From the IMG/VR virus record IMGVR_UViG_3300021142_000021, positions 18,376 to 82,375 of that record: a DNA stretch of 64,000 nt; one strand, given 5' to 3'. Both the position numbers and the translations under genes were made by a program. Shown one piece after another: positions 1 through 64,000 of this stretch. A model generated the notes under the pieces. That model saw nothing but the letters and a program-made list of their open reading frames with translations, had not been told where the DNA came from and did not search any database. Source of the DNA: a virus. Positions within the stretch are counted from its first letter, which is position 1. The number at the start of each line of letters is the position of its first letter.

Positions 1-74
1 GTGGATTAACAGCAACACAGAGAATAGGTCAGCAATTGCCCCAAAAGTCTTCACCATAATTTTAACAGGTACAT

Positions 75-2639
75 ATGTCGTATACAGATACACTAACCAG
101 AACAACAAAAACAACGAAATCTGATGCCGGCGAGGCAATGGGTCGGTCATCGCCGCTGACTGGGTTGTTTATAGGATTTATAAAAGAAGCGACAGACGTC
201 CAAAGAAACGGTAGATTACGTGTGTGGATTCCAGAATTTGGCTCTGCACCAGATAACCCCGATGGATGGACGATTTGCAGCTATTGTTCACCGTTTGCTG
301 GTGCGACAAACGTCGATACTATAAGCAAGACAGACACTCATTCATTTGATCAGACGCAGACATCATACGGTATGTGGATGGTGCCGCCTGACATTAATAA
401 TGAAGTATTGGTAATGTTTATTAATGGTGATGCATCTAGAGGGATATGGATTGGATGCCTGTATAATCAGTTTATGAATAATATGATTCCCGGTATGGCT
501 GCAGATGCTAAGAACTGGGAATATCCGGGCAAGGTTATACCTGTTGCCGAATATAATAAATGGGATAACATTGATACTCCTGATCGAGCAATTAAACCGT
601 ATCAGAAGACGAAATTTAAAGGTGTCGGTAATCAGGGACTTATTAACGATAAAGGTCGCGGCACAACAACATCCGGCGCAAGACGCGAAGCGCCAAGTAC
701 TGTATTCGGTATTATTACTCCGGGACCATTAATTGATAGCAATGTGACCTCTGATAAGTTTAGAAGAAAAGGTGGCTCATCCTTTATTATGGATGACGGC
801 GATGGTACAGAGTATGTTCAGCTTGTTACAAAGACAGGTGCCCAGATTAGACTAGATGAAACCAATGGTTTTGTTTACATGATTAATCGAGATGGTACAG
901 CATGGGTTCAGATGGATCAAACTGGAAACATAGATATCTTTAGTGCTGCTACTATCTCCTTACGCGGCCAGAAAGATATCAATATTCGTGCAGACAGAAA
1001 TGTAAATATTGAGGCGGGACAAAACGTCTTTATAAAGGCAGCGAAAGATACAATACAAGAAACTACTGTATTCACATATGATGTAAATAATGTACCGAAA
1101 ACAAAGACTATCCCTGTCTGGAACTATAAAGGCGAGGGACTCGGTGACGGTGGCAATATTGTTATGCAGGCTCTTAATAACTGGCACAGCACTACACAAA
1201 ATAATGCATTCTTAACTGTTGTTAATAATGATATGGACATTGATATCGGTAATGCATTTAGTCTTACAACAATTGCAGCAGGTCAAGATTATAATGCTAA
1301 ATTAGGTATTAAGATGTCTACTCAAGCTTCTATAGATTTAGTGGCAACAAGTAATATCAGAGTAGGAGCAAATGGTAGCGTATCTGTTGTAGGTATGGGC
1401 GATGTCGTATTATGTACTAGTGCTAATATGAGTCTTAATGCATCAGGTAATATTATAGAAACTGCTGCAGGATCATTCTCGTTAGATGCATCATTTGTGG
1501 GAATTGGCACTAGCGTTGGTATTAATGGAAACTTAGATGTCACTGGCAATATAACAGGCGGCACCATAGTAGGAAATTTCCCGGGACTTCGCGGCGGCGA
1601 TGGCGCCACAACTGGCGGCCCTGGTGCAGCACCATCACTAAGTTCACCTATTGCTGCACAACCTGCAATGACATCAGGTGTTGCTAAACAAGCCGAAATA
1701 AAACCACTTGTTGAGAAAATTAATATTCTTGCAACCTGGATTCCTACTGTAACATACCCTAAGTGGAAAAAAGATACGGCATACAATTCTGGCGATCTTA
1801 TTACCAATAATGATATTATATACATATGCAATGCAGGTGGCCAACCACCATCGGCAACATTTCCTGCACAACAATGGACAATACTTATTCCAGAAGATAA
1901 GTTTAAGAGAAAGGCCGAGTCTTTAGAAACAACACTTTCTAGACTTCCTACATATGAACCGTGCCCAGAACATGAAAACTTTGGTTTTGGATCTATTAGC
2001 GGTTATACACCAAAACAGACAGAAGCATCTAAGACATATGAAGGTTCGGGTGGTGCAGGTGGCGGAGCAACATCGTCGCCGGCGACTAACACAACACCGG
2101 GTGCAAATAATAAAGATATTGCACCTGTACCAGCCGAAGATAGTGCAATATCCAAAGACTTTAACATGGCCGCTTATCAATGCGAACTAAAGATAAACGA
2201 AGGTGTAAAATACGTCTCTTATAAGGATACAAAGGGTTTGCCAACAGGCGGCATTGGTCACTTATTGCGTCAAAATGAAATATCACAATATCCTGTACCG
2301 ACTACTATTTCCGAAGCACAAGTCAACACTTGGTTCCAGTCTGATGCGCCAAGTTCAATAGGTGGCGCACAACGATTATTAGGTATGGATTGTTGGAGTG
2401 GTTTATCTGATATTAGAAAACGTGCATGTGCAGACTTATGTTACAATATGGGTGAAGGTGGATTATCCAAATTCAAGAGCTTCTTAGCAGCAATGAAGGC
2501 AGGTAATTTCAATGAAGCTGGAGCACAATTAAAGAGTTCTGCTTGGTTTAACCAGGTAGGACAACGTGGTCCACGAATTATAACAATGATTGTACAAAAC
2601 GTCGACAGCAACGGTTGCGATAAAAAGTGGCCGACATGA
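75..2639 (+). CDS. Baseplate hub/spike protein (T4 gp5/VgrG-like) with a CBM-like insert and C-terminal phage lysozyme (GH24)
   Basis: N-terminal OB-fold-like GRLRVWIPEF...PPDINNEVLVMF, beta-helix repeats, W-x5-Y-x2-GD-x6-YIC module, lysozyme motif EGVKYVSYKDTKGLPTGGIGHLL. Confidence 0.85.
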   Translation: MSYTDTLTRTTKTTKSDAGEAMGRSSPLTGLFIGFIKEATDVQRNGRLRVWIPEFGSAPDNPDGWTICSYCSPFAGATNVDTISKTDTHSFDQTQTSYGMWMVPPDINNEVLVMFINGDASRGIWIGCLYNQFMNNMIPGMAADAKNWEYPGKVIPVAEYNKWDNIDTPDRAIKPYQKTKFKGVGNQGLINDKGRGTTTSGARREAPSTVFGIITPGPLIDSNVTSDKFRRKGGSSFIMDDGDGTEYVQLVTKTGAQIRLDETNGFVYMINRDGTAWVQMDQTGNIDIFSAATISLRGQKDINIRADRNVNIEAGQNVFIKAAKDTIQETTVFTYDVNNVPKTKTIPVWNYKGEGLGDGGNIVMQALNNWHSTTQNNAFLTVVNNDMDIDIGNAFSLTTIAAGQDYNAKLGIKMSTQASIDLVATSNIRVGANGSVSVVGMGDVVLCTSANMSLNASGNIIETAAGSFSLDASFVGIGTSVGINGNLDVTGNITGGTIVGNFPGLRGGDGATTGGPGAAPSLSSPIAAQPAMTSGVAKQAEIKPLVEKINILATWIPTVTYPKWKKDTAYNSGDLITNNDIIYICNAGGQPPSATFPAQQWTILIPEDKFKRKAESLETTLSRLPTYEPCPEHENFGFGSISGYTPKQTEASKTYEGSGGAGGGATSSPATNTTPGANNKDIAPVPAEDSAISKDFNMAAYQCELKINEGVKYVSYKDTKGLPTGGIGHLLRQNEISQYPVPTTISEAQVNTWFQSDAPSSIGGAQRLLGMDCWSGLSDIRKRACADLCYNMGEGGLSKFKSFLAAMKAGNFNEAGAQLKSSAWFNQVGQRGPRIITMIVQNVDSNGCDKKWPT

Positions 2640-2645
2640 TAAATA
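2638..2645 (+). promoter_or_regulatory. Late promoter GATAAATA (T4 TATAAATA-like)
   Basis: Recurrent motif, here 4 nt before ATG 2650. Confidence 0.65.
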
Positions 2646-2649
2646 TAGT

Positions 2650-3375
2650 ATGAACTATATACAACATTATAATAATCTAATAGATCGAGCAAAATATAGA
2701 AATCTCGAAATATATAAAGAACAACATCATATATTACCGATATGCATAGGTGGGACGAATCATAAAGATAATCTTGTTTATCTTACACCCGAAGAACATC
2801 TTATTGCACACTTGTTATTGATTAAAATATATAATGATCCTAAGTTAATATATGCGGCTAAGTGGATGACAAATCGTGTAAAAAATAATAAAGAATATGG
2901 GTGGTTAAGAAAAAAACATTCGGAAATAATGTCGAATCGAATTATTTCTAATGAAACAAAACAAAAGATGTCTATAGCTCAGAAGAATAGACCAAAAGAC
3001 GTACAAGACAGAATAACTTATGCCCAACAAAATAGATCTCCCGAAACAAGAAAGAATATGTCAGATGCACATATGGGACATATAGTATCAGATGAGACAA
3101 AAGAAAAAATTAGAAACGCAAATATAGGTAGACGACATACAGAAGAAACCAAACAGAAAATGTCTGCATCCCGATCGGGAGAAAAGAATCATAGTTTTGG
3201 AAAAAGTCCAACCCAAGAGACACGATTGAAAATGAAAGAATCGGCTAAAAATAGGCCACCACAGTCAGCAGAGACAAAAAGAAAGAAATCTGAAAAATTA
3301 AAAGGCAGAATTATGTCTACTGAAACAAAACAGAAGATGCGAGACGCTGCAAATAAACGATATCATAAGGAATAA
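2650..3375 (+). CDS. HNH homing endonuclease with NUMOD3 repeats
   Basis: EQHHILPICIGG...NLVYLTPEEHLIAHLLL; repeated SxETKxKMS; start moved to ATG 2650. Confidence 0.9.
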   Translation: MNYIQHYNNLIDRAKYRNLEIYKEQHHILPICIGGTNHKDNLVYLTPEEHLIAHLLLIKIYNDPKLIYAAKWMTNRVKNNKEYGWLRKKHSEIMSNRIISNETKQKMSIAQKNRPKDVQDRITYAQQNRSPETRKNMSDAHMGHIVSDETKEKIRNANIGRRHTEETKQKMSASRSGEKNHSFGKSPTQETRLKMKESAKNRPPQSAETKRKKSEKLKGRIMSTETKQKMRDAANKRYHKE

Positions 3376-3376
3376 T

Positions 3377-4156
3377 ATGGCCGGATGTAAAGCGCCCACT
3401 GTGATTGTTGGTGGAGTGACAATGTCAACAAGCGATGCCGAAAATGCCCAGGCATTATTAGAAGAACTCGGCGGCGATAACGGCGATCCAACATTCGACG
3501 AATACAATAGTAACATAGCCGGCGGCAATAATGCAAATGGTGCCAATGGTGTCCAGGTAGGTAATCCATCGACACAAACATCGTTGCCCGGGCCAAATAC
3601 AACACCTCCATTTGCTTCCGATGACAAGGTTCCGCCATATATTCCAGGTAAACCAGTACCTCAAGGAGCATGGTCCGGCGATTATGACGAACCATTAAGT
3701 CCTAATTTTAAAGTCAGAGATTTTACTATCAATGCATTCTTCCCTAATCAACTTACTAATTTTACGGATATTACAGATCGATTTAATAATTTAAAGGCCC
3801 TGGCTGTGAATGTAGCAGAACCACTTTTGGCTAAATTTGGTAAGTTTAGAATAAATTCTTCTATAAGAAATCAGGAAACTTGTCCCGGCCCTAATCATAG
3901 TCAACACACGCAAGGTATGGCTATGGATATACAATTTCCGGGATGGAGTCTCGATAAGTATTGGGAAATGGCACCGTGGATAAGGGATAATTTACCGTAT
4001 GATCAAATGATATACGAGTATAGTGATAAGTCAGGATCTGTATGGTATCACCTAAGTTATAATCAGGCCGGTAATCGAAAACCCGGTGATCCGTTGAAAG
4101 TTATGACAATGTGGCATAATAAATATGACCATGGCGGGCTAAAAAGGTACGCATAG
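3377..4156 (+). CDS. Peptidase M15A-family (D-Ala-D-Ala carboxypeptidase-like) baseplate-associated peptidoglycan hydrolase
   Basis: LSPNF...INSSIR...SQHTQGMAMD...WYHLSY zinc motifs. Confidence 0.8.
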   Translation: MAGCKAPTVIVGGVTMSTSDAENAQALLEELGGDNGDPTFDEYNSNIAGGNNANGANGVQVGNPSTQTSLPGPNTTPPFASDDKVPPYIPGKPVPQGAWSGDYDEPLSPNFKVRDFTINAFFPNQLTNFTDITDRFNNLKALAVNVAEPLLAKFGKFRINSSIRNQETCPGPNHSQHTQGMAMDIQFPGWSLDKYWEMAPWIRDNLPYDQMIYEYSDKSGSVWYHLSYNQAGNRKPGDPLKVMTMWHNKYDHGGLKRYA

Positions 4157-4174
4157 ACACCGAAATAAATACCT

Positions 4175-4195
4175 ATATAATTTTCTTGATAAATA
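4175..4195 (+). promoter_or_regulatory. Late promoter TATATAATTTTCNTGATAAATA
   Basis: Near-identical copy at 8601-8622. Confidence 0.7.
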
Positions 4196-4211
4196 ACAGA
4201 AAGAGAATTAT

Positions 4212-4631
4212 ATGGCATCAAATCAGCGTGGGTTAGTTCAGAAAAACATCATAACAAGGAAACCCTACTTTGTTGGATTCAACACGGTAAACCAGCCCTC
4301 ACCTCCGTATTCGATGACTAATATTAATTTAGTCAAGAGAGATATCCTGAATCAATTTGCTACACCACTGGGAACTAGACTAATGTTGCCGGGATTTGGT
4401 ACAAACATTTATAGCTATTTGTTTGATCCGTTTGATGATTATACTAAAAATGCAATTATTGAAGATGCCGTAAGAGTTGTACAAGACGAACCGCGAGTAG
4501 AACTTGTATCTATTGATGTCTTCCAAAGTGACCAAGCATTAACTATTGCTATGGTATTATTATTTGTACCAGAATCTATTACTGATAGTTTATTTGCTAC
4601 ATTCTCGCTAACCGATAAGGAATCGTTCTAA
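4212..4631 (+). CDS. Baseplate wedge protein, gp25-like
   Basis: LVKRDILNQFATPLGTRLMLPGFGT...DEPRV. Confidence 0.9.
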   Translation: MASNQRGLVQKNIITRKPYFVGFNTVNQPSPPYSMTNINLVKRDILNQFATPLGTRLMLPGFGTNIYSYLFDPFDDYTKNAIIEDAVRVVQDEPRVELVSIDVFQSDQALTIAMVLLFVPESITDSLFATFSLTDKESF

Positions 4632-7600
4632 TGTCTGAAAGTATTCGCCAGTCAAATCTTTTCGCCTCAGAAGATTATAAGAAAGTCTTTCAGGCATATC
4701 AATTTATTGATTATACAGCCTATGACTTCGACACACTAAAGCAGGCAATGATTAATTATATTCAGATCTATTATCCTGAAGATTTTAACGATTATGTTGA
4801 AAGTTCTGAATTTATTGCAATCATCGAACTTATTGCATACTTCGGAACAAGTTTAGCATTTAGAACTGACTTAAATAGTCGCGAAAACTTTATTGATACA
4901 GCCGAACGTAGAGAAAGTATTATCCGTTTAGCTCAGATGGTTAATTATGTTCCAAGTAGAAATATTGCCGCAGCTGGATTATTTAAGGTTGCGTCTGTGC
5001 AAACAAATCAGCCACTTACTGATGCAAACGGTATTAATATTGGTTCTCGTTCGGTATATTGGAACGATCCCAATAATCCAGATTGGTTTGACCAATTTGT
5101 GCAAATTTGTAATGCTGCATTTAGCTCGCTAAATCCGTTCGGTCGTCCTACAAAAAGCGGAGTAATAGGAAATATTCCAACTGACCTATACCAGTTAAAT
5201 AATGTTACAAGACAAAATGTTACATATCCGGCTATTATTACTATCAATAGTCAGCAGTATCCTATAGATATCTGTAATCCAGATTTTATATCTAATCAAA
5301 CAATCTTTGAGAGGGATCCAGATCCTGATAACGCATTTAATTTCTTATACAGAAATGATAGTCTCGGTGTCGCATCTGCAAATACTGGGTTCTTTCTATA
5401 CTTTAAGCAAGGCAATTTAATAAACACAGATACGAATTTTGATTTCCCTGTGCCAAATAGATTATTCCCGATTGATATTCAGAATATTAATCAAGATGAC
5501 GTGTATGTTCAACAGACGGATCAGACAGGTACGGTTATAAACAAATGGCTTAAGGTGCCTGCACTCGCCGGGGAAAATATTATCTACAATAGTATTCAGT
5601 TTGCACAAAGAAATATTTTTGACGTATTATCTGGTGCTAATGATACTGTCACTATAAGATTTGCTGATGGTAATTTCGGTAATGTACCGACAGGATTATT
5701 TAGATTCTGGACTCGTATTAGTGCAAATCAAGCTCTTGTTATTAGACCAAATGATGCACAAGGTCTTCAGATCAATATTCCTTATATTGGAGTAGATCAG
5801 CAATCATATACATTGCAAGTTATTTTCAATTTAGAACAAACAATTGGTAATGCTGCTCCATCAGAAACTAATGATCAAATTAGATTGCGTGCTCCAGAAG
5901 TATTCTCAACGCAATCTCGTATGGTTAATGGTAGTGACTATAATGTTCTACCACTTATTTACGGTAATCAGATTACAAAGTTACAGGCAATAGCTAGAAC
6001 ATTTAGTGGAGATAGTCGTTATATCGACCTAAATGACCCAACTGGTTTCCATAAGGATTTAATTATATTCGGGCAAGATGGTGCATTATTTAGAGATAAT
6101 CAAAACGTATTAACAGAAGTTATACAAGACTCATCTAACTCGGGAACAATTAATCAGATCCTTGTAAACACAATTCAGTCAATGTTGCAAGATCCTAAAG
6201 TTAATAAGTTCTTCTATGATGAATACGTGCCTCAATTCGAGTCTACGATTAGAGTTAATCCGCCAAACACCGGTAGATCATTACTGGATTTAGTGCCAAC
6301 ATTGGGTGATCCTTCGTCGCCACTATTCTGGCAGACAAGCCCTGCTAAATTTAAAAATACAACAGGGTTCTTTAGTGGAGCAGCGGGTTCTCCTACAGCC
6401 TTACCATTAGTAAATACACTCACACCAGATAATCTTCCAAACAGTGTGTATGAACCGTGGAACCTTATATCTGCAGGGGCAGTATTACAATTTGAATTAC
6501 CAGGAGACTCAACTACACTGAACTCGGCAGGGGTGAATAGTGTTATTCAAAATGGTATTCCACAAATTGTTAATCCATTAAATCCATATGCTAATATCGG
6601 CCCGATAGAATTGGGTGTGAATGAACAAGTGAATTATCGCGCAGCAAAGGTGTATCCTGCTTTTAGAAATGTATTAAATTCTACAGAAATTAACGGTAAT
6701 GGTGGGTCCGAACCTACAGGATTCTATGGAATTAACAACAGAATAAATGATGGACAATCATTCTGGATGTATTATGATTTATTAACAGACGAATGGCATA
6801 CATTTGCGAATCCGGGAGCAGGCGTATCACAACCGTTTGAATATGCACCTGCCGATATTGATATAATAAGCGGGACTCCACAAATCTATTCAACAACTAA
6901 TTGGACAACAACAACACAGGGTGGTCTATTATATATTTCTATTGTTCCTAATCTAGATACAACAGTAACATATGATCTAACGGCTAGAGGCCGAGTTTAC
7001 GTTTTTGAATCATATAGAGATGTTAGATTCTATTGGGAACCAAATAAAGTTATTATCGATAATGCCTCTGGATTAGCATTGCAAGATTCTATTGAATTTA
7101 TGCCCTTCATTAATACAAATGCTTCTATTGATAACAACTTACCGCCAGCGCCACCAATTAATGGTCTAACAGCATTTCTGAATGCTCGGGTTGATTTTAA
7201 TATCTCCGGAGTATATATTCAGGACGATGGATATCTTGATAATGCCAAAGTGCAGATATCACTTGTTGATGTAAATGGTGATGGTATACCCGATGACCCA
7301 GGTGCATTTGACAGAATAGTTTCAACAACAGATAGAGTTGTGTTTGAATATTATACAGATGCTATATCCGGTTATCAAAGTACTCGTCCGTGGATTTCTA
7401 GGTGGAAAACTAATCTAGAAAATATATCTACACCATTATATGTTTATTTCCCTATGTTAACCCCGGGAAGTGATATAACAATTTACAGTTCACCATATAT
7501 AGCAGATCAAATATTAACAGGTACAGATATTCTTAATCCTGGCGGCGTTAGTGGACTTAATTATGTATATATGGATTCTGTAGATTTACTATTCATTAAT

Positions 7601-8596
7601 AATCTAGCACAACTTCATTATACAGATCCAATCGGCCACCCAGCACCATATGTTGTTAGTATTGCTAATCAATTAAGTTTATTTTTCAATAATACTAGCT
7701 CATCAACTGATGCAATTATATCTGCAATTTATCCTTGGTTGGCAGGAACATATACTCTAGTTAATAAATCAAGTACTTTAACAACATACTTCTTAAATAA
7801 GAGTTATCTAATACCTAATACTCCGGGATTTGGCGTATATTATACATTCGGGTTTGTGACTACATCTAATACAGGGTATATCACTGGCAGCGTAATAGAA
7901 GATGCACTAGATACAACTCATTATGATAAAAATGGTAAATCGTTTACTCAAAATACAACGGTACCTACGGCACAACAATTGCCGGTATACTTCAAATGGA
8001 GTCATTATTCCCCGATTGACCAACGAATAGACCCGGCAGCAACAAATATTATTGATATGCTTGTTATTACTAATAGTTTCTATACCGATATGATAAATTG
8101 GAGAAATAGTAATGGAACTGTTCTTACTTTACCTGCATCGCCAACAACAGAAGATCTTAGAATACAATTTCAGAACTTAGATCAATATAAAATGGTTAGC
8201 GATTCAATGATATGGAATTCGGGTGTATTTAGATTATTATTCGGCACACAGGCTGCACCAGAATTACAGGCAACTTTTAAAGTAGTAAAGGCAGCATCAA
8301 CAAACATTAGCGATAATGAAGTTAAGACAATGGTTATAACTGCTATAGATCAATATTTTGATATCAGGAACTGGGATTTTGGTGAAAACTTCTTCTATAC
8401 AGAACTTGCAGCATTCATACATCAGCAACTTTCTACAATTATTAGCACTGTTGTTATTGTGCCTAATAGTGCCAATTCGTTATTTGGTAACTTATTTGAA
8501 ATTATAGCAAAACCTAACGAATTGTTTATGTCAACTGCAACAGTAAATAATGTGCAGATAGTGTCCGGTTTAACAGACCAAAATCTCCGAGTTTAA
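4631..8596 (+). CDS. Baseplate wedge subunit, gp6-like
   Basis: YDFDTLK...ENFIDTAERRESIIRLAQMVNY, IRFADGNFG, ETNDQIRLRAP...RMVNGSDY; follows gp25. Confidence 0.85.
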   Translation: MSESIRQSNLFASEDYKKVFQAYQFIDYTAYDFDTLKQAMINYIQIYYPEDFNDYVESSEFIAIIELIAYFGTSLAFRTDLNSRENFIDTAERRESIIRLAQMVNYVPSRNIAAAGLFKVASVQTNQPLTDANGINIGSRSVYWNDPNNPDWFDQFVQICNAAFSSLNPFGRPTKSGVIGNIPTDLYQLNNVTRQNVTYPAIITINSQQYPIDICNPDFISNQTIFERDPDPDNAFNFLYRNDSLGVASANTGFFLYFKQGNLINTDTNFDFPVPNRLFPIDIQNINQDDVYVQQTDQTGTVINKWLKVPALAGENIIYNSIQFAQRNIFDVLSGANDTVTIRFADGNFGNVPTGLFRFWTRISANQALVIRPNDAQGLQINIPYIGVDQQSYTLQVIFNLEQTIGNAAPSETNDQIRLRAPEVFSTQSRMVNGSDYNVLPLIYGNQITKLQAIARTFSGDSRYIDLNDPTGFHKDLIIFGQDGALFRDNQNVLTEVIQDSSNSGTINQILVNTIQSMLQDPKVNKFFYDEYVPQFESTIRVNPPNTGRSLLDLVPTLGDPSSPLFWQTSPAKFKNTTGFFSGAAGSPTALPLVNTLTPDNLPNSVYEPWNLISAGAVLQFELPGDSTTLNSAGVNSVIQNGIPQIVNPLNPYANIGPIELGVNEQVNYRAAKVYPAFRNVLNSTEINGNGGSEPTGFYGINNRINDGQSFWMYYDLLTDEWHTFANPGAGVSQPFEYAPADIDIISGTPQIYSTTNWTTTTQGGLLYISIVPNLDTTVTYDLTARGRVYVFESYRDVRFYWEPNKVIIDNASGLALQDSIEFMPFINTNASIDNNLPPAPPINGLTAFLNARVDFNISGVYIQDDGYLDNAKVQISLVDVNGDGIPDDPGAFDRIVSTTDRVVFEYYTDAISGYQSTRPWISRWKTNLENISTPLYVYFPMLTPGSDITIYSSPYIADQILTGTDILNPGGVSGLNYVYMDSVDLLFINNLAQLHYTDPIGHPAPYVVSIANQLSLFFNNTSSSTDAIISAIYPWLAGTYTLVNKSSTLTTYFLNKSYLIPNTPGFGVYYTFGFVTTSNTGYITGSVIEDALDTTHYDKNGKSFTQNTTVPTAQQLPVYFKWSHYSPIDQRIDPAATNIIDMLVITNSFYTDMINWRNSNGTVLTLPASPTTEDLRIQFQNLDQYKMVSDSMIWNSGVFRLLFGTQAAPELQATFKVVKAASTNISDNEVKTMVITAIDQYFDIRNWDFGENFFYTELAAFIHQQLSTIISTVVIVPNSANSLFGNLFEIIAKPNELFMSTATVNNVQIVSGLTDQNLRV

Positions 8597-8600
8597 ACTG

Positions 8601-8655
8601 TATATAATTTTCGTGATAAATACTGAAAAGAGATAGTCATGCACATGGCTATCTC
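8601..8655 (+). promoter_or_regulatory. Late promoter (GATAAATA 8615-8622) followed by a 5' stem-loop
   Basis: gagatagtcat-gcac-atggctatctc hairpin at 8630-8655. Confidence 0.6.
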
Positions 8656-8672
8656 GTACAACGGAAATCATA

Positions 8673-11600
8673 ATGACTCAGTATATTAAAAAACTGCCGG
8701 CGGTATTTCAGACAGTAACTGAAACAAAATTCTTTGATGCTACATTTGATCAAATTTTCTCAAAGAGAGATAGTGATTTATTGGCAGGATATTTAGGACG
8801 TAGAGTAGCCGGAAATTATAATCCTGTTACTGATTTTTATCTTCCAGAACCTAATAAGAACAGAACATGGTGGCAACTAGAAGCAACAGCATACGCACAA
8901 GATGCTAGTAGCAATAAAACGAATATTTTCTTTTATGAAGACCTATTAGATAATATCGAATATTACGGTGGTAATATTCTTAATCAAGATAGACTATTTG
9001 AGTCTGAATATTATAGCTTCGGGCCTCCGATCGACTATGATATGTTTATTAACTACCAAAATTATTATTGGGTCGAGCAGGGATTAACTACAATCACTAT
9101 TACTGGTGTAACCGGTGCCGATATTATTGGTAAACCATCATTTAATACAAATGATGTTTCGGGTGCCACACCTGCTAATTTAACTATTACAACTGGCATG
9201 TCCATTTCATTGGCTGATGACCCATTATATTCCGCTTCTCACACAGTTGAGAATATTGGTGGGTGCATAGGTATTCAATTAGTCCCGCAGTTTCCAGATT
9301 ATACTCCGGGAACTATTTTTGAATTCTTACCCTGGGACGGATCTATACTACTATCTACTGGTAGAATTATAGATAATACGAACTGGGATGCATCTACATG
9401 GGATACTCAGACTCAGCCACTTGCAGGTGATTATATAACAATCGAGCGTGGATCTATTGATAGAAATGCGTGGTCTAGAACCAATAAATGGTTTCATATC
9501 GATGCAATCACCGCAACCATTGCTGCCACAACAACATCCTTCCCTGTAAATGCTACACGAGCATTAAGACCTATTATTCAATTTATAGCTGATCTAACTC
9601 TTTTCAAATCAGGTACACAATTCAGAGCCGATATTAATTACGGATTTGCAGATATATCAGCTAATGTACCAATCTTATTGGCCACCTATCAGGGCGTGCA
9701 GGCATCTATAGTTAATGCTGCCCTTGGAACTGATTTTGTAGGCGGGGAATTAGTCTGTTTCTTTAATGATAAAACAACATTTGGTGTATGGGATATATCG
9801 CGCTGGGAAACGCCACCTGGTTCTTGGGATGCCGGTAACGGAGTAATTAATGATTATATCTTTCAGACAAGCATATTACCGGGCGGACAAATTATTTTCT
9901 CGCCTTACACTGCTTGGTCAACACCTATACTCGAAGGCGATATTCTCTTTATTACAGAAGATGGTCCGTATAACTCTGCGTTAAGAGGGAGCACCTGGTA
10001 CTATAGTTTAGGCACATGGCAAGAAGCACATAATGATAAGATATCTGTTAACCAACCACCAGAGTTTCAGTTGTATGATCATAACGGAATAGGCCTCGAT
10101 AATCCAGTAACTTATCCAGCAAGCACATTTAACGGAAGTAAGATATTCTCTTATAAAGTTGATACAACGCCGGGTGTAACAACAGACCCTGTCTTAGGAT
10201 TCGGTATTATCTATACTGCTCTCGGCCAAGCATCCGACATTGTTTTTCAGAATAATCTTATTACTGACAGATATACATATCAAACTGCAGAATTACCTAT
10301 TAATGGATACTACTATTATAAGGCAGTAACTGATCCTGTACTATATAACAATTGGAATTTATATCAGCCGTGCCCGTGTAATATTACTCCGACGCCTCCT
10401 GCAAATTGTTTAGAGACAAGTAAGCAACGAGTTATTGATAAATTTATAATCGGATATGTATCAGAGTTCCAATTTAAATTAAGTGTTACACCGTATGGTT
10501 ACACATTTGGCGCGGGCGATATTCAACCAACAGCCGATCTATCTGTATCTGTAAATGGAAATCAAATTCAGAATAAAATTGGTGGATTTATATTTTCCGA
10601 AATTAACAATAGTGTGTATGTTGATTTAACTGCATATATCACTAATCTATTAACTACAACTCAAACACAAGCACCTGTTGTTGAAGTACAAACATATACT
10701 CAGGGATTATTAGATCCACTTGCACCGGGTTATTTTGCGATACCGCAACAGTTAGAAGCTAACCCAAATCAGTTAGAAATCTCTGAAATTAGTGGAAGTA
10801 ATCTAACTGAACATTTTGCATCTATTATTGCAAATCAGATCGGTGAAATAGGTATTGCTTTTGGTGGCAATAATAATTATAGAGATACTAGAAAAAATAG
10901 ATCTGTTGGCACCTATATATTACAGAATGTCGCACCTGTATTAAAGACGATGCTTGTATCATCGGAAGATGATCTTGATTTTATTGCAGGAGAAAGATTC
11001 AGTCAAGATGAATATACTAAATTTAAGAACAAGTATTTAAAGACTGCTCTACAACTTATTAATCAGGGATTTAACCCAGTTCAATACCATAATAACACTA
11101 TTGTGGTTAGTGCATGGGTTGAAGAAATTCTAAAAGTTGTAAATATCTCAAATGAATTTTCAAACGCATTTGCATATTCTTACATGATTGCAAATGGTAG
11201 TGCATATTTAAATGAAACAAATAATGTTCCAGTGAGTGGGCTACTAACATTAACAAATTATATTGACTTATCTGATGCAAGAAATGCATTATATATCTAT
11301 GATGTAACCGGACAAGAAACTTTACTTGTAATTGGTGAAGATTATGAGATTGTATCAATGAATCCAATTACTGTGCAATTTACTGCAAATGTTCCTGCTG
11401 GTAGTGCAGTAGTGGCCAATCTATATAAAAATCCTTTGCCGGCATATATTCCATCTACACCATCTAAGATCGGTGCATATCCTACATATCTACCTAGAAT
11501 GGAATGGGATACATCTTATATAAATCCGACAAATGTTATCATTGGTCATGATGGCTCTAAGACAATTGCATATGGTGATTATAGAGATCAGCTTTTATTA

Positions 11601-14600
11601 GAACTAGAAAAAAGAATTTATAATCTAATACAATACAAATTTAGACATCAATATTATCTACCACTAAGAGTGGAATCAGTTAAGTCTGGATATTTTAGAC
11701 AAACTCGCTATTCAAGGCAAGAATACCTTGGTGTAACAGAATCATACCTAAATAAGTGGGCATCTAAGAATCGTGCCAATTATCGTGCCAATGATTGGTA
11801 TTCAGCGAGCCTAGATCCCGCAGTAGTACCGAGTTTTGTTCCGGGCTCTGGTAATATTTGGAAACTATATAATTACAGCTACGCAGTAAATGCAACGACA
11901 CAGCCATTAAATCTACCAGGTAATTGGAAAGGTATTTTTCAATATTACTATGATACCATCTATCCAGATACTCGTCCTTGGGAGATGTTAGGATTTAGTG
12001 AACAACCGGTGTGGTGGGTTGATCAATATGGTACAGACTGGTCTTCTATCAATGCATTACTTTGGGCAGACTTAGAACACGGCATTATCCGCCAGGGACC
12101 TTGTGCTATCTATGATCCTGTAACTTTATTACCACAAGAGCAGCCTATGTGGGCAAGACCCGGACTATCAGCAATTATTCCTGTAGATGCTGCCGGAGAG
12201 ATTATCCCCGCAATGACTATATTTGATATTGCTTTCTCTGGTAACTATTATGAGCCATTTGATCACTTTGATGCAGAATGGAAATATGGCGATGGTTCAC
12301 CAGTTGAACAAGCTTGGATGTCAACATCTGCATATGCATTTAGTGTACAAGAATTCTTATTCCTGATGAGACTGGCACCATATGGAGAATTATTGTGGGA
12401 CACAGTTGGCACAGAACTATCTTCTGGTATGATAACAGACCCATTAGTATTTTTTCCGGATCCTGTACCCGAATTACCAGTAATGTCAACTTCTAATTGG
12501 CAATTTGTACAAAATGATACATTTACGAGTGCTGATCCATTCTTTGCATGGATGCGTCCAAAAAATGCAGATCAAATTGTTCACGCCGAAACAGTCAATA
12601 ATGTAGTGCAAATTAGATACGGATATCAACGCTGGATTAGTGATAGAATTCTTTTCTTAGGAAAAGATATTACCACCACATTTGGCCAAAAGGTTAGAAC
12701 ACTTGATGTAAATCTTGCGAATAAACTAGCAGGATTCACCAATAAAGACACAACTAATCTCTATATCGAGTCAGTCAGCCCTAACGCTACTACAACCAGT
12801 TTAATTATACCCTCGACTAATTTTCAGTGTATTCTTCATAAGAGTCCGGTAGTAGACACCTACTCATATAGCGGTGTCATTATTCGCGCACTAGCCGATG
12901 GCACATTTGCTGTCTATGGTTATGATTTATTGAATGCAGAATTTACAGTATTTGATCGTTCAGATGCCACATTGATAGATGTATCAATCGGTGGAACTCC
13001 TGCACCTTTCTTATATTTTACGGCAGGTGCTACATACAATCAGGGAGATATTGTTAGATACAATGGTGTATATTATGTAAGTCTAGTTACTCAGACAGTA
13101 CAGAAATTTATATCAAAAGGTTATCAGAAATTAAAGAGCCTACCCATTATCGGCGGAGTCTCTGCAATCTATAAGCCGGCATCTTTAGCGACTATTACAA
13201 AAATTCCATACGGATCTATCTTAAAGACAGCACAAGAAGTATTTGATTTAATGATCGGTTATCAGGCATACCTAGAATCAAGAGGATGGCAATTTCAAGA
13301 TGTAAACCAAGATACAAACATATTAAGCGATTGGTTATATTGTGCAAAACAATTCCTGTTCTGGATAAACACAAATTGGGCGCCTGATGCATCAATACAA
13401 TTAAGCCCATTAGCAAATAGTGCAACACTTATTGTTTCTCATGGATATCCTAACGATGTAGAATCGTTATCAAATGGTGTATACAGTATACTAGACAAAT
13501 ATGGTGTAGCTATTCCGCCTAATAATACTACAACTAATAGAGATGCTCGACTTATTACTGTTGAACCAACCACACTATCTTCGGGTGGCATATTTTATCT
13601 ACAAGTTAACACATCTGAAACAGAACACATTATCATAATCGATAATACGACAAGTTTCAACGATACTGTTTATTCACCGTTATTGAGCGCAAGACAACAA
13701 CGTCTACGATTCAACGGCTTTAGAAGCAATGGCTGGTACGGTAAAATGGAAGCACCTGGTTATCTTGTTATCAACAGTCAACTTGTTCCTAACTTTGATA
13801 CAATCGTAGATAGTATGAGATATTTCTATGATCCAAATATTGTAATTGATAATCCGAGTCTTGAAGCGTTAGGTCATCATTTAATCGGCTACGAAAGTAA
13901 GAGTTACCTTGATAATCTTCAGGTAGCTAATAATATTCAATATCTATTCTATCAGGGCGCTATTAGACAGAAAGGCACTACCCAGGCTTTCGATAAACTA
14001 TTTAGATCTACCAAAGTTCAGAGCAACGAAATTATTCAGGTGTTTGAAGAATGGGCATTAAAATTGGGAGAGTTCGGTAATACAATCGAACAGGTATCTA
14101 CTGAATTTATTCTACAACCAGAGCAGAATACCGGAGAGGTTGTTGTTGCGCGGTTAAATTATATTCCTTCTACAATCGGGTTTGTAAAACAGATCAGCAT
14201 ATTAAATGCAGTGAATACATATGTAACAGTACCTAAGGTTATAATTAGTGCACCTGACGCAAGTCCTTCGGATCCTAATCTAACAGAAGCATTACGCCAA
14301 GCTAAGGCATATATTGTGCTCAGTGCAACAGGACAAATTTCTCGCGTAGATATTACAGATCCGGGTTATGGATATCTACAGAGCCCTGTAATTAGTATTG
14401 ATTCATCACCAACAATATTCTCTATACCAGACCAACTTTACAGCGTATGGCAAGGCTCAATTATAAGCGACAATGTTTTAGATAACATCATTAATATAGA
14501 TATTGATCAAACAGATGTGTGGACTGTTCGTCCTGCAGATCCGGCATATTCTTTAGAGTTCCCTGTAACACCACAAATTAATTATTCCTTACCTAATGCA

Positions 14601-17600
14601 GGATATGTAAATTTTAATGATATTACGTGGACGTCTTTCGATGTAACTCAAACAGCAGTAAATTGGGGAACTGCCTCCTTGAACCCTGGTGTAAATGACA
14701 CAGTCTGGGTCGCTAAGAATTTCATCGAAGATTGGTCCGTCTATAAAATGGCAGAATTTACTGAAAATTGGATAGTTACCAAAGACAATAATGATGATTT
14801 ATTATTATTAACTGATTACGGCGTAGTATCTACATTATCGGTTCTTGTGGTGCAAGCCGGCCAGGCTACTGCAACTGCAGAGCTTATTGGGACAGCCATA
14901 TTAACAGTTACACCCTCCAACACTGGCGGGTATTATTATACAATACCGTCGGTTAGTATATTCAATACCAACGGGGCTGCACCAACAACATTGGCCGAGG
15001 TAACAGCAATATTATCGGAAGGATCCAAGGGTATTATTACAGGCTATACAGTCAGTGTTTCGGGTGCAGGTTATACAACACCGGAAGTCCTTATAGATGC
15101 GGCACCGCCAGCACTAGGTAGTGGGGCAGTATTAGAGCCAGTAGTCGATCGGTACGGTCGCATCGTCTCTGTTAATATTATCGAAGCAGGTATCGATTAT
15201 ACTGTTGTCAATACCGTTATTGCAGCAAGAGCAATACCTGGCTCACTATCAGATATTGATGCAACATTCTCAATTACAACAAGCGTAGTCGGTGAAATTC
15301 TTACAGTAGAAGTTATGAATAAGCCCGGTAACACTCACGGTTTACCAGTTAATTCCGGCTATGCACCTGTTGCCAATGTAACTATTATTCCAGAGTTATG
15401 GAATTCGGTAGTCGGTGATAGAACCGACTTCGGTAACATGATTGTTCTACAACAGGTCATTGATGGAACACCAGTTGGTTCTAATAATTACACAGTTGGC
15501 ATTCTACCGTATACCACTACAGATTATAACGACCCGGGCACATATACAGACCCTGATACTCTTATAACATATAATGCATATTATCTAACAACATTAGCTG
15601 GTGTGAATATAACTTCTTCTGATATTGGTAACTATGCTGATTTCACAGATATGTTATTATATAAGACTATGCGATTCCCTGTCACGCCAGACTGGGGATA
15701 TCCTCCATCGTATATTCAGTATAATGATAAAATTTGGGTAGATGATGTAGATGGTAAATGGAATGTATTAACTTGGTTATTTGTATATGAATGGGGTATT
15801 TTAACACCATTTAGGCAACAAGAACCCCTAATCAATACTTCGTTATTTGAGAGTGCAAGTATATTTGCGTCAGATACAAGAAATGAATTAATTCAACTAC
15901 CCATCTATGATCCGTTTAAGTCTATACTACCGGGCCCTGCAAAACAGAATATTGCATATATATCTGAGCAAGATCCTGCCAGTTACAATGTCACAGCTGA
16001 CGCAACATTGTTCAGTGAAAACATAACTTTCGCTAATAGACAAGTTGGTCAATTATGGTGGGATCTATCATCCACTAGATATACTTATTATGAACAACCT
16101 CGTTCTTTAAAAATGGAGAACGGGACATTAGTTTATGATGAAACTGCATTAGATAACTTAGTTTATAGAAGAAACAATTGGGGACAACTTTTCCCGGGTA
16201 GTATCATTGCGATTTATGAATGGGTACAGAGTTCTGTACCACCAGCACTCTATACCGGGACAGGAACACCGAGAGATATAACAACATATGTTCAGGTAAC
16301 GACATCAAATAGATTTACTAGTGCCACGGTTACCAATTATTATTTCTGGGTCTTGAACACAACCGATAAACCAAATATCGAAAATAGAACAATGGCAGCG
16401 CAAGACGTTGCTCTTATGTTGCAATCTCCAATGAGTCAAGGTTTTGCATTCTTCTGTCCAATTCAACAAACATCTACAAACAATTCGTATATATTTTATA
16501 ATGTACAAAATATCCTCTCATATCAGGGTGATAATGTACAGATACAATACAGACTTGCAGAGAGAAACGATCAGAAGCATACCCAGTGGGCATTCTTTAG
16601 AGAAGGTGACCCTGCATCTATTATAACAGATCAATTCTGGAACAAGATGGTTGATAGTTTATGCGGATACTCGGCATTATTACCGGCAACGGGTGAATCT
16701 ATAGATGGAATTCCTACATGGACTTCATTACCGTGGGATAGTGCCGGTTGGGATACATCTTTCTGGGATAATGCAGACTATGGTGTAATTTTACCAGTAC
16801 CTGATCCAAAGTTAAGCGAAGGTGAAAAATACGGCATCGATTATAGACCACGTCAGGGAATGTTTGTAAACTTACCTTCAGCAAGACAAATATTCACACA
16901 GGCTGCAAATCAATTACTTGTGTATATACCTATACGTGATAATAATCCGGGATGGGGTGCATCGATACCTACCTGGAACTTAACAACATCTACTGATATT
17001 TACTATGGTATATATTGGACATATACCGACTGGTATGCGGTTGGTTACGAGAATGTAACACCGAATATTGTATTCCAAACTTTACAGAATGCTAAGGATG
17101 CATTGACAGCTGGATTACTTAAAGTAGAAGATATTGTTGAAGTATCTAATGGCACAACTGATGGACGTTGGGCACTATATGCAGTTTCTCAACTTAATCC
17201 CAATATTCCTGTACTTAGCCTAACGCTTGTCGGTATTGAAAGTAGTGCTATTAATTTAATGAATTCAATATATACAACTACCGGTGTATATAGTCTTTCA
17301 ACGGAACTTAGAGCATTATTAAATGCATTCAGATTAGAGGTAATGGTTGACGCATTTATTGTAGATCAGAATGAACTATTCTTCTCTATGATGAATTATG
17401 TAATGAGTGAGCAGAAAAATCCAAACTGGTTATTTAAATCATCTTATATCTATGTTAAGGAAAATAACATACCATTGACACAAACTCAATTATATGTCCC
17501 TGATCAGATTACTAATATCCTGCAATTTATTACTGATTCTAAACCATATCATACTCAGATTAGAGACTACACCAGCACATATCTTACTACTGATATTGCA

Positions 17601-18803
17601 GCTGGTACGGCAATAGATAGTCACAAATGGAATATCCAATTGCAAATTGGCCCAGATTATCCTGGTTTATCTTATGATACACCATCTTATATTTTAGATG
17701 CACAAACATTTATTGACAACATAGATCAATTTGTTTCAAGAGAAGATGTATATACCGTACCATTAACTTTCTACGATTCAAGTAAGGTAGGGTATTCGGC
17801 ATTATTTCCTTATACATTTAACTTCAATGATATAAATTTAAGTAATCCACAAAATATTGTCACACCGTATAATATAGTTGGAATTCAGATAGGTACGACT
17901 GTTCTACTATATGGGCAAGATTATTATGTCGGGGATAACGATAATACAACATTTACTGTTTATTTCTATAATGATCCAGGAACTTCACCTACGCCAGTTG
18001 CACTTGTATGGTTTGATGGTGGTCAACTATTAACAATGAATTCAGGCACTCATAAAGATGAAATTGCAAGAGGTTTCGCGACAGATGATCTAGTTATTAA
18101 TGTTGATACAAGATTACCTGCCGATATATCAACTGGTATACCGACAGCATATGTAGGATGGGGAGATACCTGGGATTCTATCGCAAACCCTATAGCTCAA
18201 GCACTTGTAGATGCTGGCGGATCAGCAAGTATACCGTGGGACCCGGTGTTGGTACTAGAAATATTACCTAATACAATTAGCTCTAAGGAAAATTCAAATG
18301 ATAGAGATGGTGCCAATTTCTATAGAAATGCAGAAATAGACTCAGCAACATTGGTATATGATTTATTGGCACCACAAGAACCTAATGAAAATATAGAAGT
18401 TATTACAGTGCTAGATATTAATCATGTACTACCGGATCCGGGCGCAGATCACGGCACCATATGGATAGGTGGTGAAAGAATTGAATATAGAGTAAAAGAA
18501 TTAGTTGCAACAAATACGTGGGAACTCAAACTGATACAGAGAGGGACAATGGGTACATCAGCAACAGAACATACAGTTTTGATTCCTAGTCTAGCAGATC
18601 CGTTAGTCTTAGTGCCGAATCCAGTATGGGTTGAGAGAAGCAATTACATGCCAACAACCTCTGATGTTGATGTGTGGAATGCATACGACACTACACCAAA
18701 TGGGTCCGATAATATTACATCCGTTCCGATAGGTGGACTATGGTACGCACAGACACCGGAAGCCGTGTTCTTAAAACAAGAACAGGGCGTGAGTATACCT
18801 TAA
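8673..18803 (+). CDS. Giant virion structural protein (baseplate/tail associated), 3376 aa
   Basis: Uninterrupted 10.1-kb ORF after gp6-like gene; WDxxxWD repeats, CBM-like YxxGDIVxYxG, GxGY-type repeats. Confidence 0.75.
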   Translation: MTQYIKKLPAVFQTVTETKFFDATFDQIFSKRDSDLLAGYLGRRVAGNYNPVTDFYLPEPNKNRTWWQLEATAYAQDASSNKTNIFFYEDLLDNIEYYGGNILNQDRLFESEYYSFGPPIDYDMFINYQNYYWVEQGLTTITITGVTGADIIGKPSFNTNDVSGATPANLTITTGMSISLADDPLYSASHTVENIGGCIGIQLVPQFPDYTPGTIFEFLPWDGSILLSTGRIIDNTNWDASTWDTQTQPLAGDYITIERGSIDRNAWSRTNKWFHIDAITATIAATTTSFPVNATRALRPIIQFIADLTLFKSGTQFRADINYGFADISANVPILLATYQGVQASIVNAALGTDFVGGELVCFFNDKTTFGVWDISRWETPPGSWDAGNGVINDYIFQTSILPGGQIIFSPYTAWSTPILEGDILFITEDGPYNSALRGSTWYYSLGTWQEAHNDKISVNQPPEFQLYDHNGIGLDNPVTYPASTFNGSKIFSYKVDTTPGVTTDPVLGFGIIYTALGQASDIVFQNNLITDRYTYQTAELPINGYYYYKAVTDPVLYNNWNLYQPCPCNITPTPPANCLETSKQRVIDKFIIGYVSEFQFKLSVTPYGYTFGAGDIQPTADLSVSVNGNQIQNKIGGFIFSEINNSVYVDLTAYITNLLTTTQTQAPVVEVQTYTQGLLDPLAPGYFAIPQQLEANPNQLEISEISGSNLTEHFASIIANQIGEIGIAFGGNNNYRDTRKNRSVGTYILQNVAPVLKTMLVSSEDDLDFIAGERFSQDEYTKFKNKYLKTALQLINQGFNPVQYHNNTIVVSAWVEEILKVVNISNEFSNAFAYSYMIANGSAYLNETNNVPVSGLLTLTNYIDLSDARNALYIYDVTGQETLLVIGEDYEIVSMNPITVQFTANVPAGSAVVANLYKNPLPAYIPSTPSKIGAYPTYLPRMEWDTSYINPTNVIIGHDGSKTIAYGDYRDQLLLELEKRIYNLIQYKFRHQYYLPLRVESVKSGYFRQTRYSRQEYLGVTESYLNKWASKNRANYRANDWYSASLDPAVVPSFVPGSGNIWKLYNYSYAVNATTQPLNLPGNWKGIFQYYYDTIYPDTRPWEMLGFSEQPVWWVDQYGTDWSSINALLWADLEHGIIRQGPCAIYDPVTLLPQEQPMWARPGLSAIIPVDAAGEIIPAMTIFDIAFSGNYYEPFDHFDAEWKYGDGSPVEQAWMSTSAYAFSVQEFLFLMRLAPYGELLWDTVGTELSSGMITDPLVFFPDPVPELPVMSTSNWQFVQNDTFTSADPFFAWMRPKNADQIVHAETVNNVVQIRYGYQRWISDRILFLGKDITTTFGQKVRTLDVNLANKLAGFTNKDTTNLYIESVSPNATTTSLIIPSTNFQCILHKSPVVDTYSYSGVIIRALADGTFAVYGYDLLNAEFTVFDRSDATLIDVSIGGTPAPFLYFTAGATYNQGDIVRYNGVYYVSLVTQTVQKFISKGYQKLKSLPIIGGVSAIYKPASLATITKIPYGSILKTAQEVFDLMIGYQAYLESRGWQFQDVNQDTNILSDWLYCAKQFLFWINTNWAPDASIQLSPLANSATLIVSHGYPNDVESLSNGVYSILDKYGVAIPPNNTTTNRDARLITVEPTTLSSGGIFYLQVNTSETEHIIIIDNTTSFNDTVYSPLLSARQQRLRFNGFRSNGWYGKMEAPGYLVINSQLVPNFDTIVDSMRYFYDPNIVIDNPSLEALGHHLIGYESKSYLDNLQVANNIQYLFYQGAIRQKGTTQAFDKLFRSTKVQSNEIIQVFEEWALKLGEFGNTIEQVSTEFILQPEQNTGEVVVARLNYIPSTIGFVKQISILNAVNTYVTVPKVIISAPDASPSDPNLTEALRQAKAYIVLSATGQISRVDITDPGYGYLQSPVISIDSSPTIFSIPDQLYSVWQGSIISDNVLDNIINIDIDQTDVWTVRPADPAYSLEFPVTPQINYSLPNAGYVNFNDITWTSFDVTQTAVNWGTASLNPGVNDTVWVAKNFIEDWSVYKMAEFTENWIVTKDNNDDLLLLTDYGVVSTLSVLVVQAGQATATAELIGTAILTVTPSNTGGYYYTIPSVSIFNTNGAAPTTLAEVTAILSEGSKGIITGYTVSVSGAGYTTPEVLIDAAPPALGSGAVLEPVVDRYGRIVSVNIIEAGIDYTVVNTVIAARAIPGSLSDIDATFSITTSVVGEILTVEVMNKPGNTHGLPVNSGYAPVANVTIIPELWNSVVGDRTDFGNMIVLQQVIDGTPVGSNNYTVGILPYTTTDYNDPGTYTDPDTLITYNAYYLTTLAGVNITSSDIGNYADFTDMLLYKTMRFPVTPDWGYPPSYIQYNDKIWVDDVDGKWNVLTWLFVYEWGILTPFRQQEPLINTSLFESASIFASDTRNELIQLPIYDPFKSILPGPAKQNIAYISEQDPASYNVTADATLFSENITFANRQVGQLWWDLSSTRYTYYEQPRSLKMENGTLVYDETALDNLVYRRNNWGQLFPGSIIAIYEWVQSSVPPALYTGTGTPRDITTYVQVTTSNRFTSATVTNYYFWVLNTTDKPNIENRTMAAQDVALMLQSPMSQGFAFFCPIQQTSTNNSYIFYNVQNILSYQGDNVQIQYRLAERNDQKHTQWAFFREGDPASIITDQFWNKMVDSLCGYSALLPATGESIDGIPTWTSLPWDSAGWDTSFWDNADYGVILPVPDPKLSEGEKYGIDYRPRQGMFVNLPSARQIFTQAANQLLVYIPIRDNNPGWGASIPTWNLTTSTDIYYGIYWTYTDWYAVGYENVTPNIVFQTLQNAKDALTAGLLKVEDIVEVSNGTTDGRWALYAVSQLNPNIPVLSLTLVGIESSAINLMNSIYTTTGVYSLSTELRALLNAFRLEVMVDAFIVDQNELFFSMMNYVMSEQKNPNWLFKSSYIYVKENNIPLTQTQLYVPDQITNILQFITDSKPYHTQIRDYTSTYLTTDIAAGTAIDSHKWNIQLQIGPDYPGLSYDTPSYILDAQTFIDNIDQFVSREDVYTVPLTFYDSSKVGYSALFPYTFNFNDINLSNPQNIVTPYNIVGIQIGTTVLLYGQDYYVGDNDNTTFTVYFYNDPGTSPTPVALVWFDGGQLLTMNSGTHKDEIARGFATDDLVINVDTRLPADISTGIPTAYVGWGDTWDSIANPIAQALVDAGGSASIPWDPVLVLEILPNTISSKENSNDRDGANFYRNAEIDSATLVYDLLAPQEPNENIEVITVLDINHVLPDPGADHGTIWIGGERIEYRVKELVATNTWELKLIQRGTMGTSATEHTVLIPSLADPLVLVPNPVWVERSNYMPTTSDVDVWNAYDTTPNGSDNITSVPIGGLWYAQTPEAVFLKQEQGVSIP

Positions 18804-18821
18804 TAAACTAAGTAGATAATA

Positions 18822-18974
18822 ATGATGATAAATAATGAAAGTAATGATAGAGAGCAGGCACCTGAACCTAAAAAAGATAGCGGTATCGTTGATACAGCGC
18901 ACATGGACGTTCAATGTCATTTGATAATAAAAGATAAAGATACTGGTGAAGTGCTAGTAAATAAAAGGGGTTAA
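18822..18974 (+). CDS. Small 50-aa virion protein (not in ORF track)
   Basis: MMINN...HLIIKDKDTGEVLVNKRG; resembles the N-terminus of the next gene; ends 1 nt before the next ATG. Confidence 0.7.
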   Translation: MMINNESNDREQAPEPKKDSGIVDTAHMDVQCHLIIKDKDTGEVLVNKRG

Positions 18975-18975
18975 G

Positions 18976-19746
18976 ATGCAAGATATTTTTCGTGCTTCCA
19001 TCCAGGGTTTCGTTAAGATTATAGACAAAGATACTAAAGAAGTACTAGTAGATACACATAACGACGTCCTTTATGGAAATATGTCGGCTGCGCTGGCACA
19101 CGCATTAATTGGTAATTCTGATAGTTTCTTGTACTATATGGGGTTTGGTAATGGTGGTGCATACATTGGGACGACCGGAACTATATCATATAAACCATCT
19201 TTAGGTGGTACAGGGAGTCTAATTAAGAATCCTACGGCTAATTTATATAATACAATCTATGTAAAAAAACTATCAAACGATTCAACAGACACACCGAGTT
19301 ATGATCAACTATCAAGAGCATATATTTCAGCTGAAAATTATGCAACAAATTACGAAGATATTATCGTGGATGTTACAATCGGTTATAGTGAACCACCGGT
19401 AGGAATTACTGCTTCTACTATTATTCAGCAGACTGCTTTAGATAATTCTACATTTGTAGGAAATAGTTCTATAGTTAACAGTGGTGCCGCAACAGACTTC
19501 ACAGCAAACCAACTTGTATTTAATGAGATTGGATTATTTGCAGGTTCTAATAACTTATTTGTTGGCGGGTTTACCCAAAATATATCTGATGTTGATAATT
19601 TTATTACACAGACTCCTAATTTTTCAACTACGCCCGGTGCGAAGTCTAAATTAATGCTTACTCACGTTATCTTTCACCCAATACAGAAATCTGCTAATAG
19701 ATCACTTGAAATCGTATATACCCTTAGAATACAAATGGGTGCATAA
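18976..19746 (+). CDS. Virion structural protein (baseplate/tail-fibre attachment)
   Basis: GFVKIIDKDT...FNEIGLF...LTHVIFHPIQKSANRSLEIVYTLRIQ. Confidence 0.7.
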   Translation: MQDIFRASIQGFVKIIDKDTKEVLVDTHNDVLYGNMSAALAHALIGNSDSFLYYMGFGNGGAYIGTTGTISYKPSLGGTGSLIKNPTANLYNTIYVKKLSNDSTDTPSYDQLSRAYISAENYATNYEDIIVDVTIGYSEPPVGITASTIIQQTALDNSTFVGNSSIVNSGAATDFTANQLVFNEIGLFAGSNNLFVGGFTQNISDVDNFITQTPNFSTTPGAKSKLMLTHVIFHPIQKSANRSLEIVYTLRIQMGA

Positions 19747-19748
19747 GT

Positions 19749-19756
19749 GATAAATA
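19749..19756 (+). promoter_or_regulatory. Late promoter GATAAATA
   Basis: Intergenic motif upstream of 19781. Confidence 0.65.
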
Positions 19757-19780
19757 ACAAAACAAAGGAATTTTAAGTAT

Positions 19781-20359
19781 ATGGCATATACAATTCATAA
19801 ATCAGATGGTACCGCAGTAACGGTCCCCGATAATGCAATCGATCTTGCATATTACAATCAATCCGGTGGAACTACAGGGTTAGGTCAAGGTACACAATTA
19901 GTTGGTAGAAATACAATTGACTACGGTGCACCTATTGCACAAAATTTCTTGCAAATGGTAGAAAATTTCGCAAGTTCTACAGGATTCTTTCCTAGTGATG
20001 CAACAGCATTACAAGGTCAGCTATGGTTTAATAAAACTCTTGGTGCTTTATATGTGAGAACAACTGGTGCCACATCAGGTGGAATAGCAAACTGGCAACA
20101 AATTGTTACATTAGACGCTACAGGTAATTCTACAATTAATGGAAATTTACAAGTTAACGGAACTGAAAATATTACTAGTGACCTAACGGTAGATGGATCA
20201 ATCACAGCAGAAGGTGGATTACACGTGCCTGTGATATTTACTGCCTTACCTGTCTTACCACAAGTGGCACTAAATGGTGATATGATGGTTGTCGGTTCGG
20301 TTATATCGATTTATGCCGGTGGTGCATGGAATCAGATCTTCCCAGCAATCTATTCTTAA
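19781..20359 (+). CDS. Short tail-fibre-like structural protein
   Basis: MAYTIHKSDG...LVGRN...QNFLQMVENFAS...GQLWFN. Confidence 0.65.
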   Translation: MAYTIHKSDGTAVTVPDNAIDLAYYNQSGGTTGLGQGTQLVGRNTIDYGAPIAQNFLQMVENFASSTGFFPSDATALQGQLWFNKTLGALYVRTTGATSGGIANWQQIVTLDATGNSTINGNLQVNGTENITSDLTVDGSITAEGGLHVPVIFTALPVLPQVALNGDMMVVGSVISIYAGGAWNQIFPAIYS

Positions 20360-20372
20360 GGTGGAAAGATAA

Positions 20373-21347
20373 ATGACCTACCAACAATACGGCACAATAC
20401 AGGCTTCAACATATAATGCATTTTCAGCTATCGCGAATAGCATTTATGCAGATACAAATGCGGGCACAACTTCATATACAAGCGCATCTTATGGGTATGG
20501 TCAAACTGCCTTATCCACCTCCATAGCAAGCGGCGCAAAAGTACAAGCGGCTGAATGGGCGGCATTATTTTCTGATATATCGAAATGTGGAAATCACCAA
20601 GGCACTACTGTTGTACCGCCATTACCTGGAGTCGGACCAGGATGGCCTGCGCCAGTGACTGGATCTACTACTCTACCTGTTGCCGGTAGTGCTATTACAG
20701 CATATAATAGTCCAGCTGGCGCACTTACGACATTACTTAATACTCTTATCACAAATAGATTTAATTTGTATGCAGGTCAGACTTCTGTCGTAAATATGCC
20801 ATCAACACCTTTTGCAGCACCTTCTTGGACACATACGTTAACATATACATTCACAGCAACTTTTAGTGACTGGGATCATGCTAGATATTTCTTCAATGCC
20901 GGCGGCGCAATTTATATCTCTGGTGCTCACCCAGGTGTATCTGGTGATGATGCCGAATGGAACGGAATGTTAACCAGTATGAGTCCTTTAGTGTTTAATT
21001 ATGGTGCCACAACACCAAATACCGGGACTCCTGGATCTATCGGAGGATTCTGGAACACAGGAACTACAAATCCGTTAACATCAGCATATCAAACAATATA
21101 TACGCAAACATATGCTCTTTCACCATATTCTGGAAGTTATATCCAAGTAAATGCTAAATTAGGTGCTGCCGCCGGATCAGCAGGTACTACGGTAATTACA
21201 TTCCAGGTAGTCTTCTTCCAGGCAGATTCGGGAACACTTTTTGCTGCAAAGACAGGAACTACAATGACACCAGCATACAGAAATTCTGCAGGTGCGGTTC
21301 CTACAACTGCACCTGTACTTGCAAGTCTAGGATTTGTTGCTACCTAA
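20373..21347 (+). CDS. Ser/Thr/Gly/Ala-rich virion structural protein
   Basis: ARYFFNAGG motif, composition, context. Confidence 0.6.
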   Translation: MTYQQYGTIQASTYNAFSAIANSIYADTNAGTTSYTSASYGYGQTALSTSIASGAKVQAAEWAALFSDISKCGNHQGTTVVPPLPGVGPGWPAPVTGSTTLPVAGSAITAYNSPAGALTTLLNTLITNRFNLYAGQTSVVNMPSTPFAAPSWTHTLTYTFTATFSDWDHARYFFNAGGAIYISGAHPGVSGDDAEWNGMLTSMSPLVFNYGATTPNTGTPGSIGGFWNTGTTNPLTSAYQTIYTQTYALSPYSGSYIQVNAKLGAAAGSAGTTVITFQVVFFQADSGTLFAAKTGTTMTPAYRNSAGAVPTTAPVLASLGFVAT

Positions 21348-21366
21348 ATAATAGATCACATCCTAC

Positions 21367-21410
21367 AAGCCTCCGTTAACACTATAGATAAATAGAGCAA
21401 ACGGAGGTTT
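21367..21410 (+). promoter_or_regulatory. RBS-sequestering hairpin with a late promoter in its loop
   Basis: aagcctccgtt (21367-21377) pairs with aacggaggttt (21400-21410); GATAAATA at 21387-21394. Confidence 0.65.
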
Positions 21411-21413
21411 TCC

Positions 21414-21773
21414 ATGGAAGAAAGATTACAACAAGCACTAGAGTTTGCTAACTATAGACAAACTCTCAACAACCAACTCCACAAAGTAAAAGTTAAAGCC
21501 GAGGGGCTTCTAATGTTTGCTAAGAACGGAGGCAATTTTACTGTTAATCAAGAACTAATTTGTTTCTTAGATTATCTAGTACGCACTGGAGTAACTGAAG
21601 CAAATATATTAGACATTGATAATACTCCTGTTAAAATTGAAGATATTGCTAGTTTTTCTAAAGATATAACACGAAGATATTTTGAAGTAACAGATGATTA
21701 CCTAAGAGAGTATCAGTCCATTAGAAAATTAAGAAATGTTAAATCTATTATCGGTGTAAAGGTTGAAGAATGA
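21414..21773 (+). CDS. Hypothetical protein, first gene of the glycan island
   Basis: GGAGG SD; ATGA-coupled to next gene. Confidence 0.8.
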   Translation: MEERLQQALEFANYRQTLNNQLHKVKVKAEGLLMFAKNGGNFTVNQELICFLDYLVRTGVTEANILDIDNTPVKIEDIASFSKDITRRYFEVTDDYLREYQSIRKLRNVKSIIGVKVEE

Positions 21774-22672
21774 GCCGCGGAGTATTAATGTTCGCACACA
21801 ACAATACTGAAATTGATTATTTCAAAATTGCTTGTGCTAATGCGTTAATGGTTAAGAAAAATCTTAATGTACCTGTTACGCTGATAACTGATTCAGGCAC
21901 TGCAGATTGGGGTAAGTCAGCTTTAGGTAAAGATTTTGTAGATAGTTGTTTCGATAACATCATTGAAGTAAATAGAGACTGGATGTTTAAAAATACACGA
22001 AATTTTTCTGATACGTCATATTCTACAAAATCTCTACAGTTTTATAATTGCGGTCACGGTGCAGCCTATGAGTTATCACCGTATGATGAGACTCTACTTA
22101 TTGATAGTGATTATCTAATTATGAGTTCAGCTCTAAGTAAATGTTGGGACAGTAAATACGATGTAATGATTAATCATAAAATATTTTCACCTCTTGATGC
22201 GAAACCATATACACAAAATGTAGATGAACTAAGTATTACTCTTTATTGGGCAACTGTGATTTATTTTAGAAGATCCGATCTTGCCAGACATCTGTTTTCT
22301 CTGGTAGAAGATATTCAACTAAATTACGGATATTATAGAGATCTATACTGTTTTTCGAGCAGCATGTTTAGAAATGATACAGCATTTAGTATAGCAATAC
22401 ATATGCTAAACGGATTCAACAGCGAAGAACCTATCATAAGTGAATTACCTATTGTAGGATTGTTAATGTCCTGGGATAGAGATGATATTTATTGTATTAA
22501 TGATATAAATGATATTACTCTCTATACTGAAAAAGTTAAACAATCAGGAACATATATTTTAACAAGATTAAAAGATACAGATGTCCATATTATGAATAAA
22601 TGGGCAATAAGTCGCCACATAGATCGTATAATCGAATTATATAAGGAAATCACATGTCAAGAGGCTACTTAA
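21770..22672 (+). CDS. GT-A fold glycosyltransferase (GT8-like)
   Basis: SPYDETLLIDSD (DxD), FRNDTAFSIA. Confidence 0.7.
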   Translation: MSRGVLMFAHNNTEIDYFKIACANALMVKKNLNVPVTLITDSGTADWGKSALGKDFVDSCFDNIIEVNRDWMFKNTRNFSDTSYSTKSLQFYNCGHGAAYELSPYDETLLIDSDYLIMSSALSKCWDSKYDVMINHKIFSPLDAKPYTQNVDELSITLYWATVIYFRRSDLARHLFSLVEDIQLNYGYYRDLYCFSSSMFRNDTAFSIAIHMLNGFNSEEPIISELPIVGLLMSWDRDDIYCINDINDITLYTEKVKQSGTYILTRLKDTDVHIMNKWAISRHIDRIIELYKEITCQEAT

Positions 22673-23505
22673 TTCTCTCTCAAAGTACAAAGAAGGATAA
22701 TTATACTAGATTAGCATATGCACTAGCATTAAGTATTAGAAATTCTCAAAGTACCGAAAGTAATGTGGCATTAGCCACTACTGACGTCAATCTTCCAGAT
22801 AAGTATCTCGAAGTTTTTGATCACGTAATAGATATACCGTGGACAGATCAGGCTGAGTATTCTAAGTGGAAAATTGAGAATAAATGGAAATATTATTACA
22901 TGTCTCCTTTTGATGAAACAATTATTTTGGATGCTGATATGTTATTTCCGACTGATATCAGCCATTGGTGGGATACTCTATCTAAGAAAGACATATGGAT
23001 TACAGATAAACCTAGAACATTTCGCGGCGAAGTAATCACATCAAATAGATATAGACAGTCATTTGTTTCAAATGAATTACCGAATGTACATACAGCATTT
23101 ATGTATTTTAAGAAATCAGAAATTGCGGCGGAATTATTTAAAATGGTAGAATTAATTTTTGAAAATTGGGAAAGATTCTTCTATAATTATATGGACGAAA
23201 CTCGTCCAAAATATCTATCAGGTGATGTTGCTTACGCATTAGCAATTAAAATATTAGGAATAGAAAAGGAATGTTTCGGTAATTCAGATCTTGTGCCGTC
23301 ATTTGTACACATGAAATCATTTTTACAGAATGTTGATGAAAAATTCTTAACAGACGATTGGACACAACATTTTCCTACGTATTTTGCCGAAGACGGGACA
23401 TTTAAGGTAGGCAATTATCAGCAGACATTACCGTTTCATTATCAAACTAAATCATGGTTAACAGATGAAATGATTGATATCTTAGAAAAGAGGCTCGACA
23501 TATGA
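22654..23505 (+). CDS. GT-A fold glycosyltransferase (GT8-like), paralogue of the previous gene
   Basis: SPFDETIILDADM, FVHMK, PFHY. Confidence 0.75.
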   Translation: MSRGYLILSQSTKKDNYTRLAYALALSIRNSQSTESNVALATTDVNLPDKYLEVFDHVIDIPWTDQAEYSKWKIENKWKYYYMSPFDETIILDADMLFPTDISHWWDTLSKKDIWITDKPRTFRGEVITSNRYRQSFVSNELPNVHTAFMYFKKSEIAAELFKMVELIFENWERFFYNYMDETRPKYLSGDVAYALAIKILGIEKECFGNSDLVPSFVHMKSFLQNVDEKFLTDDWTQHFPTYFAEDGTFKVGNYQQTLPFHYQTKSWLTDEMIDILEKRLDI

Positions 23506-24170
23506 ATACCTTAGTTTTAATGTATGTCTTCTATGATAAGAATGGAGATATCAAGGCAATCACACCGATATTGGATGAAAACTTTTCTATTAACTTTTCA
23601 TCAGCGACTTTTCCATTGGCCGAAGTAGAAATGTTTTTAACAGCACAGAGTAGTACATTTGATTATCAAGTAAAACAAATTGACAAAGTTTCTGGCACAA
23701 CCTATAAGATTGTTAAGAAACAAACTAATGTAACCTATACAAGAACATTAGATTCATATTTAACTAAAGTAGATGATGTTAAACGTCATGAAACTATTCT
23801 TACCATAACAAATATCACAGACGATAGTGTTATATCAGTGGAAATTAATAAAGATTTTAAGGAATTATATATCAAAAACGAATGTTCCGAAGAACAACAA
23901 GAAAGTATTGCTACTTTTTTTACTAGCGGGCCGTCAGTGGTATATCTAACAAAGAAGAATAATCCATATCATTTATTATTCTCTTTTACCTTCACGCCAA
24001 TAGATCTTATTAGAGTGGATAAGTTGTATTTCAACTATACAGGGGATTATACTGATACAAGTACAAGTGTTTATACGAAGAAACTCATAATCGGCTATGG
24101 ATACAAAGAGACTAATAAGAAACAGTTACGTATACAAAAAAGAGGTATAAAATGGCTTTCAGATCGTTAA
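23502..24170 (+). CDS. Hypothetical protein
   Basis: Coupled ORF in operon. Confidence 0.75.
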   Translation: MNTLVLMYVFYDKNGDIKAITPILDENFSINFSSATFPLAEVEMFLTAQSSTFDYQVKQIDKVSGTTYKIVKKQTNVTYTRTLDSYLTKVDDVKRHETILTITNITDDSVISVEINKDFKELYIKNECSEEQQESIATFFTSGPSVVYLTKKNNPYHLLFSFTFTPIDLIRVDKLYFNYTGDYTDTSTSVYTKKLIIGYGYKETNKKQLRIQKRGIKWLSDR

Positions 24171-25156
24171 ATGAATTAGATGTTATTTTTATCAGTTATG
24201 ATGAAGATAATTGTGAAGAAAATTGGGCAGACCTAGAAAGTAAGGTTCCCTGGGCCAAACGAGTACATGGTGTAAAAGGGTCAGACGCTGCACATAAAGC
24301 TGCCGCCAACTTATCAGAGACAGATAGATTTATTTCTGTTGATGCTGATAACATTGTAGATCCGAATTTCTTCGATATGGAATTAGATTTTGATCACCCG
24401 AAGTTATCCGGAAAAGCAGTTAGTTGGGCAGCAGTCAACTTCGTAAATGGATTAGAGTATGGTAATGGTGGGTTGAAATGTTGGCCGAAACAGTACGTAT
24501 TAGATATGCGTACTCATGAGAATGCTGTGAGTGAAGATGAAAGAAATCAAGTAGATTTTTGTTGGGAGGGTAGCTATGTGCAGATGGCAAATCAGTACAG
24601 CACTACCTATCCCAATGGTAGTCCACGGCAAGCATTTCGTGCAGGATTTAGAGAAGGCGTTAAGATGAGCTTGGATCAGGGTGGCAAAGTACACCCTGAT
24701 GATTTTAAGAAAAAGATCTGGTGGGGTAATTATAAACGTCTTATCACATGGTGTAGCGTCGGCGCTGATGTAGAAAATGGATTATGGTCTATGTATGGTA
24801 CGCGACTTGGTTGCCAAATGACTAATCTAACTGAATGGAATTACGTAAACGTAAGAGATTTTGACTATCTTAATAATCTTTTCACAGATGAAGTTATGCC
24901 AAAGTTTGCTACAAGATCCGGCCCACACTATGCAGAGAAATGCTATAAGACAGGCTATGTATGGGATAACCAGAAGTTATGGACCGCTATAACTGACTTA
25001 GGAACAGAACTAAGAAAAGGGCTCGGTATGGAACTTGCAGAACTAGACGAATCCCAGAGCAGGTTCTATAAGGCAGCACAATATAATGTTCCACGCATGA
25101 ATAAGATGTTTACTGAAGAGGAACTGTATGAACTTAGAAGGATTAACAATAAATGA
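24152..25156 (+). CDS. Putative glycosyltransferase (GT-A, DxD)
   Basis: FISYDE...HGVKGSDAAHKAAA...FISVDADN...YGNGGLK. Confidence 0.65.
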   Translation: MAFRSLNELDVIFISYDEDNCEENWADLESKVPWAKRVHGVKGSDAAHKAAANLSETDRFISVDADNIVDPNFFDMELDFDHPKLSGKAVSWAAVNFVNGLEYGNGGLKCWPKQYVLDMRTHENAVSEDERNQVDFCWEGSYVQMANQYSTTYPNGSPRQAFRAGFREGVKMSLDQGGKVHPDDFKKKIWWGNYKRLITWCSVGADVENGLWSMYGTRLGCQMTNLTEWNYVNVRDFDYLNNLFTDEVMPKFATRSGPHYAEKCYKTGYVWDNQKLWTAITDLGTELRKGLGMELAELDESQSRFYKAAQYNVPRMNKMFTEEELYELRRINNK

Positions 25157-25743
25157 TTGACTCCCAATTCTTAATACGCTATACTAATGGCTTATATACA
25201 ACGGAATCCAAAGATGCCCCTACATATGAAGAATTTAGAGATATGTTTAGTTCGGGGCAGATCCTAAGTAAGGAATGGCTCATTGATAAACTCAAACAAC
25301 TAAACATTATCTCTGATGAATCTGTTGTTATTGTCGGGGCTTGGTATGGGACACTTGGATTAATGTTAAAGAAACAATTTCCATACATTGCTCTAACAAT
25401 GTTAGATATAGATCCCAGATGTGAAACATATCTAACTAATATTACATATGATCTAGATGTACTATCTATAACCAAGGATATGTATAATTATAAGTACAGG
25501 GAACAGGTCGTAATAAATACTGCCTGTGAACATATACCAAATGTTAGATGGTGGTTAGATAAGTTACCAAAAGGCACTATTGTGATCTTACAATCGAATA
25601 ATTTTACCGAAGGTGAAGATCACATAAATTGTGTACGAAGAATTGAAGAGTTTGAGGCACAAACAGCACTGGCAGAAGTTTTGTTCTCCGGTGAACTAGA
25701 GACACCGATGTATTTTAGGTACATGATTATAGGAAAGACTTAA
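25153..25743 (+). CDS. Class I SAM-dependent methyltransferase
   Basis: VVIVGAWYG...DIDP...INTACEH. Confidence 0.75.
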   Translation: MIDSQFLIRYTNGLYTTESKDAPTYEEFRDMFSSGQILSKEWLIDKLKQLNIISDESVVIVGAWYGTLGLMLKKQFPYIALTMLDIDPRCETYLTNITYDLDVLSITKDMYNYKYREQVVINTACEHIPNVRWWLDKLPKGTIVILQSNNFTEGEDHINCVRRIEEFEAQTALAEVLFSGELETPMYFRYMIIGKT

Positions 25744-25753
25744 AGGTTAGAAA

Positions 25754-26320
25754 ATGATAGATTCCTGGTTTATTATAAATTATACAAATGCATTGTGGTC
25801 ACTACCCCCGGAAAATTCTCCTACATACGAAGAATTTCAACAGATGTTCAGATCACATGAAATTTATAGATATGAATGGGCATTAAATCAGCTAGGTCAG
25901 TTAAGGATTGTTTCGGATGAAACAACTGTACTAGTGGGTGCTGGGTATGGTGTCTCGAGCTTAATGCTACAACGATTCTACAAATATATACCTATAACTT
26001 TACTAGAAACGAATTCCAAGTATGAAGTATTCTTAAATCATCTCATTAAAGTTATACCGCTTTTGAAGACAGAGATAAATGACATTTATACTCGCACTTA
26101 TACGGAACAGATTGTTATAAGTCTATCTTGCGAAAACATAGATGTAAAGAAATGGATAAAAAAATTACCAAAACATACAATTGTGGTCCTACAGACACTA
26201 AATGATTTTGATGAATTTAAAGAACAAACACAGTTATCTGAGACCTTATTCTCGGATACTCTAAAGATAGAAACATCCGTAGGTACAATCACACGCAATA
26301 TGTTAATAGGACGCACATGA
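25754..26320 (+). CDS. Divergent methyltransferase paralogue
   Basis: MIDS.F.I.YTN..., VLVGAGYG, SLSCEN aligned with the previous gene. Confidence 0.65.
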   Translation: MIDSWFIINYTNALWSLPPENSPTYEEFQQMFRSHEIYRYEWALNQLGQLRIVSDETTVLVGAGYGVSSLMLQRFYKYIPITLLETNSKYEVFLNHLIKVIPLLKTEINDIYTRTYTEQIVISLSCENIDVKKWIKKLPKHTIVVLQTLNDFDEFKEQTQLSETLFSDTLKIETSVGTITRNMLIGRT

Positions 26321-27714
26321 AAACACTAACTATCCCAATTCACGCTTTTAGAGATCAACTAAATGCAATAAGCCCGTCCTTTTGCGCTGCAAAGTGGCAG
26401 CAGGTTACTTTGCATCTCCAGACAGGACATACGCATAGTTGTCACCACCCGCGTACACATAAGATTCCATTAGATGAATTATTAGCAAATCCGTCAGCAT
26501 TACATAACACAAACTTTAAGAAGTTGCAAAGAAAGAAGATGCTCGAGGGTGTTCGTCCTAACGAATGCGATTATTGCTGGAGAATAGAAGACGGTCCCGG
26601 TGATGGCCTCAGCGACAGAATTTATAAATCGTCCGATGACTGGGCGATTCCACACATCGACGCAATTAAAGAGATGCCATGGGATAATGATGTTGTCCCT
26701 TCTTACTTAGAGGTATCTTTTAGTAGTGTGTGTAACTTTAAATGCAGTTATTGCACCCCACAGGTTAGTAGTAAATGGATGGAAGAAATTGAGAAATTTG
26801 GACCATATCCTACATCTACGAAGTTTGGCGATATTGAATGGCTAAGACAGAGTGATGCTATGCCTATTCCTCATAAAGATGAAAATCCTTATGTCGACGC
26901 ATTCTGGAAATGGTGGCCAGATATCTATACTAAGTTAGAGCATTTCCGTATCACCGGTGGTGAACCGTTGCTCACAAAGGATACATTTAAGGTATTAGAT
27001 TATGTCATTGATAATCCTAATCCTAATTTACGTCTCTCTATAAACACTAATATGTGTCCACCAGACGGATTATTAGATAAATTTATTGAGAAAATTAAGA
27101 TTATTTGTGGAGAGAAGAAGGTAAAACAACTCAATATTTTTACCAGCGCAGAAGCACATGGTAAGCAGGCAGAGTATATTCGACATGGGTTAGATTACAA
27201 TAAATGGTTATCGAATATTAGAAAAGTATTAAGTGAAGTACCTAACTGTACATTCACGATTATGAGTACCTATAATCTGCTCAGTGTTACCACATACAAA
27301 GAATTTATGAAGGATATTCTGCAAATCAAATTAGATTTTAGCAGATTCGATAGGCCAGATTCACCGATTATTCTTGATGTCCCATATCTACGATATCCAA
27401 CTCATCAGGCAATTTTTGTTATGCCTGAGAAATTCTTACCAATTGTATATGATCAGGTAACCTTTATTCATCAACATATTGAGAATTCATTATGGTTTGG
27501 TACTGCAAGTAAAGGCTTCTATCAATGGGAGGCAGACAAGTTTAAGAGAATTTACGAATTGGTCTGTAAGGTAAAAGACGTAGAAGCAGTTAATCAAAAT
27601 CAGAAAGACTTTATTAAATTTGTTGATGAGCACGATCGTCGACGAGGCACAAATTTCTTAGAAACATTCCCTGAGATGGAAGAAGAATATCGTAAATGGT
27701 CTAAGGCTCTATGA
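26317..27714 (+). CDS. Radical SAM protein with N-terminal twitch-like Cys cluster
   Basis: CNFKCSYC, ITGGEP, FCAAKW..SCHH..ECDYCW. Confidence 0.9.
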   Translation: MKTLTIPIHAFRDQLNAISPSFCAAKWQQVTLHLQTGHTHSCHHPRTHKIPLDELLANPSALHNTNFKKLQRKKMLEGVRPNECDYCWRIEDGPGDGLSDRIYKSSDDWAIPHIDAIKEMPWDNDVVPSYLEVSFSSVCNFKCSYCTPQVSSKWMEEIEKFGPYPTSTKFGDIEWLRQSDAMPIPHKDENPYVDAFWKWWPDIYTKLEHFRITGGEPLLTKDTFKVLDYVIDNPNPNLRLSINTNMCPPDGLLDKFIEKIKIICGEKKVKQLNIFTSAEAHGKQAEYIRHGLDYNKWLSNIRKVLSEVPNCTFTIMSTYNLLSVTTYKEFMKDILQIKLDFSRFDRPDSPIILDVPYLRYPTHQAIFVMPEKFLPIVYDQVTFIHQHIENSLWFGTASKGFYQWEADKFKRIYELVCKVKDVEAVNQNQKDFIKFVDEHDRRRGTNFLETFPEMEEEYRKWSKAL

Positions 27715-28487
27715 ATTTAGAAGAGAGAATCGCAGTCTGTTTCAGCGGACAATTAAGAACGGGACTAGAAACTGCCCCGTTCTTAAAGAGATTCTTCGGT
27801 GACCTATTACCTAAAATGGACTTCTTTATACATACATGGGATACAGATACCAGCCTAGTTTGGGATCCGAAAACAGGTATGTTTCCCGAACCAGACCTTG
27901 TTGAACATCTGCCCATTGAGGCAGATAAGTTTATTAAGATAAAGGAAATATATAATCCTATCAAAATGGTAGTGGATAATATAAATGCGTATGAGATATC
28001 CTATCATCAAAGAGTAATTAACCGATCTGGATTACCACCCGTATTGCACACAGGGATGTTTCAGAGTCTATATGAGTCAAATTCATACAAGACAGAATAT
28101 GAAATAGAAAATAGTTCCGAATATGGGCTTGTCATACGTATACGATTTGATATATTCTTTGATCCGGGTCACACATTACAAGAAGAACTTGAGTATCTCA
28201 ATGTCGAGCCAAATAGGTTATATGTTTCTGACTTCATGGCGAAATTGCCGAGAAGTGTAGAGGATATCTGCTGGATAGCAAAATCATCTACAATAAATAC
28301 TGTATGTGATTTTAGTCTAGAAAGAGAAACACGAAGCGACATGACTGTCATTGATTGGCAAGATCATCTTAGATACTATCTTTACAAACATGATATATTT
28401 CCTGTAAAATGGAAGAATAACAACCTGTATATCTATAGAACAGCTAATGGCGCATTTAGTCCATTTGATACAAAGGATTTAAAGTGA
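27711..28487 (+). CDS. Putative glycosyltransferase family A, copy 1
   Basis: IAVCFSGQLR...DFFIHTWD...VIRIRFD. Confidence 0.6.
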   Translation: MNLEERIAVCFSGQLRTGLETAPFLKRFFGDLLPKMDFFIHTWDTDTSLVWDPKTGMFPEPDLVEHLPIEADKFIKIKEIYNPIKMVVDNINAYEISYHQRVINRSGLPPVLHTGMFQSLYESNSYKTEYEIENSSEYGLVIRIRFDIFFDPGHTLQEELEYLNVEPNRLYVSDFMAKLPRSVEDICWIAKSSTINTVCDFSLERETRSDMTVIDWQDHLRYYLYKHDIFPVKWKNNNLYIYRTANGAFSPFDTKDLK

Positions 28488-29260
28488 GTAATAGAATAGC
28501 GATATGTTTTAGCGGACAAATTCGAACAGGTGTAATAGCTTCACAGAGTATCTTGCGGTATGTAGGAGATCTATTGTCTGATGTTGATTTCTTTATACAT
28601 ACATGGGATACAGAAACTATCTCTAAGTGGGGTCTGCAAGGACGAGATAAAAACTTGGCTGATAAGCCATTTCCTGTAAATCCTGAAAAATTTATAAAAA
28701 TGGAAGAAATATATCATCCAATAAAAATGCAGATAGATAGTTTCGGAGAATACACGCAGAAAAAACATGATTTACTGAGTTATGCTGGATATAGTGAACA
28801 CCCATTATTTCATAGTGCATACGAATCAAATATGCTCAAGAAGCAATACGAAGATGCAAACAATTTCAAATATAAATTAGTAATAAAAATGAGACCCGAT
28901 ATGGTAATGAATTCTCGTCTAAGACTAGAAGATGAAGTTCACTATGTATGCGATCACCGTAAAACAGATGTATTCTATGTTAATGATCAATGGAATAAGT
29001 GTCCCGAGTCTATAGAAGATATATGTTGGATGTCATCTTCAGATACTATGGATATAGCATGTGATTATATACGCGAAAGAGAAATTAATAATTCATATAG
29101 AGATATTGATTGGCAAACACACCATAGTATATATCTTAAAGAACACAACATACTCTCTAGACCGTTTAAATATAACGAACTATATATCTATAGAGATTAT
29201 CACGTCGAAGCTGGAATTAGTCCATTAGATACAATTTCAATTAAATCATTTACAAATTAA
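28484..29260 (+). CDS. Putative glycosyltransferase family A, copy 2
   Basis: IAICFSGQIR...IHTWD...KMRPD; GTG start. Confidence 0.6.
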   Translation: MSNRIAICFSGQIRTGVIASQSILRYVGDLLSDVDFFIHTWDTETISKWGLQGRDKNLADKPFPVNPEKFIKMEEIYHPIKMQIDSFGEYTQKKHDLLSYAGYSEHPLFHSAYESNMLKKQYEDANNFKYKLVIKMRPDMVMNSRLRLEDEVHYVCDHRKTDVFYVNDQWNKCPESIEDICWMSSSDTMDIACDYIREREINNSYRDIDWQTHHSIYLKEHNILSRPFKYNELYIYRDYHVEAGISPLDTISIKSFTN

Positions 29261-29268
29261 TAAATATT

Positions 29269-30114
29269 ATGAAAAGAATAGCAATATGTTTTAGTGGGCA
29301 ACCACGTACCTGGGAGAAGTGTAGTGATACATGGGATTTACTCTTCCATAAAATAGAAGAGAAATTTAATGCAGAAGTAGATATCTTTTGTCAAGCATGG
29401 GACTTTAATACATCATCACACGTAGTTGTGATCAACAAACCTGTAAATTTTCTACATTATACAGGTGTTGCTATATCTGAAGAAGAGAAGAAGAGACTAG
29501 TGAATGTAATGCAACCGAAAGATTTTATATTTGAAAATGAAACTGCTAGTTTATCATCTGTTTATCAGACACTAAACAGAAATAGAAATCAAATCATGCA
29601 GCACGGTGCAAGTGTAATTCCGTGGGCATCTAGTCAATTCTATGCTATAATGCGTAGTGCCCACCTTAAGAAAAAATATGAATTTGAACACGGATTTAAG
29701 TATGATATGTGTTTACGTATGAGATATGATCTTTTCTTCGATGAAGGTCAATTAGGATGTCTTCTAGGACACGATCTTGAGATGCCAGAATATAATACTC
29801 TTTATTCGTGTCATACTTCTCATGATGAACACACATTTCCTTATGTAAGATTGGGAGATGTTTTTTGGTATTCCGACAGCGTAACATTTGATAGAATATG
29901 TGATTTCTATAGATGGTATCCTGTTATTGGAAAGAAGAGTTTCCCTCATTCATCTGTCGGTACCGAACATACTCTTTATTTCTATGCAAAAATGTTGAAT
30001 ATGACTATAAGTCCTATATTAGTAGATCCGAAAATATTTAGAGAAGCGAGTTATCTAGATAAAAAAATTGAAGCTGGACTCACAGGAGGATTAGGTAATC
30101 ATGAACTCATCTAA
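29269..30114 (+). CDS. Putative glycosyltransferase family A, copy 3
   Basis: IAICFSGQPR...QAWD...RMRYD. Confidence 0.6.
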   Translation: MKRIAICFSGQPRTWEKCSDTWDLLFHKIEEKFNAEVDIFCQAWDFNTSSHVVVINKPVNFLHYTGVAISEEEKKRLVNVMQPKDFIFENETASLSSVYQTLNRNRNQIMQHGASVIPWASSQFYAIMRSAHLKKKYEFEHGFKYDMCLRMRYDLFFDEGQLGCLLGHDLEMPEYNTLYSCHTSHDEHTFPYVRLGDVFWYSDSVTFDRICDFYRWYPVIGKKSFPHSSVGTEHTLYFYAKMLNMTISPILVDPKIFREASYLDKKIEAGLTGGLGNHELI

Positions 30115-30961
30115 CTTAGAAGATCTCTTCCCGAGATCAAACACGTTTCGGATTGCTGTGTGTCTTAGTGGAGAACTTAGACACTGGAGAACAGCGGTGG
30201 CGAATATAAAGCAATTTTTCGAGTTTCCAGAATCTCAAAGATATATAAATGGAAATCAAAATCTGCCTATTACGACAGATTACTTTATACATACGTGGGA
30301 TACTAATACATGGCGATATTATAAGATGGAACATGTACATTTTAAGATTGAACCACATAGTGATAAGAGTGATGTATATGCGGCATATAATCCTAAGGGA
30401 ATGATTCAAGAACCGTGGGAGCAGCCTAGGTTTAAAAGAGCATGGGATTCTATGTTCTATAGTCATGCAAGAAGCGTAATGCTAAAAAGAGAGTACGAAT
30501 TAGAAAATAATTTTCAATATGATATGGTTGTTAAAAGCAGGTTCGATACTGTTTATAATCCGAGACATAAAATTCCATTAGATCTAATGACTACCAAAAT
30601 GTGTTATTCTCCACATGTTAGTTTAATGCCATTAGAATTTAATTATAACAACTTCGATGATGTCGTGTTTTATGGTGATAGTCCTACTATGGATTTAGTG
30701 GCTGATTTATATCATACGTATAAAATACTGCATTCACCAGAGAAATTACAAAAGGGATTAGAAACCAATGATGTAGATCCTTCAATGTACTACGGACCCG
30801 GATGTTTATTATATAATCATATGATAAGGTTAGGAATACATCCAGAACGACATCATACCTTTGACTACGCAATAGTTAGGTCGACTGCCGCTGAATTAAA
30901 CTTAGATGGAATTAAAGATTATGACGAAATTAGAAAAAAATGGTTTGATTGGTACATCTAG
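30101..30961 (+). CDS. Putative glycosyltransferase family A, copy 4
   Basis: IAVCLSGELR...IHTWD...KSRFD. Confidence 0.6.
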   Translation: MNSSNLEDLFPRSNTFRIAVCLSGELRHWRTAVANIKQFFEFPESQRYINGNQNLPITTDYFIHTWDTNTWRYYKMEHVHFKIEPHSDKSDVYAAYNPKGMIQEPWEQPRFKRAWDSMFYSHARSVMLKREYELENNFQYDMVVKSRFDTVYNPRHKIPLDLMTTKMCYSPHVSLMPLEFNYNNFDDVVFYGDSPTMDLVADLYHTYKILHSPEKLQKGLETNDVDPSMYYGPGCLLYNHMIRLGIHPERHHTFDYAIVRSTAAELNLDGIKDYDEIRKKWFDWYI

Positions 30962-31844
30962 GTTGCAGATCATCTGCGATGGAGATAGTTGGGTATTCGG
31001 TTGTGAGATTGCAGACCCGGAATTAGCTAAGAAATATTCAGCTGATACACACCCGGGTGCCTATGATTTTCTACCAGAGAATGATTGGTATCGCATACCA
31101 AAAATATTTCCTACGCATCTATCTAATCTATTAGATGCAGAAGTAATTAATCTATCCTGGCCAGCAGATGATAATGCAACCATTTTAAATCGGACAGTTG
31201 ATTTTATAACTAATACTTATATAGCAAGAGGTATATCCACTGATAATCTATTAGTAGTTATAGGATGGAGTAGTCCAGAGCGAAATTCATTCTGGTATAA
31301 AGACGATAATCTATCTCGACCGTTTAGACTATGGCCACAGGTTCCTAATTTTGATGTTCCTGCACAAGAAGAAATTTGGAAAACATATGTAACCTATCTC
31401 TGGAATGCTGAAGAGTATATACCGAGATATGTGCGTAATGTTATATATCTTCAGAATTTTTGTAAGGCACATAACATAAAATGGATGTGTTTCAACAGTT
31501 TTTATCAAACACCAAAGAAAACAATATCCGATTGGAAAGATTTAGATATCGCTGCAGAACTTGATTCTATAAAAGAAACAATGAAGCACCCGTATCATTT
31601 CAACTCTACAAGAGACGGTTTGACAAAATATAATGCCGTACTAGATTATAAGGCATTGTGGGATACAGTGGATCCTATTAGATTTTATAAGAAAGATATA
31701 CCTAATAACACATTCAAGTCATTTATAGAAAATCCTGATAGAAATATAAATCCTGTATTTACAGGATGGCATCCTAGTCCGGAAGCACACAAGGCATGGG
31801 CACAGGAATTAGCAACTTATATAAGAGACAATAATATAATATGA
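30921..31844 (+). CDS. SGNH/GDSL-like protein, copy 1
   Basis: GDSW...IGWS...WHPSPEAH; start uncertain. Confidence 0.6.
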   Translation: MTKLEKNGLIGTSRLQIICDGDSWVFGCEIADPELAKKYSADTHPGAYDFLPENDWYRIPKIFPTHLSNLLDAEVINLSWPADDNATILNRTVDFITNTYIARGISTDNLLVVIGWSSPERNSFWYKDDNLSRPFRLWPQVPNFDVPAQEEIWKTYVTYLWNAEEYIPRYVRNVIYLQNFCKAHNIKWMCFNSFYQTPKKTISDWKDLDIAAELDSIKETMKHPYHFNSTRDGLTKYNAVLDYKALWDTVDPIRFYKKDIPNNTFKSFIENPDRNINPVFTGWHPSPEAHKAWAQELATYIRDNNII

Positions 31845-32698
31845 TCGATACCTTGTATACAAACGGGTGCAGCTGGACATCAGGTAATGAATTAGAGTGC
31901 GACATGGCATATCAGGATTACTTAATAGAACATGAACTAAGACATAGTCCAGTGGATAAGTGGGTTCTAATAGATAAAAATAATAAACCTGCAGGTCATG
32001 TCAATGATTACTGGTGTAAATTTAATTGGCCAGGAAAATTATCAGAGAAACTTGCTATACCTACCTTAATAGATCAATCAGTTGGTGGCGGCAGTAATTC
32101 TAGAATATTAAGACAGACATGTGAATTTATTAAAAACTATCCTATTCCTGCTAGAGAAAATCTTCTTCTTGTTATCGGTTGGACAATATCTGATAGGCAG
32201 GAATTATATTTAGATAATGGACAAGGATATGCAGACTGGGTCCAGTTTAATTCTAGCACTCAGTTTAGCAAATCAATACACAGAGAATTTTCGAAAGATA
32301 AAGACTTTGCAAATAGTATAGATCAGTTTCAGAAAAATTACATAACAAGTATTGATACTGAATACGCACAATTATACCAATATTTTCAACAAATATATCT
32401 GCTATCGAGTCTGCTATCGAGTCTTAATATAAAGTACCTGTTCTTCAATGCATTAACTGCCTGGTGGGAAGCAGGTAGCGGAAAGTACATATTAAATGTA
32501 GACGAAGTTTTCAAGAAGGAATTAGCATGGCAAAATAGTCATCCTAATATGATGCATCATAATAGAGGTTCGATGCACTCATTTGTTCACCGGAACGCCT
32601 TTCCACGCGGCCCGGATAAACATCCACTAGCATTAGCACATGATTTATGGGCAGAATATATTCTAACTCAATTAAAACAAAGAGGTATAGTTCAGTGA
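31841..32698 (+). CDS. SGNH/GDSL-like protein, copy 2
   Basis: NGCSW...GGSNSRI...KHPLALAH. Confidence 0.6.
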   Translation: MIDTLYTNGCSWTSGNELECDMAYQDYLIEHELRHSPVDKWVLIDKNNKPAGHVNDYWCKFNWPGKLSEKLAIPTLIDQSVGGGSNSRILRQTCEFIKNYPIPARENLLLVIGWTISDRQELYLDNGQGYADWVQFNSSTQFSKSIHREFSKDKDFANSIDQFQKNYITSIDTEYAQLYQYFQQIYLLSSLLSSLNIKYLFFNALTAWWEAGSGKYILNVDEVFKKELAWQNSHPNMMHHNRGSMHSFVHRNAFPRGPDKHPLALAHDLWAEYILTQLKQRGIVQ

Positions 32699-33438
32699 AA
32701 ATAGCTATATGCTTCAACGGCCATCTTAGGACAGCTCTTGCGGCAGCACCTAATTTAATAAGATACTTCGGTGAACTATCACCTTGTATAGATGTGTTTA
32801 TACATACATGGGATCTAAGTGTGGATGCGGTGTACGAAACCAACCTAGACATAGAGGATCACAATCGGCCACCTATAGAAGTAACCAGCCGAGAATTACA
32901 GGAACTCTCTAAGGTGTATAATGTCAAGGGATTTGAAATAGATAATAATGAGTTAATTATAGAGAGATTTAACTCACCAGCAACGCCCCGGTTCTATTCA
33001 TTTTATAACAGTGTAAGATTAATGACAGACTATGAAATAGCAACTGGAACAAAGTACGATGTATGTATTAAACTTAGACCCGATATTATTTTTCCTAAGA
33101 AGAGACATTTAGCAGAAGAAGTCATCCGTTTTGTACTGGATAAAAAGTCTTTCTACTCTGATAATTGTACTTTGAAGTATTGTAAACCTATTATGATAGA
33201 TGATATATTCTGGCTATCATCTCCTGATATAATGAGAAGACTAAGTCTATATTTTTTCGATAATATGTTGTTGAATATGCATTTTTTCGATTATATAAAA
33301 CTATCTAATATACAGGTTAAAGACATGGTAGGAGGGCCTTATACCATCTATAGAACAGAAGCACTAATGTTGGATCCCTTAACTGAGTTTGACGCATGTC
33401 ACGAAATTGATCGAAAACTTTTTAGGATACTACACTGA
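32695..33438 (+). CDS. Putative glycosyltransferase family A, copy 5
   Basis: GTGA-coupled start; IAICFNGHLR...IHTWD...KLRPD. Confidence 0.6.
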   Translation: MKIAICFNGHLRTALAAAPNLIRYFGELSPCIDVFIHTWDLSVDAVYETNLDIEDHNRPPIEVTSRELQELSKVYNVKGFEIDNNELIIERFNSPATPRFYSFYNSVRLMTDYEIATGTKYDVCIKLRPDIIFPKKRHLAEEVIRFVLDKKSFYSDNCTLKYCKPIMIDDIFWLSSPDIMRRLSLYFFDNMLLNMHFFDYIKLSNIQVKDMVGGPYTIYRTEALMLDPLTEFDACHEIDRKLFRILH

Positions 33439-34244
33439 TGAAGATTGCTGTATGCCTTAGTGCCCAGATAAGAACCGGTATCGACGCTGCACCTAATATA
33501 TTAAATTACTTAGGTGATTTATTACCTGATATAGATTTCTTTATACATACATGGGATAAAGAAACTATTTCTTACTGTGAATTAAATGAAAATCTGATGT
33601 TACCTAATATCTTTGATGTTACCGAACCATCTGTAGGAAATATGATATCGGCTCATCTTACGATGCCTGTAGGTAAAATAGATAAATTTCTAGACATATA
33701 TAAACCTAAAAAGTTTAAAATAGATAATCAAGAAACATATATTCAATCTCTGACAAGGCCTGGACCACCCGCCTTGTATTACAGTATGCATGAAGTAAAT
33801 GCGTTAAAACAAGAATACGAACGAGAGAATAATTTTACCTATGATGTTGTAATCGCTACGCGGCCAGATTTAATCTTCAGTTCAGATAAACACCTCGGTG
33901 ATGATCTAAAATCTATGGATTTAAACTCTAATCATATATACGGATTACGATGGGATAAAACACCAATTAATCTATTTGAGAATATATGTTTCACAGGTAG
34001 ATCAGATATTATAGATATTTCTACTAATTTTATTAATTGGGACCCTTCTTTTTTCGATACCACAGATACTCAAGAATTACATTATCGATATCTAATAGAG
34101 AATAATATTCTTCCATGCGACATAGCTTCTAAAGAGTTTATCGTGTACAGGTATTATCAGAAGTATTTGCATAGTCAGGGTAAGTCATATGATTCGATAA
34201 TTAAAGAATGGGTAGGTCCCTGTGGTAAAGGACTATATCAATGA
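33438..34244 (+). CDS. Putative glycosyltransferase family A, copy 6
   Basis: IAVCLSAQIR...IHTWD...ATRPD. Confidence 0.6.
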   Translation: MKIAVCLSAQIRTGIDAAPNILNYLGDLLPDIDFFIHTWDKETISYCELNENLMLPNIFDVTEPSVGNMISAHLTMPVGKIDKFLDIYKPKKFKIDNQETYIQSLTRPGPPALYYSMHEVNALKQEYERENNFTYDVVIATRPDLIFSSDKHLGDDLKSMDLNSNHIYGLRWDKTPINLFENICFTGRSDIIDISTNFINWDPSFFDTTDTQELHYRYLIENNILPCDIASKEFIVYRYYQKYLHSQGKSYDSIIKEWVGPCGKGLYQ

Positions 34245-34975
34245 AGATTGCTGTATGCTTTAGCGGACACTTTAGGGCGCCTTATGCTTCGTCTGTGAAC
34301 CTAAAAAGATACTTCGGTGAATTATTACCTGATATAGATGTCTTTGTTCATACATGGGATACAGACGGATATCGACCTTGGCTAGATGAAAAACAACATC
34401 TAGGACAGAATATCGTTATTCAAGAAACAATAACTGATAAACATCTAGAATATCTTTCTAAGATATACAATATAAAATCTTACGAGATCGAAAAAGAACT
34501 TGCTGGCGGTCTTAAGCACGGAATATCACCACTGTATTATTCATTCTATAAAAGTATAAGATTAATGACAGACTACGAAATAGCTACAGGCATTGACTAC
34601 GATGTGTGTATTAGACTTAGATTAGATACTATTTTTCCGCCAGCCCGGAGACTAAATACAGAGATCGTTAACTTTATAGAAGATAAGAACTCTTTCTATT
34701 CCGATAATTGCGAAGTTGTCGACAACGAAGTAATTAGGATAGATGAATTATATTGGATAGCATCTCCTAAAATAATGAGTCGTGCATCTTTATTTTTCTA
34801 TGATAATACATTATTAGATATGAGATTTTTTGAATACCTAAAGCATTCTAGGGTTAATATAAAAAATATGAAAGCGAGGGGATATACTATTTACAGACCA
34901 GAAACATATGGTTATCACCCAGTAGAAGAGTATGATACATGTTTCGACATAGATGCATTATATTATAAACCATGA
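34241..34975 (+). CDS. Putative glycosyltransferase family A, copy 7
   Basis: IAVCFSGHFR...VHTWD...RLRLD; close to copy 5 (RLMTDYEIATG shared). Confidence 0.6.
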   Translation: MKIAVCFSGHFRAPYASSVNLKRYFGELLPDIDVFVHTWDTDGYRPWLDEKQHLGQNIVIQETITDKHLEYLSKIYNIKSYEIEKELAGGLKHGISPLYYSFYKSIRLMTDYEIATGIDYDVCIRLRLDTIFPPARRLNTEIVNFIEDKNSFYSDNCEVVDNEVIRIDELYWIASPKIMSRASLFFYDNTLLDMRFFEYLKHSRVNIKNMKARGYTIYRPETYGYHPVEEYDTCFDIDALYYKP

Positions 34976-35607
34976 ACAATTTATACGTATACGGATGTAG
35001 TTTCAGTGAACCTTTTGGATTAGTGCCAGACGGAATCGCAACCATCAATGAAGATCTTACTCGAGATTTCCATGGAGTAGATTTCTGGGGGACACATTTA
35101 GCAGAGAGATTAGGGATAAATTGTATCTCTAAGAGCTGCGCTGGCCGAGGGTGGAATTACATAAATGATCGAATAGATGAAGATATAATAAGTTGGTCAA
35201 AGGATGATATTATTATTATTTCTCCTAGCTATTTTAGTAGATCAACCATTGAAGAATTTATCGATCCCGCATGTCAACACAATCTTGTAGATAGATTTAA
35301 ATCATGGGATGAAATAACCTTATATAATGAATCTAGATGGTGTCATAAAATTAAAACCTTACAATATCTAGGATATAAGGTATATACATGGGCAGTAGAA
35401 CCCACAAGATATGTCGGTGAAGTTAAAAACTTAATACCGGCAGACGGATTTTATAACTGGAAAGACTGGATGGATCAACATATGGAATATTGGCAAGATC
35501 CTACAAGAAATAAGTATCCGGGCGGAGATTGGCATTTTAATCCAATCTGCCATGTAGCTGTAGCTAACATAATGTACGAATTTATAACAAGATGTCAACC
35601 GCTATAA
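34972..35607 (+). CDS. SGNH/GDSL-like protein, copy 3
   Basis: YGCSFS...DWHFNPICH. Confidence 0.55.
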   Translation: MNNLYVYGCSFSEPFGLVPDGIATINEDLTRDFHGVDFWGTHLAERLGINCISKSCAGRGWNYINDRIDEDIISWSKDDIIIISPSYFSRSTIEEFIDPACQHNLVDRFKSWDEITLYNESRWCHKIKTLQYLGYKVYTWAVEPTRYVGEVKNLIPADGFYNWKDWMDQHMEYWQDPTRNKYPGGDWHFNPICHVAVANIMYEFITRCQPL

Positions 35608-36344
35608 TAGTATCGGGTGTGATGCGTAATATGATTAATGCATCTAGTAGCTGGAGAAGTCTCCCGGGTGATTTCCATTTGGTAATAGATAGAGGTATCT
35701 ATAAGTCGCAAGGCAGAGAATTAGTAGGATATGCCGTAGATTCTTTAGCATATAACCTTAATAATTCTTCTGTCGAATTTAAATCTATTAATATATGTAC
35801 GGCAGATGAAATAAAAGAGTCTCATCCTAAATTATATCTTCATCCTACCATAGAGATGATATGGAAGTGGAGATACGCATATCATCTAATTCAATCTTAT
35901 CAATTAGAGAATTACGATAAGATATTACTTATACGGCCCGATCTATATACACAATTTGTTCAGCCCGTATCCAAATTAGATGATATAATACTAGAAGATA
36001 ATTATATATCTTCTACATCATTTATATACACAAAGAATGGTAGTCCGCACGCTAGTGATCTATTCCTGTATTGCAACATGCAAACATTTGGTGTCTTAAG
36101 TACATTGTACGAATATGCGGTGGAACATAGTTATACAGAAATACATAGTCTATTCGGTCAATTCCTGATAGATAAGAAAATAAAATTAGATAATAAACTC
36201 ATTGATGTAATACAGAACATAGTATTAAGAGACGATACGACTGATCATATGTTTGAAAATGGTCAATTAAGACACGGGTATAGCATTAATGATTTAGCAG
36301 AAGAAAAAAATAAATGGGATAACAAAATATGGAAAAAGCAATAG
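35592..36344 (+). CDS. Putative glycosyltransferase family A, divergent copy 8
   Basis: AIIVSGVMR...YDKILLIRPD. Confidence 0.5.
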   Translation: MSTAIIVSGVMRNMINASSSWRSLPGDFHLVIDRGIYKSQGRELVGYAVDSLAYNLNNSSVEFKSINICTADEIKESHPKLYLHPTIEMIWKWRYAYHLIQSYQLENYDKILLIRPDLYTQFVQPVSKLDDIILEDNYISSTSFIYTKNGSPHASDLFLYCNMQTFGVLSTLYEYAVEHSYTEIHSLFGQFLIDKKIKLDNKLIDVIQNIVLRDDTTDHMFENGQLRHGYSINDLAEEKNKWDNKIWKKQ

Positions 36345-37126
36345 TAGTTTGTGGTGATAGTTTTAATGTCGGAATAGGGTGTCGCGATTTAAAGAACGAA
36401 CCGTATGGTGCATTATTAGGTAAAGAACTAAATAAACCCGTAATTAATTTGGCAAAAGGTTCTAGTACCAATTTTAGTATATATCTGCAGGCAAAATATG
36501 CTGTAGATAAATTAAAAAATAAAACAGATTTAGTCCTAGTATCAAATACAAGCTATGATAGAGTAAATTGGTTTCCAGTCGACTTTGAACATAAGAATGC
36601 AGAAATAACAAATACTGTCGTAAATTATCATCAGTATCCTCCGTATGGCCCGGCCAGTTATATCACCCTACTAGACAATCCGATGAAGGATGATCCAGAA
36701 TATACAGGTGAAATGTTTACTGAAAATTATATGGGTGTAATCGATTATTGGGAGAATTTTGCGTCTAAGAATAGAGAATCAGGGTATTACAGAAGATTCA
36801 AAGATGAACCTAAAGAAAGAACAAAGATATTATACGATTTTGCTGCAAGCATACATGATCCAAGAATAGATCGTATACAATGTATAGGTGTTCTAACAAT
36901 GGCACATCAGTTACTGAAAAGGGCTGGGATAAGACACCTAATGCTAATAGATGATGTTAAAGAATATAGCAAATTTATGGATCCAACTAATCTAGTATAT
37001 GTCTCGTGGGGAGAATTAAGTAATAATTATCCGGACGATCTACCAAGTCTGCATACTTCTGCTGTCGGGCAACGTGTTGTATTTGATTCTGTTTTAACTA
37101 AACTAAAGGAAAATTCGTGGATATAA
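36329..37126 (+). CDS. SGNH/GDSL-like protein, copy 4
   Basis: CGDSF...NLAKGSSTN...SLHTSAVGQ. Confidence 0.55.
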   Translation: MEKAIVVCGDSFNVGIGCRDLKNEPYGALLGKELNKPVINLAKGSSTNFSIYLQAKYAVDKLKNKTDLVLVSNTSYDRVNWFPVDFEHKNAEITNTVVNYHQYPPYGPASYITLLDNPMKDDPEYTGEMFTENYMGVIDYWENFASKNRESGYYRRFKDEPKERTKILYDFAASIHDPRIDRIQCIGVLTMAHQLLKRAGIRHLMLIDDVKEYSKFMDPTNLVYVSWGELSNNYPDDLPSLHTSAVGQRVVFDSVLTKLKENSWI

Positions 37127-38256
37127 AAAAAATTCCTAGAATAATTAATATAGATTCTAACCAGCAACCTGAAATTGAACATCTATATACCTTTAAAGAT
37201 TTTCCGGTTTTTATGGGAACTACTGAAAAGAGCATCGACGACGATTTAAGAGCAGATATGAATATCTATATCAATAAGATTGATGGTATGCTACAGGTTA
37301 ATCCGGTACTACCATTAGATATTGTTTACCAGCATGAACATAACTCTGGTACCACAGGAAAGGTATGGAAAGATCATCATTCAGAGTTAGCATTATTCCT
37401 GAGTAAACAAAAGCCACAGGCTATATTTGAAATAGGAGGTGCCCACGGTATTCTATCAAAAGAATATACATATGATAAGATTCCCTGGACAATCTTAGAA
37501 CCTAATCCTTCGCCAACTGAAAATTGCACGGCTACGTTTATCAAAGGATATTTTGACAGGGACTTTAAGTTTAATAAGTATTTCGATACTGTTGTTCATT
37601 CTCATGTATTTGAGCATATGTATAATCCCGATGAATTTATATCCTTGCTATCAACACTGATAGATGATGGTAAGAAGTTAGTATTCTCTATCCCAAACAT
37701 GAAAGGAATGTTAGAAAGAAAGTATCTAAACTTCATGAACTTTGAACATACATTCTATCTCGGTGATGAACATGCAGAATTCTTATTAGCGAAATATAAA
37801 TTTAGAATAGTAGATAAAACCTACTACACAGAAGATCATAGCATATTCTATTCTGTAATTAAAGATACAACAGTTACACCTATACAGATGCCCGTCGGCA
37901 TCTATGAAACGAATAAAATATTATTTTCAGAATATATAGATCATTATACAGCTCTTGTTGATAAACTTAATCAGCAAATTTCTATATCAAATAGTCCTGT
38001 CTACCAATTTGGCGCTCATGTATTTTCCCAATATTTAATAAATTTTGGATTAGATATTACGAAGATAGTATCCTTGTTAGATAACGATGTATCAAAACAA
38101 GGTAAAAGACTATACGGAACTACACTCTATGCAGAATCTCCTAAGGTGCTTAGGGGTATAAAGAATCCTATTGTATTACTTCAAGCTGGACCATTCTCAA
38201 ATGAGATTAAGAAAGATATCTTAGAAAATATCAATTCAACAACCATATTTCTGTAA
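37117..38256 (+). CDS. SAM-dependent methyltransferase (NDP-sugar C-methyltransferase-like)
   Basis: FEIGGAHG, SHVFEH, FEHTFY, LDNDVSKQGKRLYGT. Confidence 0.75.
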   Translation: MDIKKIPRIINIDSNQQPEIEHLYTFKDFPVFMGTTEKSIDDDLRADMNIYINKIDGMLQVNPVLPLDIVYQHEHNSGTTGKVWKDHHSELALFLSKQKPQAIFEIGGAHGILSKEYTYDKIPWTILEPNPSPTENCTATFIKGYFDRDFKFNKYFDTVVHSHVFEHMYNPDEFISLLSTLIDDGKKLVFSIPNMKGMLERKYLNFMNFEHTFYLGDEHAEFLLAKYKFRIVDKTYYTEDHSIFYSVIKDTTVTPIQMPVGIYETNKILFSEYIDHYTALVDKLNQQISISNSPVYQFGAHVFSQYLINFGLDITKIVSLLDNDVSKQGKRLYGTTLYAESPKVLRGIKNPIVLLQAGPFSNEIKKDILENINSTTIFL

Positions 38257-38286
38257 CACATTTACGAAATACAGATTAAATATACA

Positions 38287-38294
38287 TATAAATA
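38287..38294 (+). promoter_or_regulatory. Late promoter TATAAATA
   Basis: Exact T4-type late consensus in an intergenic gap. Confidence 0.65.
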
Positions 38295-38309
38295 GTACGG
38301 AGATACATC

Positions 38310-38768
38310 ATGACAATTATACAACTCATTCAACCGAAATTCGTAAAAAAACCGTGGGGTCACGAATTATGGATTGCAGATGGTGTAAGAACACCATACG
38401 CAAATAAAAAGATATTATTCAATGCAGGTAACCAAACAAGCCTTCAAGTTCATAAGCACAAATATGAAACAAGCTATGTTATAAGCGGTACAGGCATACT
38501 TCTTCTATCAGATAAGTTCTTTAATGTAGATTTATATGTTAATGGAAATATGTCAGCAGAAGAAATAAAAGATCACATTGATAGTTTGAGATCGGTACCT
38601 TTATCCCCAGATGTAATTTTCGATATATCGCCTGGCCACTTACATAGAGTGGTAGCAACCACAGATCTAACCTTCATGGAAACAAGTACAGCAGAATTAG
38701 ATGATGTCATGCGACTATTAGATGATACAAATAGGCAGAATGGTAGAATCGATGCAGAACACAAATAA
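38310..38768 (+). CDS. Cupin sugar isomerase (mannose-6-phosphate isomerase-like)
   Basis: KPWGHE...SLQVHKHKYET...PGHLHR...ETST. Confidence 0.8.
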   Translation: MTIIQLIQPKFVKKPWGHELWIADGVRTPYANKKILFNAGNQTSLQVHKHKYETSYVISGTGILLLSDKFFNVDLYVNGNMSAEEIKDHIDSLRSVPLSPDVIFDISPGHLHRVVATTDLTFMETSTAELDDVMRLLDDTNRQNGRIDAEHK

Positions 38769-39378
38769 TTCTACCATCTTCAATAGATTAGTAGTATTCG
38801 GGTGTAGTCATACTGTTGGCCAATTTCTTCCTGGATGGGAACCCGAACCCGGTGAGCAAGGTATACTTAGTAATCTTGCCTGGTCAAATCATCTTGCAGA
38901 ATATCTAAATATTCCTGAAATAATTAATAAGGCATCCGGTGGTAACTCCAATCATGAGATCTTATTAAATATAATGAATTTTAAATTCTTACCAGGTGAC
39001 CTATGTGTAATATGCTGGTCATATGCTAACAGAGAAATTCTATTCGACTATCATGAAGCCACCGGGTGTATAAGAACATCGGTTCTATTACATATCGATA
39101 AAGATGATACTTTTTTTAAAGTGCATTCTATGCACGATCTAGAATTTAGAAGTAGAGAATATATCAATCATGCCACTCTATTATTAAAGAGTGTTGGAAT
39201 AGAATATCGAATGGGGAAGATAGAAAACTGGGTGTCTAATAAAAATATAAACTGGTCAGACTATTCATATGACGATTTTCTATCTTTCGTAGTATCGGAT
39301 TTCGGATCAGACGGATATCACCCCGGCGTGATATCTCATAAAGAATTTGCAAAGAAAATATATGAATCATTTAAATAA
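38752..39378 (+). CDS. SGNH/GDSL-like protein, copy 5
   Basis: FGCSHT...GGNSN...DGYHPGVISH. Confidence 0.6.
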   Translation: MQNTNNSTIFNRLVVFGCSHTVGQFLPGWEPEPGEQGILSNLAWSNHLAEYLNIPEIINKASGGNSNHEILLNIMNFKFLPGDLCVICWSYANREILFDYHEATGCIRTSVLLHIDKDDTFFKVHSMHDLEFRSREYINHATLLLKSVGIEYRMGKIENWVSNKNINWSDYSYDDFLSFVVSDFGSDGYHPGVISHKEFAKKIYESFK

Positions 39379-40894
39379 TCTAACAGTCCTTATACTTGCA
39401 GCTGGTTACGGCCGACGTATGGGACCGTTCTCGCGCATGGTAAACAAGAGTCTTATACCGTACGATAACAAGCCACTAATTAGTCACATTATGGGCAAAT
39501 TTAGCTCTAATACAAGATTTGTTATTGCGTGTGGCAACATGGGGCAACAGGTTAAAGATTACGTCTCAAATGTGCATTCTGAGAAAAATATCGTTTACGT
39601 GGATATTCCAGAATTCGACGAAGGTAATACAGGTCCTGCCACCACAATTAGGTACTGTTCAGATCATCTACCAGGTAGTTTTTTATGGATTACATGCGAC
39701 ACATTATTTGAATTTAATTTCGAAGATAAGCTAGATCATAATTGGATTGCTGTGCATCCTGTTGATAGTAGTGTATCACAGGATTATTGTTGGGCTCAAA
39801 GAAACGGAAACGATATAGTTGATATCAAGAACAAAGTAAAATCGGCTAGTGCGGTTGATGCATTCATTGGTCTCATGTATGTCAAGGATAAGGAATATAT
39901 TCAGTACCTGATTGATGCTAATGCAAAAGAAACGTATGAAGGATTCAAACCTGCGCTTAATTTAAAAGCATATACAGTTGAAGAATGGCAAGATTTCGGT
40001 ACATATGAAAAATGGCAAACGTTGAGTGAAGGTCTGCCCGAGATAAGTTTTCCGAAGCCCGATGAATTATTTTATTGTGATAATGGTAAGATTATTAAGT
40101 ATACAACAAATGAAAAATTATCAACTCTTAGATATAATCGTGCCTTATTAAATCCTGGTTGTATGCCCACCAATGTTGAGAAACATAATAACTTCCTTAT
40201 CTATGACTATACAGAAGGCAAAACAATGTACACCTGTTTGACGCCTGAAATATTTTCTAAATTCATGGGATGGGCTGAAGAGAATCTCTGGATTCATGCA
40301 GAGACATTTGGAGATACTGTTGCTTATGCTGATGATTTTTATCGTAAGAAAACACTCGATCGTTTAGGAAAATTTAGAATAAAGTATAGCACATGGGTAG
40401 AATTTCCGGTAGTTAATGGTCGTGACGTAAAATCAATAGATGAGTATCTTGCCGACATTGACTTTGCTTGGCTTGCATCAGAGACAAACTGGTGCTTTAC
40501 ACACGGTGATATGCAGTTTGATAACATCATATACAATGACGGAAAATTTACAGCAATAGATTGGAGAACAGATTTCGCAGGAGATCAGTACGGTGATATG
40601 TATTATGATCTATCTAAGATGCTCGGCGGATTGTATTTGAGCTATAAAGCAGTAAAAGAGGATAAGTTTACATACAGAGAACTCAGTGATCAAGTTATCA
40701 TCGATTACCCCATGGTAGACAATATAAACTTGTATGTTACTCAGCTTCACGAGTGGGTATTGGCAAGAGGACATGACTGGGACAAAGTAAAAACACTTGT
40801 GCCTATTATATATCTTAATATGTCTCCTTTACATGAAGCGCCATTTGATAAATTTTTAATCGCATTGGCACAACTCTTCTTTTCACAACTATAA
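39362..40894 (+). CDS. Nucleotidyltransferase fused to an APH/choline-kinase-like phosphotransferase
   Basis: LAAGYGRRM...NKSL; C-terminal HGDMQFDNI...IDWR...YYDLSK. Confidence 0.8.
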   Translation: MNHLNNLTVLILAAGYGRRMGPFSRMVNKSLIPYDNKPLISHIMGKFSSNTRFVIACGNMGQQVKDYVSNVHSEKNIVYVDIPEFDEGNTGPATTIRYCSDHLPGSFLWITCDTLFEFNFEDKLDHNWIAVHPVDSSVSQDYCWAQRNGNDIVDIKNKVKSASAVDAFIGLMYVKDKEYIQYLIDANAKETYEGFKPALNLKAYTVEEWQDFGTYEKWQTLSEGLPEISFPKPDELFYCDNGKIIKYTTNEKLSTLRYNRALLNPGCMPTNVEKHNNFLIYDYTEGKTMYTCLTPEIFSKFMGWAEENLWIHAETFGDTVAYADDFYRKKTLDRLGKFRIKYSTWVEFPVVNGRDVKSIDEYLADIDFAWLASETNWCFTHGDMQFDNIIYNDGKFTAIDWRTDFAGDQYGDMYYDLSKMLGGLYLSYKAVKEDKFTYRELSDQVIIDYPMVDNINLYVTQLHEWVLARGHDWDKVKTLVPIIYLNMSPLHEAPFDKFLIALAQLFFSQL

Positions 40895-41718
40895 TGTTTT
40901 CAGATATAGACAATTATTACTCTCATCTCATTACGCTCAGATCAATGCATAATGTTGAATGGGCAGACTACGATGTTATAGAGAACTATAAAGAATCAAC
41001 TCTAGCAGGCCCCAATCCCTACGGGTTACATGATATTAGTTACAAATATAATATAGACGGATTTCGATGTGATGACTTCAACCTATCATCTGAATTACCT
41101 ATTTTATTTATGGGCTGTAGTTTCACAGAAGGTACGGGATTACCTATAAATCATATTTGGGCTAATTTATTATTAGAAAGAATTAAAGTACATACAGGTA
41201 AGAATATACCGTATTGGAATACTGCATTATCGGGCGCATCTATAGATGCAATGGCCAATGGCCTATATTGGTTTGATAGAAAATTTGCTGTCGACTTAAA
41301 ATATATAGTAATGCTATGCCCTCCCTTTCAAAGGAGAGAATATCTATACGGTGATGGCAAGATTAAAACATGGTATAATCCGATAGGAATTGCCACCGAT
41401 AATGATGCAGTTAACAGTTTATTCATGGATAGAAATTTCTCATACTATAGAACAGGTGTTGATTTAATGCTGATAGATTCTATAAGAAGAAGAACGAATG
41501 CCTCAGTAATATATTCGTCCTGGAAGATGCCGGGTACCGAAACCGAAAACGAAACTGCATTTATAAAAAGAAATTGCCCCGATTTTAATTATGTAAACTT
41601 TCCTGCTATAGAAAAGTTTAATACAACTACAGCAAGAGATGGTGAGCATTTCGGCGTGGATATGCATAACAAGATATGTGATTATTATTGGGACGAATAT
41701 TTCGTAAAGAATCTATGA
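40894..41718 (+). CDS. SGNH/GDSL-like protein, copy 6
   Basis: YNIDGFR...MGCSFTEG...ARDGEHFG. Confidence 0.6.
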   Translation: MFSDIDNYYSHLITLRSMHNVEWADYDVIENYKESTLAGPNPYGLHDISYKYNIDGFRCDDFNLSSELPILFMGCSFTEGTGLPINHIWANLLLERIKVHTGKNIPYWNTALSGASIDAMANGLYWFDRKFAVDLKYIVMLCPPFQRREYLYGDGKIKTWYNPIGIATDNDAVNSLFMDRNFSYYRTGVDLMLIDSIRRRTNASVIYSSWKMPGTETENETAFIKRNCPDFNYVNFPAIEKFNTTTARDGEHFGVDMHNKICDYYWDEYFVKNL

Positions 41719-42410
41719 AAGAGTTTTATAGTCTAAGTAGATATCCGGGTAAGACAGGAGAACATTTCTTTAACTCTATGTTTAAGAAATTTGATATGCC
41801 ATATACCTATACTGCTTTAGCCTGTGATAATATTGCAGATGGAGTTAAACAAATGAAAGAATGTGATGCTGCAGGTTTCAGTATTAGCATGCCATTCAAG
41901 ACAGATGTTATAAAACAAATAGACTTTGTAGAAAATACAGTTTCTCGATTTGATAGCTGCAATACAGTATATAAAGAACGCGATGGTCTACACGGATACA
42001 ATACAGATTACTTTGGTGCATATCATGTACTTCAACAGCTACCGGAAAACTCTAAAGTAAGTATTCTAGGCGATGGCGCAATGGGATCTATGTTTAAGAA
42101 AATACTAGATGATAGAGCACTTGTATATTCAAGAAGATTAGGAAACTGGGAATATAGATATAGGGCAGATGATGTTGTCATCAACTGTACCTCATATGGT
42201 ACAGCGGCACAAGATTCCCCTTTTAATATATTACCGCCAGTGAAATTAATAATCGATCTTGCAATTAAGCCAAACCAGTTAGAACAACAGGCCGCGGCGG
42301 CAAATGTTAAATACGTAGGCGGTATGGAGTTCTACAAGCGTCAGTTTATCAGACAATTCGGAATCTATACAAAAAAATTAATTACAATAGAAGATGTGAA
42401 TAGTATATGA
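41715..42410 (+). CDS. Shikimate dehydrogenase-like oxidoreductase
   Basis: SISMPFK, CNTV, GYNTDYFG, LGDGAMG, INCT. Confidence 0.8.
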   Translation: MKEFYSLSRYPGKTGEHFFNSMFKKFDMPYTYTALACDNIADGVKQMKECDAAGFSISMPFKTDVIKQIDFVENTVSRFDSCNTVYKERDGLHGYNTDYFGAYHVLQQLPENSKVSILGDGAMGSMFKKILDDRALVYSRRLGNWEYRYRADDVVINCTSYGTAAQDSPFNILPPVKLIIDLAIKPNQLEQQAAAANVKYVGGMEFYKRQFIRQFGIYTKKLITIEDVNSI

Positions 42411-42877
42411 TTAAACACTTGGTAATGGATGTTGATGGTGTCCTTAATACAGGGCACTTTTTCTATAGTGCAGAAGGAAAGATATTTAAAGCATTTGGAC
42501 CGCACGATAAAGACGGTATAAAGATTGCTCAGAAATTAGGACTGACTATTGATTTCATTACAGCCGATGCTAATGGATGGGAAATAACCTGTGCTAGATT
42601 AATTAAGGATTGGGGATTCACAAATTCAAATGTTCACCTTGTTACCGAAGGTGATAGATTAGGATGGATTGAAAAACAATATAATCTAGAAGAAGTTGCA
42701 TATATCGGTGACGGGATTCATGATGCACCTATATTGGCTAGAGTAGCTGTAGGTATAGCACCAAAGAGTGCAAGAAGAGAAGCGATTGCTTCAGCCGATT
42801 ATGTGACAGAAAGTGATGCAGGATCTGGTGCAGTATTAGATGCTGTGCTTATATTACAATCTATTATTAACAGATGA
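42407..42877 (+). CDS. KdsC-like HAD phosphatase
   Basis: MDVDGVL...YIGDGIHD...GSGAV. Confidence 0.8.
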   Translation: MIKHLVMDVDGVLNTGHFFYSAEGKIFKAFGPHDKDGIKIAQKLGLTIDFITADANGWEITCARLIKDWGFTNSNVHLVTEGDRLGWIEKQYNLEEVAYIGDGIHDAPILARVAVGIAPKSARREAIASADYVTESDAGSGAVLDAVLILQSIINR

Positions 42878-44307
42878 AGAAAGTTGCTGTAGTAATTTGT
42901 GGTCAGTATCGAGAATTCGATATCGCATTTAGGTCATGGAAGTTTCTAAATCTTCCATTAGACGTTGATATCTATTTGTCGACATGGGATACGTCATACG
43001 AGGAGTTGTATGATACGTTTAATACACCAGCGGGTCCTATTGAGACAATTACTATCGATCGCATATTAAAGACAGTACCTAACATCAAAGATTATAAACT
43101 TAGCACAGAACCAGTCCCACGGATCAATACCATACATAAATTTGAATACCATATAAAAACTGGTTTACAGTTAATGATAGATTCTAATATAGAATATGAC
43201 TATGTTATGATAATTCGTACTGATATGTGGTTAACAAATGGAATAAGATTTGATCAAATCTTATTGGCTGATTTTTTACCAGATGATGTTGTATATGGGC
43301 CAAGCGAGTTAAATTTCAACGAACCATTTTACGGACCTTGGGTAATAGATTGTTTTTTAATAGGCAATTATAAGACGATGAAAAAGTTTACAAAATTATC
43401 ATTAAGGCCGGATGATGATTTTGGTTCAGAGCGTATGTTCGGAGACTTTTATGTGGCTGAAAATCTCCGAGCTGTACCTATACCGGGTATGTATGAATTG
43501 TTGGGTGTAAGATCTAATAGTAGAGATTTACCGAGATTCACAGAGGCCGCTATTAGAAAGAAAACAAAGGAATGGTGGAACTTAAAACATCCAGAAAATG
43601 CAGTAGAACTTAATTCAGTAAAGAAAGTTGCCGTACTAATATGTGGGCAATATAGAGAATTCGAAACTGCTGTCAAGTCGTGGAAATTTATGCCACCCGG
43701 TATGGAATACGACATGTATATGTCCACATGGAATACAACGTATGAAGAATTATACGACGGAGAATGGACACCTGCAACTGATATAGAAGAAGTAACTACA
43801 GAAAGAATAAGAAAAATAATCGGGTTAAAAGATTGCAAAACCTTCACAGAAATAAGCGGACCAACATTAAATAGGTTTGTATTTCTTATAAAGGCAGGAA
43901 TCAATATGATGATTGATTCTGGTATAGATTACGAATATGTTATAATAATTAGACCAGATTTATGGGTAGTTGATTCAATGATAAGTGGTATAACAGAAAT
44001 ATTTAAAGAGCCTATTCCAAATAATGTTTCTTATGGGACAGGATTATTAATGAATGATGTTAATAATCTTCCCTGGGCTATGGATTGTATATGGATAGCC
44101 AATCAGCTAACCATAGAGAAATTCTTAGAATTTCCAGACAATAATCCAAATTATGGTATGGAATCGTTACTAGGTTCTTTCTATACCACTAATAAAATTG
44201 AAGTAAGATTAATACCCAATGAGTGGGAAATGGCTATAGTAAGATCGAATTGCAAAGATCTACCAGAATTTACAGAAGAAGCTATTAGAAAAAAATCTAT
44301 AGAATAG
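42874..44307 (+). CDS. Tandem two-domain glycosyltransferase family A, copy 9
   Basis: Two KKVAVxICGQYREF...STW...IRxD repeats. Confidence 0.65.
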   Translation: MKKVAVVICGQYREFDIAFRSWKFLNLPLDVDIYLSTWDTSYEELYDTFNTPAGPIETITIDRILKTVPNIKDYKLSTEPVPRINTIHKFEYHIKTGLQLMIDSNIEYDYVMIIRTDMWLTNGIRFDQILLADFLPDDVVYGPSELNFNEPFYGPWVIDCFLIGNYKTMKKFTKLSLRPDDDFGSERMFGDFYVAENLRAVPIPGMYELLGVRSNSRDLPRFTEAAIRKKTKEWWNLKHPENAVELNSVKKVAVLICGQYREFETAVKSWKFMPPGMEYDMYMSTWNTTYEELYDGEWTPATDIEEVTTERIRKIIGLKDCKTFTEISGPTLNRFVFLIKAGINMMIDSGIDYEYVIIIRPDLWVVDSMISGITEIFKEPIPNNVSYGTGLLMNDVNNLPWAMDCIWIANQLTIEKFLEFPDNNPNYGMESLLGSFYTTNKIEVRLIPNEWEMAIVRSNCKDLPEFTEEAIRKKSIE

Positions 44308-44339
44308 TATCATCTAAAACATCCGGAAAGTATAATATT

Positions 44340-45305
44340 ATGAAAAATTATAAATTAGGCGTCGGACCCATGAGTCACGAAATCATTGAGTCTATTAATG
44401 AATACGGAGAGACTAATAAATTAATGGTAGTGGCATCACGCAATCAAGTTGACTATAATCATGGTTATGTATGTACCTCTAAAGAATTAACTAACCTAAT
44501 TCTTAATCCTGGTATTCTTATTTGTCGAGATCATTGCGGACCTTATTTTAGCGACTCTGATAAAGGCCTGTCATTGGCCGCAGCTATGGATGAATGTAAA
44601 AAGACTATAACAGAAGATATTGAGGCAGGATTTGACCTCATACATATCGACGTATCAAAGATAGCCGACAATCAATTTGTATACGCTAAGGAACTAATCG
44701 AGTTTACATTAGATCTTAGTCCAAATATTATGATGGAGTTCGGCAGCGAAAATAATACAGGTAAAAACTTAGATAATAGCTTATCTCATATTAGTGAACA
44801 ATTAGATTTCATTACACAATATGCAGGTAATATTGTATTCTTTGTCACACAGACGGGAAGCTTTACACAACATAAGCAGATGGGATCATTTGATGTTAAT
44901 TTCAATACGCCAATAGCACAACGGATTCACGAAGCAGGGTTCCTATTCAAAGAACATAATGCAGACTATCTTACAAAAGAAGAAGTTAAATTGCGAAGTG
45001 CAGGAGTCGATGCACTGAATATTGCACCGCAATTAGGAACAGTTCAAACAAGAATTTTACAGGATCTATCTAAGAATAGTGTAGAGTGGATTGATTTTGC
45101 AAACGCTGTTTATAAATCAAATCTCTGGGCCAGATGGATGCCGGCAGATCTACATGATAATAATATGGCTGTTATTGTAGCCGGACATTACATGTTTCAT
45201 ACACCCGAATATAAGAAATTAATTAAATCTATTGATTCGGAGTTATTCAACTCACAACTTAAGAAAGAGATGTTTGACATCTTCGATACATATACAAAGG
45301 ACTAA
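44340..45305 (+). CDS. GatZ/KbaZ-like tagatose-phosphate aldolase subunit or 4-epimerase
   Basis: ASRNQVD...RDHCGP...HID...KEHNADYL...NIAPQLG. Confidence 0.7.
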   Translation: MKNYKLGVGPMSHEIIESINEYGETNKLMVVASRNQVDYNHGYVCTSKELTNLILNPGILICRDHCGPYFSDSDKGLSLAAAMDECKKTITEDIEAGFDLIHIDVSKIADNQFVYAKELIEFTLDLSPNIMMEFGSENNTGKNLDNSLSHISEQLDFITQYAGNIVFFVTQTGSFTQHKQMGSFDVNFNTPIAQRIHEAGFLFKEHNADYLTKEEVKLRSAGVDALNIAPQLGTVQTRILQDLSKNSVEWIDFANAVYKSNLWARWMPADLHDNNMAVIVAGHYMFHTPEYKKLIKSIDSELFNSQLKKEMFDIFDTYTKD

Positions 45306-45306
45306 T

Positions 45307-45435
45307 ATGAACTGGATTAAAAAATGGATAAGCGATAACTGGTTAACAAGATTACTTGCGAAACGTCGCACCGAAAAAAGATATAAGAAGAAGTTAGCAG
45401 AAATTAAAAAACGAGATCCGTTTATTTACAAATGA
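45307..45435 (+). CDS. Small basic protein ending DPFIYK, coupled to the carbamoyltransferase
   Basis: 42 aa; ATGA overlap with next gene. Confidence 0.65.
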   Translation: MNWIKKWISDNWLTRLLAKRRTEKRYKKKLAEIKKRDPFIYK

Positions 45436-46904
45436 ATATAATTTGGGGAATCTGTGCTCTCAACCATGATGCATCTATTACGGTGATGTCTGGTAATGAA
45501 ATCCTATTTGCAGGGCACTCTGAAAGGTATTCGAGAGTTAAGAATGATCCATATTTAGATAAGGGTCTAATCGAGGCTGCTGCAAAATTCGGAACACCAT
45601 CTGAGTTTATTTGGTTTGAAAGACCTTATGTAAAGAAGACGCGACAAGCATATGCGAAACAATGGAATGAAGTTAAGTCTATATCTCCTGCTGCATACTT
45701 GAAATCAGTCGGGTTAGGTAATGTACCTATTACATATAAATCTCACCACGAGTCTCATGCCGCCGCTGGCTACTTTACTTCGCCATTCGATGACGCTGCG
45801 GTTATAGTCGTAGATGCTATCGGTGAGTGGGATACTATTTCTATTTGGCATGCTAAAGGAAACGAAATGAGGAAAGTAAACTCATCTCGTTATCCTAGCT
45901 CTTTAGGATTAATGTATTCTGCTGTTACTGACCGTATCGGGCTAAAGGCAAACGAAGAAGAGTATATTCTTATGGGTATGGCCGCATACGGACAACCAAT
46001 CTACTATGATGATCTAAAGAAAGACTTTATGAAGGACTGCCGGGCCCCTGATTTTGTATTAAAAGAGAATCTACATCGAGGCATGCGTTGGTGGCACCCA
46101 GAAATTCAATCTGAACAAGATTATATGAATCTTGCAGCAAGCATTCAGAAGATTACTGAAGAATTCATGTGTGATATTACACGCTGGGCCAGTGAAAATA
46201 TTCCATCTAAGAATTTAGTATTAATGGGCGGCTGTGCGTTGAATTGTGTTGCTAATGAAAAGATTGCAAGACAAAATCTATTTGATGATATTTGGATTAT
46301 GCCTAATCCGGGTGATGCAGGAAGTTCACTGGGTGCAATTCTTGCACATACCAAACAAAAAGCAATATGGGCAGGTCCATTCTTAGGTACTAAGATTAAG
46401 AGATTGTTTGATGTAAAGGCTACAGTCGATGCTCTTGTAAAGGGTAATATTATCGGTATGGCAACAGGGAGAGCAGAATATGGGCCACGAGCATTAGGTA
46501 ATCGCTCACTCCTTGCAGATCCGCGTGGCGATAGTATTAAGGACAAGGTAAATGATATTAAGAAGCGGCAACGCTTCCGGCCATTTGCGCCTATGGTGTT
46601 AGAGCATGTAGCACATGAATATTTTGATATGCCTGTGAAAACATCTCCCTACATGCAATATACGGCCAGGTGTTTACGACCCGATTTGTATCCTGCAATC
46701 TGCCACGTAGATGGAACCTCAAGAGTGCAGACACTGAATATAGATCAAAACAGAACGATGTATCTTGTACTCGAAGAGTTCTATAGAAGAACAGGATGCC
46801 CTATCCTATTAAACACAAGTCTTAATATCAAAGGCGAACCGCTTGTTGATACATGGGCTGATGCTATAAAATTTCAAAATAAATATAAGGTGCAAATGTT
46901 CTAA
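45432..46904 (+). CDS. O-carbamoyltransferase (NodU/CmcH/TobZ family)
   Basis: HDAS, HHESHAAA, DAIGE, GGCALN, GPRALGNRS, LNTSLN. Confidence 0.95.
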   Translation: MNIIWGICALNHDASITVMSGNEILFAGHSERYSRVKNDPYLDKGLIEAAAKFGTPSEFIWFERPYVKKTRQAYAKQWNEVKSISPAAYLKSVGLGNVPITYKSHHESHAAAGYFTSPFDDAAVIVVDAIGEWDTISIWHAKGNEMRKVNSSRYPSSLGLMYSAVTDRIGLKANEEEYILMGMAAYGQPIYYDDLKKDFMKDCRAPDFVLKENLHRGMRWWHPEIQSEQDYMNLAASIQKITEEFMCDITRWASENIPSKNLVLMGGCALNCVANEKIARQNLFDDIWIMPNPGDAGSSLGAILAHTKQKAIWAGPFLGTKIKRLFDVKATVDALVKGNIIGMATGRAEYGPRALGNRSLLADPRGDSIKDKVNDIKKRQRFRPFAPMVLEHVAHEYFDMPVKTSPYMQYTARCLRPDLYPAICHVDGTSRVQTLNIDQNRTMYLVLEEFYRRTGCPILLNTSLNIKGEPLVDTWADAIKFQNKYKVQMF

Positions 46905-47611
46905 TGAAGATTATTATTCCGATGGCAGGTCTTGGTAGTAGATTTACTGAACAAGGATATACTGATCCTAAACCTTTTATCAACGTAAATGGTAAACCTA
47001 TGATTCGACGTGTAGTTGAGTCACTTAATCTTCCGCAACACGAATATATCTTTATATGTAAGAAAGAGCATATGGGTGCCTACAACATGAAGGGTATCTT
47101 CCCGGATTTAAAATTTGATATTGTAGAACTCCCATATACCCTGAAGGGCGCCGCCCTTAGTGTATACCTGGCTGAAAGGATCATTAAGCACGACGAAGAT
47201 GTATTAATTGTTAACAGTGATCAACTATTCACATATAATAGTGATAGCGTAGAATCTGCTAGAGAATCCGGAGTAGATGGCGCAATTTGGTGTTTCTACG
47301 GCACAGGACCTAAGTGGTCATATGCTAGATTAGATACAGAAGGATATGTTGTTGAAGTTGCAGAGAAGAAACAGATAAGTCAGTTTGCAACCGGCGGTAT
47401 GTATTATTGGAAGAGCTTTCATAACTTTATGAAATGCGTAGATAGAATGATTATCAATGAAGACACAACAAATGGCGAATATTATGTTGCACCAGTTTAC
47501 AATCACATGTCTCCCGGCCATAAAGTTACAATTAAATTATTAGGTGATATCGACCAACTAGGTACGCCAGAGGAATTGAGAGCGTATGAAGATAAAATAC
47601 GCATACATTGA
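46904..47611 (+). CDS. Sugar nucleotidyltransferase (capsule-locus type)
   Basis: IIIPMAGLGSRF...PKPFI...EKKQIS...NGEYYVAPVYN. Confidence 0.85.
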   Translation: MKIIIPMAGLGSRFTEQGYTDPKPFINVNGKPMIRRVVESLNLPQHEYIFICKKEHMGAYNMKGIFPDLKFDIVELPYTLKGAALSVYLAERIIKHDEDVLIVNSDQLFTYNSDSVESARESGVDGAIWCFYGTGPKWSYARLDTEGYVVEVAEKKQISQFATGGMYYWKSFHNFMKCVDRMIINEDTTNGEYYVAPVYNHMSPGHKVTIKLLGDIDQLGTPEELRAYEDKIRIH

Positions 47612-48476
47612 GACTACCAACTATTGTAACCTACGATGCGTAACGTGCAATAGACAAGACGTCATCGGTCCGCTCAAACACATGAGCGTAGACAATTTTA
47701 GCCAATTAATGGTGAAATTAGAGGACCAACCTATACAAGAGGCAAAGCTGATGGGGATGGGCGAACCGTTCTTACATCCACAGTTTTCTGCTATAACACG
47801 CAAATTCAAAAATATATTCCCCAATGCCAAACTTATAAGTGCTACTAATGCACAATATCTGCTAACACAGAATATGGTAGACTCTATGAAGTATATCGAC
47901 ATGCTCTATATAAGTATCGACGGGGCACACGAAAATTATGAACGTATGCGTACTCCAGCCAAGTGGGATAGACTAATTAAATTTTTAGAAGACCTACAAC
48001 ATGTAAATAGATATAACTGCGAAGTAGTAGTTAATTATACTATATCACCCGGTATCGTATATGACATACCTATTATTGAAGAACTTGCACAAGAATACAA
48101 TTTAGGTGAATTGAGACTTAATCTTGTTCAGAACTGGAACGAAGATGAAGGCACCACAACAGGTTATACTGAAGCTGAGTTAAATTTCCTAGACAAATAT
48201 AAAGGCAGGATTAAAGGTAAGGCTCCATGGACTTGGAGCGATTGTATGTGGATTAAGGAAGGATTCTATTCCACAGTCGAAGGTAATGTAAAGGTATGTT
48301 GCATGAATACCGCTGCCAAATCTTTAGGAAATATATTTGAAAGTAGTTTAGATGAGATATTCAAGAGTAGGGAATTCAAAGCAATCAGGTGGGGATGCAA
48401 AACAGATGAACCAACCGATCATTGTCTAACATGTTCCTATAAAGAGTTATCTTCACTATTAAAAAGGTATATATGA
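47586..48476 (+). CDS. Radical SAM/SPASM-twitch protein
   Basis: CNLRCVTC, GMGEP, C-terminal C...CC...CxxC. Confidence 0.9.
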   Translation: MKIKYAYIETTNYCNLRCVTCNRQDVIGPLKHMSVDNFSQLMVKLEDQPIQEAKLMGMGEPFLHPQFSAITRKFKNIFPNAKLISATNAQYLLTQNMVDSMKYIDMLYISIDGAHENYERMRTPAKWDRLIKFLEDLQHVNRYNCEVVVNYTISPGIVYDIPIIEELAQEYNLGELRLNLVQNWNEDEGTTTGYTEAELNFLDKYKGRIKGKAPWTWSDCMWIKEGFYSTVEGNVKVCCMNTAAKSLGNIFESSLDEIFKSREFKAIRWGCKTDEPTDHCLTCSYKELSSLLKRYI

Positions 48477-49477
48477 AACAATGGTTAAGTAATATAAAAC
48501 GAGTGGATGTATTGCCCCGCCCCGGAGGTACTGATCTAAGATATTCCGAATGGACACAATCGTTGCCGCCTAAGCTATTCAAGAAGTTTGTTAAAACTCT
48601 TACATGGGAAGACTTTGCATTATATCCCGACACCAATCTACTTAAAACTAAACTAGCAGAACATCATGATATATATCTATCTAATATCTATTTAGGGCCG
48701 GGTAGTGCTGAGTGCATAAGCAATGTGTTTGAATGCTTCTCCGAACATCAGGTAATTACAACAACTATGCCTTGTTTCCCAATGTACGATGTATATACAG
48801 CACAGAATAATTTAACTCTAAATAAAGTATACCCTACACAAGATCTCGGATATGATGTGAGTGAGTTTATTTATGGAAACCTAATAGTAATTTCTAGGCC
48901 ATCTAACCCAACAGGTTATTTCTTTACAAGGGAGGATATAATTAAGATGTTGAGGCACGATTCTGGTAGATGGGTTCTTGTTGACGAAGCATACATAGAT
49001 TATGTTGAGAATAAAGATAGTATTACAGATCTTATAAATCGATACGATAATCTAATTATATCTCGTAGTTTCTCAAAGGTATTCGGTGCCGCCGGTTGCA
49101 GAGTAGGATATCTTATCTCTCACTCACGGAACATCGATCTAATTTCTAAACTTAGACCTATGTATGAGGTTACTGGACCTTCGCAACGCTATGCAATGTT
49201 TCTACTCGATAACCAGACCGAGATAGAAAAGTATTGTAAGAAAACAATACAAGAAAGAAAAAAGCTCTGCAAACTATTTGAGTCTGCAAAGCTCGATGTT
49301 ATCTCATCTCAGGGTAATTGGATTCACGTGCAACAAACTGATGAGTTAGTTGCTGCATTAGATAAAAATAATATTCACGTAAAGAAGAATACTACATTAC
49401 CTTACAGAGACGGGTTATGGTTGAGAATTACTGTCGGTCCCGGCTTGCTTAGCCTTTTCAAAGAAATCATCCATTAA
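48473..49477 (+). CDS. PLP-dependent class I/II aminotransferase (HisC/CobD-like)
   Basis: PSNPTG, VDEAY, RSFSKVFGAAGCRVGY. Confidence 0.9.
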   Translation: MKQWLSNIKRVDVLPRPGGTDLRYSEWTQSLPPKLFKKFVKTLTWEDFALYPDTNLLKTKLAEHHDIYLSNIYLGPGSAECISNVFECFSEHQVITTTMPCFPMYDVYTAQNNLTLNKVYPTQDLGYDVSEFIYGNLIVISRPSNPTGYFFTREDIIKMLRHDSGRWVLVDEAYIDYVENKDSITDLINRYDNLIISRSFSKVFGAAGCRVGYLISHSRNIDLISKLRPMYEVTGPSQRYAMFLLDNQTEIEKYCKKTIQERKKLCKLFESAKLDVISSQGNWIHVQQTDELVAALDKNNIHVKKNTTLPYRDGLWLRITVGPGLLSLFKEIIH

Positions 49478-49771
49478 CATATTGTGATTGTCGATATAAA
49501 TATCAGCATTAGGTTTTCCAAAGTATATTCTATCAAAATGTAATCCCCAACTATTTAATTGCTTAGTTGTCATTTCTCTGTACTTCTTATCAGCCGCAAT
49601 AGGATCATCATTACACGATTTCATACCTCTACTTGTATAGATAATAATTTCGTGCCCTTGTTCAAACAGACTGTTTAGATAGGAAATTCTATCATTGTAC
49701 GGATTACGTAGATTAACATCGGGATTAAATTCGTCGCATAACACTCCGTCTATATCTATAACTATTCTCAT
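49415..49771 (-). CDS. HAD phosphatase (capsule-biosynthesis type)
   Basis: IDIDGVLC...YTSRG...FGKPNADIYIDN. Confidence 0.8.
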   Translation of the reverse strand: MRIVIDIDGVLCDEFNPDVNLRNPYNDRISYLNSLFEQGHEIIIYTSRGMKSCNDDPIAADKKYREMTTKQLNSWGLHFDRIYFGKPNADIYIDNHNMLMDDFFEKAKQAGTDSNSQP

Positions 49772-50220
49772 TAAGCACCTTTAAAAATTGAAAAGTTGTC
49801 ACAGCATATACCTAACGGGTTTAGTGAACCTGCCTGAATTTCTTTAATAATTCTACTATCATTGGGCATAACCATTATACCATCGTGTGTTCGAATACCG
49901 GTATTAGCCCATTTAATCCCTTTCGATGTGAATACATAATCATCCTTATCGTGCCAGAATACATGTACTTTCGGGTTATTGTAAAGACTTACATATCCTT
50001 GTAAATCTTTAGCATGAGTCCATATTTGCGGACGCTCTAAGAAGGATAATTCAATTTCTTCTCTCGGAACATCATGACCTAAATACCATTTATGATTGAT
50101 AAGCCACACATCAATCTCTACGTCATACCCTGCAGCAATTGCCTCTTCTATATATGCAGTTGTGTTTTCCTTTAACTCATTACGACCTTTATAATTACCA
50201 CGGTGTGCTATCCTAATCAT
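49771..50220 (-). CDS. Glycerophosphodiester phosphodiesterase-like protein
   Basis: IAHRGN...EN...DVEIDVW...LGHD...HAK. Confidence 0.75.
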   Translation of the reverse strand: MIRIAHRGNYKGRNELKENTTAYIEEAIAAGYDVEIDVWLINHKWYLGHDVPREEIELSFLERPQIWTHAKDLQGYVSLYNNPKVHVFWHDKDDYVFTSKGIKWANTGIRTHDGIMVMPNDSRIIKEIQAGSLNPLGICCDNFSIFKGA

Positions 50221-50446
50221 CTTTAGTTACCTCACCCATCTTGCGTCCAGCCCATTGATAAATTTCAGCAAGTAGTTCACTTGCCTGTAATGCCATAGCT
50301 GAATGTTCTTCATCCAATCCTGGATGATCTCCTAACGCTACCTCAATATGATTACACAGAATATGTGTTCTATCCATAACTTCGAAGTATAGAAACTTAT
50401 CAGGCACAACCGTATTATCGAAATCTTCACTGCGTAGTAAATCCAT
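50213..50446 (-). CDS. Hypothetical protein
   Basis: Packed ORF. Confidence 0.7.
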   Translation of the reverse strand: MDLLRSEDFDNTVVPDKFLYFEVMDRTHILCNHIEVALGDHPGLDEEHSAMALQASELLAEIYQWAGRKMGEVTKDD

Positions 50447-50447
50447 T

Positions 50448-50936
50448 TTATCTCCTCATCCTTGCTATTTCGGTTGCTTCTTCACTACTGAATACTGGTT
50501 GCAGGCAGCTCTTATGTAAAACTGCTATACCTAAGATATTCGTCCCTGTATACGTTGGCGACGGTTTAGACGAACAGGGTCCTGTGACCCAGACATCCAA
50601 CGAGGGAATATCATTGTCCACTTCCCTTGTAGACGTCGGGCCGCTGAAGCAATCATTGCCCACGGTCTTGACACGTTTGCCATTAGTAATCTTTTCGGGA
50701 GGGGTCTTCGAAAACGTTGAGTGAATTGGCGTTTGCCTCTTCTCTTTTTTGCTGTGCCCATACACGAACTCCATATACTGTTCAAATGTTTCTTTAGGAA
50801 GATGCATATCTTTTAGACGTTGATTTCTATCACGCCAGCCCCGTTCAAACTCTTCCTGCTTTGATTTTGTAATCTTTTCGACGCGCTTCTTATAGGAAGT
50901 TGTTGTAAGTGCTGGCCCGCACAGATGCATACTCAT
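50448..50936 (-). CDS. Conserved phage hypothetical protein
   Basis: YTGTNILGIAVLHKSCLQPVF...IARMRR, recognised from large phages. Confidence 0.75.
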   Translation of the reverse strand: MSMHLCGPALTTTSYKKRVEKITKSKQEEFERGWRDRNQRLKDMHLPKETFEQYMEFVYGHSKKEKRQTPIHSTFSKTPPEKITNGKRVKTVGNDCFSGPTSTREVDNDIPSLDVWVTGPCSSKPSPTYTGTNILGIAVLHKSCLQPVFSSEEATEIARMRR

Positions 50937-51151
50937 AATCTAAATTGTTTTAGTATTTTGTTTGCTGCACTTATATCAGCCACATCATCATTGAGCAAGG
51001 CAGACTTCATTGCTAATTCTGCACTATATAGAGTCATTATTTCGCTTGCATAATCAATATCATCACTACTCATTTTATTATACCAATCTTTTAAAGTAGC
51101 CTTGTTAATGCTTAGAAGGAAGTCTAGATTACTTCTATCGTAATCATTCAT
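50933..51151 (-). CDS. Hypothetical protein
   Basis: Probable start at MMND after GGAG; ATGA-coupled downstream. Confidence 0.6.
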   Translation of the reverse strand: MNDYDRSNLDFLLSINKATLKDWYNKMSSDDIDYASEIMTLYSAELAMKSALLNDDVADISAANKILKQFRL

Positions 51152-51371
51152 CATCTCTCCCAACGCACCTGACTGCTGCTGCTGCACCATAACATCCAGA
51201 CCCTGCATCACCATCTGAATAGGATCGTGCGTGAAGTTCAGCAGCATTGGCGCACTCTTCTATTAATAGTTTAGCGAACATTTCTATGCTGGCATCGTCT
51301 GCTTCGGAATTACCCGAACTAAATCTAGATATAGTTGCTTGTCTTGCAAGCTCTTTAATTCTTCTGTTCAT
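51144..51371 (-). CDS. Hypothetical protein (MNxRIKELAxQA family)
   Basis: Paralogue of the adjacent gene. Confidence 0.75.
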   Translation of the reverse strand: MNRRIKELARQATISRFSSGNSEADDASIEMFAKLLIEECANAAELHARSYSDGDAGSGCYGAAAAVRCVGRDDE

Positions 51372-51616
51372 TCTTTTATTCCGAAATGCTTTAACACATC
51401 TTTCCCGTACACCATTTCGTAAGGCTCGCCGTATTTGTCAAGCTGTTCATGCGAATCAATAAATGCCGCACATGCCTTGACAATCAACTCGGCGAATTTT
51501 TCCTTGCTAAATTCAAGACTTTCATATGCCCGGGGAGGTAGTCCACCATTGACATGCTGCTTTCTCATTTTTACAACCACTGCCTGTTTGGCAAGTTCTT
51601 TAATTCGTTCATTCAT
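51368..51616 (-). CDS. Hypothetical protein (MNxRIKELAxQA family)
   Basis: MNERIKELAKQA...FAELIV. Confidence 0.75.
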   Translation of the reverse strand: MNERIKELAKQAVVVKMRKQHVNGGLPPRAYESLEFSKEKFAELIVKACAAFIDSHEQLDKYGEPYEMVYGKDVLKHFGIKE

Positions 51617-51617
51617 A

Positions 51618-52130
51618 TTATTTCTTCTTTATCATATCGAACATTTTGAGTAAGGCTTCTGCATTACCTTTAGCATCATCAACTGGATGATGGGTATGTT
51701 TTGTTTCACGTAGGTGCTTGAAGGTTGACATAGTATCTCCTGCTATTCCCTTATAGAAGGATCCGATATTAGCAGATGACCACCCAAACGGGTTGCGTCC
51801 GAGTTGTTGCCAAAAGTAATAATTTAGGAAGGCTGCATCGTAGCCATTATTGTCCGACCACAGGATAGGTCGTCCACTTACGTTCTTGTTTAGCCATATC
51901 TCGAAGTTTTGCATAGCATCTCGTGGATCAGGAAACTTTAATGTCTCTGGACGAGAGAATCCGCTAATAGCAAGTGCTTCGGGAATATAAATCTCTGAAA
52001 TTGGTTTTAGTTGTGCGTAGAATGTACGCTGTAATCCTGCTTCAACAATAACTGCTCCAAAGCAAATCATTGAATGCATTCCAGGACAAGGTCCATCGCT
52101 CTCGACATCTACTGATACATTTCGACTCAT
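51618..52130 (-). CDS. DEDDh 3'-5' exonuclease
   Basis: VDVESDGP...DNNGYD...HHPVDDA. Confidence 0.85.
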   Translation of the reverse strand: MSRNVSVDVESDGPCPGMHSMICFGAVIVEAGLQRTFYAQLKPISEIYIPEALAISGFSRPETLKFPDPRDAMQNFEIWLNKNVSGRPILWSDNNGYDAAFLNYYFWQQLGRNPFGWSSANIGSFYKGIAGDTMSTFKHLRETKHTHHPVDDAKGNAEALLKMFDMIKKK

Positions 52131-52152
52131 AAAATACTTTCTATAAAAGTAC

Positions 52153-52181
52153 AGTATACACTCTCTTAAGAGTCAAGTCAA
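52153..52181 (-). promoter_or_regulatory. Sigma70-type promoter TTGACT-N17-TATACT
   Basis: Upstream of the exonuclease gene. Confidence 0.7.
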
Positions 52182-52187
52182 CTAGAC

Positions 52188-52526
52188 TTACCCTGTGAAA
52201 AACGTAACCTCTGCGCTATCGTAATCTTTGTTTACAGCAGTCATTACTTCCACTCTTTGATAACCGTCTTTGTCATCTCTTTTACGTAGACCTATGCCCA
52301 TCTTTTTTGATTTAGACCATATGTAGAACTTTGTATTTGAATCTAATGGTGCAAACTTGTTTCTAAAATCTGGAATCTTTTTAATAACTTCTCTTACCTG
52401 AGCTCGAGGAATGTTACGTGCTTCTTCCTGATCTGGCAGATGTTCGTTAATTAGTATACAGATATCTTTTATATTTAATACTGCAATTACACCCTCTTCC
52501 AGTATTTCAAATTCAAATAATTTCAC
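52188..52526 (-). CDS. Hypothetical late protein (MKLFEFEILEE N-terminus)
   Basis: GTGA-coupled to 52523-52885. Confidence 0.7.
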   Translation of the reverse strand: MKLFEFEILEEGVIAVLNIKDICILINEHLPDQEEARNIPRAQVREVIKKIPDFRNKFAPLDSNTKFYIWSKSKKMGIGLRKRDDKDGYQRVEVMTAVNKDYDSAEVTFFTG

Positions 52527-52885
52527 GGAGTAACTGTTCCGTTAACGGTATTCACAATTGGGATATTTGGGAGAATAAGATATTGCAAATCAATCTGACT
52601 ACGTGGAAACGGCATAAGGATAACATCACGTATAGTCGATGCGGCACCATATCGGACTGTGAAACTTGCTAGTCCTAGATTGGTTTCCTTATCGAACATT
52701 GTATAGATTAGATTAGCTAGACCATTGTTTATAGTTTGAAAGTAGTAGACGTTAGGACCACCATAATCACCGTAAGGAATCACCGAATTTGTGTTAATCG
52801 CGTTCACTACCATCTGCACATTAGCATCTAGTGCTATCGTGTTCTGATTGGTGGAGATTAATAGATTTTGATATGGATATTGCAT
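52523..52885 (-). CDS. Hypothetical late protein
   Basis: GATAAATA at 52890-52897 (-), 4 nt upstream. Confidence 0.7.
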   Translation of the reverse strand: MQYPYQNLLISTNQNTIALDANVQMVVNAINTNSVIPYGDYGGPNVYYFQTINNGLANLIYTMFDKETNLGLASFTVRYGAASTIRDVILMPFPRSQIDLQYLILPNIPIVNTVNGTVTP

Positions 52886-52888
52886 CTG

Positions 52889-53161
52889 CTATTTATCGAC
52901 TCTCTTCGGGTCAAGGAGGTGCCGCCTGATCTCACCTAATGAATTGCCAATGCCTGCTCCCATATTACCAATGAGTAATACTATAGGAATACATATTAAG
53001 AAAACAAGTGGCCCGGGAAAAGCGAGCATTAAGAAACAAAGAATAATACCGATTACGTTGATAATTCTACCAGCTGTTACCGCAGCACTTTCATATTTAA
53101 GAACATCTTCTATCGGCAATGCCTTTAATTTTTCTAGCAGATTCTTTTTCTGTTCACTCAT
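52889..53161 (-). CDS. Small membrane protein
   Basis: Two hydrophobic segments. Confidence 0.7.
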   Translation of the reverse strand: MSEQKKNLLEKLKALPIEDVLKYESAAVTAGRIINVIGIILCFLMLAFPGPLVFLICIPIVLLIGNMGAGIGNSLGEIRRHLLDPKRVDK

Positions 53162-53364
53162 GTATCTAACCCTTTATATGTATCGATGTCAGTGGTTAGG
53201 AAAGTCCACGCCAATAAAGGCAACCAAAATAGTATAGACCAACCTAAAAGCAAATTAATCCAGAAGCAAATAGTCGTGTGCCTAATATGTCTTACTCGTG
53301 CAACCAACGTAGGGATAAACATAAATATTATTAGGAAGATAAGCACAAAAAGTTCAGTTATCAT
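53158..53364 (-). CDS. imm: Superinfection immunity protein (T4 Imm-like)
   Basis: FIPTLVA..R......FWINLLLGWSILFW...LAW. Confidence 0.8.
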   Translation of the reverse strand: MITELFVLIFLIIFMFIPTLVARVRHIRHTTICFWINLLLGWSILFWLPLLAWTFLTTDIDTYKGLDT

Positions 53365-53593
53365 TTTTATCCTCTATATAGTTTTCTGGCTCGTCTAGGA
53401 ATTTATCCAATGAATCATTATAATGTAAATCAAAAAGATTGTCGATGTATTCAGAGAAGAATAGTAAACCTAGAGCTAATAAGGCAAGTGGTAATGTTAA
53501 TATAAATCCAAATGTGGCAGCGGTGTCCCGCCATATTAAGAACCTCATAGACAACTCACCAGGACAGGTTATACATTTCCGAAAACTAATCAT
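53354..53593 (-). CDS. Small membrane protein
   Basis: One hydrophobic segment; TATAAATA at 53619-53626 (-). Confidence 0.6.
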   Translation of the reverse strand: MISFRKCITCPGELSMRFLIWRDTAATFGFILTLPLALLALGLLFFSEYIDNLFDLHYNDSLDKFLDEPENYIEDKNDN

Positions 53594-53628
53594 TTGGTGT
53601 TCTCTCTATTAAGTTTACTATTTATACC

Positions 53629-53976
53629 CTATAGACATATTCCAATACAGTTCTTATTGCATACATGATTTAGAGAACAGACTGTTACCTCTGTCCCGGA
53701 ATCATTCATAATCTTATCAATAACCCTTTGTTGTGTTTCTGAAAGATTACCAAACTCGTTGAATAGGTCTTCTATTTCGACAACATGATATCCCGTAAGA
53801 AGATGTTTGTCTTCTTTCTCGGAATCGTGTTTAACTCGATCTGTATACCGTACATGAGCTCTGGCTCTGGCGCCATCTTCTATTGTTTTCATAGCACGTT
53901 TCTCACCTTCTTTGTATGCCCACCATATCATTACTAATATGGCAAGAATAGCCAATATTATAAAAAGAAAAGTCAT
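53629..53976 (-). CDS. Membrane-anchored hypothetical protein
   Basis: GGAGG SD before ATG 53976; N-terminal hydrophobic segment; upstream TGTATAAT. Confidence 0.7.
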   Translation of the reverse strand: MTFLFIILAILAILVMIWWAYKEGEKRAMKTIEDGARARAHVRYTDRVKHDSEKEDKHLLTGYHVVEIEDLFNEFGNLSETQQRVIDKIMNDSGTEVTVCSLNHVCNKNCIGICL

Positions 53977-54018
53977 GTTATCCTCCGTTGTGAACGTTAT
54001 ATTATACACTGAACTGAT

Positions 54019-54243
54019 TTATAAACCGAATTTAAGTTTGAATGCTTTTGTATCTTCTTCGTGGCGAAATATAATTCCACCTGCGATATCAACTCCATAT
54101 GCACATATGGTATAGGTGTGATCAAACTGCCAGTTACCATCTGCTACATTATCGTGGCACCAGTCTTCAACAGTTCGGAAAAGCATATAGGATTCAACAA
54201 CGTCAATATTACCAATTACATTTTGTAACCTTATATTTGCCAT
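54019..54243 (-). CDS. FKLKFGL-family mini-protein 16
   Basis: Ends HEEDTKAFKLKFGL; own GATAAATA at 54267-54274. Confidence 0.8.
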   Translation of the reverse strand: MANIRLQNVIGNIDVVESYMLFRTVEDWCHDNVADGNWQFDHTYTICAYGVDIAGGIIFRHEEDTKAFKLKFGL

Positions 54244-54276
54244 TAAATCCTCTAGCTAATTGGCAGTATTTATCTT

Positions 54277-54474
54277 CTATAAACCAAATTTAAGTCTAAA
54301 AGCTAACGCATCTTCTCTAGTTTCAAATCGTATTGTACCGGGATGGTGTGTACCAAATCCGTAGAGTTGCCAGTTAGATCTGCCAATAGTTCCATTTAGC
54401 CATCGTCGATATTCATTATTATGATCAAAGAATTTCCCATCGAAATTAAATTCTATAAAGTATTCTTCATCCAT
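54277..54474 (-). CDS. FKLKFGL-family mini-protein 15
   Basis: Ends REDALAFRLKFGL. Confidence 0.8.
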   Translation of the reverse strand: MDEEYFIEFNFDGKFFDHNNEYRRWLNGTIGRSNWQLYGFGTHHPGTIRFETREDALAFRLKFGL

Positions 54475-54751
54475 TGAATTTTAACTTTATTATTAGCCAG
54501 AGTTCTTCATGTACATCGAACATATTAGTCACATAAAATTCTCTATCTATTTTTCCTAACTTATGTATATACCATTGCCTCTGATCTTGTGTCTGCAACC
54601 ACTCTGTTACATCTCTAGATACCAATATAGTATACCACATTACACCATCTACTTCAGCCTGAGCTTCTATTCTGTGGAAAGCATTAACGGACCCGTCGGT
54701 ACTAGCCCATGTCACTTCTATACCTTGTTCCTTAAACTTCACACCATCCAT
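54467..54751 (-). CDS. FKLKFGL-family mini-protein 14 (divergent)
   Basis: TAATG-coupled start; ends HEELWLIIKLKFNG. Confidence 0.7.
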   Translation of the reverse strand: MDGVKFKEQGIEVTWASTDGSVNAFHRIEAQAEVDGVMWYTILVSRDVTEWLQTQDQRQWYIHKLGKIDREFYVTNMFDVHEELWLIIKLKFNG

Positions 54752-54957
54752 TACATCCACCTTAATTTGAATATTACAGCATCTTCCTGTTCCAGGAATA
54801 CACCTGCTAAATGACCATTCACATGACCCCATTCGGGCTCTGTATTTTCTTTTAACCAGTCAATCATGCCATCGGGTGCCTTAAATTCACCATACTTACC
54901 ATGCGGAGGAAAAGCAACGTATATAACACCCTCTCCATATTCTCTAACTGACATCAT
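54751..54957 (-). CDS. FKLKFGL-family mini-protein 13
   Basis: Ends QEDAVIFKLRWM. Confidence 0.8.
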   Translation of the reverse strand: MMSVREYGEGVIYVAFPPHGKYGEFKAPDGMIDWLKENTEPEWGHVNGHLAGVFLEQEDAVIFKLRWM

Positions 54958-55229
54958 GGTAATGGTTTAGCCTGTAGTTTAATCCACATAAATTCTTCCA
55001 TGTCGCATTCGCCGAATGTCTCTTTTAAATCTTCCATTCGATTTTTATAATATCTAACTTCGTTATCTTCCTCACGCCATACTCTTTCCGCGAGTGTCAA
55101 TGCCGTGCTATTATATAGTAATCTCGTCTCGAAATGTTCGTTAGAGATGCTATGAACATCGCGCTGCACCCAATACCTGCCTCGTACACCATACCAAGAA
55201 CCATCTGCCTCGTAATAAAGATTTACCAT
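54954..55229 (-). CDS. FKLKFGL-family mini-protein 12 (divergent)
   Basis: Ends MEEFMWIKLQAKPLP. Confidence 0.65.
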   Translation of the reverse strand: MVNLYYEADGSWYGVRGRYWVQRDVHSISNEHFETRLLYNSTALTLAERVWREEDNEVRYYKNRMEDLKETFGECDMEEFMWIKLQAKPLP

Positions 55230-55230
55230 A

Positions 55231-55446
55231 TTATCTAAACATCAATTTAAAAACTAAAACATCTGCTTCATCTGCAAAGATTAGAAACTCAGTGTTTCCT
55301 ACTCTATCTACTGTTCTTGTTGCTCTAAAGTCTTCTGATAACCATAACCAAATAGAAGTAACAAAAAACCCATCTCTATTCTGAATATCGTTACCGTAGT
55401 AATAAGCTACCATATTCTTCCAGTAGGGATATGCGTATAGTTTCAT
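55231..55446 (-). CDS. FKLKFGL-family mini-protein 11
   Basis: Ends EADVLVFKLMFR. Confidence 0.8.
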   Translation of the reverse strand: MKLYAYPYWKNMVAYYYGNDIQNRDGFFVTSIWLWLSEDFRATRTVDRVGNTEFLIFADEADVLVFKLMFR

Positions 55447-55631
55447 AGTCCGCTCATTAATTTAAACGCTACTGCATCCATCTCGTCTTCGAATTGTATA
55501 GAAATTATACGACCCAGGTAACCGTGCTTACGTGGCTCACGCACTACAACACCTCCGTGAGTCTTAGCCCATACAAGTAAAGGATACCTAGGCTTGACTA
55601 CTTTAAAATAATTGTATTCTATGCTTATCAT
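55443..55631 (-). CDS. FKLKFGL-family mini-protein 10
   Basis: Ends EMDAVAFKLMSGL. Confidence 0.8.
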   Translation of the reverse strand: MISIEYNYFKVVKPRYPLLVWAKTHGGVVVREPRKHGYLGRIISIQFEDEMDAVAFKLMSGL

Positions 55632-55858
55632 AATCCATACTTCAATCTAAATGCTGTAGCATCCTCACGCCTGACAAATGTTACAGCAAATACAGCCTTA
55701 CCATAGTTATATTTCTTCATTCTAAATGCAGGGTTACCGCGCTTAGTTTTTGGTAATGCTGCCAACCAATGTGATTGTTCTATCAATACCTGCACATCAA
55801 GGTTGGCCACAGAGTCCATTATGTCGTTACCTTTTTTAAAGATGTAAATTGTTTTCAT
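55628..55858 (-). CDS. FKLKFGL-family mini-protein 9
   Basis: Ends REDATAFRLKYGL. Confidence 0.8.
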   Translation of the reverse strand: MKTIYIFKKGNDIMDSVANLDVQVLIEQSHWLAALPKTKRGNPAFRMKKYNYGKAVFAVTFVRREDATAFRLKYGL

Positions 55859-56067
55859 AAACCAAACTTTAATTTAAATACCAACAGGTCTTCTTCACTA
55901 TCTAATAATACCATGTGATAATAGGTCTTACCGTCTAGATAAGTTTTACCACCATTATAATCCCAGACTGCATTATCACACATATGTATCCATTCGTTAA
56001 TCACAGAATACTCTTTAATAGCCCATGGTCGATAAAGTCGTACGTGTATGCCTTCTTCTACTATCAT
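55855..56067 (-). CDS. FKLKFGL-family mini-protein 8
   Basis: Ends EEDLLVFKLKFGL. Confidence 0.8.
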   Translation of the reverse strand: MIVEEGIHVRLYRPWAIKEYSVINEWIHMCDNAVWDYNGGKTYLDGKTYYHMVLLDSEEDLLVFKLKFGL

Positions 56068-56243
56068 AATCCAAACTTTAGTTTAAAAGCAATTGCGTCA
56101 TCTTCTCTTACAAAATACAGAGTTTGATCACCATGTAATTCGAATGTTACTTTATTCGGGGACTGTTTTATTAAGTCATCTAACCAATCGCATATTATAG
56201 AGTCAGGTATCTTATCATCCATTGGCCAATATACTTTTATCAT
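56064..56243 (-). CDS. FKLKFGL-family mini-protein 7 (59 aa, not in ORF track)
   Basis: MIKVYWPMDD...REDDAIAFKLKFGL; ATGA-coupled on both sides. Confidence 0.8.
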   Translation of the reverse strand: MIKVYWPMDDKIPDSIICDWLDDLIKQSPNKVTFELHGDQTLYFVREDDAIAFKLKFGL

Positions 56244-56413
56244 AATCCAAACTTTATCTTAAATGCAAGTGCATCTTCCTCGTAGAAGAACTCAATACTT
56301 TCTAGCATATTACTCCACCGCCAAACATTATTCTCAGTACCTAGTACTTCTTCCATCCACGCAATCATAGGAATAAAATCCATAAAGTTAACATTGCGTA
56401 TGTCTACAATCAT
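56240..56413 (-). CDS. FKLKFGL-family mini-protein 6 (57 aa, not in ORF track)
   Basis: MIVDIRNVNF...YEEDALAFKIKFGL. Confidence 0.8.
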   Translation of the reverse strand: MIVDIRNVNFMDFIPMIAWMEEVLGTENNVWRWSNMLESIEFFYEEDALAFKIKFGL

Positions 56414-56619
56414 ATTCCAAACTTTAATCTAAGTATTACAGCTTGTTCAGAATCTATGGTTACTCCACATAGATATCCCGGCCTGGATTTAGAAACACCC
56501 CAGCTAGAATAATTTTGATTTTGTTCTTCTATATTTTCATGTATCCAGTCTTCTAACTCTTTATTCTTAAGACGTTGATCATTGTATCGCTCCATACCAG
56601 CAAAACTAATATAACTCAT
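56410..56619 (-). CDS. FKLKFGL-family mini-protein 5
   Basis: Ends SEQAVILRLKFGI. Confidence 0.8.
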   Translation of the reverse strand: MSYISFAGMERYNDQRLKNKELEDWIHENIEEQNQNYSSWGVSKSRPGYLCGVTIDSEQAVILRLKFGI

Positions 56620-56795
56620 ATTCCTAGTTTTAACCTCATAATAATTGCATCCTCATCTGACATATCTATTCTATCAATAACAAAATCATCCTCACACATT
56701 GTATATGTGTATTGAATCTTATCATCGGCCAGCCATTGTAAAATTGTATTATACATAGGTAGTGGCAAACGTTTCATCTCAATGTACACCATCAT
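56616..56795 (-). CDS. FKLKFGL-family mini-protein 4 (59 aa, not in ORF track)
   Basis: MMVYIEMKRL...DEDAIIMRLKLGI. Confidence 0.75.
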   Translation of the reverse strand: MMVYIEMKRLPLPMYNTILQWLADDKIQYTYTMCEDDFVIDRIDMSDEDAIIMRLKLGI

Positions 56796-56982
56796 ACGCC
56801 CAATATTTAAGTTTAAAGGCTAATGCATCCTCCGAATTACCAAACGTAATAGTATCAGTAGCACTGCTCCAATGATAATCCTTTATATTGTTATCATCTA
56901 GCCAACCCTTCATTTCCTTATAGTATGCTATGTCCTGCCGTTGCTTAATATAAAAGCTATGTAAAGGATATATCATAATCAT
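56779..56982 (-). CDS. FKLKFGL-family mini-protein 3
   Basis: SEDALAFKLKY followed by a short frameshift-like tail WAYDGVH. Confidence 0.8.
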   Translation of the reverse strand: MIMIYPLHSFYIKQRQDIAYYKEMKGWLDDNNIKDYHWSSATDTITFGNSEDALAFKLKYWAYDGVH

Positions 56983-57176
56983 AATGCAAACTTTAATTTG
57001 ATTATGGTAGCATCTTCGTCGTTTAGTATAAGTCCAAGAAACATTCCATTTCTAAAATCCCAATCAGGTTCTTCTATATTTTCTACTACCCAATTATAGA
57101 CGTGTGACGGAATACCACCTATCCAGACTCCTGGTGCATTTAATTTTGGCAACCCTCTGAAGTTAATATATGTCAT
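56979..57176 (-). CDS. FKLKFGL-family mini-protein 2
   Basis: Ends DEDATIIKLKFAL. Confidence 0.8.
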   Translation of the reverse strand: MTYINFRGLPKLNAPGVWIGGIPSHVYNWVVENIEEPDWDFRNGMFLGLILNDEDATIIKLKFAL

Positions 57177-57463
57177 ACAATAAAACTTAGTTTAAACATT
57201 AATGCAACTTGAGCTTCCTTAAAATAGATACCCTGTGCGTAACGATCCCCTGTACGGTATTCCCATGTTTCCCCTCGTGAACCTAAGTGCTCCTCTAACC
57301 AAATCATATAGCTATTCATAAGTCTAACCTTAACACCATAAGAGCGTGGATCATTATCTAAATCATGAAGATCAACATATGTCCAATTTGAAAAGTTTAC
57401 ATAACGTTTAGGAACACCCTTATGGTCTAGAGATTCGGAAATGTGATTGTCAATGGGAATCAT
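57173..57463 (-). CDS. FKLKFGL-family mini-protein 1
   Basis: Ends AQVALMFKLSFIV; start at ATG 57463 (or 57469). Confidence 0.7.
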   Translation of the reverse strand: MIPIDNHISESLDHKGVPKRYVNFSNWTYVDLHDLDNDPRSYGVKVRLMNSYMIWLEEHLGSRGETWEYRTGDRYAQGIYFKEAQVALMFKLSFIV

Positions 57464-57469
57464 AGACAT

Positions 57470-57498
57470 AGTATAACAATGATTAAGTTGGATGTCAA
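57470..57498 (-). promoter_or_regulatory. Sigma70 promoter TTGACA-N17-TATACT (extended -10) heading the mini-gene array
   Basis: Minus strand TTGACA tccaacttaatcattgt TATACT. Confidence 0.8.
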
Positions 57499-57577
57499 GT
57501 GGGGAGGGTGGTTTGTATCTGGCGTCGTAGACGCGCCGTAAGCGCAATTTTTCTAGACTAGTTATCTACCGCTATAA

Positions 57578-57652
57578 CTATTTTACTTCAGCGTGTATTA
57601 CATTCCACCCAGGATTGCGTCTAAGCTCTAGGAGTAATTCTTGAAGTTGCAT
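57578..57652 (-). CDS. 24-aa mini-ORF or gene remnant under a late promoter
   Basis: MQLQELLLELRRNPGWNVIHAEVK; GATAAATA at 57660-57667 (-). Confidence 0.4.
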   Translation of the reverse strand: MQLQELLLELRRNPGWNVIHAEVK

Positions 57653-57754
57653 AATCCTATATTTATCTTGAGGGAGGTCCTATAGGATTACAGTAGAAAA
57701 TTTGTGTAAAAATTTTTGGAGGGTAAGGATATTGTGACCGACCAAAGTTTTTCC

Positions 57755-57803
57755 GGGACCTATAGAGATAGAACGATTAGAAAGGAGGGACCTATAGAGA
57801 TAG
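57755..57803 (+). repeat. Direct repeat GGGACCTATAGAGATAG x2 (32-bp period)
   Basis: 57755-57771 and 57787-57803. Confidence 0.9.
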
Positions 57804-57880
57804 GCGAAAAAACATAGGGCACGCTTGCCCGCGCCTCTCTATCTTTACCTTTTTGTAAAATTACACGACTGACTGGGATT

Positions 57881-57920
57881 TTACAAAACTTTACATAACT
57901 TTACATAACTTTACATTACT
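57881..57920 (+). repeat. Tandem 10-mer TTACAWWACT x4
   Basis: ttacaaaact ttacataact ttacataact ttacattact. Confidence 0.95.
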
Positions 57921-58090
57921 GTGTCTCGCTTGCCACTGCACGCAACTAAATGTAAGTGCGAGGCAACGTGCTGCACGTTAGCACACGCTAACATACAGTC
58001 TCGCTGCTACTATGCACGCTACATGCATAGTAGCACGGGGGTGCTACATGTAACACATGTAACATAGCTTGCGCTATGCTACGTTATGTG

Positions 58091-58429
58091 TTAAGCAAAC
58101 AAGCGCAATACAATTGCGTTTTGCGTTTGCACAACACTAGCGTTATATTGCTTTGCAAGTAGCATTAAGTTGCTACATACTTGCGCGTTGTTAACTTTAA
58201 TGCTAACAAACTTAGCACGTAAGTTTGTGTACACGCGCTGCTTAAAGTACGTTGCTTGCACAGCACGCGCTAATGCTGCTACTGTAGCGTGCTGTGCTGC
58301 TGTGTACAGCGCAGCGTTTGCAGCGTTTTGTGCGCGTACTTGCAACAGCGTAATAAACGCGCTGTGCTTTACGTTTGTGTTAGCTTGTGTTTTAACAAGC
58401 TGCTGCTGTGCTTTTGTAAGTTTACGCAT
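58091..58429 (-). CDS. Hypothetical 112-aa protein with no D, E, G, P or W
   Basis: Leader homologous to that of 58847; hairpins downstream of the stop. Confidence 0.7.
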   Translation of the reverse strand: MRKLTKAQQQLVKTQANTNVKHSAFITLLQVRAQNAANAALYTAAQHATVAALARAVQATYFKQRVYTNLRAKFVSIKVNNAQVCSNLMLLAKQYNASVVQTQNAIVLRLFA

Positions 58430-58475
58430 AATTGCTTTACTTTGTTTGTGCTGCACATTATTGTACAGTGCTTGT

Positions 58476-58504
58476 ATTATAACGCTTTTTTGTGCTGCTG
58501 TGTG
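58476..58504 (-). promoter_or_regulatory. Putative GR-free promoter CACACA-N17-TATAAT (left)
   Basis: Same spacing as 58763-58791. Confidence 0.55.
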
Positions 58505-58762
58505 CTACTTTACAAACTGTTACACTTTAGCATTTCATGCTGCATTGCTCAAGTTGCACAGCGAGGGGTTAATGTTTTATGCGCTGCACACTGCCTCGCA
58601 ATTATTTTAAGCTTGCTGAAAATTTTTAACGAGAGCTGTGCTATAATATGTTTAACGCGCAATGTATAACTGTAACTATACTTTTTGGGCCTCGCTTAGC
58701 AAATAGCAATAATGCAGCATGAACTTGTTAGATGTAACAGTTTGTAAGTTGCAAAAATACAA

Positions 58763-58791
58763 CACACAAAACATAAAAAGTGCGCTATAAT
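58763..58791 (+). promoter_or_regulatory. Putative GR-free promoter CACACA-N17-TATAAT (right)
   Basis: Mirror of 58476-58504. Confidence 0.55.
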
Positions 58792-58846
58792 AATAACACT
58801 GCACAGCAATAATGCTAAGTGCAGCAACTTAGTAAAGTAAACAATT

Positions 58847-59440
58847 ATGCTTACATTAGCTTACGCGCAAGCTGCAATTGCAGCGCACAAAAACAACAAA
58901 GTAAATGCTACGCGCATTAGTGCTTTGTTGCAACAATACAACAACACAGCTACAATCGCAAACGTAACGCAAGTTACGCAAGTGCAATGCAGCGCGGCAA
59001 ACAAAAATGTTGTTATACAAAAAGTAACACGCGCAAGTGTGTTGCTGTTTGCTAACGCATTAAATTATGTTGCTTGCGTACAACGCAGCGCAGCTAAAAT
59101 TGCAGACAACGACGCTGCTGCAATCGCGCAATTTACAGCAAGCGCAGCAAGCTTTACGCACGATGCTAACTGCTACAGCATTGTTACAAACAACAATAGC
59201 GCACAGCAATATTTGTATTTGCACTACAACAACGCGCAAAGTGTGTATGTTTTAAACAACACAATTATTAGTGCTGCAACTGCTGCAAGCTTTTGCAGTG
59301 CAAGCGTAGCAAAAGCAATGTTGCAAACAAGCAACACTACGCACAATGTTAGCAATAACGTAACGCATAGCATTTGTGTACGCACTGTAAAGTTGCAAAA
59401 CATTGTGCGTTTAGCTGCGCTAAAGCAAGTGTTGCAGTAA
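58847..59440 (+). CDS. Hypothetical 197-aa protein with no E, G, P or W and only 3 D
   Basis: Long ORF with promoter and terminator. Confidence 0.8.
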   Translation: MLTLAYAQAAIAAHKNNKVNATRISALLQQYNNTATIANVTQVTQVQCSAANKNVVIQKVTRASVLLFANALNYVACVQRSAAKIADNDAAAIAQFTASAASFTHDANCYSIVTNNNSAQQYLYLHYNNAQSVYVLNNTIISAATAASFCSASVAKAMLQTSNTTHNVSNNVTHSICVRTVKLQNIVRLAALKQVLQ

Positions 59441-59470
59441 AACAACAAGTAGCGCAAGCTACTTAACGCA

Positions 59471-59497
59471 AAGCGCACTATTTTAGTGCGCTTTTTT
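59471..59497 (+). terminator. Intrinsic terminator
   Basis: aagcgcacta-ttt-tagtgcgctt followed by a T run. Confidence 0.85.
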
Positions 59498-59561
59498 ATG
59501 CGCGTTATAATCGTGCTGCATTGCTCAAGTCCTGCAACGAGGGGAAGTGCTGCTGTGTCGT

Positions 59562-59718
59562 GCTACTGTTTTTAAAGACGTACATGCGTGCAAAGCGAGG
59601 GCAACACATTGTTACATCTTGCTTTTAGGCTAAGCTTAGTCTACATCCTTTAAGCAAGATGTAACACACACGCGCATCTCGCTATTGTTTTTAAAGACGT
59701 ACATGCGTGCAAAGCGAG
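59562..59718 (+). repeat. 38-bp direct repeat x2 flanking a long hairpin
   Basis: GCTAYTGTTTTTAAAGACGTACATGCGTGCAAAGCGAG at 59562-59599 and 59681-59718; 15-bp stem 59610-59624/59652-59666. Confidence 0.9.
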
Positions 59719-60018
59719 AGGGGCACAATATTGCTAACCTATCTACCATTTTGCTGTGTCCGTGCTGCAGGTTTTTTAGGTATTAAAAACCTAATACGAG
59801 AGGGTGCTTTGACATTTATAAGCAACTGTAGTAAACAGCGTTTAAAAGCAATACTGCTACTCTGCTATTAACTTTTGTTTTAGTGCTGCTGTAGCGCGTT
59901 TTAAGCTGCTTGCTGCACGTTGTAAACTAGCTGTGTAAAGCAAGCACGCAACACAAAGGTGTGTCTCGCACTAGGTTTTTAAGGATAAAAAATCCTGCAG
60001 CGAGACTATGCGGCCACA

Positions 60019-60041
60019 ATAAAAGGGACCTAAGTCCCTTT
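60019..60041 (-). terminator. Intrinsic terminator for minus-strand early genes
   Basis: aaagggac-ctaa-gtcccttt with a T run on the minus strand. Confidence 0.75.
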
Positions 60042-60060
60042 GTGTGTCGCCCAGTAAGGG

Positions 60061-60309
60061 CTAGTCGTTTATAATCAGCGCCGTGCAGTAAGCGAGCGCA
60101 CTGTTTAAGCTGACACTGTTCATTGTGGGCTTGTAACGCCAGCCCATTGTGTCCTCACCGCTTGCGTCTTTGTCAGCGCCTGTAAACATAAACGCATAGC
60201 CGTCTATGCTGATGTATTGCCCCGGGGAGCCAATCTGCAGGTCGCTTGCCTCTGCGACGTAGGTTTTGCTGATGGGATTGTAATCAAACTGTTCTGATTT
60301 GAAGTTCAT
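60061..60309 (-). CDS. Hypothetical early protein
   Basis: AAGGAG SD before ATG 60309. Confidence 0.75.
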   Translation of the reverse strand: MNFKSEQFDYNPISKTYVAEASDLQIGSPGQYISIDGYAFMFTGADKDASGEDTMGWRYKPTMNSVSLNSALAYCTALIIND

Positions 60310-60319
60310 CTGCTGCTCC

Positions 60320-60421
60320 TTAGAGGAATGTGTAAAGGATGACAATCGCCATTACAACCAATACAATAAGCACAGGTTGTAAGTCCCTTACACCTATTAG
60401 GTCTTGTAGAAAGCGTTTCAT
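60320..60421 (-). CDS. 33-aa membrane peptide (not in ORF track)
   Basis: MKRFLQDLIGVRDLQPVLIVLVVMAIVILYTFL; AAGGAG SD; promoter upstream. Confidence 0.7.
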   Translation of the reverse strand: MKRFLQDLIGVRDLQPVLIVLVVMAIVILYTFL

Positions 60422-60445
60422 GCTGCTCCTTGTTGCGATGTATGT

Positions 60446-60474
60446 ATTATAGCGCAGTAGGAGCAGGTTGTCAA
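60446..60474 (-). promoter_or_regulatory. Consensus sigma70 promoter TTGACA-N17-TATAAT
   Basis: Perfect consensus. Confidence 0.9.
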
Positions 60475-60767
60475 TCCTCTTCTACGACTTTTTTCGCCTT
60501 AGGTGGCAGGGGTGTAAGTGCCTCGCCAAATAGCTTCTGGAGTTTGCGTTGGATTGCGAGAGCGGTGACATCACGCACCTCAGCGGCATCAAACTTAACC
60601 TTCAGACGAGCAACTGACTCATCAAGGTATCGCCTCGACACATCGCTCAAGGTCGTCTGATAGGCGCACGAGGTTTGCACCAGCGATGTGTCATAGCCTG
60701 CCAGGAGGATGTAGCCACGGTCCTTGTCGGCGGGCATAACGCGGATGAAGAGGGTTTGTATTTTCAT
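60471..60767 (-). CDS. Hypothetical early protein
   Basis: ATGA-coupled to 60764-60916. Confidence 0.75.
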   Translation of the reverse strand: MKIQTLFIRVMPADKDRGYILLAGYDTSLVQTSCAYQTTLSDVSRRYLDESVARLKVKFDAAEVRDVTALAIQRKLQKLFGEALTPLPPKAKKVVEED

Positions 60768-60916
60768 TTGAAGCTGCTTTCAATCTTTTTGCAGAGTGCG
60801 TCATACTGTTCTTTAGTCAAAGGCGTGAACCGTTGACTCTCACTTCTGTGAACATGCTCTGCATAGCCCGTTGTGCGCTCCCAGTATTTGTCGTGTTGTT
60901 CGGGTGTGAAGTCCAT
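60764..60916 (-). CDS. 50-aa hypothetical protein (not in ORF track)
   Basis: MDFTPEQHDKYWERTTG...; AAGGAG SD. Confidence 0.75.
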   Translation of the reverse strand: MDFTPEQHDKYWERTTGYAEHVHRSESQRFTPLTKEQYDALCKKIESSFK

Positions 60917-60939
60917 CTGTGCTCCTTGTTGCTTACGCT

Positions 60940-60967
60940 ATTATAGCACAGAAAACAGTGCTGTCAA
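60940..60967 (-). promoter_or_regulatory. Sigma70 promoter TTGACA-N16-TATAAT
   Basis: Consensus hexamers. Confidence 0.85.
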
Positions 60968-60979
60968 GCACTGCCACAC

Positions 60980-61216
60980 TTAATAAACTTCGAGCTCGTG
61001 TATGCAATAACGTGCGCCGAGCTGTCGTAGCGCAGCTCTGCAGGGTTCAGGCGAGACACTCCAGAACGTGTAGTCGATCTCTTGCTTAAGATCGGCTGTA
61101 ATCTCGCATTCGTACAGTTCATAGATGTCATTGTTGCTGAGGTTGATGCACGCTTCTGCGAACTGTTGCATACTGTGAATGCGCTTTGCAAGTGCTTTGA
61201 GTTGCTTACGTGACAT
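60980..61216 (-). CDS. Hypothetical early protein
   Basis: MSRKQLKALAK; AAGGAG SD before ATG 61216. Confidence 0.75.
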   Translation of the reverse strand: MSRKQLKALAKRIHSMQQFAEACINLSNNDIYELYECEITADLKQEIDYTFWSVSPEPCRAALRQLGARYCIHELEVY

Positions 61217-61244
61217 ATTGTGTACTCCTTGTTGCGATGTGTTT

Positions 61245-61273
61245 ATTATAGCGCAAAGGAACTGTGCTGTCAA
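61245..61273 (-). promoter_or_regulatory. Consensus sigma70 promoter TTGACA-N17-TATAAT
   Basis: Perfect consensus. Confidence 0.9.
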
Positions 61274-61905
61274 CAACTATTTTTCGCCTCGGTACCGATG
61301 CACGCAACTACTTTTGTCTGCAGAGACTTGCGTTTATTGCGTTCACGCTGTTGTGCATTTCTACGTAATCTTATTTCATCGGGTGTTAAATTTAACTTAT
61401 TATGTGGTACTCTGCCCATCTTAGCGCGGGATTCTGCTGTATGTTTTTTACCGAACATATGATTATTCGAGCCCTGTAGTGCTACACTAATTTTAGCATT
61501 ACGCGCTGGATTAGTCCATACTTCTTGCATTGATGCTGTATAACGTTCCATAGTCTCGGGTTTAGCATAGGCAGAACGATTGCTTATGCTCGAGGCTTGT
61601 TTTGCGGCATCTGTGTGTATGTAGCCACTGCTTCCATCTCCTCCATCGGATTTGTTACGAAGTATGCCAGTCCCATTGTCCTTTCTTCCATACCAGCGTA
61701 TAATACGACGCTCAATAGCGAACGCACCTAACTCAGTAAGGTTAGCCTCAAGAATTACTATGAGAGCTCTATTAGTTGGAGGCGAGACTATGTGTTGTTT
61801 GCTCTTAGAGCGTTTTCCCTTACCTTTGCCTATATAGTAAGGTGTCCCATCCTCGCGTAAGTAAGCGTAGACATAGAACGCAAGGGACGAGACTATTTTA
61901 TACAT
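61270..61905 (-). CDS. GIY-YIG homing endonuclease with NUMOD3 motifs
   Basis: [19 protein letters not shown]...ILRNKSDGG; GATAAATA at 61910-61917 (-). Confidence 0.9.
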
Positions 61906-62048
61906 ACGCTATTTATCGATTGTAAGCAGATGTAACAGTTAAAATAATGCTTGCTCGAAGTTGTTTTCTGCCATATAATAAGCACATGGAAACAAATAAA
62001 GCAAACAAAAAGCAAGCGCAAGCAAGCATGTTTGTTACAATTTATTTG

Positions 62049-62077
62049 TTGACATTGGAGCACAATGGTGCTACAAT
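62049..62077 (+). promoter_or_regulatory. Sigma70 promoter TTGACA-N17-TACAAT
   Basis: Extended -10 TG present. Confidence 0.8.
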
Positions 62078-62141
62078 ACATATATGCGCTAAACGGTGCA
62101 TATTGTTTAACTAACGTGCTAAGGCACAAAGGAGAGCTATC

Positions 62142-62621
62142 ATCGATAAAGGAATCAGACCGGCCGCGAACGCCAAGTTTTTGGAGTTGCTCCCCACCCG
62201 CGCTGAAATTGGCAACACCGGCTTCCGCAAGAACGTTATGTTTTACGTGATGGAGGAATTCGGCATCACGCTTGCAAGTGCTGCAACGCACTACAATCAC
62301 GCTTTCCAAGCTGTTAAGCTTGCAACTCCCGAGCTGGTGGAAGGGCTGGGGCGTGCAGACGACAAGAAGGGCGGACGCAAGCCCAAAGCTGTTGTTGTTG
62401 CAGAAGCTGTTGCTGTGCTGCTTGGCACGCCGGAAGCTGTTGCAACACCCGCAGTTGGCGGCGAAGTCAGCAATGCAGGCGAAACTGCTCCAGAGCAGAC
62501 GGTGTTTACAGTGAAGAAGAAGTCCGACGACACGGTGATCGGGACGTTCAGCTTCGAAGATGCAAAGGCGTTGGTGGCAAAGGCTGCTGCTGCTAAGAAG
62601 GCTGCACTTTATTACGTTTGA
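62142..62621 (+). CDS. Hypothetical early protein, apparent ATC start
   Basis: AAAGGAG SD 7 nt before in-frame ATC-GAT-AAA; alternative TTG start at 62181. Confidence 0.7.
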   Translation: MDKGIRPAANAKFLELLPTRAEIGNTGFRKNVMFYVMEEFGITLASAATHYNHAFQAVKLATPELVEGLGRADDKKGGRKPKAVVVAEAVAVLLGTPEAVATPAVGGEVSNAGETAPEQTVFTVKKKSDDTVIGTFSFEDAKALVAKAAAAKKAALYYV

Positions 62622-62636
62622 TTGATAAATAAGAGC

Positions 62637-63299
62637 ATGAGCTCTTATTACGTTTACGCTTACCTTAGGACAGGAAACCTAACACCTTATTACATAGGTA
62701 AAGGTAAGCGCGAACGTGCCTTCATAAAACACGGTAGAATTACCGTACCAAAAGATAAATCTCGTATCGTGTTCTTAGAATGTAACCTATCAGAGATAGG
62801 TGCATTCGCTATAGAACGACGTATGATTAAATGGTATGGTAGAAAAGATAATGGAACAGGTATTCTTAGGAACATAACCGATGGTGGAGACGGGTGTTCG
62901 GGTCGTATCTATAGACACACAGCAGAAACTAAAGCTAAGATTAGTGCTGCTCAGGTAGGAATGCTGCGCGGACCTCATACAGAAGAGACAAAGTCAAAAC
63001 TCAAGGCAGCGAGGGCACTTAGACCTCCCGCCTCGGATGAGACTCGCAGGCGTATGAGTGAATCTCTCCGAGGAGAAAAGAATCCCAACTTTGGAAAAAC
63101 TGCTACAGCTGAACAGCTAGAAGCTGCCAGTGCATTACGTCGTAATATACCTAGATCGCCTACTGCCTGTGCTAAACATAGCGCCACAATAAAAGGCATA
63201 CCAAAACCTAAACTCACTTGCCCTCACTGCGGGCTCACTGGCGGCACCCCGCAAATGAAGAGATATCATTTTGATAACTGCAAACAAAAACCTATGTAG
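62637..63299 (+). CDS. GIY-YIG homing endonuclease with NUMOD3 and C-terminal zinc-finger motif
   Basis: YYVYAYLR...PYYIGKG; CPHC...HFDNC; GATAAATA at 62624-62631. Confidence 0.9.
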
Positions 63300-63460
63300 G
63301 AATGATACTCCGATCGGCGGTTATATCTATATACATCTGTTATGTCGATCCTGTGTAGCGGTCTGTCTTGACTACGTTGTTAATGTAGTCACACGCAGGA
63401 AGCACATACGCATTACTTACACATTTGTTAGTCTAAGATTAGCCTTTTTCTGGCTAATCC

Positions 63461-63634
63461 CTAGTCACCAAACGCATATACAAGCATAGGTTCGTCCTCT
63501 AAGCACTCAACGCGCACAATATCTGTATCGCGGAGCATCTCTTCTTGAAGATCACACGCTTCCATCTCATTGCATTGCTCAGCACACAGCACAGCACCCT
63601 TTGCACTGTAGCCAATGATAGTTACTGTTGTCAT
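63461..63634 (-). CDS. 57-aa acidic hypothetical protein (not in ORF track)
   Basis: MTTVTIIGYSAKG...; GGAG SD; hairpin gattagcc/ggctaatc after the stop. Confidence 0.7.
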   Translation of the reverse strand: MTTVTIIGYSAKGAVLCAEQCNEMEACDLQEEMLRDTDIVRVECLEDEPMLVYAFGD

Positions 63635-63648
63635 ACGATACTCCAGTG

Positions 63649-63795
63649 TTAAAAGGGGATAATCTGCGTCTTAGCACGCAGGCCATGTTGCATCTGATAC
63701 AAGCGGCATTCCTGTAGTGTGCCTATCATGTAAGCTGAACCAACTACTACACTACCGAACTTACCTTCATCGGATACAACCATGTACTTGCCCAT
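63649..63795 (-). CDS. 48-aa hypothetical protein (not in ORF track)
   Basis: MGKYMVVSDEG...; AGGAG SD; promoter TAGACC-N17-TATAAT at 63829-63857. Confidence 0.7.
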   Translation of the reverse strand: MGKYMVVSDEGKFGSVVVGSAYMIGTLQECRLYQMQHGLRAKTQIIPF

Positions 63796-64000
63796 ACGTT
63801 ACTCCTGTGTGTAGTGTGCTATGTATGTATTATACTGTCTGCAGGAGCAAAGGTCTATGCCTGTTTAGGCCTCTAGGCGGGAAAGTTGTGCCAGAACCTG
63901 TCGCTAGATCCCAGTTTTAGTTTCCAATTCTGGTTTGGACTTTTGATCTGGAAACCTAGGATCAGATTGACAGTTCATGCACTCACAGTCATAGCGAGTC

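Follow-up and report, generated by a model that had tools for sequence, protein, structure and literature searches.

Layout of the locus

The window is a 64,000-nt stretch of an 82,375-base record from an uncultured giant phage of fresh water. This record (G000) is a fragment covering 21% of the genome. We scored GA and GG and their reverse complements TC and CC as dinucleotides and refer to them as banned steps. YC stands for TC or CC, and GR for GA or GG. Positions 57.9-60.0 kb of the window were the sole stretch of the 82-kb record poor in these four steps. This island carries two divergent genes, A and B, with the following features.

57880-57919, minus strand: left-edge repeats, three overlapping 20-nt units at 10-nt spacing (TTTACAWAAC), repeat family D6
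57924-58041, no strand: left boundary block with two CTCGC...GCGAG-type inverted pairs and a perfect 11-bp hairpin (58005-58035)
58091-58429, minus strand: gene A, 112 aa, ATG at 58429, reading frame open to 58456, inside the 495-bp clean run
58476-58524, minus strand: gene A promoter, -10 TATAAT (58481-58476), 17-nt spacer, CACACA (58504-58499), upstream TGTAACAGTTTGTAA (58524-58510)
58535-58732, no strand: central spacer between the divergent promoters, with the only banned steps of the core, in GCGAGGGG, CCTCGC, CGAGAGC and GGGCCTCGC
58641-58646, plus strand: a third TGnTATAAT sequence, in the central spacer
58733-58791, plus strand: gene B promoter, TGTAACAGTTTGTAA (58733-58747), CACACA (58763-58768), 17-nt spacer, TATAAT (58786-58791)
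58847-59440, plus strand: gene B, 197 aa, six banned steps
59473-59497, plus strand: intrinsic terminator of gene B predicted from sequence, GCGCAC, 7 nt, GTGCGC and then T6, with no banned step
59506-60005, no strand: partly depleted non-coding block with a TATAAT (59506-59511) and six CGAGRG/CTCGC motifs
59562-59613 and 59681-59732, no strand: two copies of a 52-nt direct repeat in the non-coding block
59610-59666, no strand: hairpin with 20-bp arms in the non-coding block
59764-59801 and 59964-60001, no strand: 38-nt inverted repeat in the non-coding block

The two promoters are mirror images of each other (inverted repeat I1), both reading CACACA-N17-TATAAT. The gene B leader contains a hairpin 3' of the promoter and lacks a Shine-Dalgarno sequence (AGTAAAGTAAACAATT ahead of the ATG). 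In the complete relative G001, the counterpart of the promoter element is TGTAACAGGTTGTAA, and its gene has a GGAGG ribosome site. A hairpin scan listed other, weaker hairpins and not the gene B terminator. The left-edge repeats, on the minus strand, resemble the paired TGTAA upstream element of the early promoters of this phage group and may have a promoter role; in relative G017 this paired element stands upstream of TATAAT. The promoter sequences suggest that the cassette is expressed early. An earlier reading of this DNA, made from sequence only, had proposed a first-expressed segment, and this was borne out as far as a strongly promoted, early-looking gene pair.

Homology with relative G004 stopped in the left boundary block (58045-57778 matched 5902-6162 of L005 at 77%). 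The right edge (about 59998) forms a junction; other strains have different DNA there. A tRNA search found none, and Rfam gave sub-threshold matches only.

Depletion of GA, GG, TC and CC

Banned steps made up 18.4% of the dinucleotide steps of the whole window and 18.4 ± 3.3% per 300-nt segment of the whole record. The longest run free of them spanned 495 bp (58040-58535), followed by 349 bp (59162-59511) and 225 bp (58731-58956). The sequence-only reading had placed these three runs at 58042-58534, 59164-59510 and 58741-58955, in close agreement. Shorter clean runs were found at 58996-59105 (109 bp) and 59861-59958 (97 bp). Outside the island neighbourhood the longest clean run was 40 bp, and in three complete relatives (1.1 Mb in total) it was 58 bp.

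For 57900-60005, the odds ratios were 0.19 for GA, 0.29 for GG, 0.20 for TC and 0.11 for CC. In the rest of the record the same four steps scored 0.97-1.06; the flanks were thus normal, as previously stated. The other odds ratios in the island were 2.64 for GC, 1.13 for CG, 1.15 for GT, 1.10 for CT and 0.93 for AG, and its G+C content was 41.8%, against 37.0% in the rest of the record. Because these odds ratios were not low and the G+C content was the higher of the two, the island reflects neither low GC nor low complexity, which confirmed what had been noticed from the abundance of AG/CT, GC, CG and GT (0.93-2.64).

The interval 58000-59520 contained 29 banned steps, whereas 2000 mononucleotide shuffles of it contained 314 ± 13 (minimum 272), and the longest clean run in any shuffle was 67. 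Gene B contained six (GA 3, GG 1, TC 2, CC 0), the number expected from the earlier reading. The same protein written with phage codon usage gave 53 ± 6 (minimum 36), and permuting the gene's own codons among synonymous sites gave 28 ± 3 (minimum 19). Since gene B fell below the permutations of its own codons, its codon junctions had been purged as well. The depletion was far outside both the composition-preserving and the codon-preserving controls, which argued for the earlier claim of a selected purge on both strands and against its stated counter-case, that shuffles would match it.

Depletion was partial in 59511-60005, at 5-9% banned steps per 300-nt segment. In all, 86 banned steps in 45 clusters were left in 57880-60010, many of them inside GCGAG/CTCGC motifs. 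The palindromes AAGCTT and CTGCAG were also still present in the island.

The island in independent assemblies

The stretch was found in 20 freshwater DNA sequencing runs, eight of which may be its source, and in no RNA run among those listed. A 2729-nt contig spanning 57000-59596 was present with 1-9 differences in three of the four runs compared. Gene B was identical in an independent 5.7-kb metagenome contig, and nine variants from other runs introduced no new banned step. A loose end at 59998 recurred in all four runs compared.

The sharp compositional edges of the island and the varying cassette content among relatives might suggest an artefact, namely an assembly chimera, a foreign insert or low-complexity DNA. 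However, contigs from other runs crossed the left boundary and the core, the island occupied the same syntenic position in relatives G004, G006 and G012, and its genes had homologues in complete relatives. A chimera, which the sequence-only reading had listed as a way to be wrong, is contradicted by the contigs of three other runs that bridge 57000-59596, and an artefact of any of these kinds is hardly conceivable.

Searches of a phage collection with the island (megablast and blastn) and with 16 kb of the window (megablast) gave no matches. The apparent terminal repeats of the complete relatives were 123-127-nt assembly overlaps.

Genes A and B are conserved and recoded

Gene A matched one database cluster at 99% identity and a homologue (P0074) at 58% identity, which is nearly free of D, E, G and P. 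A relative of ordinary composition was found in G001 (27% identity over 78 aa, E 4e-4). The similarity of gene A to the small island genes of G017 and L107 was not significant.

Gene B belongs to a conserved phage protein family without annotation, with 31 and 41 homologue clusters in two database searches. Its protein contains three D residues and no E, G or P. The family-conserved segments GTTFA, FEH and TPSEAKKLL were recoded to NTATIA, FTH and CSASVAKAML, respectively. The AlphaFold2 model of the protein had a mean pLDDT of 93.6. Both genes are real and conserved.

The 197-aa family had no significant match in Pfam or PHROGs, no Foldseek match in PDB at E <= 0.001 and none >= 0.9 in the ESM Atlas, and its BFVD matches were uncharacterised phage proteins only. 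The top match of a VIA wide search was YaeO/Rof, followed by Hfq, WYL and Sm barrels. The YaeO/Rof likeness was rejected, as its Z score of 5.7 over 67 residues is below the usual noise level.

Purge states and strand rule among relatives

The gene B family showed graded purge states. The G001 member had 24.6% banned steps and an ordinary supply of the affected residues (D10, E12, G5, P6). The banned share of all steps was 13.4% in G002, 11.3% in L108 and 5.2% in L112. The copy of G017, a 99%-complete genome, had 39 GA and 20 GG on the sense strand, with no TC and two CC. In the window's clade, gene B copies were purged on both strands, to 0.2-1.0% (1-6 steps per ~600 nt). The five purged copies compared (G000, L107, L109, L110 and L111) had 0-3 sense YC per ~600 nt, and the G017 copy had two.

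The same asymmetry was found in six small acidic neighbour genes, which in either orientation had 0-1 sense YC and 18-47 sense GR. G017 has one island of ~2 kb, with 5-7 genes low in sense YC and high in sense GR. The family-wide rule appears to be a sense strand without YC or, equivalently, a template strand without GR. In the window's clade the ban extended to the antisense strand and to the promoter sequence ahead of the start site, and came at the cost of the Shine-Dalgarno sequence and of conserved residues (Gly, Glu, Asp and Pro).

In G001-G003 clean runs did not exceed 58 bp, though G001 and G002 have the gene B family and the promoter class, and these close relatives seem to be entirely without the ban.

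The five purged homologues differed from one another at 120-169 of ~593 sites (20-28%), and each had only 1-6 banned steps. Of random substitutions in gene B, 52% would make a banned step. As the copies have diverged and yet stayed clean, selection maintains the ban; these sequence comparisons indicate selection, not chance. Both genes, the promoters and the terminator were rewritten by natural selection, protein sequences included. The FTHD motif's Asp codon was the sole banned step left in L110 and L111; L109 retained this codon and three CC. Single banned sites thus appear not to be tolerated. A quick tree of 80 family members, with purge state taken from a protein proxy (P and D+E+G counts), gave at least four gains or losses of the ban on well-supported branches.

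Two candidate genomic correlates of the ban were rejected. A 23-kb sugar/enzyme cluster was missing from G001-G003 but was also missing at that place in purged G006 and G012, and a thymidylate-synthase family was single copy in every complete relative. A 77-aa family (window 50213-50446) occurred in each of the four purged fragments but in none of G001-G003; it is too small to carry weight. For G017, 331 of 543 ORFs had no match in the gene-content comparison, and this genome was too distant to use.

A candidate reader of the YC/GR step

We tentatively favour the explanation that the island evades a candidate single-hit reader of the YC/GR step acting during first transcription. The island would be a small cassette of first-expressed genes, two genes behind host-type promoters of one special class. 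Selection would have recoded it by removing 5'-pyrimidine-C-3', which is 5'-G-purine-3' on the opposite strand. The strand rule, the untolerated single sites and the ban-free close relatives point to a lineage-specific, single-hit agent, which would meet the genes under transcription in the first minutes. It may be an enzyme, probably of host origin, that cleaves YC or modifies it chemically wherever a single strand lies exposed, either as mRNA or as non-template DNA in a transcription bubble. Expression of the cassette would have to precede the phage's neutralising of the reader. In the window's clade both strands would be exposed or read, and hence both are clean. An RNA-level reader would fit the ban on promoter and antisense sequence only with putative transcription in both directions.

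A reader of double-stranded DNA was ruled against, because relatives lose sense TC/CC while sense GA/GG stay plentiful. Avoidance of ordinary restriction sites, or of PAMs as listed in the sequence-only reading, does not fit either, as AAGCTT and CTGCAG were kept and the depletion in relatives is strand-specific, with GA/GG plentiful.

No bacterial or phage enzyme with single-strand YC (TC and CC) specificity was found in the phage records or literature examined. Known nucleic-acid ADP-ribosyltransferases are unlike such a reader: DarT1 lacks a consensus motif and DarT2 uses TNTC. Papers on DarT1, DarT2, ScARP and the type III CRISPR DNase yielded no YC/GR specificity. The TCG/CGA context was rejected as a clue to the reader, since in the cleanest genes it is a forced His-Asp codon pair.

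Possible modification of the phage's own guanine

The phage might instead replace the G of 5'-GA/GG with a 7-deazaguanine-type base. Its first genes, read by host RNA polymerase from modified virion DNA, would then keep the template strand free of sites, and in the window's clade both strands and the promoters. This is possible but rather unlikely. A block to RNA polymerase would favour template strands free of GR. The DpdA of CAjan modifies GA and GGC (PMC7544227), and this specificity, G before A or G(C), almost coincides with the banned step. This phage group has FolE, QueD and QueE. FolE and QueD were found in G017, G001 and G002, and G017 has a QueE-like radical SAM enzyme (phrog_2076, E 5.5e-47) 1.2 kb from FolE. 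Relatives of CAjan QueE were found in G001, G002, G003, G004 and G017, and relatives of CAjan FolE in G001, G002, G003 and G017.

However, the precursor genes were equally present in G001-G003, where the ban is absent, and the presence of FolE, QueD and QueE did not follow the ban. DpdA went undetected in the profile and phmmer searches of the group. Profile phrog_887, which found CAjan DpdA at E 2e-98 as a positive control, had no match in nine records (G000-G004, G006, G012, G017 and G018), though divergent DpdA subfamilies may escape it. Profile phrog_7068 had no match in five records (G000, G001, G002, G004 and G017), of which G000 is 21% complete. PF01702 also gave no match, and this profile misses CAjan's own DpdA; phmmer with CAjan DpdA gave E 0.2 or worse. 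QueC was not found in G017, which is purged and 99% complete, and gave weak partial matches only in G001 and G002. Own modification also leaves the clean non-template strand and the lost Shine-Dalgarno sequence unexplained.

These results weakly supported own guanine modification as the cause. The sequence-only reading had proposed it in DpdA-type form. The part that stood was FolE, QueD and QueE in the group, which unpurged relatives share, while DpdA was not detected. That reading was right that no modification enzyme lies in the window, and the 82-kb record has none of FolE, QueD, QueE and QueC.

Possible avoidance of Rho

Early transcripts that lack YC might offer Rho no loading site and thereby avoid being terminated too soon, at a stage when transcription is not yet under phage control. 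The primary binding site of Rho is a cleft for 5'-YC dinucleotides (PMC12360218), matching the lost sense word, and pyrimidine-poor coding strands avoid Rho (PMC13323073). The family-wide rule is sense-strand specific, and the sense strand was YC-poor in the window's clade, in G017 and in the six neighbour genes, as Rho evasion expects. The G017 island was also purine-rich (purine 0.586), with G above C (C minus G -0.066).

The window genes did not show a C-poor, G-rich or purine-rich sense strand (C minus G +0.024, purine 0.54). Their C content was 22-23%, against 17.7-18.4% in ordinary phage genes, and C equalled or exceeded G. Rho requires several contacts, so that losing the last single YC would be about neutral; yet conserved prolines were replaced and only 0-3 YC were left per ~600 nt in the five purged copies. 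The island thus resembles Rho avoidance in its early transcripts without sense-strand YC and differs in its zero tolerance of single sites, in being C-rich in the window's clade and in its ban on GA/GG and antisense YC. The losses of GA/GG, of the Shine-Dalgarno sequence and of antisense and promoter YC are left unexplained, and unpurged relatives would need to meet a different Rho. We consider Rho evasion unlikely.

Possible mutational footprint of a deaminase

On single strands, TC and CC form the classic APOBEC3 context. If a cytosine deaminase specific for YC, either APOBEC-like or DddA-like, edited this heavily transcribed DNA again and again, the ban could reflect mutation pressure and not selection. 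Among the single routes by which GR was lost, G>A did rank first, with 39 of the 154 changed cells relative to L108 and 95 of the 289 relative to L105. However, at the YC sites lost relative to L108, C>A (42) exceeded C>T (26); T>A accounted for 17, C>G for 16 and changes of both bases for 53. Frequent changes also included G>T, G>C and A>C. The island's G+C content was above, not below, that of the genome (41.8% vs 37.0%). ORFs, promoters, terminator and modelled protein fold were intact, and the GCGAG/CTCGC motifs were retained, ~11-fold enriched. Judged by these substitutions, the island is not a plain deaminase scar, and mutation pressure as the cause is very improbable.

Relation to known systems and significance

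Motif avoidance in first-injected or first-expressed phage DNA is known from the first-step-transfer DNA of T5 and the leading end of T7. As there, a local early stretch is free of attacked sequences until early products act. Unlike there, the word banned from the island is a dinucleotide class instead of a site of 4-8 bp, and palindromic sites are still present; in relatives the rule is strand-specific; the ban takes precedence over the ribosome-binding site and over conserved amino acids; and the island is known from a genome fragment without known ends.

In eukaryotic viruses, APOBEC3 (TC/CC) leaves a dinucleotide footprint of a host restriction factor, and so does ZAP (CpG). The island likewise lacks a two-letter word as the possible trace of a host factor reading it. 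It differs in that the depletion is total, is limited to 1-2 kb of early genes, lies in a bacteriophage and is not dominated by C>T. CmdT of CmdTAC ADP-ribosylates the adenine of GA in mRNA (PMC12945103) and is a bacterial antiphage enzyme that likewise recognises a dinucleotide, GA included, in single-stranded RNA. GG, TC and CC are not covered by it, and what holds across the gene family here is a lack of UC/CC, while many genes retain GA.

Something in the infected cell probably reads exactly the G-purine/pyrimidine-C step, and the pattern yields this specificity ahead of the identity of the reader. A ban that overrides conserved residues, the ribosome-binding site and the promoter consensus implies a very strong single-site agent in the first minutes of infection. 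Each candidate cause (own base modification, Rho, or a nuclease or nucleic-acid-modifying defence) would be new phage-host biology, and no description of gene-scale dinucleotide bans in phages was found in the literature searched.

The favoured single-hit reader can be carried further, to a picture we regard as somewhat doubtful. Freshwater bacteria may have an undescribed factor, comparable to a prokaryotic version of APOBEC or of EndoIV-like enzymes, that reads 5'-pyrimidine-C on exposed single strands (non-template bubble DNA or nascent mRNA) and attacks whichever phage genes are transcribed first. Giant phages would answer with stealth-coded immediate-early cassettes, whose products, such as the 197-aa family, would disarm the factor. 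If so, the ban state (none, one strand or both) would report the version of the factor that each phage lineage faces. In related phages a single gene family shows no purge, a purge of one strand or a purge of both, and these natural variants are directly comparable for expression. The pattern would also offer a practical guide to designing genes for expression at once on entry.

Two minor observations were made on composition. TCG/CGA was the least depleted context (ratio 0.375). G001 contained a 561-nt TA-free run inside a GC-rich gene rich in Ala, Lys and Pro, and this run is probably compositional.

Depletion of four dinucleotides in the island

GA, GG, TC and CC, the banned steps, make up 18.4% of the dinucleotide steps across the window. 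The sequence-only reading had described an island without them, and this was borne out. Runs free of any banned step measured 495, 349, 225, 109 and 97 bp, all within 58040–59958. Shuffles of 58000–59520 gave 314 ± 13 banned steps, whereas the region itself has 29. The gene at 58847–59440 had 6, against 53 ± 6 for the same protein in the phage's codon usage and 28 ± 3 when its own codons were permuted among synonymous sites, indicating that the depletion stands against composition- and codon-preserving shuffles. No second such place was found in the 82-kb record, and the longest clean run in three complete, unpurged relatives (G001–G003; 1.1 Mb) was 58 bp. The G+C content was 41.8% in the island versus 37.0% in the genome, and GC steps in the island were over-represented 2.6-fold.

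One contig bridged 57000–59596 in three of the four other sequencing runs examined. An independent contig, L106, carried an identical copy of the gene at 58847–59440. The island is therefore not an assembly chimera.

The window comes from a giant phage with a genome of about 360 kb and T4-like baseplate genes. Its parent IMG/VR record has 82,375 b (the window being bases 18376–82375) and is 21% complete. G001, G002 and G003, fetched via a gene neighbouring the island, are 363–369 kb; their "terminal repeats", just 123–127 nt, are assembly overlap. Another relative, G017, has 353,233 b at 99% completeness. The island was contained in freshwater metagenomes.

Anatomy of the cassette

Two genes, both real, lie divergently inside the clean core:

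58429 to 58091, minus strand: gene A, 112 aa
58847–59440, plus strand: gene B, 197 aa

Their promoters are mirror images with the order TGTAACAGTTTGTAA – CACACA – 17-nt spacer – TATAAT. Both genes are without a Shine-Dalgarno sequence and have AGTAAAG at that position. Gene B ends with a hairpin free of banned steps, followed by T6.

The leftover banned steps were concentrated in GCGAG/CTCGC motifs, many of which form inverted pairs spaced 30–60 nt apart. Eleven of these motifs (57925–60004) occur in the 2.1-kb island, at its edges and in the central spacer. This is 5.2 per kb versus 0.46 per kb elsewhere, about 11-fold, and the enrichment was also seen in the islands of two fragments, G004 and G006. 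The motifs may serve the cassette system in recombination or protein binding. The right edge (about 59998) is a junction at a GCGAG, with different DNA beyond it in other strains. At the syntenic place in G004 (L005 5560–5900), the same promoter was found ahead of another purged ORF (about 73 aa), and the 197-aa gene is absent. These results indicated that the island behaves as a variable cassette site.

Gene B is on the opposite strand to a shared marker gene (51618–52130, minus) in the window's phage, whereas in G006 and another fragment, G012, the 197-aa gene (L007 2638–3282 and L016 826–1437) is on the same strand as the marker. The cassette was therefore inverted in place during evolution.

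Purged and unpurged copies of the two genes

Gene B belongs to a family of unannotated phage proteins of about 200 aa, for which database searches gave 31 homologue clusters with the G001 form and 41 with the window form. Conserved motifs are GTTFA, VQLFNN, AVKRSA, FEHTDCYS, YLYAIYN, TPSEAKKLL and VRT. The fold was predicted confidently, with a pLDDT of 93.6, and structure searches with it gave no informative neighbour. In the window copy, conserved Gly, Glu and Pro are substituted. Gene A has a homologue at 58% identity that is likewise purged, and a distant relative in G001 with ordinary composition.

Banned steps in the 197-aa gene, for family members with DNA at hand only
G001: 24.6% (151/614; D10 E12 G5 P6)
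L104: 17.1%
G002: 13.4%
L101: 11.5%
L108: 11.3%
L112: 5.2%
G006: 2.8–2.9%, by start codon taken
G012: 1.3%
Window copy: 1.0%
L109: 0.7%
L107: 0.3%
L110 and L111: 0.2%

The sole banned step surviving in L110 and L111 is the Asp codon of FTHD, which is also retained in L109. The G017 copy was purged on one strand, its sense strand containing 39 GA, 20 GG, 0 TC and 2 CC. With unpurged, one-strand and two-strand copies, the family is a natural experiment.

The ban is selected and maintained

In gene B, 52% of all possible single substitutions would make a banned step. Five purged homologues differ pairwise at 120–169 of about 593 sites, yet all are clean, and none of nine variants from other runs makes a banned step. 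Compared with L108, pyrimidine-C (YC) steps were lost through C>A (42) and C>T (26), and G-purine (GR) steps through G>A (39), G>T (26), G>C (18) and A>C (29). Such varied routes fit selection against the word, not a pure C-to-U process.

A quick tree was made with 80 family members, purge state being judged by P and D+E+G counts. Both-strand purging was assigned to 33 members, sense-only to 4, partial to 2 and none to 41. Members purged on both strands fell into two distinct clades that enclose unpurged members, so that four or more changes are required on branches with good support, although shared composition could group purged rows in this tree. The ban is selected and kept up, and on the quick tree it has repeatedly arisen or been lost.

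A strand rule in one class of probably early units

In relatives, the neighbours of the 197-aa gene include small acidic genes in both orientations, whose sense strands contain 0–1 YC and 18–47 GR. A single island is present in G017. It spans about 2 kb and contains 5–7 small genes, each having a pair of TGTAAAG elements, a hairpin and TATAAT. Their AGGA ribosome sites are retained and the sense strand is nearly YC-free. Promoters with two TGTAA elements and TATAAT head purged units at three of four sites in G017, at the single site in G006 and at two of three in the window's phage; in G001 and G002 they head unpurged genes. The one-strand pattern and the promoter class together point to one rule: in a special class of probably early units, the sense strand is kept free of YC and the template strand free of GR. 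In the window's clade, the second strand and the promoters have come under the rule too.

Candidate readers of the ban

The reader is, tentatively, a single-hit enzyme acting on exposed single strands, which we rank first. It would strike the exposed single strands of the first transcribed genes. This would account for the zero tolerance, the link to transcription, the restriction to first genes and the differences among lineages, and exposure of both strands would account for the two-strand purge. To our knowledge, no single-hit enzyme of this specificity has been described; a literature search for single-strand YC specificity, including DarT1, DarT2, ScARP and the type III CRISPR DNase, gave no match.

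The sequence-only reading had proposed, as one of two causes, the phage's own guanine modification, here taken as DpdA-type, which we rank second and consider rather doubtful. G017 encodes FolE, QueD and a QueE-like enzyme, and the phage group may well make a 7-deazaguanine. The same precursor genes also occur in the unpurged G001–G003 and do not track the ban. G017 lacks QueC, and the transglycosylase is either absent or not recognisable. The TGT-family profile PF01702 had no match in the phage records searched, but it fails to recognise even the DpdA of coliphage CAjan. Two PHROG profiles do recognise CAjan DpdA. Of these, phrog_887 (E 2e-98 for CAjan in the control) had no DpdA match in nine records and phrog_7068 had none in five. 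Weak partial QueC-like matches were seen in the two unpurged complete relatives searched, G001 (202642–202812, L133) and G002 (38888–39058, L134), and none in the purged G017.

Evasion of Rho, third in rank, is unlikely. The primary site of Rho binds 5'-YC, and G017 with its one-strand pattern agrees with this. Rho does not fit a ban that tolerates no single site, window genes that are rich in C, or the disappearance of GA/GG and of the Shine-Dalgarno sequence. A deaminase scar is most improbable given the varied loss routes, and an artefact has practically no weight; the remaining probability belongs to causes beyond those listed.

Target-word avoidance as a kind is already known. In the literature searched, no description was found of dinucleotide bans that span whole early genes of phages. 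The form of this ban is new in four respects: the avoided word is a dinucleotide class, the two strands are distinguished, protein sequences are rewritten, and no reader has been named for it.

Neighbourhood of the island

About 28 enzyme genes form a 23-kb cluster (27711–50446) that is absent from G001–G003 and partial in G004. Among them are nine paralogues whose products are about 260 aa long, together with a carbamoyltransferase and an aminotransferase-like gene. A link between this cluster and the ban was rejected. Adjoining the left side of the island is an array of small paralogous genes (54019–57547) with a conserved C-terminus, ...FKLKFG, whose members are patchily common to the relatives. 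Just right of the island are two GIY-YIG homing-endonuclease-like genes (61270–61905, minus; 62622–63299, plus). The stretch 61921–62140 holds a third promoter of this class, with two TGTAA elements and TATAAT, followed by a 169-nt TC/CC-free run (61972–62140), which ends ahead of a conserved Ala/Lys-rich gene (62181–62621). In G001, early genes (L080 1492–2106; G001 264594–265313) have a G+C content of 54–66% versus 36.4% for the genome, and one of them has a 561-nt TA-free run, which probably reflects composition.

Follow-up and report, generated by a model that had tools for sequence, protein, structure and literature searches.

Repeated protein-binding or boundary elements of phage early regions are known in outline, in the form of PeSLs, stoperators, and operators. 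PeSLs combine a sigma-70 promoter with a terminator hairpin. They are described as mediators of modular shuffling (PMC2839356). The elements discussed in this work lie in a 64,000-nt stretch of DNA (the window) from a freshwater giant phage whose contig amounts to 21% of a genome, and, like the PeSL cassettes of T4-type phages, they are short, repeated intergenic motifs of a large myovirus, set among small early genes with a promoter each; PeSLs are tied to strain-to-strain shuffling, and the present elements may be as well. In contrast to PeSLs, they comprise two inverted ends of 6-10 bp at a fixed distance, have no fixed relation to -10 boxes, and form no consistent hairpin; the copies in the window have no T-run, although a few copies in one relative (L008) are terminator-like.

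Other systems show partial similarities as well. As in the operators of dimeric repressors and activators, there are inverted, sequence-conserved and lineage-specific half-sites at fixed spacing and in a strict orientation (CTCG then CGAG, never reversed), but 36-45 bp separate the half-sites where operators have a few bp, the spacing falls into several classes, and the copies number in the dozens, some of them being intragenic. The stoperators of cluster A mycobacteriophages are single asymmetric 13-bp sites, and they resemble our putative binding sites in being short, numerous, and gathered in one part of the genome, transcribed DNA included, but they lack the paired inverted ends and the long spacer. 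REP/REPIN sequences are likewise short, multi-copy, palindrome-ended, intergenic, often in tandem, and found in either orientation; our elements differ from them in that the interior is unpaired and only about 6 bp are conserved per end, and general ORF scans (PHROGs and Pfam) of this incomplete genome yielded no RAYT-type gene. The attC site of integrons is an imperfect palindrome with a GTTRRRY core that is recognised as a folded single strand. It shares with the elements conserved inverse ends, an interior that varies in sequence and length, and a position at the boundaries of small cassettes, whereas the interiors described here do not fold, the core is different, and no integrase was seen. 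As far as a limited literature search not aimed at this design can tell, a free interior between two short inverted ends, with discrete spacing classes and a different end in a second lineage, appears to be an undescribed combination.

The first-pass annotation had pointed to paired inverted CTCGC and GCGAG motifs in this region, and we found these to be real, with all coordinates correct and with stronger evidence than was given at the time. The intact pairs are E1 (57924..57963; gTCTCGC-N28-GCGAGGc, with GCGAGG at 57958 and a CTCG-to-CGAG distance of 34), E4 (58594..58634; gCCTCGC-N29-ACGAGAg, ACGAGA at 58629, distance 35), E7 (59677..59723; aTCTCGC-N31-GCGAGAGGGG, GCGAGA at 59714, distance 37), and E8 (59964..60005; gTCTCGC-N30-GCGAGAc, GCGAGA at 60000, distance 36). 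The variant at 57999/58035, E2 (57999..58041), consists of TCTCGC, TGCTACTATGCA, 7 nt, TGCATAGTAGCA, and CGGGGG, and it does enclose the perfect 12-bp stem that had been noticed, with a 7-nt loop; its right end is degenerate (CGGGG instead of CGAGR), yet it lies at the class distance of 36. Other copies have decayed. For instance, E6 (59558..59601), a paralogue of E7 within a 52-nt direct repeat that is 87% identical, retains GCGAGGG on the right (59595, distance 37), with a left end decayed to TCGTGC, and E9 (59759..59804) is a decayed inverted copy of E8 (38 nt, 79% complementary) with TCCGTGC at its left end and ACGAGAGGG at its right end (half-site 59796). E3 (58535..58568, plus strand) and E5 (59511..59544, plus strand) are the first and second copies of a 34-nt direct repeat, 82% identical, that end in GCGAGGGG (half-site 58561) and ACGAGGGG (half-site 59537), respectively; E3 is not an intact pair, its left end being TCATGC at a distance of 26. 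Part of this repeat is the 17-mer TGCTGCATTGCTCAAGT followed by N7 and CGAGGGG, which recurs at 58538 and 59514 as first described, and the resulting 31-nt unit was found only in this phage and in the near-identical copy L007; four matches to the 17-mer in viral contigs are chance matches in ordinary DNA. Finally, a lone CCTCGC half-site (58690..58695, minus strand) has no partner at the class distances. As for the neighbourhood, a TATAAT at 58644 starts 9 nt past the end of E4, E5 begins just downstream of a TATAAT at 59505, and a hairpin terminator (60022-60041) adjoins E8.

Against 1000 dinucleotide-preserving shuffles, pairs at 34-37 bp are strongly enriched: the island that holds these elements has 4, versus a shuffled mean of 0.004 and a maximum of 1, the region 60,011-64,000 has 5 versus 0.14 expected (a count reached by 0 of the 1000 shuffles), and the rest of the contig (76 kb) has 0 versus 0.69 expected. 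Overall, positions 57.9-63.1 kb of the window hold 9 such pairs where fewer than 0.2 are expected, and chance is ruled out as their origin by these shuffles together with the distance histograms given below. The right-hand pairs are CCTCGC...GCGAGA (60521..60561, distance 35) and CCTCGA...ACGAGG (60633..60673, distance 35), both inside the minus-strand ORF 60471..60767; TCTCGG...TCGAGG (61554..61595, distance 36) and CCTCGC...ACGAGA (61851..61892, distance 36), both inside a minus-strand GIY-YIG/NUMOD3 endonuclease ORF (61270..61905); and CCTCGG...CCGAGG (63031..63073, distance 37), inside a second GIY-YIG/NUMOD3 ORF (62622..63299, plus strand). The proposal that all copies lie between genes thus holds for the two conserved genes of the island and fails for these five pairs.

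Related metagenome loci show the same arrangement many times. Over 292,561 bases, the distance from CTCG to CGAG has two sharp maxima, at 35-37 (29 pairs) and at 44-46 (35 pairs), with 0-5 pairs at each other distance, while the reverse order, CGAG then CTCG, gives no such peaks in these loci (maxima of 7 at distance 49 and 6 at distance 10). Among all non-palindromic 4-mers tested alike, CTCG ranks first, with 65 pairs versus 2.6 expected. Across distinct copies the classes range over 34-37 and 44-47 bp, and the end consensus of 62 such copies is gtCTCGca / TgCGAGact. Only the inverted ends (YCTCGC / GCGAGR) and the spacing are conserved, while the interiors turn over: orthologous copies of E8 beside the same terminator have a distance of 46 in L008 and L011 versus 36 in the window, with unrelated interiors. 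The elements occur in either orientation and often in tandem arrays, with variable linkers of 20 to 50 nt between neighbours, and one relative, L011, has 16 copies in 4 kb. G001, a 99%-complete relative of 353 kb, has a single match to the element pattern and only one partly depleted gene. Background frequency and an unconserved spacing, which would have spoken against the annotated pairs, are clearly not what we observed.

A second lineage has the same design with another end, AGCCCC...GGGGCT. Here, GCCCC...GGGGC spacings fall at 28-29 bp (5 pairs), 37-41 bp (25 pairs), and 47-48 bp (3 pairs), and the 19,516 bases analysed yielded no further pair at any spacing from 8 to 75 bp.

The reading that we favour, to which we give somewhat less than an even chance, is that a dimeric, lineage-specific protein would bind the elements as duplex DNA in the early-gene region. 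The pairs would be the two ends of elements of about 45-55 bp, and a symmetric dimer or a dimer of dimers would recognise these in double-stranded form, each subunit possibly contacting one end of about 7-10 bp (gYCTCGca). The interior would not be read, but its length may be restricted to a few classes that differ by about one helical turn, which would turn both ends towards the protein. This protein would probably be phage-encoded, and its specificity would shift between lineages, from CTCG ends in this clade to GCCCC in another. Dotted through an early cassette region driven by host promoters, such sites would regulate, insulate, or organise that DNA. Among the functions listed in the first-pass annotation, a dimeric DNA-binding protein fits best, given conserved half-sites that do not pair, unstructured interiors, and classes about 9-10 bp apart; no candidate binder was found in the contig, which holds 21% of the genome. 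Further points counted against this reading are that a centre-to-centre distance of 36-45 bp is long for a simple one, that successive classes differ by about 9 bp, not 10.5, and each spans 3-4 bp, and that five copies lie inside ORFs.

In the window, the elements are conspicuous because the surrounding 2 kb have been purged of four dinucleotides. The island at 57877..60005 is almost without GA, GG, TC, and CC on both strands and forms the "blank background" of the elements; it contains stretches of 495, 349, and 225 nt free of all four, whereas the rest of the contig has no such stretch longer than 62 nt and the contig average is 55 per 300 nt. Purging around the same gene recurs in about 35 of 58 metagenome loci. 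As the annotation had suggested, the elements account for many of the exceptions: between 57,877 and 60,005, 38 of 87 exception dinucleotides are within 14 CGAG/CTCG half-sites, and 6 of 87 are within the two genes. Similarly, the 20 GAG/CTC triplets of the island comprise 14 in CGAG/CTCG, 3 that are the second GAG of GAGAG, and 3 CTC without a following G, while outside the island CGAG/CTCG makes up 198 of 1194 such triplets (17%). We propose that the elements survive the purge because they are functional. The earlier notion of sites retained on a blank background is sound insofar as the elements are non-random and conserved in ends and spacing, but they are not confined to the island or to intergenic DNA.

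This setting invites the view that a base-modifying, nicking, or restriction-type enzyme might target the half-sites, for instance as the last modifiable G-purine sites, in head-to-head pairs, of an otherwise unmodifiable island. What the island loses is exactly the G-purine steps, and every half-site retains GA and a G-purine on one strand. In phage CAjan, a guanine transglycosylase is known to modify G in GA and GGC contexts (PMC7544227), and in phage iggy such modification is in GA only. Nevertheless, neither the contig (21% complete) nor G001 (99% complete) was found to have a TGT/DpdA-type gene, the elements are also present in the island-free relatives L009, L029, and L062, and the GCCCC family has no sequence in common with CGAG, and we consider such an enzyme decidedly improbable as an explanation.

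It is also conceivable, if improbable, that the elements act as RNA or single-stranded DNA, with the ends pairing as the closing stem of a hairpin that would serve in processing or stabilisation, as a terminator, or as a small RNA. The end complementarity is G+C-rich and reaches 8-11 bp in some copies, E2 has its 12-bp stem, the right flank of the elements leans towards CTTT, and the L008 copies at 1349, 1421, and 1500, with folding energies of -24 to -28 kcal/mol, precede T-rich sequence (TTATTTT), so that those good long hairpins, at least, may also act as RNA. Across the family, however, the variable stem positions show no covariation: at the Y/R position of 62 copies, C-G (17) and T-A (20) add up to 37 Watson-Crick pairs versus 31.1 expected, and C-A mismatches (12) are as frequent as T-G (13). 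Outside CTCG/CGAG, pairing extends to only about half of the positions, and a stem of 4-6 bp on a loop of 26-38 nt is weak. The interiors are no more structured than interior-only shuffles (mean z of -0.71 for 79 CTCG elements and -0.30 for 48 distinct copies of the GCCCC family), four Rfam matches (E of 0.17-0.26) all fall below gathering scores, and folding predicts no discrete length classes. An intrinsic terminator made by the paired ends was rejected, since the terminator scan lists none formed by them; its only entry there is a stem of 6 pairs and a loop of 3 nt that spans the left end of E8 (59958-59972), and the sequences that come after the window copies are caacg, gctgt, gggg, and ctatg.

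Several other possibilities were set aside. The interiors gave no sign that A/T tracts bend the spacer intrinsically (a signature in 22 of 61, versus 61 of 122 flank controls). A MITE origin of the terminal inverted repeats was rejected for lack of target-site duplications: at none of five edge offsets do the flanks have more direct repeats of 3-6 nt than expected; the sole excess at the element edge is in 2-nt matches (13 versus 4.5 expected), which are too short to carry meaning. A CRISPR-like array is inconsistent with conserved ends that are inverted rather than direct and with linkers of 20 to 50 nt. Right ends of the CGAGGGG type could be taken for Shine-Dalgarno sequences, and start codons do follow some of them, but by eye the ORFs have only 12-46 codons, and such a reading leaves the constant CG before GAG unaccounted for.

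Comparisons between strains raise the question of whether the elements are instead boundaries of recombination, either as substrates of a site-specific recombinase or as short repeats for general recombination, which would shuffle, invert, or delete early-gene cassettes like the PeSL cassettes of T4-type phages. We consider this unlikely, although it keeps appreciable weight. Over 57,315-60,014, L007 and the window share 99.2% identity, but L007 differs inside E8 and is unrelated beyond it, and contigs from runs X17 and X20 have a different sequence to the left of 59,998, the right end of E8. This junction evidence rests on a single element, however, and may reflect a single event. In a contig from run X8, 59,567-59,685 is deleted between the E6 and E7 repeats, an event that requires no more than a 33-nt direct repeat. 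Inverted copies are seen in E9, in a 51-nt element of L011 (623-673) that is a 100% inverted copy of 1892-1942, the two flanking the 197-aa gene, and in 22-nt outer arms of two neighbouring elements in L008 that are 100% complementary; moreover, the purged segments of the island are each directly bracketed by an element. On the other hand, in a crude general test of homology blocks shared by clade members, an element lay within 10 bp of only 5 of 123 block ends, versus 19.8 for random positions, target-site duplications are absent, and no integrase, transposase, or invertase was found among 50 ORFs (PHROGs) or 45 ORFs (Pfam) of this contig.

The position of the cluster, 1-6 kb from the contig end, together with the fact that the contigs of several relatives also end near the homologous gene, could indicate a packaging (terminase small-subunit) or injection-pause signal near the genome end. 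In lambda cosB, for example, inverted R sites lie about 45-50 bp apart around a bend. We regard this as highly improbable, as a single signal of either type would hardly come in at least nine copies over more than 5 kb or, in a relative, in up to 16 within 4 kb. Some copies are inside genes, no terminase gene is near the cluster, and assembly by itself would be expected to end contigs in repeat-rich DNA.

The island has two genes. Gene 1 (58091..58429, minus strand) encodes 112 aa from an ATG without any GA, GG, TC, or CC and has homologues in the islands of L014 (54%) and L037 (35%), and gene 2 (58847..59440, plus strand), with only 6 exception dinucleotides, encodes a 197-aa protein of a conserved family of unknown function. 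The 197-aa protein has a confident fold model, but a Foldseek search against the PDB gave no match at E <= 0.001, and its similarity to WYL and Sm-like barrels is weak (Z of 5-6), below the level that would indicate more than a common arrangement. Pfam and PHROGs gave zero matches for the island proteins; of 12 relatives of normal composition, none matched at a family's curated cut-off, with two sub-threshold matches in Pfam. An Atlas search gave no usable match, and neither the DNA of 57,500-60,300 nor the 197-aa protein (tblastn) found a match in cultured phages. A repeated promoter-leader unit precedes each small gene in the window and in L007, and GCCTCGC-N10-TATAAT occurs twice in L008; however, a fixed promoter geometry was not found, the elements having no preferred distance to TATAAT or other -10 boxes, and a classical operator role at promoters would be conjectural.

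A more speculative extension, which we think distinctly unlikely, is that a co-evolving phage protein might dock at the paired ends and there mark off and handle gene cassettes of a new kind. These would be small early genes with entire transcription units recast to lack the pyrimidine-C (G-purine) step on either strand, a constraint so strong that the cassette proteins lack Asp, Glu, Gly, Pro, and Trp. The DNA and RNA of such a cassette could thereby be invisible to a host factor that reads this step, for instance the YC-binding clefts of Rho, a YC-specific deaminase, or a G-purine-specific guanine modification, and the elements could be cassette insulators or exchange points.

That the elements bind a protein, that this protein has dimer symmetry, and that they have a regulatory or organising role are things that we infer from their design. 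Even so, they provide a clean and testable handle on a putative DNA-binding system in uncultured freshwater giant phages, and they mark functional sequence inside a very unusual 2-kb region purged of four dinucleotides. Whatever binds their ends would offer a direct route to why that region is built in this way.

Within the island at 57,877-60,005, GA, GG, TC and CC are nearly absent from both strands, and runs of 495, 349 and 225 nt contain none of these dinucleotides, against 62 nt for the longest such run elsewhere in the contig and a contig mean of 55 occurrences per 300 nt. The first-pass annotation had attributed many of the exceptions to paired inverted elements with the ends YCTCGC and RCGAGR, and this holds: each of its coordinates is correct, and 14 half-sites (8 CGAG and 6 CTCG) account for 38 of the 87 exceptions, while the two island genes hold 6. 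Most GAG or CTC triplets in the island (17 of 20) belong to half-sites, whereas elsewhere in the contig CGAG and CTCG make up only 17% of such triplets. Four CTCG-to-CGAG pairs at 34-37 bp occur in the island, compared with a mean of 0.004 in dinucleotide-preserving shuffles, and three further elements (E2, E6 and E9) have one decayed end and keep the class distance. That the half-sites are targets of modification or nicking seems to us very improbable. Five more pairs, all of the form YCTCG...CGAGR, lie outside the island at 60.5-63.1 kb, where the shuffle mean is 0.14 and none of 1000 shuffles reached five; the remaining 76 kb of the contig has no pair at 34-37 bp, with 0.69 expected. These five sit inside ORFs, so that the earlier description of the elements as lying wholly between genes does not extend to them. 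Three of the five are contained in two GIY-YIG/NUMOD3-type homing endonuclease genes (61270-61905, minus strand, and 62622-63299, plus strand); an HNH-type homing endonuclease gene is found at 2590-3375 (plus strand).

The same spacing is conserved in relatives. We pooled 292,561 bases of metagenome loci around homologues of the 197-aa island gene, leaving out duplicates (L016, L022, L025, L055 and L063), the near-identical L007 and the chance loci L001-L004. In this pool, CTCG-to-CGAG pairs form a short class, with 9, 12 and 8 pairs at 35, 36 and 37 bp, and a long class, with 15, 11, 9 and 4 pairs at 44, 45, 46 and 47 bp, whereas every other distance has 0-5 pairs and the CGAG-to-CTCG order gives no comparable peak (maxima of 7 at distance 49 and 6 at 10). 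Among all non-palindromic 4-mers, CTCG ranks first as an inverted pair at the class distances (65 vs 2.6 expected), followed by the overlapping word CCTC. The possibility that pairs with this spacing occur at background frequency and lack conservation is thus contradicted on both counts. Most of the 79 elements at class distances belong to the closest clade (16 in L011, 13 in L008, 9 in this contig, 6 in L009, and 5 each in L010 and L013); L029 has 5, L021, L052 and L062 have 3 each, and eight further loci have one or two each, which is about chance level. Class use varies, with only the short class in the window, only the long class in L010, and mainly the long class in L008 and L011. A 99%-complete relative of 353 kb, whose copy of the 197-aa gene is only partly depleted, has just one sequence that fits the element pattern, and the element is therefore clade-specific. 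We give very little credence to the idea that the elements are packaging or pause signals.

The consensus is gtCTCGca...TgCGAGact, with neither flanks nor interior conserved. If the elements acted as RNA stems, which we consider quite unlikely, their ends would be expected to pair, but the Y/R position does not covary (C-G 17, T-A 20, C-A 12, T-G 13; n=62), the remaining stem positions are paired in about half of cases, and whole-element folding differs little from that of interior-only shuffles (mean z -0.71, median -0.38). We found no target-site duplications around the elements, no A/T-tract enrichment within them and no preferred distance from an element to TATAAT. Beside the convergent-operon terminator, an orthologous element has a distance of 36 in the window (E8) and of 46 in both L008 and L011, with ends and flank kept and interiors unrelated. 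The elements are most likely a set of protein-binding sites. From ends that are conserved in sequence but not in pairing, a strict order, unconstrained interiors and quantised spacing, we infer that a symmetric protein recognises them as duplex DNA. Counting against this, the distance between the ends is long for a simple dimer, and the step between classes is closer to 9 than to 10.5 bp.

A second family, tAGCCCC(R)...(Y)GGGGCt, occupies a comparable region in L020, L031, L035, L038, L039 and L064, with 48 distinct copies, often repeating head to tail about every 50 bp. Over the 19,516 bases of L020, L031 and L035, GCCCC and GGGGC lie 28-29 (5 pairs), 37-41 (25) or 47-48 bp (3) apart, with no other distance between 8 and 75 bp. 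The length classes are discrete and about 9-10 bp apart, as in the CTCG family; the interiors are unstructured (mean z -0.30), and the R/Y positions beside the core do not covary. The same design with different ends and discrete classes is what would be expected of homologous proteins with changed specificity.

The elements could alternatively be recombination sites or cassette boundaries. For instance, L007 is 99.2% identical to the window over 57,315-60,014, differs within E8 and is unrelated beyond it, and contigs from two public metagenome runs (X17 and X20) have different DNA left of 59,998, the right end of E8. One contig from a third run (X8) is without the 119 nt at 59,567-59,685 that separate the E6 and E7 repeats; in L011, a whole element is duplicated in inverted orientation (51 nt, perfect), flanking the 197-aa gene; and E9 of the window repeats E8 in inverted orientation. 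However, only 5 of 123 homology-block ends fall 10 bp or less from an element, where random positions would give 19.8, in a crude comparison in which the ends of the conserved gene block weigh most, and the contig ORFs scanned against PHROGs and Pfam include no recombinase. We regard this alternative as unlikely and retain protein binding as the preferred reading.

The window is the final 64 kb of the 82,375-bp contig (estimated completeness, 21%), and contigs of 20 freshwater metagenome runs carry its DNA. It has myovirus baseplate genes, including a wedge protein sharing 41% identity with its counterpart in Pseudomonas phage PA5oct, with other giant phages more distant, and encodes a virion protein of 3376 aa. 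A long sugar-type biosynthesis cluster is also present: at 21770-49477, about 30 enzymes on one strand have the appearance of a sugar or glycan pathway (among them nucleotidyltransferases, an aminotransferase, a carbamoyltransferase, radical-SAM/SPASM proteins and methyltransferases), together with many PHROG 13607 paralogues. Small genes with consensus sigma-70 promoters start at about 50 kb. At 54954-57547 (minus strand), some 12 small ORFs of 57-124 aa, paralogous to one another, lie in tandem, of which about 11, from 55231 onward, share a C-terminal ...(A/V)FKLKFGL-like motif; none of those scanned against PHROGs and Pfam matched a family. In front of each of the small early genes stands a repeated promoter-leader unit (TTGACA-17-TATAAT, then ...CAACAAGGAG...), found at 60300-61000 (minus strand) in the window, 3250-5290 in L007 and 3040-4005 in L008, where it is a 79-nt repeat in four copies; this layout is similar to that of PeSL cassettes. 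Immediately left of the island (57660-57920) are a palindrome, ATCCTATA...TATAGGAT, around GAGGGAGGTCC, a direct repeat of GGGACCTATAGAGATAG (57756 and 57788) and three tandem copies of CTTTACATAA (57889-57920), and a related motif, GGGAGGGACCTATAC, marks the left island edge in L054 and L058-L060.

Both island ORFs, of 197 aa (58847..59440, plus strand) and 112 aa (58091..58429, minus strand), are real genes, and the latter has homologues within the L014 and L037 islands. Neither has a Shine-Dalgarno sequence, while adjacent ordinary early genes have AAGGAG-type sites, and the two have a common start context, AAAGTAAA(G)CAATTATG (58430-58447, minus strand; 58829-58849, plus strand). The 197-aa protein has 41 homologues of equal length in a large protein collection, and a profile search gave 173 representative clusters. 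Among the 173 listed family proteins of at least 150 aa, Asp+Glu+Gly+Pro+Trp content is bimodal, at 0-3% in 38 and mostly 12-23% in the others, which implies that several lineages recoded an ordinary protein into a 15-letter alphabet. The AF2 model of the 197-aa protein is confident (pLDDT 89); Foldseek against the PDB found no match to it, its resemblance to WYL/Sm-like barrels is only weak (Z 5-6), and it has four uncharacterised viral look-alikes; the family has nothing above the curated cut-off in Pfam or PHROGs.

Across many lineages, the compositional syndrome surrounds the homologues of this gene, in about 35 of 58 metagenome loci (L008, L010-L014, L017-L021, L023, L024, L026, L028, L031, L034, L035, L037, L042-L045, L050, L053, L054 and L056-L060 among them) and is absent from the others; observed/expected ratios are 0.0-0.6 for CC, GG, GA and TC and 2.2-3.5 for GC. 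Being symmetric, the purge is equivalent to a rule of "no pyrimidine-C step on either strand". L007 has a separate second purged cassette (4524-4997) surrounded by ordinary early genes, with a 98-aa ORF (4582..4878, minus strand) that has its own promoter and no Shine-Dalgarno sequence; the purge is thus a trait of particular transcription units, not of a genome end. Three kinds of reader of such steps are known and are candidates for a link to the purge. One consists of cytosine deaminases that prefer YC, together with an mRNA ADP-ribosyltransferase acting at GA. The other two are Rho, whose primary binding clefts take 5′-YC dimers (PMC6144790), and phage guanine transglycosylases, which act at GA and GGC (PMC7544227), with one acting only at GA also reported. 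Given that the elements are present also in relatives without islands, they are not tied to the purge. The repeat family is real, conserved, statistically secure and of distinctive design, and in the island its members are simply what selection has kept.
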